A stretch of DNA of 25,574 bases from Leptolyngbyaceae cyanobacterium (GTDB lineage: Bacteria; Cyanobacteriota; Cyanobacteriia; Phormidesmidales; Phormidesmidaceae). Of this stretch, positions 1 to 25,574 are shown one piece after another. The notes under the pieces were generated by a model. The model had not been told where the DNA came from, did no database searches, and saw only the letters and a list, made by a program, of their open reading frames with translations. Numbering within the stretch: position 1 is the first letter of the stretch; every line of letters starts with the position of its first letter. Position numbers and translations under genes: made by a program. The stretch spans positions 1 through 25,574 of the forward strand of contig CBDHHL010000010.1 of assembly GCA_965263355.1 (NCBI GenBank). The letters run 5' to 3'.

Positions 1-486
1 TGTGAGCAGCTGCAACACGACGATCATTACACACAACAAGGACATAACACACACGGAAGAAGACACATATGAACACAACCCTTTCACGCTAGAAGCTATA
101 TACACATATACATATATACACATATTACATACACACGTTACATGACCTTTTACACAATAAAAGTCAGTCTTGACAACACGCTAAAACAGTCCACACGTTT
201 CATGCGTTATCGTATATATTCTTATTCATAAGTGCATTTATTCCGTGATATCTATCCGTCAACATAGGTAACTATATTCATAAGTATAAGTATATTAGGA
301 TACCAGCAAAGCGACGGTATCTACATATACGTGATTAGGTCTCTTGACCTATAGCTAGGATACAAGGCCTGATAAAGCGATATCTCCCTTTATCAGACCC
401 GACCTAAAGGCGCCGAGGTTACATAACGTCCTCACACGCCTTAAGTGATCATTACCCCTTCCTTAGGGAGATAGGGTAAGATCACA
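1..486 (+). repeat. 5' LTR
   Basis: Starts TGTGA and ends TCACA (482-486), followed by AA and the PBS. The 3' LTR is preceded by TT, so the unintegrated ends would read TTTGTGA...TCACAAA. Confidence 0.95.
156..198 (+). promoter_or_regulatory. LTR core promoter/poly(A) module: AATAAA, Inr TCAGTC, DPE-like element
   Basis: AATAAA 156-161; TCAGTC 164-169 fits the arthropod Inr TCAKTY (A166 = +1); G at +24 (189); ACACGT at +28..+33 (193-198) fits the DPE range DSWYVY. The 3' LTR AATAAA is at 15235-15240. Confidence 0.6.
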
Positions 487-488
487 AA

Positions 489-501
489 TGGTGGCAGCGG
501 T
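489..501 (+). promoter_or_regulatory. Primer binding site, tRNA-Leu type
   Basis: TGGTGGCAGCGGT, 2 nt after the LTR end, is complementary to the 3' end ...ACCGCUGCCA-CCA of metazoan tRNA-Leu(AAG/UAG) as recalled. Confidence 0.85.
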
Positions 502-1700
502 TTTAAACAACCCAGTGGTTTGTGATGGGTACCAAATTATTTTTTCATTTTCTGTTTTATGCTTTTAACATAGTCCTTGGACCCTACTTTTTAAATATGA
601 TTGTATTATATAAAGCTCATAAATATTGCTATAAGAGCTGTTTTACTGAACTAGGTTGAGTTAAAAGTGCCAAAAAATGAATTAAGCAAAAAAATTCAAT
701 TTCACTTTGAAGGCCAACAAAGCTGTTTAAAGTTAATATATTGGATTTTATCAATTATTTATGAAAAGTAATGATGTTAGAGAGTAAAAAAATTCAGATA
801 TCAGTGGATTGGTATTTTAAATTATTTTGAGTAATGTGGCCTCAACCTTGTACTTTTTAAAAATTGTAAAGGCAATTTTAAGCTATTCCTACTATTTTTA
901 CCTTAACTTTACGCAGCTGAGGCTTATATTTTTGAAATCTTGTATCAAGACAAAAGAGGTATGCATGTGCATAAAGTTTCAAGAAATTGCTTCAAATACA
1001 TTTTCAAAACGCGCCTATTTGTTGGCATTTTGGGGGCTTTACAGACCAAAATTGATATGTATGTATAGAAATGTGTTTAAAATTGAAAACGACCTACTAG
1101 GTTTGAATCAAAATCATGTAGTAGAACAATGCCTTAAAAAGACGAAAAACTTGAGATATTTGTTTTATCCAACTTTCCAACTTTTAGGAAAACAGTGGCT
1201 GGCAAACAAAAATCAAATTACCTTTTGAAGGTTGAAATTGATATTATTTGTAACAAAACATGTTTAAAATGTCAAATTATTGTATAATTTGGTATTTTTA
1301 GCTAAAATATTCCCAAATAGTTTAGATTTTAAATTGTCATTTTAAGCACTATGCCCTGCTCGTACAGACCATTATTTTCCCCTCAAATATTGCTCACGCT
1401 ACCACTTAACATTCCAATTTATTTTCCGTTAGCTACAAGCTAGCTTCTGTGAGAAAATACTGCATTTATAATGCATTTCCTCCCAACGGTCGCCCTATAT
1501 TTCTTAAATTAGGTGGTCATTCCTAGCTACTTCTTTTCATTTCCGCCATACTAAACTCCCCACGTATAGAGATCATCGGCATCCAACACGTGGTGTCAGC
1601 TAACGCAGGCAAACATCCGCTAGCATTACCCCACCATGTGCTTGTGTGCTGAGCCCCACTTTTGAGCCAGTGTGATGTAAAACAGGGCGCCAAATTTAAA

Positions 1701-2030
1701 CGTCTGGGACGGTGCTTTCTTCAAAGCGAAACTGACTGTGTGTCAACAGGGGAGACTGTGTGCCTCCTCTGGATCTCTTAGCCGGGCTAATTGATCAATC
1801 GGGTAGCAACAACCGAGATGCTCTGGGAGCATCCTATAGGACGCCAGTTTTCTCCTCCTATAGTAACAGCATGTGTGTACTGGGTGCACACCACACAATA
1901 GAGCACTGTGTGTGCATTGTGTGACAATTTGTATACACGGGGTGTATACGGTGCTTCCTCTCTGGGAGAGGAGCTAGTCGGGGACTAGCCATGCTCTGCG
2001 TGTGCACATTATACTGTACCGGGTACAGTG
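1701..2030 (+). other. Array of eight stem-loops with C(NGG)G triloops in the leader; candidate packaging signal
   Basis: Hairpins at 1701-1711, 1778-1790, 1817-1833, 1873-1891, 1931-1949, 1956-1972, 1973-1989 and 2013-2029. The structure is seen directly; the function is inferred. Confidence 0.75.
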
Positions 2031-2395
2031 CGCTGTGTGCGCGGCTGTGTGCCGAATGAGTGATGCTATGCATCTCCCTTGGGACCTCTAATGTCCCCAT
2101 CCTTGCTGGTCGCTGTCAGAAAACGGGTGCGCCCTGAAAAGTGGAACATGCCTATATGCATAGCTACAGCCCTCTTATCTAACACGGCCTACCTATGCAT
2201 CATAGTGCACGGTCTCTCTATACATAATGAGTAGTCACTGGCATCTTAACATTGCTTCTAACAATTAACATTCAGTCTCTCTGACCCCTCCAAACTGTTC
2301 ACACATCTTGACCACCCACCATGCAACTTCCAACCCTCCCTCTTGCTCTAATTATAGTAAGCGACCGTTAAGACATATGCTTCAGCACATTATAT

Positions 2396-2413
2396 TTAAC
2401 CCTTCTTTCTTAG
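2396..2413 (+). promoter_or_regulatory. Putative splice acceptor upstream of gag
   Basis: TTAAC CCTTCTTTCTTAG; no ATG between 2414 and the gag ATG at 2793. Confidence 0.55.
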
Positions 2414-2695
2414 GTCCCGCGCACTCTTTACACGCGCGTGCTTTTCCCTAAGAAAGTTATAAAAACCCTTCTACCACTTTCCTAACTCTTAATTGTTTCC
2501 ACACACTCACACTTCACATACTAACACCAGAATCGCTTTTCTGATTCGGTCCCATAAGCCTTGGCTTATACTCAACACGATCCAGCTATAATTCCACGAA
2601 GTGTCCCCGATACAAGGTCCAACCAGTAGCCGTCGCAAGCTGCCAGATCGCTACCAATATACGATCCGAGGTCTCTGACCTCCCAACTTTAACCT

Positions 2696-2786
2696 ACTGA
2701 TCCAGCACACTGCTAAAGAGTAGCGGTCTATCAGTATCCACTTCCCACTGATCCAGCACACTGCTAAAGAGTAGCGGTCTATCAGT
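2696..2786 (+). repeat. Perfect 40-bp direct repeat x2, each unit a stem-loop
   Basis: ACTGATCCAGCACACTGCTAAAGAGTAGCGGTCTATCAGT at 2696-2735 and 2747-2786, ending 6 nt before the gag ATG. Confidence 0.95.
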
Positions 2787-2792
2787 GCAAAG

Positions 2793-4037
2793 ATGAACGA
2801 CCACGAGAGAGCCATTTACGCCGATAAGCTTGCCCTCAAGCAAGCTTATGCGCCGTTCCCTGTACTGTCCACCACGGATCCCACCGACTTCAAACGTTGG
2901 AGGGATTCCTTCACAGAGATCGCTATCCTCAACCGCACCAGGGAGCAGGACGCTGTCCGTGCTGCCAGGAACAACCTAAAGGGTGCGGCTTTGCAAAGAG
3001 CCAAGCAGATTGTTCCAATCATCACAGACGATGACCCCTATACAGGCACTAAACTGTCGCAGTACATGTTTTGCCTGTCCAAGGCCTTCTTGGATGATGC
3101 TTCCCCTGCCAGGAACCTCAAACTGTTCCAAACGGCAGCACAAAAGCATGGCGAAGATTTCCACGACTTGGCTGTGAGGATCAAGACCTACTACATGGAG
3201 GCTTATCCCACAGCCAACCACGATAACATAGAGGCAAACACCCTCGTGATTGACCGCTATGTGGATGCCATTAAGGACCTCAGCATTCAGCAGTCCTTAC
3301 TCTCTGTACAGAAGCCAACCATATCAGCCACGTCCCAGATTGCATACCGGTTGCGTCAATCCGTCTTGCAATCTTACATCAGCTGTGCACCAGACAAGAT
3401 CCTCGAGCTCCAGCGGTTGAGACCGTTCCTCTTCATCTCTCCTGAGGAAATTTCAGGCTTGCCAGGCCACCAAACCTACCAACAGGACCAGTCAATCAAC
3501 CAAATGGCTCCCCCACCAGCACCCCCACAGGCGCCAACTGCAGCAACCCCTGTAGCACCAGCAAGTGAACCTATTCCACCGGCACAGCCTCAGCCATCAA
3601 CATCTTTCAATATAGATCCAACCCAGCTGCAGGCAGCCCTCGGCATTCAAGCTTTCATGAATGCTGCTACCAGATCCCCTCAGAAGTCAACCTCTAGAGG
3701 CCAGGGAAGACCAAAGCCGCGCCAACAGTCGCGCACCGACCTCTCAACAGTCACCTGCTACAACTGTGGCACCAAGGGGCATCTGGCTAGGAATTGCACG
3801 AGGCCCAAACCCAATTCCTCAGTCAGGCTGGTCCTCCCCAGACGGTCAGGCAACCAGTCAGGCAGAAACTCCACTGCTAGAAAGTCTTTCCATAACAAGC
3901 TCAGACAGAGGATCAACGCCCTCTCAGCCGAGGACTTCGGCAGATTCGCTGAATCCATCAGCAATCTGGAATACACAAGTGATCCAGAAGCCTCGGACAT
4001 CACTGACGAGGAGTCCGACGCAGAGCAGGGAAACTAG
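2793..4037 (+). CDS. gag: Gag (capsid-like region, Pro/Gln linker, single CCHC zinc knuckle)
   Basis: 414-aa ORF; CYNCGTKGHLARNC (CX2CX4HX4C) flanked by basic residues; located between the leader and pol. Confidence 0.93.
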   Translation: MNDHERAIYADKLALKQAYAPFPVLSTTDPTDFKRWRDSFTEIAILNRTREQDAVRAARNNLKGAALQRAKQIVPIITDDDPYTGTKLSQYMFCLSKAFLDDASPARNLKLFQTAAQKHGEDFHDLAVRIKTYYMEAYPTANHDNIEANTLVIDRYVDAIKDLSIQQSLLSVQKPTISATSQIAYRLRQSVLQSYISCAPDKILELQRLRPFLFISPEEISGLPGHQTYQQDQSINQMAPPPAPPQAPTAATPVAPASEPIPPAQPQPSTSFNIDPTQLQAALGIQAFMNAATRSPQKSTSRGQGRPKPRQQSRTDLSTVTCYNCGTKGHLARNCTRPKPNSSVRLVLPRRSGNQSGRNSTARKSFHNKLRQRINALSAEDFGRFAESISNLEYTSDPEASDITDEESDAEQGN

Positions 4038-7000
4038 ATCAGCCGGGTTCCACCCGGCTACCTTCACCCGCAATAACCCAGATCCAGGACACCAATACAC
4101 ACGAATCTGACTCTGGTGCAGAAGATGATTCAGATAATGCTGATGAACAAGACACTCCCAACAATGACACAGAGGAAGACCCAGAGGCTACGGCCTTCAT
4201 CTCTCACTTGCAACAACTTCCACATGCCATTAGGCATAAGGAAACTGATACGGAGGCCCGTAAGGCTAAGACCTTCAGGAAGTTCTTACGCTGTTCAGTG
4301 GACGGCCACACTGTCAACGGCCTCGTGGACGGTGGCAACACCTGGCACTCATGCATCTCCGAAAACTTCATGAAAGTTTTAGGATGGAAGAAGACAGACC
4401 TCCTCCCCACCAAGTATTGCAATGTAAATACGGCCAAGAAGGGATCCTCTATCAAGTCCCTCGGACAGTTGCCAAGGCCCTTGACCCTAACTCCTTCCAA
4501 CGGAGGCGCACCTATACAGTTCCAGCCCATGGTCATGAGATCGCTGTCCACTTCACTCAATATCTCAGGACCTTTGCTCGAACTTTGCGGTATCGATCAC
4601 CTCACCTCCAAGGGTGCCCTCAATTGGAGAGGCAAAAGGATTCCACTCCTCAACAGACCCAGTCTCAAGGACTCAGCAGCTATTTCCATCCTCGAGACAG
4701 CCACACTTCCACCAAAGTCCCTCAAGTTAGTCCTAGGAGTCTGCCCAGACACAATCAACTCAACCTTTGCATCTGGCACTGTAGTGGTTGAAGGAGACAA
4801 GTTATTAGCAGAGGAAACCAACCTAGCACCTGCCAGGAATGCCCTCTGCACAATTACACCAGAGGGCTCCGTCTATGTGCCCCTTATCAACCCACATCAC
4901 TACCCCATCACCATCAAGAACGGTACCTTCTATGGGCGAGCTCACCTCACCAAGACCACGCTGCTCAGCAATGGCATCCAGTCCATATCCATGGTCTCAG
5001 ACTCAGCTGATGACTCAGGTTATGACAGCGAGGACGAGGATACCCCACAGGACATCAAATATTTTGAGAACCTCCCGGAGGACCCAGAAACAAACCCCTC
5101 TGACCAATACACCAATTGGTCTGATGACCAGAAGAAACAATGGTTCCTGGACACATACAAGTTAGACACCAGGCCCTGCTTCAAAACTCAACACCAGCTG
5201 AACCTGGCACTAGACACCCTCACCAAACACTTTGACCTTTTCTCCAAGGACGGCTCCTATGGCTTCAGTGACCTCATCACTCACAGAATCATAACGGACG
5301 ACGTCCAGCCTGTCAAGGACAAACTGCGACCCTGTAATCCACTGCTACAAGACTCACTCAAGGCACAACTAGAGAAATGGGACAAACATGGAGTCATCGA
5401 GCCCTCATACTCCCCATGGGCGGCCAATGTTGTCCCAGTTAAGAAGAAAGACAACTCCATCCGCTGGTGTATTGACTACCGCAAACTCAATGCGGTTACT
5501 AAGAAGGACAGCTTCCCCATGCCGAGCGTCTCGGAAACATTCAACGCTTTGGCAGGATCCTGTCTCTTCTCCAGTGTAGATATGGAAGGAGCATTCCACT
5601 CTGTGGCAATTCACCCAGCTGACAGGGAGAAGACAGCCTTTATCACACCATTCGGAACATTCCAGATGAAGAAACTGGGCTTTGGAGTTAGCAATGGCCC
5701 TGCAACATACTGCAGGCTCATACAGATGGTTCTCAGAGGAATCCCCTCATCCATTGCTTTGGGATTCCTCGACGACGGAATTATTCATTCCAATGATGTC
5801 GAGACCCATTGCCAAAACCTTGACAGAGTCTTCACAGCATATGCCAATGCTGGCCTCAAGATCAACCCAAAGAAGTGCTCATTATTCATGGAAGAAATCA
5901 ACTACCTGGGCCATACAATCAACCAGCACGGCGTCAGACCACCCGCAGAATACATCGACCAGATCAAAACATGGCCAGTCCCTGACTCTCCAAAGAAGAT
6001 ACGGCGCTTTCTGGGAATGGTCGGCTACTACAGAAACCATATCCCCGATTACGCTCTTCTCTCAGCCCCATGGACAGACGCCTTGAAGAAAGACAACGTC
6101 AAAAAGAAGATCAAGCCCACACCTGAGATGATTGCCAACTTTGACAAACTCAAAGAGAAACTCACCACGGCACCCATACTGGGCTTCCCATACTTCCATG
6201 GACCAAAGGCGGGCACCTTCATCCTCGACACAGACTTTTCCTGCAAACAGATCAGCGGAATCCTCTCACAGATCCAGGATGGACAGGAAGTGGTCATAGC
6301 TTACGGCTCCAAAAAGCTAGACAGTGGTCAACAAAACTACCCATCCACAAAAGGGGAGCTGTTCGCTGGTAAACACTTCATGCAGAAATATGCATTCTAC
6401 CTCAAGTGGTGCCAACAGTTCACCTGGAGGACCGATAACTCAGCCCTCCAATGGCTGAACAGTATGCAAGATCCGCCCAGTATCATCTACCGGTGGCGAG
6501 AAGTACTCAGGGACTTCAACTTCAAGGTGGTTCACAGGGCAGGAACCAAGCACACCAATGCTGACTGCTTATCGCGAGTGGAATTCGATCAACCACCACC
6601 CAAGAAACCTAAGCTCCAGACAGAAGACCAAAACACCCTGCCGGAGGACCACAAAACCCTGCCGGAGGACCACAATTCCCTGCCGGAGGACCACAATTCC
6701 CTGCCGGAGGACGCCACAGTCGCAGCCCTAGCCAATGATGCGGATTCACTGTCTTACAAACCACAGGAACCCACATGGCAAGACCTCCTCCAGCCCACAG
6801 CTCCACCTCCTCCAAACCAACTCATGAAGCGCATCACTGACCTCATTCCAGTCAGTATGGAGGACGAACAGCAGAAATGCTCCACCCTCAGTATGGTTCG
6901 CAAATGGATTAGAGGCATTGACAAACCAGATAGGCTCATGCAGCGATGCTTAACCCCAAACCAGAAGAAGTACTTGGGCACCCTCTCCTCCCTCAAACTC

Positions 7001-8575
7001 ATACAGAGAGGAAAGGAACATGTATTGTGCTCCCTGTATCTCAAAGATGACGGTACTGTCCCACACTACCAAATCTGCCTCCCAGAACACCTCTGGGTAC
7101 CGGTCATCCAAGCAGCACACACCCTCAATGGTCACATGTCGCATCAAAGTACCCTGGACCGTCTCAAAACCCTGGTGCATTTTCCCAACATGTCTAAAAT
7201 GGTTAAGCAAGTTATCCACTCGTGCCAACCATGCATAACCAAACACAAGACAGCCAAGCCCCAGAAGCACACGCTCATTTCCAGTATGCCTCCCTATCCG
7301 TTCCACACCATCCACGTGGACTTTGTTGGCCCCATTTACAAGTCATCGCAGGGGAACCAATACATATTCACGGTCAAAGACGCTTTCTCACGATGGGTGG
7401 AAGCATTTCCCATGAAGGAAGCCACAGCCAACAACGCAGCCTTCTGCCTGGAAACACAAGTATTCCCACGTTTCGGTCTTCCCCAAAGGATACACTCAGA
7501 TTGTGGTTCACAATTCACAAGTAACTTCTGGAAGCAGTTAGGAGAACAACTTAATATCAAGATCTCCTACACCACTCCATACCACCCCCAATCAAACGGG
7601 ATGGTTGAACGCTTCCACAGGGACCTTGGGAAGATGCTGGCCGCCACCAACAAAGGCGGCTCAGAAGACTGGGAACAAGGCCTTCCAGCCGCACTGATGG
7701 CTCTCAGATCCGCAAAATCCAGAACCACGAATCTGAGCCCTTACTCAATATTGTTTGGCCGGGAAATGTCTCTGCCACTAGACCTGATTTTCGCACTCCC
7801 TGATAAGGATACTGAACACATCACAGATGCTAAGGCTAGAGCCTTCACAATCAGGAAGAGAATCAACCGGGCCTATGAGTGTGCCATTATACACGCCCAT
7901 AGAGCTGTAGAGAGGCAGAGACGTTCTTACCACCAGGACAAACAATATTTCACCGTTGGCCAAAAGGTGTGGCTTTACACTCCCAAGACATTCGACAGAG
8001 GCCCAACCAAGTTGAAAACTAGATGGTCCGGTCCCTGGACAGTCTGCGCACCACCGGGCAATGAGATTATGATCCGCATCTCACCCATGGCAGGTTGGCA
8101 GTTCAAACATTCCATAGTGGTCGCCATTGACAGACTCAAGCTGTACACAGGAGAGAACCCCATAGAGCCTGACCCCTCTTCTGACCTACAAATGACCGGT
8201 GATGAATTTGCAGAGGAACTAGACCCTGCGGAGTTCGAGTGGAACAACGACCACTCTGTCGACCTTGAGACCTACAAACACCTCATGCCAGTGCTCACAG
8301 GGCCTTCACCCTACCCAGATGACACATTAGACGACGGTGATCAAGCACGACCTGGCACACCCCCTCAACATAGTGATATTCAAACAAACATTAGTCAAAC
8401 CAATACTAGTCCAACACAGACACAAGTGCAGTGCCCAAATAAAGCCCCTACACCAATTCAAACAGTGCTGACCAGTGTTACATATCCCATAGTTTCTGTA
8501 CAACTCTTTCCACCAATCATCAGCAATATGAAATATAAGCCAAAGATCCCATCCGCTTCCAGCCGGAAGAATTAG
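4007..8575 (+). CDS. pol: Pol polyprotein (protease, RT, RNase H, integrase), expressed as a Gag-Pol fusion
   Basis: PR-like LVDGGN; RT SPWAANVVPVKKKD..RWCIDYRKLN..FLDD; RNase H ILDTDFS..ELFA..TDNSAL..NADCLSR; IN zinc finger H..H..CQPC, core HVDFVGP..HSDCGSQF..SNGMVERF, GPY/F-like RWSGPW. Frame extended upstream to the stop at 4004-4006. Confidence 0.97.
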   Translation, partial: RGVRRRAGKLDQPGSTRLPSPAITQIQDTNTHESDSGAEDDSDNADEQDTPNNDTEEDPEATAFISHLQQLPHAIRHKETDTEARKAKTFRKFLRCSVDGHTVNGLVDGGNTWHSCISENFMKVLGWKKTDLLPTKYCNVNTAKKGSSIKSLGQLPRPLTLTPSNGGAPIQFQPMVMRSLSTSLNISGPLLELCGIDHLTSKGALNWRGKRIPLLNRPSLKDSAAISILETATLPPKSLKLVLGVCPDTINSTFASGTVVVEGDKLLAEETNLAPARNALCTITPEGSVYVPLINPHHYPITIKNGTFYGRAHLTKTTLLSNGIQSISMVSDSADDSGYDSEDEDTPQDIKYFENLPEDPETNPSDQYTNWSDDQKKQWFLDTYKLDTRPCFKTQHQLNLALDTLTKHFDLFSKDGSYGFSDLITHRIITDDVQPVKDKLRPCNPLLQDSLKAQLEKWDKHGVIEPSYSPWAANVVPVKKKDNSIRWCIDYRKLNAVTKKDSFPMPSVSETFNALAGSCLFSSVDMEGAFHSVAIHPADREKTAFITPFGTFQMKKLGFGVSNGPATYCRLIQMVLRGIPSSIALGFLDDGIIHSNDVETHCQNLDRVFTAYANAGLKINPKKCSLFMEEINYLGHTINQHGVRPPAEYIDQIKTWPVPDSPKKIRRFLGMVGYYRNHIPDYALLSAPWTDALKKDNVKKKIKPTPEMIANFDKLKEKLTTAPILGFPYFHGPKAGTFILDTDFSCKQISGILSQIQDGQEVVIAYGSKKLDSGQQNYPSTKGELFAGKHFMQKYAFYLKWCQQFTWRTDNSALQWLNSMQDPPSIIYRWREVLRDFNFKVVHRAGTKHTNADCLSRVEFDQPPPKKPKLQTEDQNTLPEDHKTLPEDHNSLPEDHNSLPEDATVAALANDADSLSYKPQEPTWQDLLQPTAPPPPNQLMKRITDLIPVSMEDEQQKCSTLSMVRKWIRGIDKPDRLMQRCLTPNQKKYLGTLSSLKLIQRGKEHVLCSLYLKDDGTVPHYQICLPEHLWVPVIQAAHTLNGHMSHQSTLDRLKTLVHFPNMSKMVKQVIHSCQPCITKHKTAKPQKHTLISSMPPYPFHTIHVDFVGPIYKSSQGNQYIFTVKDAFSRWVEAFPMKEATANNAAFCLETQVFPRFGLPQRIHSDCGSQFTSNFWKQLGEQLNIKISYTTPYHPQSNGMVERFHRDLGKMLAATNKGGSEDWEQGLPAALMALRSAKSRTTNLSPYSILFGREMSLPLDLIFALPDKDTEHITDAKARAFTIRKRINRAYECAIIHAHRAVERQRRSYHQDKQYFTVGQKVWLYTPKTFDRGPTKLKTRWSGPWTVCAPPGNEIMIRISPMAGWQFKHSIVVAIDRLKLYTGENPIEPDPSSDLQMTGDEFAEELDPAEFEWNNDHSVDLETYKHLMPVLTGPSPYPDDTLDDGDQARPGTPPQHSDIQTNISQTNTSPTQTQVQCPNKAPTPIQTVLTSVTYPIVSVQLFPPIISNMKYKPKIPSASSRKN
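4028..4059 (+). promoter_or_regulatory. Programmed -1 ribosomal frameshift signal (gag-pol)
   Basis: Slippery G GGA AAC (4028-4034) in the gag frame directly before the gag TAG; 6-nt spacer; 8-bp stem AGCCGGGT-TCC-ACCCGGCT (4041-4059). The pol frame is -1 and open from 4007 with no ATG before the protease motif. Confidence 0.9.
6623..6712 (+). repeat. In-frame 21-bp tandem repeat (~4 copies) in the RNase H-integrase linker
   Basis: CCCTGCCGGAGGACCACAA(AA/TT) units encoding (N/K)(T/S)LPEDH. Confidence 0.92.
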
Positions 8576-8602
8576 CTAACCCTCTTACCATTTATATTCC
8601 AG
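8575..8602 (+). promoter_or_regulatory. Putative splice acceptor for ORF3
   Basis: GCTAAC branch point at the pol stop, pyrimidine tract, TTCCAG; the first downstream ATG is 8712 in strong context (ACCATGG). Confidence 0.65.
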
Positions 8603-8711
8603 TGTTTGTTTCTGCCTACCTCCACTGCCATCCACCACCACATACACAAGCCTTCGCTGATCGCTTTCCCCTGTTCCAATACACAGTACAGCAACCAACC
8701 AAATCACTACC

Positions 8712-11700
8712 ATGGAGTTCAACCCCAATGCCACCGACTTCATCTCCGGAGTCTCCAACGCTGAGCTGGTCAACAACACCATGTTGACCCAGTCCACCTC
8801 CGTAGCCCCTACCACCTTCGAGCTCACCGCCGTGAGCTCCCCCATGGAGATGACCAGGCACGGGGCTGTAGCCGCCATGACGGCTGCAGGCTCGATCCAG
8901 CCGGACCCAGCCTTCCCGTCTCTGCAGGAGACCGTGACCCGTCACGCCAGTGCGGCTTTCGCTGCAGCCCAGGGATCAATCCAGCCAGATCCCACATTCC
9001 CCAGCCTGGATGATAAGCGGAACCAGCTTATCGCCAACGCGGACCCCCTCCTCCGCCCAGCCCACATGAGGACCCCAACCAAACCACCTCAGCAGCACGT
9101 GGTTAAGACAGCCTCCCAACTGGTCAGGGAGCTGTACACCAGCCAGCCAAGGGACCCCATGTCAACCCCACCCCACAAAAAGAGGGCCTTCGAGTACCAG
9201 GAGTCCGACTTCCCCTCACTCCATGACCTGACTACCAAAGGAGTGATGGAGAGGCCGGGGTACTCGACCATGAATCTCCAGAGAGCCAGAGCCAGGGACA
9301 CCGAGTCCAACTCAACCCAGTCCCCTCCCACAACGGTCCCTCACTCGCCGGCCCCTTACACACCCAGGGCAGCCAACTCAAACCTGACCCCCTTAGGTAC
9401 ACCCAACAAGAGACATTTGGGCAGCAGGGACTCCAACATCTCAATCGAGCCCCTCCACCAACCAACCAGGCTATCCAGGCCTCCCAGCAAAGCCTGCTAA
9501 GGACCTCGGAGGACCTCGGAAGGACGGCCGACACAACCGTCTCCAAGCTCTCCAACCTTAGTGACCTCGTTGCCAAGCAAATCCCGGAGGCGCTTACGCA
9601 ACTCACCAACCTCAACCAGGAAATTGCCAGCAAGACTAGCCAGCTGCACGATCTGGAACTCTCTCTGGCCACAACCAGATCGCCCAGGGCCTCTCACTCA
9701 AGATCAGGCTCCTTCTCTAGACCATCGAGGTCAAGGAACCCCTCCACGAGCTCCAAGACCCGCTCGCCCTCGGCCTCCCCAGCTACCCGCAGCCGCAACA
9801 AGTCCCTCCAGGAGGACTTAGACAGGTTGAGATCTCGCATCGAGGAGAAGACAACCAAAATCGATGCTCTCAACAGCCAAGAACGATCTCTCCAAGACAG
9901 GCTATCCAAGTCCAAGAAGGCCAAACAAGAAGCAGACTCCGCTGTCAACGTGGCTCGCCGTACCAAAATTGACATCGACACAGAGGTTAAGTCACTCAAG
10001 AAAGACAAGGAAAACCTCCTTAAGACCATCTCAGAGCTTCGATGCAAGGAGGCAGCCATGGAGTCCCGCAAGAAGGACGACGATGATGCCGCCGCTGCAG
10101 CCCAGGCGGTCAAGAAGGAAACAGAGAGTCTGAACAACAAGATCGCAGACCTCAAAGCGACCCTTGCCAGACTTGGCGCCGACAAGCGAAACTTGGAAAC
10201 CACCTTGGCGGCGCATAACCTCGAGGTTACCACACAGAGGTCAAACCTCCATGACCTCAACCAGCAGCTATCCCAAGCTGCAGTCAACTTGCGGAGGACC
10301 AAAGAAGATCACATGGCCGCCTCCAATGAACTCAATGCCATTAACGCTGCCATTACCGAGGCCAGAATGGCATACGAACAAGAACAAGAAGCCAGACAAC
10401 AGCAGATGACCACTACCGATAACCAGATTGCGGAACTACAACAACACCTCGTGGCCCTCCAGCAGCAATATGACACCCAAAAACAGCAGATGACCGCGCA
10501 GATCGACAGCCTCCGAGCTGACACTGACAAGCTTCAGCGCCAAAACAAAGAAGCAGCTGAGTCCCTCAGCGACACACTGTCCTCCAACTCGGCCTCCCTA
10601 CAAAATTCGGCCATTAAACAATCCAACGAGCTCAACGCTGAGTTGGAGGCAGTCAGAAACAAGGTGGGTGCAGCCAAAATGCGCCTCACCCAAGTCAATA
10701 AGGAGCTCACACAGGCCACCACCGACCTCCAGAAAGTGCAAGCCGACAAAAACTCAACAGAGGATGACCTAAGTATCACCAAGTCCAGACTGGACTTAGA
10801 GTGCAAGAAACTACACGACGTCCTCCATGCTCTCGACAGCACCAAGACCAGCCACGAAAATTCCAAGACGGCCCTCAACAAGGCCACCGCAGAATTAGAC
10901 AAGGTCACCAGAGCAGTGCAGGACAAAACTAAGGATCACCAGAACTTGACAGCCCAGGTCTCCAAAGCCAGATCCACCCTGCAAGAGCTCTCGTCAGACA
11001 TCACTATGGCCCGCAAAAACCCCATAGTGCCAGCACCACTCTCCCCCATACCAATGGCACACCCCTCCATGATGATGGAGTTTGATGATGCCACTAACTC
11101 ATGGGTTAGGCCGCAAGGACTGCCAGTCACACCAGGCAAGTCCATCCCCACACAGCCTCACTCAAGCAGCAACACGGTGACTGTCAACCCCACCATAACC
11201 ATTCAGGCCCCAGCTGCAAGAGATGGCGAGGCCAATATTGCCCACCAGGCCGCAGCTTTCTTTGCACAAGCGGGCAAAGATCTAACCACATATGTGAATC
11301 ATGAAATTACGCAGTCCCAGGCCCTCCTAGCCAATCAGATCCAGACCATGAATGCCACTATAGCAGACATGAAGACAACGGCACTTAAGCACTTTGAGGT
11401 CCAGAAGGCGACTTATGCGCAACATTTCAACGACCTTGAGGCCATGCAGGTCCAATTCAATCAGCAGAAAGATACAGAAGCTGCAATCCAAATCGGCCAA
11501 CTCAAAGAGACCTTGACAGAAGAATTTAAAGCGACAAGACAAGTTGACTTATTGGAACCACAAATTGCCAAGCAGCAAACCCAGATCACCCTCCTACAGA
11601 ATGCCCTCAAAGAAATAGACCGACTCCTCAAGGCCCAACAGAGCAAGAAACCAGGCAAAGGCAGTAAAAAGACTCAGCACATCGCAGAGAAACAGCTCCA

Positions 11701-12118
11701 GATAGCCTCACAACTGGAGCTTCAGGACATTGACGCCAATGCCACTGAGGATGACCTAGCCCGAAACCAGACCAAGCTGTACAGGACCATCAATAACAAG
11801 ATCGAAGACCAACATGCCAGGGTCACGAGAGTAATGGAGGATCTGCGCAACGACATCCACGATCCTAACACTCTATTCTCCATCGACCCGAAGACAGTGG
11901 CTCACAAAAGGCCTAGGGATATCTCTACAGACACCACAATAGGCAAGCCTCCTGCCAAGATTACACCAACAGTGGACACTTCAAGAGTACCACAAGAGCA
12001 TCTTGCCTCCGTGCAAGAAACATTATCCAAGTTACACCCACAAGAACTACAGCCCGGCACCCAACTCCAGGTGCCTCACGACACCAACCACACGGAGCCC
12101 ATACCGAATGACCAATAG
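8712..12118 (+). CDS. ORF3: ~1135-aa accessory protein (disordered motif-rich N-terminus plus long coiled coil), interrupted by a -1 frameshift near 9455-9465
   Basis: ORF 8712-9500 overlaps the frame of 9827-12118, which is open from 9227. Codon style and heptad character switch frame at CAC CAA|ACC AAC CAG; adding one A joins the two. Confidence 0.8.
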
Positions 12119-12260
12119 CAAACATGATTAAATAAACACCCACACCAACCATTAAATATACACACAATACCCATGTCACACAATACACACATCACACTAA
12201 AACACTTGAGCATGCCACTTCCACTAATACAAACCAAATAACCAACCAAATTGTTGTCAC

Positions 12261-12299
12261 ACTTTCTCTCAGCGCCCTCTAACCACACTATTCTTACAG
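12261..12299 (+). promoter_or_regulatory. Putative splice acceptor(s) for env
   Basis: ACTTTCTCTCAG (AG 12271-72) and CTAAC...TTCTTACAG (AG 12298-99), both phase 0 with env; the env frame opens at 12228 and has no N-terminal ATG. Confidence 0.6.
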
Positions 12300-15002
12300 C
12301 TTTCCACTGCCATTGTGGTCGCACAAGCATTCACTGCTTATGATTGCGCCCACAATAACATCACGGCCACCATCATTGACCTGACAGAACCGGACCACTG
12401 CGCCACCCTTGACCCAGGCTCCTACTCAGAGACCAATGTCACAGTGTCTGTGATATCCACTGCCAACAGGCTCACGATACAAGCAGTCCAATGCCGGGTA
12501 CTCCTCACCCAGAAGGCAGTTTATTGCGGCTCAGGCCATGCCACTTATGGCACCAGATTCCTGGAGATTGAGAAGCCCATCCACATCTCACCCTCCCACT
12601 GCACTGACCAGGATGGCCCCATCATAGCCGACGGCCAACCTTACCCAGCCAATACCTTGGACCATGGAGACAAATACTCCACCTCCTATCCACGAGGCAA
12701 CCTCGACCACGACCACTACTGCGAGACCGAGTCCTTCACCTACAATGGTGTCTCCTTCTCCTCCCACTACGTGGAACAGGTCGCCAGAACAACCAGAGCC
12801 TCCATTACAGGGACCTACAATGCCGCCTCGGGCACAGTTACCTTTGGCAACGTCGCCGTCCCCTTCGCCCAGGGCTACCTGCAAGACGTTACCTTGGGCA
12901 CCATCACTTGGAACACGACCAATGTCCAGTGCAAATCCACCACGGACATCATCTACAAGGGCAACGCCACCAAACACTCCCCCACGGACACGACGACCGG
13001 AGGCATCACGATCATCACCATTGGCAACTCCAACACCAAACAATACGGAGCCTTCACCTTGAAGCAACCCATTCCCCTTTGCGGCAAAGCTTGCTTCGCC
13101 ACACAGCTGGAGGACTTCACTATCTGTTTCACGGATACACCCGAGACCCACTTCGGCACAGACCCACTCCCTACGCTCGACTTCCACAACACGGAAAGGT
13201 TGGCTGGAATCCATACCTTCCAGGTCAACCACGCCCTCACCACCAGGTCCAATTTCCAGGCCATCAATAAGGCCCTTTGCGAAGTCGATGCCAAGACCAT
13301 TGCCAACAAGCGGCAACACATCCTGGCCACGGATTCATCCGCCGCTGTCATGGACCTCTACGGCCCAGGTTACCAGGTCACCAGGGCTGGGGCAGTAGCA
13401 TATGTGGCCAAATGCGTACCCATTGAGGTTAACATCTATGAAGAAGCCCACAATTGCACCCAGGAGCTCCCTGTCATTCTACCCGCGGAGTACAAAGACA
13501 GGATCCGCTACATGGACCCAGTCACCAAGATAGTCACCAGCTATCCCACCTACACGGTCTGTTCAGAGATCATCAGACCCATGATCAAGATCGGCAACAC
13601 CTGGTACGAATATGGCCCCATCCGCAACTCCTCCAACACGTTCAGACCGGCAACCATCACCCCCACGGTGATTACCTCCACGGTACTCAAGCTCAAGCTG
13701 TTCCACTTCGAGATAATACTTGCTGCCTCCATCTACACGGAACAGGACAAGGTCGAGTACAACCTGTATATCACACAGATCTCAGCCAGAGCGCCCATAA
13801 CCTCCTCCATGGTCAACAGCAAGCTTGACTACGCAGACAACCCACAAGCGGCTCTGACCTTCGATGACACCTCCTTCAAGTCCCTCAAATCGGCCTTCCT
13901 CTTCCTTGTTAACCCCATAGCCTACATCCTGGGAGACGTCGGTCAATACTACATGTGGTTCATGTCCTTCCTGCTCTTCTTAGTCATGCTAAAAGTAGCA
14001 GCCGAAGGCATTTACCACATCCTCCTCCAGTACTCAACCGATGGCTGCGGTACCTGGTGCCTCCTGGCATGGCTCCGCACTTGCTGGAACGTCGCCAAGG
14101 CACCTGTAGCCATCAATGATGCCGCCGTAGAACGCTTGGTGGACGACCACCCGACACAGGACCACATCCAAATTGAGATGACAGACATGGCACTCCCATC
14201 CAGAGACATTGAACAGGAAAGAAGAGACTTTGATCCCAGGGAGTTTGCAAGCCACAGACCTCCCTCCTACACGACGGCAACTGCACCTCCATTGACAAAC
14301 CTCGTCAGGTACCCCTCCCTGACGTCCCTCACCTCGGCACGCGCCCTCCAAGCAGCAGTCGACCCCATGCGTGCTGCTGTCACCACGGCAGCCACAACCC
14401 TGAGACGACTGCGCTCAGCCTCGCGGGAAACACTGCGACGCAGAGCAAATTCAGATACCGCCTCCAGAGCATGGTCAGCCACCAGAGACCTCGCCACAAG
14501 AGCACGCAGTGCCTCGGCCAGCACGGCGCGCAGCCTTTCCCGGGCCGCTTCAAGAGCCGCTTCGGAAAGGTCCTTCAGGAATTCCACGGGCTCACTGAAC
14601 GCAATCAGACGGTCATTCCGCCAGGGCTCCACCAGGGCCCTGACACAACTCAATGGATCCCTCAGATCCCTAGCAGCGGCCTCCGATCAGACAATCAACA
14701 CGAGCAGGCGCGCAGCCAGACACGCCTTACACCAGATTGAGGACGATGCCCGCAGTACATTCTCCAAAGCGAGCTCCGCAGCCTCCCGCGCCTCCCGCAA
14801 GGCCCGGAAGGTTGCTTTCGCTGCAGCCAGACGAGTCAGAACATCATCCACCCTGGCTTACCGGCTAATCCAACATCCCCAGGACGCTAACGTCCTGACT
14901 CTCGCACCTGATGATGCACGTGCCCCGCTCCTGGACGCCGAACCACCTAGGAGACCCCCACGCCGCTCTAGACGTGATCGTCACGAGGACACTAGACACT
15001 AA
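12273..15002 (+). CDS. env: Env-like glycoprotein, chuvirus-G/herpesvirus-gB-like (class III fusion type); true start unresolved
   Basis: Signal-like RPLTTLFLQLSTAIVVAQA then FTAYDC; Cys pattern YDC..C..QC..CG..H..C; PGYQVTRAGAVAYVAKCVPIEV..NCTQELPV..YMDPVTKI..C..WY; SIYT; several N-x-S/T sequons; hydrophobic TM region ~13890-14090. Confidence 0.85.
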   Translation, partial: RPLTTLFLQLSTAIVVAQAFTAYDCAHNNITATIIDLTEPDHCATLDPGSYSETNVTVSVISTANRLTIQAVQCRVLLTQKAVYCGSGHATYGTRFLEIEKPIHISPSHCTDQDGPIIADGQPYPANTLDHGDKYSTSYPRGNLDHDHYCETESFTYNGVSFSSHYVEQVARTTRASITGTYNAASGTVTFGNVAVPFAQGYLQDVTLGTITWNTTNVQCKSTTDIIYKGNATKHSPTDTTTGGITIITIGNSNTKQYGAFTLKQPIPLCGKACFATQLEDFTICFTDTPETHFGTDPLPTLDFHNTERLAGIHTFQVNHALTTRSNFQAINKALCEVDAKTIANKRQHILATDSSAAVMDLYGPGYQVTRAGAVAYVAKCVPIEVNIYEEAHNCTQELPVILPAEYKDRIRYMDPVTKIVTSYPTYTVCSEIIRPMIKIGNTWYEYGPIRNSSNTFRPATITPTVITSTVLKLKLFHFEIILAASIYTEQDKVEYNLYITQISARAPITSSMVNSKLDYADNPQAALTFDDTSFKSLKSAFLFLVNPIAYILGDVGQYYMWFMSFLLFLVMLKVAAEGIYHILLQYSTDGCGTWCLLAWLRTCWNVAKAPVAINDAAVERLVDDHPTQDHIQIEMTDMALPSRDIEQERRDFDPREFASHRPPSYTTATAPPLTNLVRYPSLTSLTSARALQAAVDPMRAAVTTAATTLRRLRSASRETLRRRANSDTASRAWSATRDLATRARSASASTARSLSRAASRAASERSFRNSTGSLNAIRRSFRQGSTRALTQLNGSLRSLAAASDQTINTSRRAARHALHQIEDDARSTFSKASSAASRASRKARKVAFAAARRVRTSSTLAYRLIQHPQDANVLTLAPDDARAPLLDAEPPRRPPRRSRRDRHEDTRH

Positions 15003-15071
15003 CCCGTGCCTATTGCAGCCACTCTTGCCGCACCGCCGCCTACGACCTAAAGGCCTACACCGCGCTGCTCC

Positions 15072-15077
15072 GGAGGA
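15072..15077 (+). promoter_or_regulatory. Short polypurine tract candidate
   Basis: GGAGGA then TT then the 3' LTR TG; correct position but only 6 purines. Confidence 0.5.
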
Positions 15078-15079
15078 TT

Positions 15080-15554
15080 TGTGAGCAGCTGCAACACGAC
15101 GATCATTACACACAACAAGGACATAACACACACGGAAGAAGACACATATGAACACAACCCTTTCACGCTGGAAGCTATATACACATATACATATATACAC
15201 ATATTACATACACACGTTACATGACCTTTTACACAATAAAAGTCAGTCTTGACAACACGCTAAAACAGTTCACACGTTTCATGCGTTATCGTATATATTC
15301 TTATTCATAAGTGCATTTATTCCGTGATATCTATCCGTCAACATAGGTAACTATATTCATAAGTATAAGTATATTAGGATACCAGTAAAGCGATGGTATC
15401 TACATATACGTGATTAGGTCTCTTGACCTATAGCTAGGATACAAGGCCTGATAAAGCGATATCTCCCTTTATCAGACCCGACCTAAAGGCGCCGAGGTTA
15501 CATAACGTCCTCACACGCCTTAAGTGATCATTACCCCTTCCTTAGGGAGATAGG
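15080..15554 (+). repeat. 3' LTR, lacking the terminal 11 bp
   Basis: Matches 1-475 except four transitions (LTR positions 91, 191, 307, 315); GTAAGATCACA is absent. Confidence 0.95.
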
Positions 15555-18024
15555 CTTTAAGCTTGCCTATATGATGCCTCGGGTTTCCCTAAGGCAAGGT
15601 TATCAGGTTCATATAGGATTCAAATGATTTTAGGTTTCAAGTAGCTAATAATATTATCTCATATGAAACCTCTATTTGATAAGTTTTTTGTCTTTGGTGT
15701 CTAAATGAAACCTTTGGGCTCAAAACTAGTGATAAAGGGTTCCCATGTCTCGTCAGGCTACGTCCAAGAAAGCAATCACTTTTAAAATGTGTTACAAATG
15801 ACCTCTTTTCCGTCAAAAAATACGAAGAAGGAAACCATTTTTCAACGAATTTATGGTCGGACTAGAAATTGACGGCCTTTCCAGCCTTGGAGACAGAATG
15901 GGGGCAAACGACCAAAAAGCCTTTTTTTTCCTCCAAGGTCCTTGATTTTCAAGGGAAGCGGAATTGAAAGCAGGCGATATATTTTTCTACCATAAAAAAC
16001 TCGATTTCCCTGCGATTCGCCATGCTAGTGCAAGTAAGAAAAGGCAGCCGCCCTTCAATTTCCTGTTTCTCTATTTTCTCTTGCAGCACACAATTCGGAC
16101 CAAGAAGTATACTACACCTCGTTTAATGGGTGTTGCCATTTCGGCCCCGTGATAAATCAGTCTGTCTATCTTAGGGACATGGGCTACGTAGGGGGGCAAC
16201 GCCTGCGCGCAGCTCTAACTCGATAATTAACTGTGAAATAAGAGTTGCCTTTGGTGCCCCGAGCAAAAGAGAGGCATCAGATCTCGTATTTGAGTCCTGT
16301 TTTTGGACGCCCCGAATGAGGGCCAAAAATCATCAACTTGGGGGGTCTCGAAACCCAAAAGATCGGTCCCTGTGTGAACAATTGCATTATGGGAGAACCA
16401 ACTATAGAAACAAGGACTCTAATTTAGTCAAACTTGGCGCCTTTACCTTATTGGGAAAATCTAAAAACTATATAAAATGATTTATGTATTTAATTTGACT
16501 ACCAACCAAGAATTGTAATGTAACTATTGTAACAGGTAAGTTGGGGTTCACAGGTGGCCCGTGAGTTTGTTGTTATTTACTGGCTTGCTGAAATTGATAG
16601 GTCTCACTTTAACCAAGTCCACTGATAAAGTTGTTACATATCTTGAGCCATAACTTCTTCAGATAAACCTTTGTCCCTCTCTTTATGAGAGCAATAACTC
16701 AGGGTAACTAACGAAAGAAGAGGTGTTTGGCTTTTCATTTTGCACATACCCGATACATAAGCTGTATAGGTAATTAAACCATGCAGAATTCTTTGAACTA
16801 GACTTCCTTTTACATTTCCAACCAATGGAAAAGAAATGATCTGGGAAAGACAAAGGGAAAAAAACAAGCAAAGATGTCAATCAATTGAGGAAGAACTTTT
16901 GACATTATCTGAAACCAAAGATCTCACCCAAAACTGAAGAAGAGAAAAGTGAGGCCTTATCTGACAAAAATCACTTTCTCAAGGGAAAACGTGAAAAACT
17001 CCGATTTCTTCGTTAATGAAGTCCCCAGCAAGGTCATTATCACTAACTACATACCTTTGTAACATTGTTTAGCAGTAGTGAAACACCCTAAGACTCATTA
17101 AGGATTATTTATTATGTATGCCCAGAGGGCCGAACTATTTGCCAATTTGACCAAAAGGCGGCCAAACTTTGATTTTCCTCAGCAGATATGCCCCGCTTTT
17201 TCCGCCCTCAGCCCCAAATGGAGGAACACCCAGAAATAATGAGGAGCGCTCAAAAAATCTGGAGCCGTCAGTCAGTGAGACATGATTGGGTGGAAATACG
17301 AAAAAAATCGACGAGGGAAGAGAGGGTGGTAACACGTGCCATGACTTTTGTAATTGTTGGAAACATGCGGGTCTATTAAAATGAGTCAAAATTTTTCATC
17401 ACAAGTTAAAAATATAAACAATGTGTATTATAATTACCGGCGACCATACTTATAAAACACACATACTAGATGGCTTGCGTTTGACAATTTCTCTGTTATT
17501 AGAAAGCACATCATGAAGTACGTACGTCATGAAAATATGGCTTAAAGTGGGTCGAAAATTGAAATTCGAAACAAACCATAAAAGGGTCACGTGTGGAACT
17601 TGACAGCTTTGGAGATTTGAGTTTCGTCTCACGAAAGCTACAACAAAATTTTGACAAAGTGCTCCACATTCGTCGGAAATTGTTTTGGTGTACATCCACG
17701 AGGTCCATGAATTAACTCTCCGTGTCCTCAGGTGCGGTATGATATGCAGGCTCTCCGCGTCCCTATGGTAGTATGGTAGTCTCCGTGTTCCAGTAGTGAC
17801 TGCGTGGGCCCAGCCGATCCCAGGGGTCGTGCCCCTGCTCAAGGGCGTCACTTTGTTCTGCCAGACAGACGAAATGTAGTAAAAACAGAATAAAAGTACT
17901 TTCAATATGCTTTCCTATAATCAAGGCTTCCACCACATTAATGACCAAAGTGGCATCTTTATTATCTCTCAGCATAGGGTAATTAAGAGCTTAATTAAAT
18001 AGAGAGTAAACCAGGCTTACTCTA

Positions 18025-18405
18025 CACTGCTGTCCCATTATGCGCAATTTTAGGGCCATTCAGTGCCGTTTTAATTGCAAAAATATAATTGAATTATTTT
18101 TTTTGACATTTTTCCTAGGCTGTCAACAAAATTTATATCAATTTTACGGCTTTCACATATGGTTTTGAACAATGTTTATTATATAAAAGAAACATGTTAA
18201 CCCAACATCAGATCAATGACATTCTTATCTTCAAGAAAGTTATAAATATTTACGTAAAAATAATTGCGACGGATGGCCGGAAAAAAACGAATTAATTGTG
18301 ATTAATGACAAATGATCAACTCAATTCAGCGCGCTGCTTAATGACTTTTCAAATTCAATTTTAATTGCCCCAATTCATTTAATTACGACCAATGGGACAG
18401 CAGTG
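18025..18405. mobile_element. MITE, Tc1/mariner-type
   Basis: Perfect 15-bp TIR CACTGCTGTCCCATT/AATGGGACAGCAGTG flanked by TA on both sides; non-coding. Confidence 0.85.
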
Positions 18406-18589
18406 TACAAAACACGAATGAATTGAGGGTAATTATGGGCGGGCAACAAACGGGTTCGTACACTCATAAAATATGTTTAAGCGACAATTGTTCGAAAAAT
18501 CTGAAACAACTGGTACTGTAGATAAAGGGTTGAACCGATTAAACTTATTGTAGGCAAACTGACAGGATTTATCAATAACATTGCTTAGC

Positions 18590-21500
18590 ATGAAAGCAGT
18601 TGTGTTTCACGTTTTTACTTTTATCCAAATCATGGTATTAACTATTGCTCTGATGTATTATACTGGGAAATTTAAAGAAATTTCTAAACAGTCTTATTTT
18701 CACAATACCATAAAATCAGTGGTTCAGGAAAGCAAAACAAGGCTGAATCCGTTTCAGCGGAGTCAAAGAATCCAAGAATTACTTCAGTACAAAACCAGTG
18801 AAAGGAACATTGGGAAAACCTCACAGCTCGTAAAGAAAAATGTGATTTTCTTAGGTATCCTTTTATCCTTGAAAAATTAAAGAAACTATTGTTTCAACTT
18901 CCATTTTAATGGTGCAAAATGAATATCATTGGGGGAAAGTATACTTTTTACTACATTCAGCTTTTGATGACCTCAGACCTCAATTGAATTGCTACCATGA
19001 TAAACCTAATGAACAGTTCCACAAAATGCATACACCAAATTTTGACAGATTGGCAAGAAGAAGCATTGTCTTTGAAAAAGCATATAATCAGGTAGAGATA
19101 GTGGTAATTTGGCCCAAGGTTCCAAGTCCTATGATTTGTGTTAATTTTGATTGTTCCCAATGCTAGTAATGTTAACTTAAACCAATCCAAAATGGCTGAT
19201 AACTAATATAAAATATAATTTGTACCAATAGTGCCCAATATGCGCCCCAAGTAGAGTGTCAACATTAACCTCAAGGCACCCCGACAGCACAAGAGTTTAC
19301 CAGTTTGACAAATACTTCAGGTACACGCCGCCTTTACTATAATAAAGTAATGTACTGTAGGATGTCATGAGTTAAAACAACTTCTCTCTGTCAAAATTCT
19401 TAGATGCATAATTGAAGTATACCTTGTACAATTTTAGAGAATTCATGAACCCCAATGTGGTCACAATTCCTCAATATTTTAAAGAGAATGGGTACAATTC
19501 TATAAATGTTGGAAAAATCTACCATGATAGCAATGCAAGCTCCAGGTATGTTTTAGGGTTTCAAAAAAAAAGTAAAATAATTATTTATCTGTCATGAGAA
19601 GGCTTGGTGATCCACCGTCATGGTCAAAGAAACCTTTAAGAGGTATCCGAGGAGAATCATACCTGCAGCCCAGTCACAAAGTTAAGGTACGGGTACGTAA
19701 ACGTACCATATTTCCTCATCATATCATTATTTCGTAACATTTTAATTATAATTTTGTGAAGTCTGCTAATTACACTTTTGACGCAATAAATCTATTTTTG
19801 GGGGAAAAATGGCCACGTGAATTCAGTTTAAGCGATGTTTTTGTTTATGCATTCATCGAAATTACACATTCATTCTGCCATCCAACACAATTGTTGGTGC
19901 ATTTATTTTTGTTATATATAGTAACATTGTGATGAATTGATTTTTTTCATTATTTGAAACATCCGTTCCTATATTGCAATGAGTGGGGCTATTGTATTCT
20001 AACTAAAACATTTATGTATGATGTAGATAAATCCTACAGGTCGGAAACTCCTATGGAGGTCCTTCATCCAGAAGCCAAATGAAGAATGGGACCAAGTACA
20101 GAGCTGGGATGAAACCATTGCTACACAAGTAATGAAATAAAATATTTACATTTCCTTGGATAATTTAGAAAATTTGGATCATTCAACAAGGCAATCAATG
20201 TTCTCAGGGAAATGGTTGACAATTATGAAGATGAGAATAAGAACTTTTTCCTAGGGCTAGGATTTAGAGCGCCCCATATTCCATACCGTGCTGCTCAGAA
20301 ATATTTTGACATGTATCCTTTCGAAAGTAAGTTTAAGGGTATTAACTGCTTCTTCAGAAAAGAACATACACTAATGGGCTGTATTCTCGAAATCCAAGAT
20401 TTTTATTCGCTGCTCTGGATAAAGGTTTGAAAAGTGTAAATTGTTCCAATCATCCAAAATTTATCCAAAAAGTGCGAAAAAGCTGTTTTTTATCCAAGGA
20501 AAAAAATCCCACCAGTAATAGCAGTATATGTAATAAAAAATACAAAAATTCAAACCTGCTTTTTGAATTGAATAATGTGTGGATAAAAAGTAACTTTTTA
20601 CTCATGAAAGATAAACTCCTACTTAATAAAGGCAAAAATTATTCAAAAGTGTAAATTGATCCGTTGATTCCCACTAGTGTAATGCTAACAATAACGAAGA
20701 CTGTTAAATTGAAGCTCTCCACTAAGATCATTACGATTTCAGATGTACCAGCCCCTGCAAGAAACTTTGCAGCCTCTGATTTTCCTGAAATTGCATGGAA
20801 TCAATTATCTGACTTCAAGAAAAGTCAAGAGTGGCAGGATAATTTGTTGACCAATCCAAAGGCTTCACAATTCAACCAATCAGCTTCAAATACATTTTAC
20901 AGGAAAATGAGACAAGGTGCTCAGTAATTTCCAAATGTGTACTAACTCATAGTAAACTGGCGTCCCATTCAGCGCAATTTTAGTGTCATTCCGTGCCGTG
21001 CTTACTAACATTTCATTGTAGATTTAATTGCAATTAATGAAATTAATTCGTTGAGTTCAATTTTAGGGCTATAAATCTTGCCGGAGACCAAACTTCGTGA
21101 GGAAAAGGGGGTTATGCTAAGGGCAACTATGATTGCCTCAAAATTAGTCATATCTGACTGTGCCTCTGACCCACGCTATAAGCGTTAAAATAGAAACAGC
21201 AATATGCAAGAACAACGGCTATAAATTAAATCGCATAATATTATATCATGAGTTAGAGTCATGAGTCATTTCTGGGCAATGTTCATGAAACAAAAATTAA
21301 AAAATAAACATATTTAGTGGGTGGGGGTAGTCGTAAAAATGAAATTTTGCAAACAAAATTAATAAGAAAAAGACTACATTCAGCGCGGGGCTCAATGACT
21401 TTTAAAATGAATTTGAAATTTCAGCGCATTTGGTGCCCAATTAATTTAATTACGCTGAATGGGACACCAGTGTATGTTAGATCAAATAGCAAACTGTTTC

Positions 21501-22598
21501 CATTCTAGGATACAGTGCAAAAATTTCTGAGGTTGACCAGTTGCTTGGTCAAGTTTTGGAAGAACTGGACGCCTTGGGCTTGAGAGAGAATACAATCATT
21601 GCATTGTGGAGTGATCATGGAATTACACTTGGGGAAAATGGGATGCTTAATAAGGAACAAGTGTCTGGTAATGAAGCTATAGAAATCAGCTTAAAATGTA
21701 AATAAAGGTGATTCTAAGTTTCGTGATTGATTGCCGTTTATTCCTGGCGGAAAATTGTTCCGTTGATAATCGCGAAACTTAGAATCGCCTTTGTTTACAT
21801 TTTAATTGCAACATTAAGCTGATTTCTATAGTTTCACTAAAACAAACGAAACCATTATGACAATGCCTGTCAATTTTACCTGGCTTCTCTTGTTTCAGAG
21901 ACTGCTTTAAGAGTACCAATGATGTTAACAATTCCCGGACTAACCGATGAAGGACTGAGATCCTACAATCTGGTCGAGAATGTGGATTTGTTTCCTACCC
22001 TTGTTGAAGCAGCTGGGTTGCCATCAATTCCCAAGTATGATATTCATTTATACATGTGTATGTATTTCATACCATTTAAAGTTATGGCTCATAGGTGCTC
22101 TAGCAGCTATTCTAGCTCAATAAGGCTTTGCACTGAAGGGCTGAGTCTGATGCCTCTTGTTAAAGAGCCCAGTAGAGCAATCTGGAGAAGAGCAGCTTTT
22201 TCTCAAGTCAAGCGACTCGGGTGAGTTTTAAATACATAGCTCCTACCACAAATCTTAAACTTCATGAACAAATGTTTAGTCACATGGGATATTCAATGAG
22301 AACCAATCGTTACCGTTACACTGAGTGGGTGGCTCAGAAAGATGACAAACCTCTTTGGAACATTCCATACAAGGACTTAACACTAGTTGGCTCAATAAGT
22401 GTAATGGAATGGACTTAATTTAAATATATATATTTATTTATTTAGAAAAGGGAAGCAGTAGAGCTATATGATCATGAGCAAGACCCTTGGGAAAGAACGA
22501 ACCAAGCTTACAACAAAAGTTTCACAGGAATTAGATCACAATTGGCCCAATGGCTAAGAAACGGATGGATGGATTCTATTAAACAAGCAGATTTATGA
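18590..22598 (+). CDS. IDS: Iduronate-2-sulfatase-like sulfatase, 13 coding exons
   Basis: Exons ~18590-18854, 18961-19091, 19232-19320, 19438-19545, 19602-19686, 20027-20128, 20191-20326, 20743-20916, 21509-21667, 21899-22034, 22095-22220, 22280-~22385/22400, 22446-22598, phase-compatible GT-AG. Motifs [78 protein letters not shown]. Strict orthology not established. Confidence 0.88.
20369..20679. mobile_element. Possible MITE in sulfatase intron 7
   Basis: TA-CACTAATGGG ... CCCACTAGTG-TA (10-bp TIR, one mismatch); internal direct repeat AAAAGTGTAAATTG(T/A)TCC. Confidence 0.5.
20955..21472. mobile_element. MITE in sulfatase intron 8, related to 18025-18405
   Basis: TIR AACTGGCGTCCCATTCAGCGCAATT / AATTACGCTGAATGGGACACCAGTG, TA-flanked; shares subterminal GCGCAATTTTAG and ATTCAGCGCG..AATGACTTTT with the upstream copy. 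Confidence 0.85.
21669..21839. repeat. Long inverted repeat (foldback/MITE-like) in sulfatase intron 9
   Basis: ~60-bp arms: TGAAGCTATAGAAATCAGCTTAA..AAATGTAAATAAAGGTGATTCTAAGTTTCGTGATT versus its reverse complement at ~21768-21839. Confidence 0.85.
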
Positions 22599-22703
22599 CA
22601 TGACTAGTATAATCATATTAAATATAAGGTGTAAAGATTCATGTATGCATTATATTTTATGTATATGTATTTTTGGCAGATTAACTGTCAATTGTACTAT
22701 TGA

Positions 22704-23981
22704 TCATCTCGGAAAATGGTAGACAGATTGGAATTGACCTGATAAATTTAAATAAGGCTTAGGGTCATAACCAAAAAGCTCAAAATCAGTCATGTACAAT
22801 CTATAAAGCTGGATTATTTCAGTCTTGCTCAGTTCACTAAAGAGTCTCTTTGCGACACTCCAAGCGCTGTCTGCTGGTAAAATTCAGGTGGCATCTTCTC
22901 TTCAAATTTTAAAGCGTTCAGCAATTCGATGAGGTCTAAATTCAAATATTCTTGCTTTAAAATGAAATTTGGCCTGTATGATAAACTGCATAAATTACAC
23001 TGCTGCCAGTATGGTTTCAATTGGCTCAATAGATCAGTTTTCAGCTTGTTCTTTTGGTGTATTAAGCTTTTTAATTCCTCTTTGGTGTGTAAGATGCCTG
23101 TCAATCTCTCAAATGGATGCTGTACTGAAATAGCTTTGACTTTTAACTTTGAGAAAGATTCACTTTGGTTACAAGGTGGTCGTCCTCGCTTTGGGTGCAT
23201 GTAGATCCCTAAAAGAAGTTAAAAATAAAAGTCTGGATAATCCAATCAATTTACGTCTACTTCAAGAGGCTGCCCCGGAATTCGATCTCGTAACAGTCTA
23301 GTAATAACCTCATTCCTACCCCATGAACTATGAAAACTCACCAACCTGGATAATCTGGGTGCTCAATTGGTTCTGGAGGATCTTCTGTTGCATCTTTTGC
23401 TCGGATCTCAATTTCCTCAGCCTCACAGGGACTCAACAAGCTCAGTTCGGACTGGGATTTGCTTAATATAAACTCTTGTAGAACCTGAAATAATATCAAA
23501 GTTGATAAATTAAAATATGCTTCTAAATTGGGTAATGAATTATTATTATTCATTTTTTACCTTTTTGAGTAAGCCAGAATGCTCAAAACTTGGGATGCAG
23601 GCTGTAAAATCCTGATTGAGGAGGTAGAATCTGGTTTCCTGGCTTTCATTTAAAAACCACTTGCTGAGAAAATGTTCTGCAATAAAAATTGATATATGTT
23701 TCAGTTAAAAATCAATAAGGTACACAATTTCCTTTACCAGGCACAATAGAATCATAAAAGTCATTGCATGTTCTATCCAGCTGATTTTTCCTCCAGTTTA
23801 ATGCAAAACTTGAGTCATATTTGGTCCAATTTGGTTCAACAGATTGAATTTCCAGGAGATTTAGCTCACTTATGGAATTGAATTGACTTTCAGAAATGGC
23901 TGCACTGCCCCAACACTTGAAACCATAAATGATAGAAACTAACACAATTGCAAGATACGTACAGTACTTTTGGCAAATCAT
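22704..23981 (-). CDS. Golgi carbohydrate sulfotransferase-like (CHST8-14/HNK-1ST family) protein, degenerate, with a 1-nt frameshift near 22880
   Basis: Exons 23981-23738, 23676-23561, 23484-23346, 23208-22704; N-terminal TM anchor; SVQHPFERL, PYWQQCNLC..Y..FILKQE..D; the family C-terminus LFSELSKTEIIQLYRLYMTDFELFGYD lies in the -1 frame. Confidence 0.78.
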
Positions 23982-24748
23982 TATTTCTGACACTTTGAAC
24001 GTTTACATTTTATGAATTTAAGGTAAGTTGTATTTCGGCTTCAAATGAGATCACTCGGTTTTTTCAGCCTTCCTAAATTATATGACACAAATTATTTCCG
24101 ATTTATTGTAGATCACTATTCACTAAAAATAACTTGCATACTATGAACTTTATAGTTTATGTTATCAATATGTTTTTGTTTTCTTTGTAATTTTATAATA
24201 TATTAACTATCAGCTGAGCTGGCTACCTTTACTCTAAATAAAATTGTGAGTTCTTTACACTGCATTTTCACCCAGGGTGACTGAGAGAGTGGGGAGCTTC
24301 TTTTGTATTATATGCCTAGCGCCTTTATAGCAGAGAAGAAGGGAGCTTAGTGTACTGCCAATCTACGAAGCGTATCGACAAAGAAGGAATTCTGAGGTTC
24401 TTCCTTTTACCAGATCTGCAATAGTACACAGCAAGTACTTGTAAGCACGATATATACGTATATGGGTAGATGACAATTACTTTAAATTTTAATTGCATTA
24501 AAGGGGAGAAACACAATCTCACAGCCGGTTGTAATCTAAATAACGAAAAATAGATGGCTACAGCCCTCTAATGTGAGAATATAACTGTTTGTCTGACTGA
24601 CGGCTCTAACATACCTTCTTAGATAGAGCTCAATGAGATATTAAGTTAAAAACAAAAAAAGTATGTCTTACTATAAATTCATTATCATCATGAGTGCAAT
24701 CACCTGAACATACATATTAACATAATGATTATGGAACGGTTCTAGGAC

Positions 24749-24857
24749 AATTCGGCATCACCAAAAATTCGTTAAAGGTCAATTCGGCTTCAATAAGACT
24801 CGGCAACACTGAAATTCGGTAACATTAAACTCGGCATCAGTAAATAATTCGGCATCA
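24749..24857 (+). repeat. Degenerate tandem array, ~7 copies, ~16-bp period
   Basis: AATTCGGCATCA-like motif at ~24749, 24766, 24781, 24797, 24813, 24828 and 24846. Confidence 0.8.
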
Positions 24858-24872
24858 ATACATAATCGCTAA

Positions 24873-24946
24873 GCCAACCCTGGCTAGTTGATTGGTTTAA
24901 GAGTTCCGACTCCCATGCGAGCGATCCGTGTCCGCGCCTGGGTGGA
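24873..24946 (+). pseudogene. Degenerate tRNA-derived sequence (SINE head or tRNA pseudogene)
   Basis: A-box-like TGGCTAGTTGATTGG, anticodon-loop-like CTCCCAT, decayed B-box GTCCGCGCC, ACCC/GGGT acceptor-like pairing; stems imperfect. Confidence 0.35.
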
Positions 24947-25574
24947 AGTAGTTGGCTCTGTTATGAAATTATTTCATTTCAGAGTTCAATGAAATGCGAG
25001 AAATATTTCTCGCGCCACCTTGCGTGAATGTGGGGAAGCAAGCAGCTGTCAAGAGGCAAACCCGATGTATGAGGAAAATGACAATAGCTGTTTGCCAGCA
25101 TGCAGAGCTGTCAAGAGGCAAATATGAGGAAATTGACGACAGCTTGTCAGAGGGCGAACTCAAAAGTACTTGGCCTGCAGTATACAAAAATATTGCAGAG
25201 TTCAATGAAATTGAGAATTTGTCCCGTACAATGGGGAAGATGGGGCAGACTAACCATGAAGCGATGCGGAAGGGGAGGCCCGGCTAGCTCTGTGAAGGCG
25301 AACGATGCTGCGACTCAACCTGCTGGAAAGTCCCTTACATTGGGCCGGAGAGAGGAAAACTCCGTGAAGTTAACCCGGTGAGCGCTATAAACACCGATGA
25401 GGAAAAGTCAGGCAAGCGTCGCGCTGAGGCCCATGAAAATTCCGCCCCTCTACAGCATATGGCGCATTCCCCCCGCATACTCAGTGGTTCATCATGAGTT
25501 CCTGGCCATTGGGAGGCTAAATCCAGTGCTGTGCCTGGACGCCATACCGCAGGTTGGGCAAATGAGCCCCGGGG

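Follow-up and report, generated by a model that had tools for sequence, protein, structure and literature searches.

RACK1 has a pocket for the FPxL motif, recognised no earlier than 2025 as a hub for which SERBP1 vies with factors of stress and quality control. FPxL is common to ZAK, SERBP1, and LARP4, in which it addresses blades 2–3 of RACK1 (PMC12823453), and the motif of RNF10 is FPxF (bioRxiv 10.64898/2026.08.26.747346). The SERBP1–RACK1 contacts involve F404, L407, and V398, the last being located six residues upstream of the Phe (PMC12823453), and the main RACK1 site of LARP4 is CR2 rather than FPPL (PMC11565960). FPxL is a low-information motif, and its putative copies were reported in 4.5–6% of ribosome-fraction proteins (bioRxiv 10.64898/2026.08.26.747346).

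For the PABP-binding motif PAM2, the refined definition gives a hydrophobic residue at position 3 (Phe being the rarer choice), N/S at 4, P/V at 5, and invariant A7 and F10 (PMC2854688), and the portion past position 10 is described as variable (PMC7356810). Working PAM2 motifs were reported in RNA-virus proteins (henipavirus P/V, HCoV-229E N, and Berne virus N), one of them at residues 2–17 (PMC10132805). Already described are viral PAM2 mimics, a LINE-1 contact with PABPC1, errantiviruses with a gB-type env, and additional ORFs lying between pol and env (PMC5408684, PMC6431247). In the passages and listings of the RACK1–FPxL literature that we covered, no viral or retroelement carrier was found.

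Here we analysed a window of 25,574 nucleotides, of which positions 1–15554 are occupied by a single Ty3/gypsy LTR element with the genes gag, pol, ORF3, and env (coordinates of its features refer to the + strand). The preliminary description of this DNA had proposed that ORF3 encodes a retroelement accessory protein bridging PABP and ribosomes by means of an N-terminal PAM2 and three FPSL motifs. The genetic part of this proposal is upheld: ORF3, located between pol and a gB-type env, is an accessory gene and the fourth one of a Ty3/gypsy LTR element with env.

This element is young, env-carrying, and recently active, and its LTRs, gag, pol with the RT–RNase H–integrase order, and fusion glycoprotein gene are those of the errantivirus type. 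The 5' LTR (1–475, possibly extending to ~486 and ending with CA) matches the 3' LTR (15080–15554) with 4 mismatches in 475 bases. The 3' LTR match ends at 15554, ~11 bases short of the CA found at the 5' end ahead of the primer-binding-like site, and the end of this LTR seems to be truncated or interrupted. The primer-binding-site-like sequence (489–501), recognised by its sequence, is presumably that for tRNA-Leu; the tRNA and Rfam searches gave 0 matches. It is directly followed by ~1 kb of AT-rich DNA (510–1500, GC 0.34–0.41) which differs from the rest of the element and is possibly a nested insertion.

The gag gene (2793–4037) encodes 414 aa with a CCHC knuckle (Pfam zf-CCHC, 8.3e-07) and is immediately preceded by a 43-base duplication (2693–2786). 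The pol frame (4007–8575) shows domain matches for RT, RNase H, and integrase in the Ty3/gypsy order without interruption, its closest relative among solved structures being Ty3 RT (3.6e-64); it harbours four 21-base repeats 3' of RNase H (6616–6720). The start of pol lies within gag, in the −1 frame relative to it, and pol is likely reached through a −1 frameshift at a signal composed of the heptamer GGGAAAC followed, after 6 bases, by a hairpin of 8 bp (4028–4059; z −2.92 for 4038–4110).

The env frame (12228–15002) encodes a class III (gB/chuvirus-like) fusion protein (Pfam Monjiviricetes_fusion PF24664, 3.7e-50 over 576 residues) and starts without an in-frame ATG. In the leader, a short hydrophobic frame starting with ATG (2321–2362) runs up to a GTAAGC donor (2357), and an acceptor rich in pyrimidines that ends at 12299 (window 12273–12299) is in phase with the env frame. 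Lacking its own ATG, env is probably translated from spliced RNA, the leader frame supplying the start of the signal peptide. The cytoplasmic tail of env comprises ~280 residues (window 14170–15002), has a very high content of Arg, Ser, and Ala, and carries near 14260 a PPSY (PPxY-type) sequence, a putative late-domain motif. In the flank, related inverted-repeat (MITE-like) elements occur at 18023–18407, 20953–21474, and 21669–21839. An exon-like piece at 21919–22030 has a weak match to the sulfatase family (SGSH_C, E 0.0018, under the cut-off), so the element appears to be located near or within a host gene.

The start of ORF3 is where the preliminary description had placed it: the ORF covers 8712–9500 (+), contains 262 aa, and begins with MEFNPNATDFIS. 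It is only the head of a 1135-aa protein, and its residues past ~9459 are out of frame. Comparison with the record P0001 locates a frame break in the window copy at 9455–9462, after which the remainder (9463–12118) encodes a coiled-coil rod, a linker, and a C-terminal region, helical and conserved, that includes a KRP motif. The intact 1135-aa protein is present in 3 of the 10 members of its cluster (P0001, P0003, and P0007). In contigs from all three sequencing runs (one study, possibly the source of the window), the depth of those differing from the window at the break equals the total depth. The break is therefore either private to the window copy or an assembly error, and programmed frameshifting was rejected, since three records are single-framed and the run contigs have no break. 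Five other cluster members (P0004, P0005, P0008, P0009, and P0011) are fragments as well, broken at differing places, as decay of the copies or errors in long reads would produce.

Away from the break, 30 of the 34 classified ORF3 variants, taken from the 40 listed among 173 differences in the run contigs, are silent (13/16 in the head and 17/18 in the rod). These data indicate that ORF3 is under purifying selection and is maintained as a protein. Several diverged contigs start matching only at ~8706–8713, which supports the ORF3 ATG as the start. A contig with 103 differences over 8713–9304 is also present. An acceptor-like sequence precedes this ATG (window 8655–8714, with CAG ending at 8686 and 8691), and the start context is strong.

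The predicted architecture of the 1135-aa protein includes a variable head, a long coiled coil, and a conserved helical C-terminus. The head is Pro-rich and has no heptad signal; FoldIndex is positive for residues 1–100 (0.12 and 0.20), giving no sign of disorder there, and negative for residues 101–250. The proline-free stretch 358–770 shows heptad periodicity in most 50-residue windows, and a coiled-coil rod of ~500 residues is predicted. No transmembrane stretch was detected in ORF3 (maximal 19-residue hydropathy 0.73), and the product is predicted to be soluble. The C-terminal 366 residues were modelled mostly as long helices, with low confidence (pLDDT 54, pTM 0.30), and this model had no match in PDB at E 0.001. 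Pfam gave only sub-threshold coiled-coil matches on ORF3; the atlas searches gave nothing for the head and, for the tail, a “paramyosin” lead (0.75) under the chance level, and the duplicated repeat of the head had no match among solved structures.

Outside the cluster of P0001, homologues are represented by P0002 (86–88% identity), P0012 (66–68%), the fragment P0013, and P0014 (25%); P0002, P0012, and P0014 are assumed to be retroelement-derived. No related loci were recovered from viral or metagenome contigs. A captured host gene was also considered for ORF3 and dropped, as a search of 1.84 billion representatives yielded no homologue of cellular origin. P0012 and P0013 have no head and are therefore uninformative on the motifs. 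P0014 (1156 aa, E 5e-34) has in common with ORF3 the rod and the KRP-containing C-terminal region, the latter being 31–33% identical, while its head is unalignable to that of ORF3 (252 of 1000 shuffles score equally well), and P0014 has no FPxL/F and no PAM2 core. An alignment of the third FPSL with APTL of P0014 was dropped, since no head alignment was backed by the shuffle test. These results indicate that the FPSL and PAM2-like motifs are lineage-specific additions rather than the core function of the family, and that the conserved function resides outside them.

The three FPSL are located exactly where they had been reported (8913–8924, 8997–9008, and 9210–9221), and the window has no others in any of its six frames (51,144 codons). 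The 28-aa duplication (8853–9020) is real too: residues 48–75 (8853–8936) and 76–103 (8937–9020) form tandem copies identical at 16/28 residues and 46/84 bases. Each of them contains a block GSIQPDPxFPSL (8889–8924 and 8973–9008), and the third motif is DFPSL (9207–9221). Within the block 11 of 12 residues are the same, and seven of their codons differ silently (including one Ser encoded by TCT or AGC), with pS 0.83 and pN 0.11, compared to pS 0.67 and pN 0.53 outside. Residue identity is 11/12 in the block versus 5/16 outside (Fisher p 0.002, block edges set by eye). This block is therefore a selected protein motif, constrained at the protein level: two FPSL arose by an old duplication, and their core appears to have been retained by selection. 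All three FPSL are also retained in P0002, which is weak evidence taken alone (chance of 0.35 for none of the 16 differences falling in those 12 residues). The head has eight Phe, three of them within FPSL. At least two FPxL, the duplicate being counted once, appear in 0.12% of shuffled heads and in 0.39% of shuffles of the whole 1135-aa protein, for a motif picked after being seen; a lone FPxL is common in shuffles (5–9%), and gag also carries one (FPVL).

The PAM2-like 12-mer (residues 1–12, 8712–8747) fits five of the six defined positions, with the hydrophobic F3, N4, P5, and the invariant A7 and F10, while it has D9 in place of the preferred E and S12 in place of the usual P. The Pfam PAM2 model did not match ORF3. 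The core [LF]NxxAxx[FW] occurs in 0.3% of head shuffles and 1.1% of whole-protein shuffles, the motif having been chosen after it was seen. The stretch is kept in all seven near-identical records that have the N-terminus. However, P0002, with 16 differences over 198 residues, carries A7T and F10L, changing both invariant positions (p 0.033 for two differences in four anchors); this version should be unable to bind as PAM2, and P0002 is a single record, perhaps of a dead copy. The conservation check has thus divided the earlier claim: FPSL is kept in P0002, while PAM2 anchors are lost there and both motifs are absent from P0014. For a working PAM2 in ORF3 the balance tips somewhat to the negative side, and the PAM2-like stretch is the weaker half of that claim, the FPSL repeats being the stronger one.

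With respect to RACK1, the F-P-x-L/F core of the RACK1-interacting motif (RIM) is present three times in ORF3, and both repeats have Ile six places before the Phe, where SERBP1 has V398, while P396 of SERBP1 is replaced by Gly. The motif identities asserted previously fit the published definitions; the parallel with LARP4 is less exact, as LARP4 docks mainly via CR2, and its pattern for the second RACK1 site (S[YFW]Ax) has no match in ORF3. In 23 eukaryote sequences the pocket residues Q76, F77, L89, F113, Q119, N133, and K139 of RACK1 are invariant or nearly so, and the site should therefore exist in the host.

We tentatively prefer, at slightly less than an even chance, to regard ORF3 as a multivalent RACK1-docking accessory protein that would tune translation or ribosome quality control on the element RNA. 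The three FPSL of the head would act as RIMs, and the rod would oligomerise, displaying several of them at once. The protein would then dock on the 40S subunit at the pocket contested by SERBP1, ZAK, LARP4, and RNF10, which would favour translation of the element RNA or shield ribosomes paused at the gag–pol frameshift from quality control. The PAM2-like stretch may contribute PABP binding in this subfamily only. A more ambitious version, in which ORF3 would be a LARP4/SERBP1 mimic and a true PABP–ribosome bridge, is unlikely as a whole: PAM2 of the oligomeric coiled-coil protein would hold PABP while three FPxL fill the RACK1 pocket. The protein would thereby tie polyadenylated element RNA to ribosomes and compete with the collision sensors ZAK and RNF10 at the element's own frameshift pause. 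It would also imply that PAM2 was gained or lost between sister subfamilies by substitution of precisely those two residues that are invariant in it. Of the two halves of this version, the PABP bridge is the less secure.

The extension of selection over the entire 12-mer GSIQPDPxFPSL, beyond the FPxL core, would also suit a linear motif for another partner of the host or element, for example, of the Atg8/LC3 family via F-x-x-L, or one not yet recognised. We consider this somewhat unlikely, since the third site has only FPSL in common with the repeats, which points to FPSL as the core. In the LC3 variant, F-x-x-L with acidic residues upstream agrees with the LIR core, but Pro within this core is usually inhibitory (PMC7615515), and all three FPSL have Pro at +1, whereas the LIR/AIM pattern ([WFY]xx[LIV]) has a core without Pro or Gly. 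Chance matches within a Pro/Ser-rich linker would account for the absence of the motifs from P0014, the changed PAM2 anchors of P0002, and the post hoc choice of motifs. As a general explanation chance is very unlikely, given shuffle rates of only 0.1–0.4%, and it is not a fair reading for the duplicated block, which is saturated at silent sites yet conserved in protein. For the PAM2-like stretch taken alone it is a fair one, with a probability near one half.

The regions conserved in P0014, the rod and the KRP-containing C-terminus, could instead indicate that ORF3 serves chiefly as a helper in the nucleus or in structure (export of genomic RNA, or a particle scaffold), its head motifs being incidental or secondary. 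ORF3 has 14 SP/TP sites and several NLS-like stretches, and one of its KKR/KRP motifs, retained in P0012 and P0014, gives a hint of a nuclear role; a precedent is CERV of Cer1, a spliced accessory protein with an NLS and coiled coils required for RNA export (PMC10309623). Nevertheless, this explanation is quite unlikely; it leaves the selected FPSL repeats unexplained, and no sequence or fold link from ORF3 to known proteins was found. A nuclear or structural role and RACK1 docking are compatible, and both can be true.

In sum, an orphan retroelement protein carries a real, selected motif repeat, for which a ribosome-docking role is plausible. If this role is true, ORF3 may help the element to steer translation of its own RNA, and our literature search found no earlier case of a mobile element mimicking the FPxL motif for RACK1. 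A retroelement that evolved and duplicated FPxL would suggest that mobile elements and viruses may manipulate ribosome quality control through the RACK1 pocket, and FPxL would become a motif worth scanning for in viral proteomes.

Among the described systems, the closest in gene content are errantiviruses with HSV gB-type env (PMC13524379), which have gypsy gag–pol, gB-type env, and LTRs as in the present element, while the latter has in addition a 3.4-kb fourth gene between pol and env. The survey of these elements allowed a gap of up to 1000 nt or a 3000 nt extension (PMC13524379) and would therefore tend to miss elements with such a gene. Independently of the motif reading, the gag–pol–accessory–env layout with an orphan 1135-aa protein is of interest as one probably filtered out of that survey. 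Accessory ORFs downstream of pol are represented by CERV of Cer1 (PMC10309623), with coiled coils and an NLS-like motif like ORF3, and by the extra ORFs of bdelloids, some of coiled-coil types (PMC5408684); in contrast to them, ORF3 coexists with a separate env, and no homology was found.

The proposed ORF3–PABP contact may be compared to the PIE element of LINE-1 ORF2p, a retrotransposon protein engaging PABPC1, although that contact is made with RRM1 rather than MLLE and belongs to an RT protein, not to an accessory gene (PMC7617806). Viral PAM2 mimics resemble ORF3 in their virus-like carrier and, in one case, in the extreme N-terminal location of the motif; they are demonstrated binders (PMC10132805), whereas ORF3 carries a candidate motif that has Ser at position 12 and is missing from its 88% relative. 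With the RIM of ZAK, SERBP1, LARP4 CR1, and RNF10 (PMC12823453; bioRxiv 10.64898/2026.08.26.747346; PMC11565960) ORF3 shares the FPxL core and, with SERBP1, the hydrophobic residue six before the Phe, V398 or Ile (PMC12823453). It differs from these proteins by having three copies on a retroelement protein without the RACK1-interacting helix pattern. Although ORF3 has a long coiled coil, no homology to LARP4/LARP4B, and neither a La module, nor another RNA-binding domain that could be found, nor CR2, it likewise pairs in one chain an N-terminal PAM2-type motif with FPxL, as LARP4/LARP4B do with PAM2w near the N-terminus, FPPL, and CR2.

What the first reader, a model, noticed from the sequence alone, without database searches (positions are those of the whole stretch)
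12315..14090. Chuvirus-G/gB-like class III fusogen in a Gypsy element
The cysteine spacing and motifs (AYDC, QC..CG..H, LCE helix, PGY...AG.V.YV.KC.P.EV, C.QELPV, P.TKI, WY, IYT) match my recollection of chuviral glycoproteins rather than baculovirus F, and I see no furin site plus fusion peptide. The ORF is intact, suggesting potential cell-to-cell infectivity.
Basis: partly seen in the sequence, partly recalled or inferred. Interest (0 to 1): 0.75.

Follow-up and report, generated by a model that had tools for sequence, protein, structure and literature searches.

The report
Herpes-like envelope gene in jumping gene
A young retrovirus-like jumping gene carries an envelope gene predicted to fold like the chuvirus and herpesvirus fusion proteins, a known pairing, but here the gene lacks its own start codon and is likely completed by splicing, and its tail carries motifs that likely recruit the cell's budding machinery.

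Summary
Confirmed, but largely known. The ORF hits Pfam Monjiviricetes_fusion (177 bits). Its model (pLDDT 87) matches chu-like virus G and herpes gB. It sits in a 15.5-kb Ty3/Gypsy element with 99.2% identical LTRs. Chary and Hayashi (PMC13524379) already report chuvirus-like gB-type env beside gypsy pol in 114 arthropod elements.

Corrections: the frame runs 12228-15002, not to 14090, and has no ATG before 13350. A 12-codon hydrophobic leader mini-exon (2321-2356) likely supplies the start and half the signal peptide across a 9.9-kb intron, as in ZAM/Beagle F-type env; no RNA data confirm this. An extra ORF lies between pol and env (1,135 aa in other copies, frameshifted here).

PPxY, P[ST]AP or YPxL motifs occur in 58 of 129 relatives' tails (shuffles about 11-13). 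This Env has PPSY and YPSL; 0 of 5 Gags has any. The scan noted this before in a flatworm element.

Against infectivity: the predicted first fusion loop is unusually polar and a conserved cysteine pair is lost. Verdict: new variant of a known kind.

The parts
1..486 (+). 5' LTR (TG...CA); candidate splice donor at its 3' end (476)
   Evidence: 471 of 475 bases identical to the 3' LTR; donor ranks 2 of 506 GT sites by intron-side score
489..500 (+). Primer-binding site, likely tRNA-Leu
   Evidence: The same 12-mer is annotated Leu in 9 of 11 rows of PMC13524379 supplementary file 1
515..1368 (.). 854-nt AT-rich insertion in the leader, absent from other copies
   Evidence: Joint 514->1369 in contigs of runs X1 and X3; GC drop
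2276..2356 (+). Predicted leader mini-exon: acceptor at 2275, ATG at 2321 in CCACC context, 12 mostly hydrophobic codons, donor at 2357; inferred first half of the Env signal peptide
   Evidence: Only candidate of 436 upstream ATG-to-GT pairs with phase 0, positive donor score and hydrophobic end; island 2346-2371 kept in diverged contigs (table 5)
2793..4037 (+). gag (414 aa, one CCHC knuckle); no PPxY, P[ST]AP or YPxL motif
4028..4059 (+). Predicted -1 frameshift signal: slippery heptamer at 4028-4034 followed by a stem-loop
   Evidence: fold z -2.35, 4 of 200 shuffles fold as well
4007..8575 (+). pol, PR-RT-RNase H-integrase, Ty3/Gypsy order
   Evidence: Pfam RVT_1, RT_RNaseH, Integrase_H2C2, rve; protease placement read from the sequence
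8712..12118 (+). Accessory ORF, predicted coiled-coil; one 1,135-aa frame in other copies, frameshifted near 9,460 in this one; candidate acceptor at 8602
   Evidence: P0006, P0022, P0026; indel rows; no Pfam family at E 0.01; acceptor
12279..12299 (+). Predicted branch point and splice acceptor, phase 0 to env
12300..12329 (+). Inferred second half of the signal peptide (10 codons), likely cleavage before 12330
   Evidence: relatives' mature starts align here
12330..13880 (+). Predicted class III (gB/chuvirus-G-type) ectodomain; 14 Cys, 6 sequons; predicted fusion loops near 12525-12551 and 12696-12722
13947..14030 (+). Single predicted transmembrane helix, followed by a Cys-bearing amphipathic segment (14043-14087)
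   Evidence: Hydropathy 1.9 for the helix against 1.08 for the second segment
14259..14321 (+). PPSY (14259-14270) and YPSL (14310-14321), late-domain-type motifs in the predicted cytoplasmic tail
14370..14840 (+). Arg/Ala/Ser-rich basic tail segment, predicted amphipathic helix (net +25 over 190 aa)
   Evidence: low-confidence single-sequence model, helical
15080..15554 (+). 3' LTR, lacking the last 11 nt, where a high-copy repeat begins

Best explanation
This is the envelope gene of a young, multi-copy Ty3/Gypsy element, predicted to encode a gB/chuvirus-G-type class III fusogen, likely translated from a spliced RNA whose leader mini-exon supplies the missing start, and likely using its long tail to recruit ESCRT so that particles would bud and enter other cells. 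Shown: family, element context, lack of an in-frame ATG, constraint on the frame, tail motifs and their family-wide enrichment. Predicted: fold and membrane topology. Inferred: splicing (about 0.75), ESCRT use (about 0.5), retained fusion activity (about 0.55). The basic tail helix may bind capsid or RNA as a matrix stand-in; that step is speculative.
For: Family and fold: PF24664 177 bits; model pLDDT 87.3, pTM 0.64. Foldseek: all 35 listed PDB rows are herpesvirus gB entries, and the BFVD top hit is a chu-like virus G at E 7e-36. VIA-align ranks 1-9 are all class III (gB Z 8.4/8.3, rhabdovirus G 6.4, thogotovirus Gp 5.6). 14 of 16 family cysteines are kept. Youth and constraint: LTRs 471/475; 14 env members on 11 contigs, 5 of them full-length; 8 of 8 listed env variants synonymous against about 28% expected. 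Splicing: 1 of 436 ATG-to-GT pairs qualifies, giving 12+10 = 22 residues. Diverged contigs keep a 24-nt island over the donor and show single-base indels at 12232-12275, upstream of the acceptor. Two abundant contigs span the region without gaps, so the missing ATG is not an assembly error. ZAM/Beagle env is spliced from such an exon (PMC12992720). Tail: 58 of 129 tails carry a motif against 10.6±2.9 (500 shuffles) and 12-13 in local shuffles (0 of 400 reach 58). The canonical order ranks first among all orderings of each motif. Gags: 0 of 5.
Against: No RNA run holds the element, so splicing is unobserved. One diverged copy (P0017) has an in-frame upstream ATG. The splice scores come from a simple hand-made matrix; 14 branch-point/acceptor sites pass on the + strand and 6 on the - strand. 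Island joints rest on 23-24-nt sides, which the tool flags as unreliable. Two predicted fusion-loop tip positions are polar or small here but hydrophobic in 88-90% of 94 relatives, and a Cys pair kept in 95% of them is lost. TM-scores are low (gB about 0.3, chu-like G about 0.5). 71 of 129 tails have no motif. Only 2 of 6 distinct gypsy-linked loci have one, and four loci have none in either Gag or Env tail. The window's Pol holds a PTAP. The variant sample is small and limited to the best-supported rows the tool printed.
Confidence: 0.6

Rival explanations
1. Env is normally started by its own upstream ATG near 12212, as in relatives. The window's subfamily has lost that frame and spreads with a silent env.
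For: Copy P0017 reads from an upstream ATG into env. All 7 pol-linked relatives have their own env ATG.
Against: Gap-free abundant contigs share the window's layout, and the indels cluster only before the acceptor. A third, about 86% identical contig has a stop in the env frame just upstream (table 7). Listed env variants are all synonymous. A unique phase-0 hydrophobic mini-exon exists.
Confidence: 0.17
2. The protein is expressed but is no longer an autonomous fusogen. It would act as an attachment, budding or receptor-blocking protein, or need a partner such as the accessory ORF product.
For: Polar first loop and lost disulfide pair, the loop fixed in all 9 of 12 compared copies that span it; long branch in the env tree; herpes gB itself needs partners (PMC13524379 section 11).
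Against: The whole five-domain scaffold and 14 cysteines are kept; an aromatic residue remains in each loop, and histidines might support low-pH triggering (inference).
Confidence: 0.15
3. The tail motifs are ordinary sorting signals: PPxY for Nedd4-driven turnover and YxxL for endocytosis. They would limit surface Env and play no part in budding.
For: YPSL also fits YxxPhi, which is enriched too (92 against 62). 55% of tails lack a late-domain motif.
Against: P[ST]AP (TSG101 type) is enriched tenfold, and 12 of 129 tails combine two motif classes, as viral late domains do (PMC7995964).
Confidence: 0.3
4. A chuvirus glycoprotein gene was recently integrated or captured, as an endogenous viral element next to an unrelated retrotransposon.
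For: Best viral structural matches are chu-like G; such elements often lie beside LTR fragments (PMC10084718).
Against: It lies inside paired LTRs with the element's composition. Closer relatives are gypsy-linked envs. No N or L gene was found among the element's ORFs.
Confidence: 0.03

Closest known systems
HSV/gB-type errantiviruses (Ty3/gypsy with chuvirus-like Env; Chary and Hayashi 2026, PMC13524379)
   Same: gag-pol-env in LTRs, class III ectodomain with conserved cysteines, furin site not required, multi-copy, Leu-type primer site.
   Different: Env here has no ATG of its own, a 320-aa tail and a polar first loop. Their main text has no hit for splicing, accessory ORFs or late domains.
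Drosophila ZAM/Beagle errantiviruses (Senti et al. 2025, PMC12992720)
   Same: Env is spliced from a short peptide-coding exon upstream of gag.
   Different: Their Env is F-type (class I) with a furin site and fusion peptide; here it is class III and the splice is only predicted.
Chuvirus / Monjiviricetes glycoprotein G (Pfam PF24664)
   Same: Same Pfam family and predicted fold.
   Different: 16-21% identity; encoded by negative-strand RNA viruses with N and L genes.
BEL/Pao Anakin elements (Dezordi et al. 2020; search listing and citing passages only)
   Same: Chuvirus-like G in an LTR retrotransposon.
   Different: BEL/Pao rather than Gypsy backbone.
Herpesvirus gB, rhabdovirus G, thogotovirus Gp, baculovirus GP64
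   Same: Class III architecture.
   Different: 8-18% identity; no sequence match in PDB.
Retroviral Gag late domains and bluetongue virus NS3 (PMC7995964)
   Same: PPxY, PT/SAP and YPxL motifs that recruit Nedd4, TSG101 and ALIX.
   Different: Here they lie in the fusogen's tail and are absent from the five Gags checked.

Membership tests
Ty3/Gypsy (Metaviridae) | Paired LTRs, tRNA primer site, gag with zinc knuckle | tested here: met
Ty3/Gypsy (Metaviridae) | pol order PR-RT-RH-IN with gypsy-type RNase H and H2C2 integrase domains | tested here: met
   Pfam; 35-41% identity over more than 1,300 aa to pol of five gag-pol-env loci
Ty3/Gypsy (Metaviridae) | Placement among named gypsy lineages by RT tree or GyDB profiles | not testable with these tools
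   No named reference sequences available; integrase tree of 7 unnamed elements only
HSV/gB-type errantivirus | Class III ectodomain fold | tested here: met
HSV/gB-type errantivirus | Conserved cysteine bridges | tested here: met
   14 of 16 family cysteines kept, one pair lost together; the paper's C1/C2 classes could not be assigned because figures are not held
HSV/gB-type errantivirus | Hydrophobic fusion loop(s) in domain I | tested here: inconclusive
   Loops assigned from secondary structure and conservation; one aromatic kept, two tip positions polar or small against 88-90% hydrophobic in relatives
HSV/gB-type errantivirus | Signal peptide and C-terminal membrane anchor | tested here: inconclusive
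   Anchor present; a full signal peptide exists only under the predicted splice
HSV/gB-type errantivirus | Trimer | not tested
   No trimer prediction was obtained; a 50-residue central helix is in the monomer model
HSV/gB-type errantivirus | Membrane fusion or infectivity | not testable with these tools
   Needs bench work; also unknown for the published elements
F-type Env (baculovirus F, Drosophila gypsy) | Furin site followed by a fusion peptide, class I fold | tested here: not met
   No R-x-K/R-R site in the ectodomain; class III matches
Jingchuvirales virus or its endogenous fragment | Linked N and L (RdRp) genes | tested here: not met
   Pfam on the element's five ORFs finds RT and integrase, no N or L family
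BEL/Pao (Anakin) | BEL-type Gag, protease and RNase H domains | tested here: not met
   No BEL/Pao Pfam family at E 0.1; gypsy-type domains instead

The most novel reading that the evidence does not exclude
gB-type errantiviruses bud by an Env-driven route. The fusogen's cytoplasmic tail, not Gag, carries the ESCRT late domains, and in this lineage also a long basic helix that would stand in for a matrix protein. This lineage has also become a complex, retrovirus-like element, with separately spliced RNAs for Gag, an accessory coiled-coil protein and an Env with a split signal peptide, evolved independently of ZAM/Beagle.
Probability: 0.35. Interest if true: 0.72.

Novelty: new variant of a known kind. 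Interest (0 to 1): 0.42.

Why it matters
The class III Env in a Gypsy element is already in print. How such elements leave and enter cells is stated to be unknown (PMC13524379). A family-wide excess of late-domain motifs in the Env tail gives a specific, cheap test of how they bud. The wide pol-env gap and ATG-less env show a layout that gap-limited screens would tend to miss, so the census of enveloped elements may be too low.

Tried and rejected
No genome is held for this window, so copies were read from protein clusters and run contigs. No RNA holder was listed; this says nothing on expression. Sequence searches of PDB found nothing significant. Viral contigs: 0 of 39 pattern matches were relatives. 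A profile search for named or chuviral relatives returned only the element's own family, and 20 looked-up relatives carried no useful names, so no chuvirus-rooted tree was possible. The Env tree (163 of 165 rows; P0165 and P0176 left out) is star-like, with the window on a long branch in no supported group. Integrase and Env trees of 7 linked elements share only the L001+L003 pair; inconclusive on co-divergence. No trimer prediction was obtained. The single-sequence tail model is low-confidence (pLDDT 52). The Atlas was searched only through homologue P0033 (PF24664 clusters at 0.96). GTG 12315 as start: rejected, no signal peptide. Acceptor 12272: disfavoured, no branch point within 45 nt by one scan, and indels overlap it. 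A second membrane-spanning segment: unlikely here (1.08), not excluded in 28 of 93 relatives. An idea that host introns use GA donors (copepod-like) was dropped because canonical GT donors fit on re-reading; the host is unidentified.

Full report
OBSERVATION. The protein matches Pfam PF24664 Monjiviricetes_fusion at 177.4 bits, cut-off 27, over residues 3-598. There is no R-x-K/R-R site in the first 560 residues. The coordinates are off. The frame is open from 12228 to 15002, so about 300 more residues follow 14090. It has no ATG until 13350, and the GTG at 12315 lies five codons before the likely mature start at 12330.

CONTEXT. Env lies in a 15.5-kb element: LTR 1-486, primer site 489-500, gag 2793-4037, pol to 8575 entered by a predicted -1 frameshift, an accessory ORF, env, and LTR 15080-15554. 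The LTRs match at 471 of 475 bases. Pol has RT, RNase H and integrase in Ty3/Gypsy order. The env cluster has 14 members on 11 contigs, five of them uninterrupted and full-length; the rest are broken or cut. All 8 single-base env variants printed by the read tool are synonymous, against about 28% expected; for pol it is 12 of 13 and for the accessory ORF 21 of 29. Those tables show only the best-supported rows. The accessory ORF is one 1,135-aa frame in three other copies. The window is frameshifted near 9,460, where nearly all contig depth in three runs differs from it by an indel, so the break is private to this copy or an assembly error. That search returned only three proteins, 65-94% identical. 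The host is an unidentified animal-like genome; a sulfatase-like gene lies downstream.

FOLD. A model from 95 aligned sequences has mean pLDDT 87.3 and pTM 0.64, with long beta hairpins and a 50-residue central helix. All 35 listed Foldseek PDB rows are herpesvirus gB entries (best E 7e-13, TM about 0.3, high rmsd). BFVD ranks chu-like virus glycoproteins first (E 7e-36, TM about 0.5, 16-21% identity). VIA-align against 48,161 chains puts class III fusogens at ranks 1-9: gB Z 8.4 (rmsd 4.2, 162 aligned), 8.3 and 8.3, rhabdovirus G 6.4, thogotovirus Gp 5.6. Fourteen of 16 family cysteines are kept. Two departures count against simple fusion competence. A cysteine pair present in 95% of 94 relatives is lost, and two tip positions of the predicted first fusion loop are polar or small where 88-90% of relatives are hydrophobic. 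The loop is the same in the 9 of 12 compared copies that span it, so it is a lineage trait, not decay of this copy.

RELATIVES. 848 cluster representatives match at E up to 0.001; the best 150, apart from two own-family hits, are 23-31% identical. Of 26 metagenome loci, seven have gypsy pol directly upstream, with env starting at its own ATG 217-400 nt after the pol stop (L009 and L011 are near-identical). Here the gap is 3,652 nt. Three loci (L021, L023, L026) carry the glycoprotein at the end of a long polyprotein that looks like BEL-type Gag-protease by recalled motifs; Pfam did not confirm that. Trees place the window's Env on a long branch with no supported neighbour. No chuviral sequence could be fetched to root them.

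HOW ENV IS LIKELY MADE. I scored every ATG-opened frame upstream of env that reaches a GT within 30 codons. Of 436 pairs, 152 are phase 0 and 7 of those have a positive donor score. Only ATG 2321 to donor 2357 ends in a hydrophobic run (2.94) with a purine at -3; its donor ranks 3 of 506 on the intron side. A branch point at 12279 and acceptor at 12299 enter env in phase 0. Twelve plus ten residues give a 22-residue signal peptide. In support, diverged contigs retain a 24-nt island (2346-2371) over that donor within an otherwise unalignable leader (short sides, weak). Single-base indels cluster at 12232-12275 in diverged contigs, while a diverged contig aligns for 437 nt from 12258 with 63 substitutions and no gap and has a stop in the env frame just upstream. 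Two abundant contigs span the region without gaps. Acceptors at 2275, 2413 and 8602 are each followed first by the ATG of the mini-exon, gag and the accessory ORF, suggesting several spliced RNAs from the donor at 476. However, 14 such sites pass the scan on the + strand and 6 on the - strand. Against: copy P0017 has an in-frame upstream ATG, the scoring matrix is crude, and no RNA run is available. The arrangement has a precedent: ZAM/Beagle env is spliced from a short peptide-coding exon upstream of gag (PMC12992720, passages).

THE TAIL. After one predicted membrane helix the tail is about 320 aa; the relatives' median is 143, and 2 of 129 are as long. It holds PPSY and YPSL 17 residues apart, then a basic, predicted amphipathic helix. 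Of 150 relatives examined, 21 were dropped for lack of a tail call. Of the other 129, 28 have PPxY, 22 P[ST]AP, 20 YPx[LI], and 58 at least one; shuffles give 4.4, 2.2, 4.2 and 10.6 (maximum 24 of 500). Local 12- and 20-residue shuffles give 13.2 and 12.2, none of 400 reaching 58. The canonical order ranks first among all orderings of each motif, narrowly for P[ST]AP (22 against 20), and only 1 of 8,256 tail pairs shares three or more 7-mers. Density is 3.4 per 1,000 aa in tails against 0.4 in Gag and Pol; 0 of 5 Gags has a motif, but 4 occur in 5 Pol frames, including a PTAP in the window's. Limits: 71 of 129 tails have none; only 2 of 6 distinct gypsy-linked loci have one, and four loci have none in Gag or Env tail. 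These motifs recruit Nedd4, TSG101 and ALIX and sit in Gag in retroviruses (PMC7995964, passages).

WHAT IS KNOWN. Chary and Hayashi (PMC13524379; abstract, passages, sections 5 part 1, 6 part 2, 11 and 14, part 1 and searches of the supplements; figures and GitHub sequences not seen) found the chuvirus-like glycoprotein next to gypsy POL in 114 arthropod elements and classify it as HSV/gB-type. They note the furin site is not always conserved and that the entry mechanism is unknown. Their main text has no hit for 'splic', 'accessory', 'coiled', 'late domain', 'ESCRT', 'PPxY' or 'budding'; their unseen figures may bear on this. PMC10084718 (passages) saw no clear Gypsy capture. PMC6431247 (passages) notes that ORFs can be captured between pol and env and describes mononegavirus-like env in Burro. 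Dezordi 2020 was seen as a listing only. Four searches (listings only) showed no paper on late domains in retroelement Env tails; the library lacks most subscription journals.

VERDICT. This element is a variant: an extra gene between pol and env, an ATG-less env likely completed by a leader mini-exon, a long tail with late-domain-type motifs, and an atypical fusion loop. Interest 0.42.

Noticed in passing
window 8712-12118: Accessory ORF of 1,135 aa in other copies, predicted coiled-coil, matched only by three proteins 65-94% identical; frameshifted near 9,460 here.
   Followed up: partly
window 515-1368: 854-nt AT-rich insertion in the leader, at higher depth than the element, so probably a separate repeat; no obvious terminal inverted repeat in the end sequences printed.
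   Followed up: partly
window 15555-15757: Very high-copy repeat (depth above 1,000 in two runs) starting exactly where the 3' LTR stops, 11 nt short of its end.
   Followed up: no
   Followed up: no
window 2693-2786 and 6616-6720: A 43-nt tandem duplication just before gag (absent in some contigs) and a 21-nt in-frame repeat in pol between RNase H and integrase.
   Followed up: no
window 4337 region (pol N-terminus): The likely protease active-site motif reads DGG rather than D-S/T-G, and the RT motif reads FLDD.
   Followed up: no
L021:329-5293, L023:3570-7289, L026:3164-7282: Single 1,200-1,650-aa ORFs joining a Gag/protease-like N-terminus (recalled BEL-type motifs) to the same glycoprotein, with no RT in the frame; apparently tandem copies.
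   Followed up: partly
L002:1-7318, L014: Env followed or preceded by a pol-like ORF with a degenerate RT and no Pfam hit.
   Followed up: partly
L001:5453-6331, L012:10439-11290: A second gag begins right after env and a spacer, suggesting tandem or circular LTR forms.
   Followed up: no
window about 19400-22600 (+): Host sulfatase-like gene with short introns (PDB sulfatase hit E 6e-4); a 38-nt inverted repeat at 21691-21805 lies in one intron.
   Followed up: partly
window 22829-23700 (-): Probable further host gene fragment on the minus strand (123-aa ORF).
   Followed up: no
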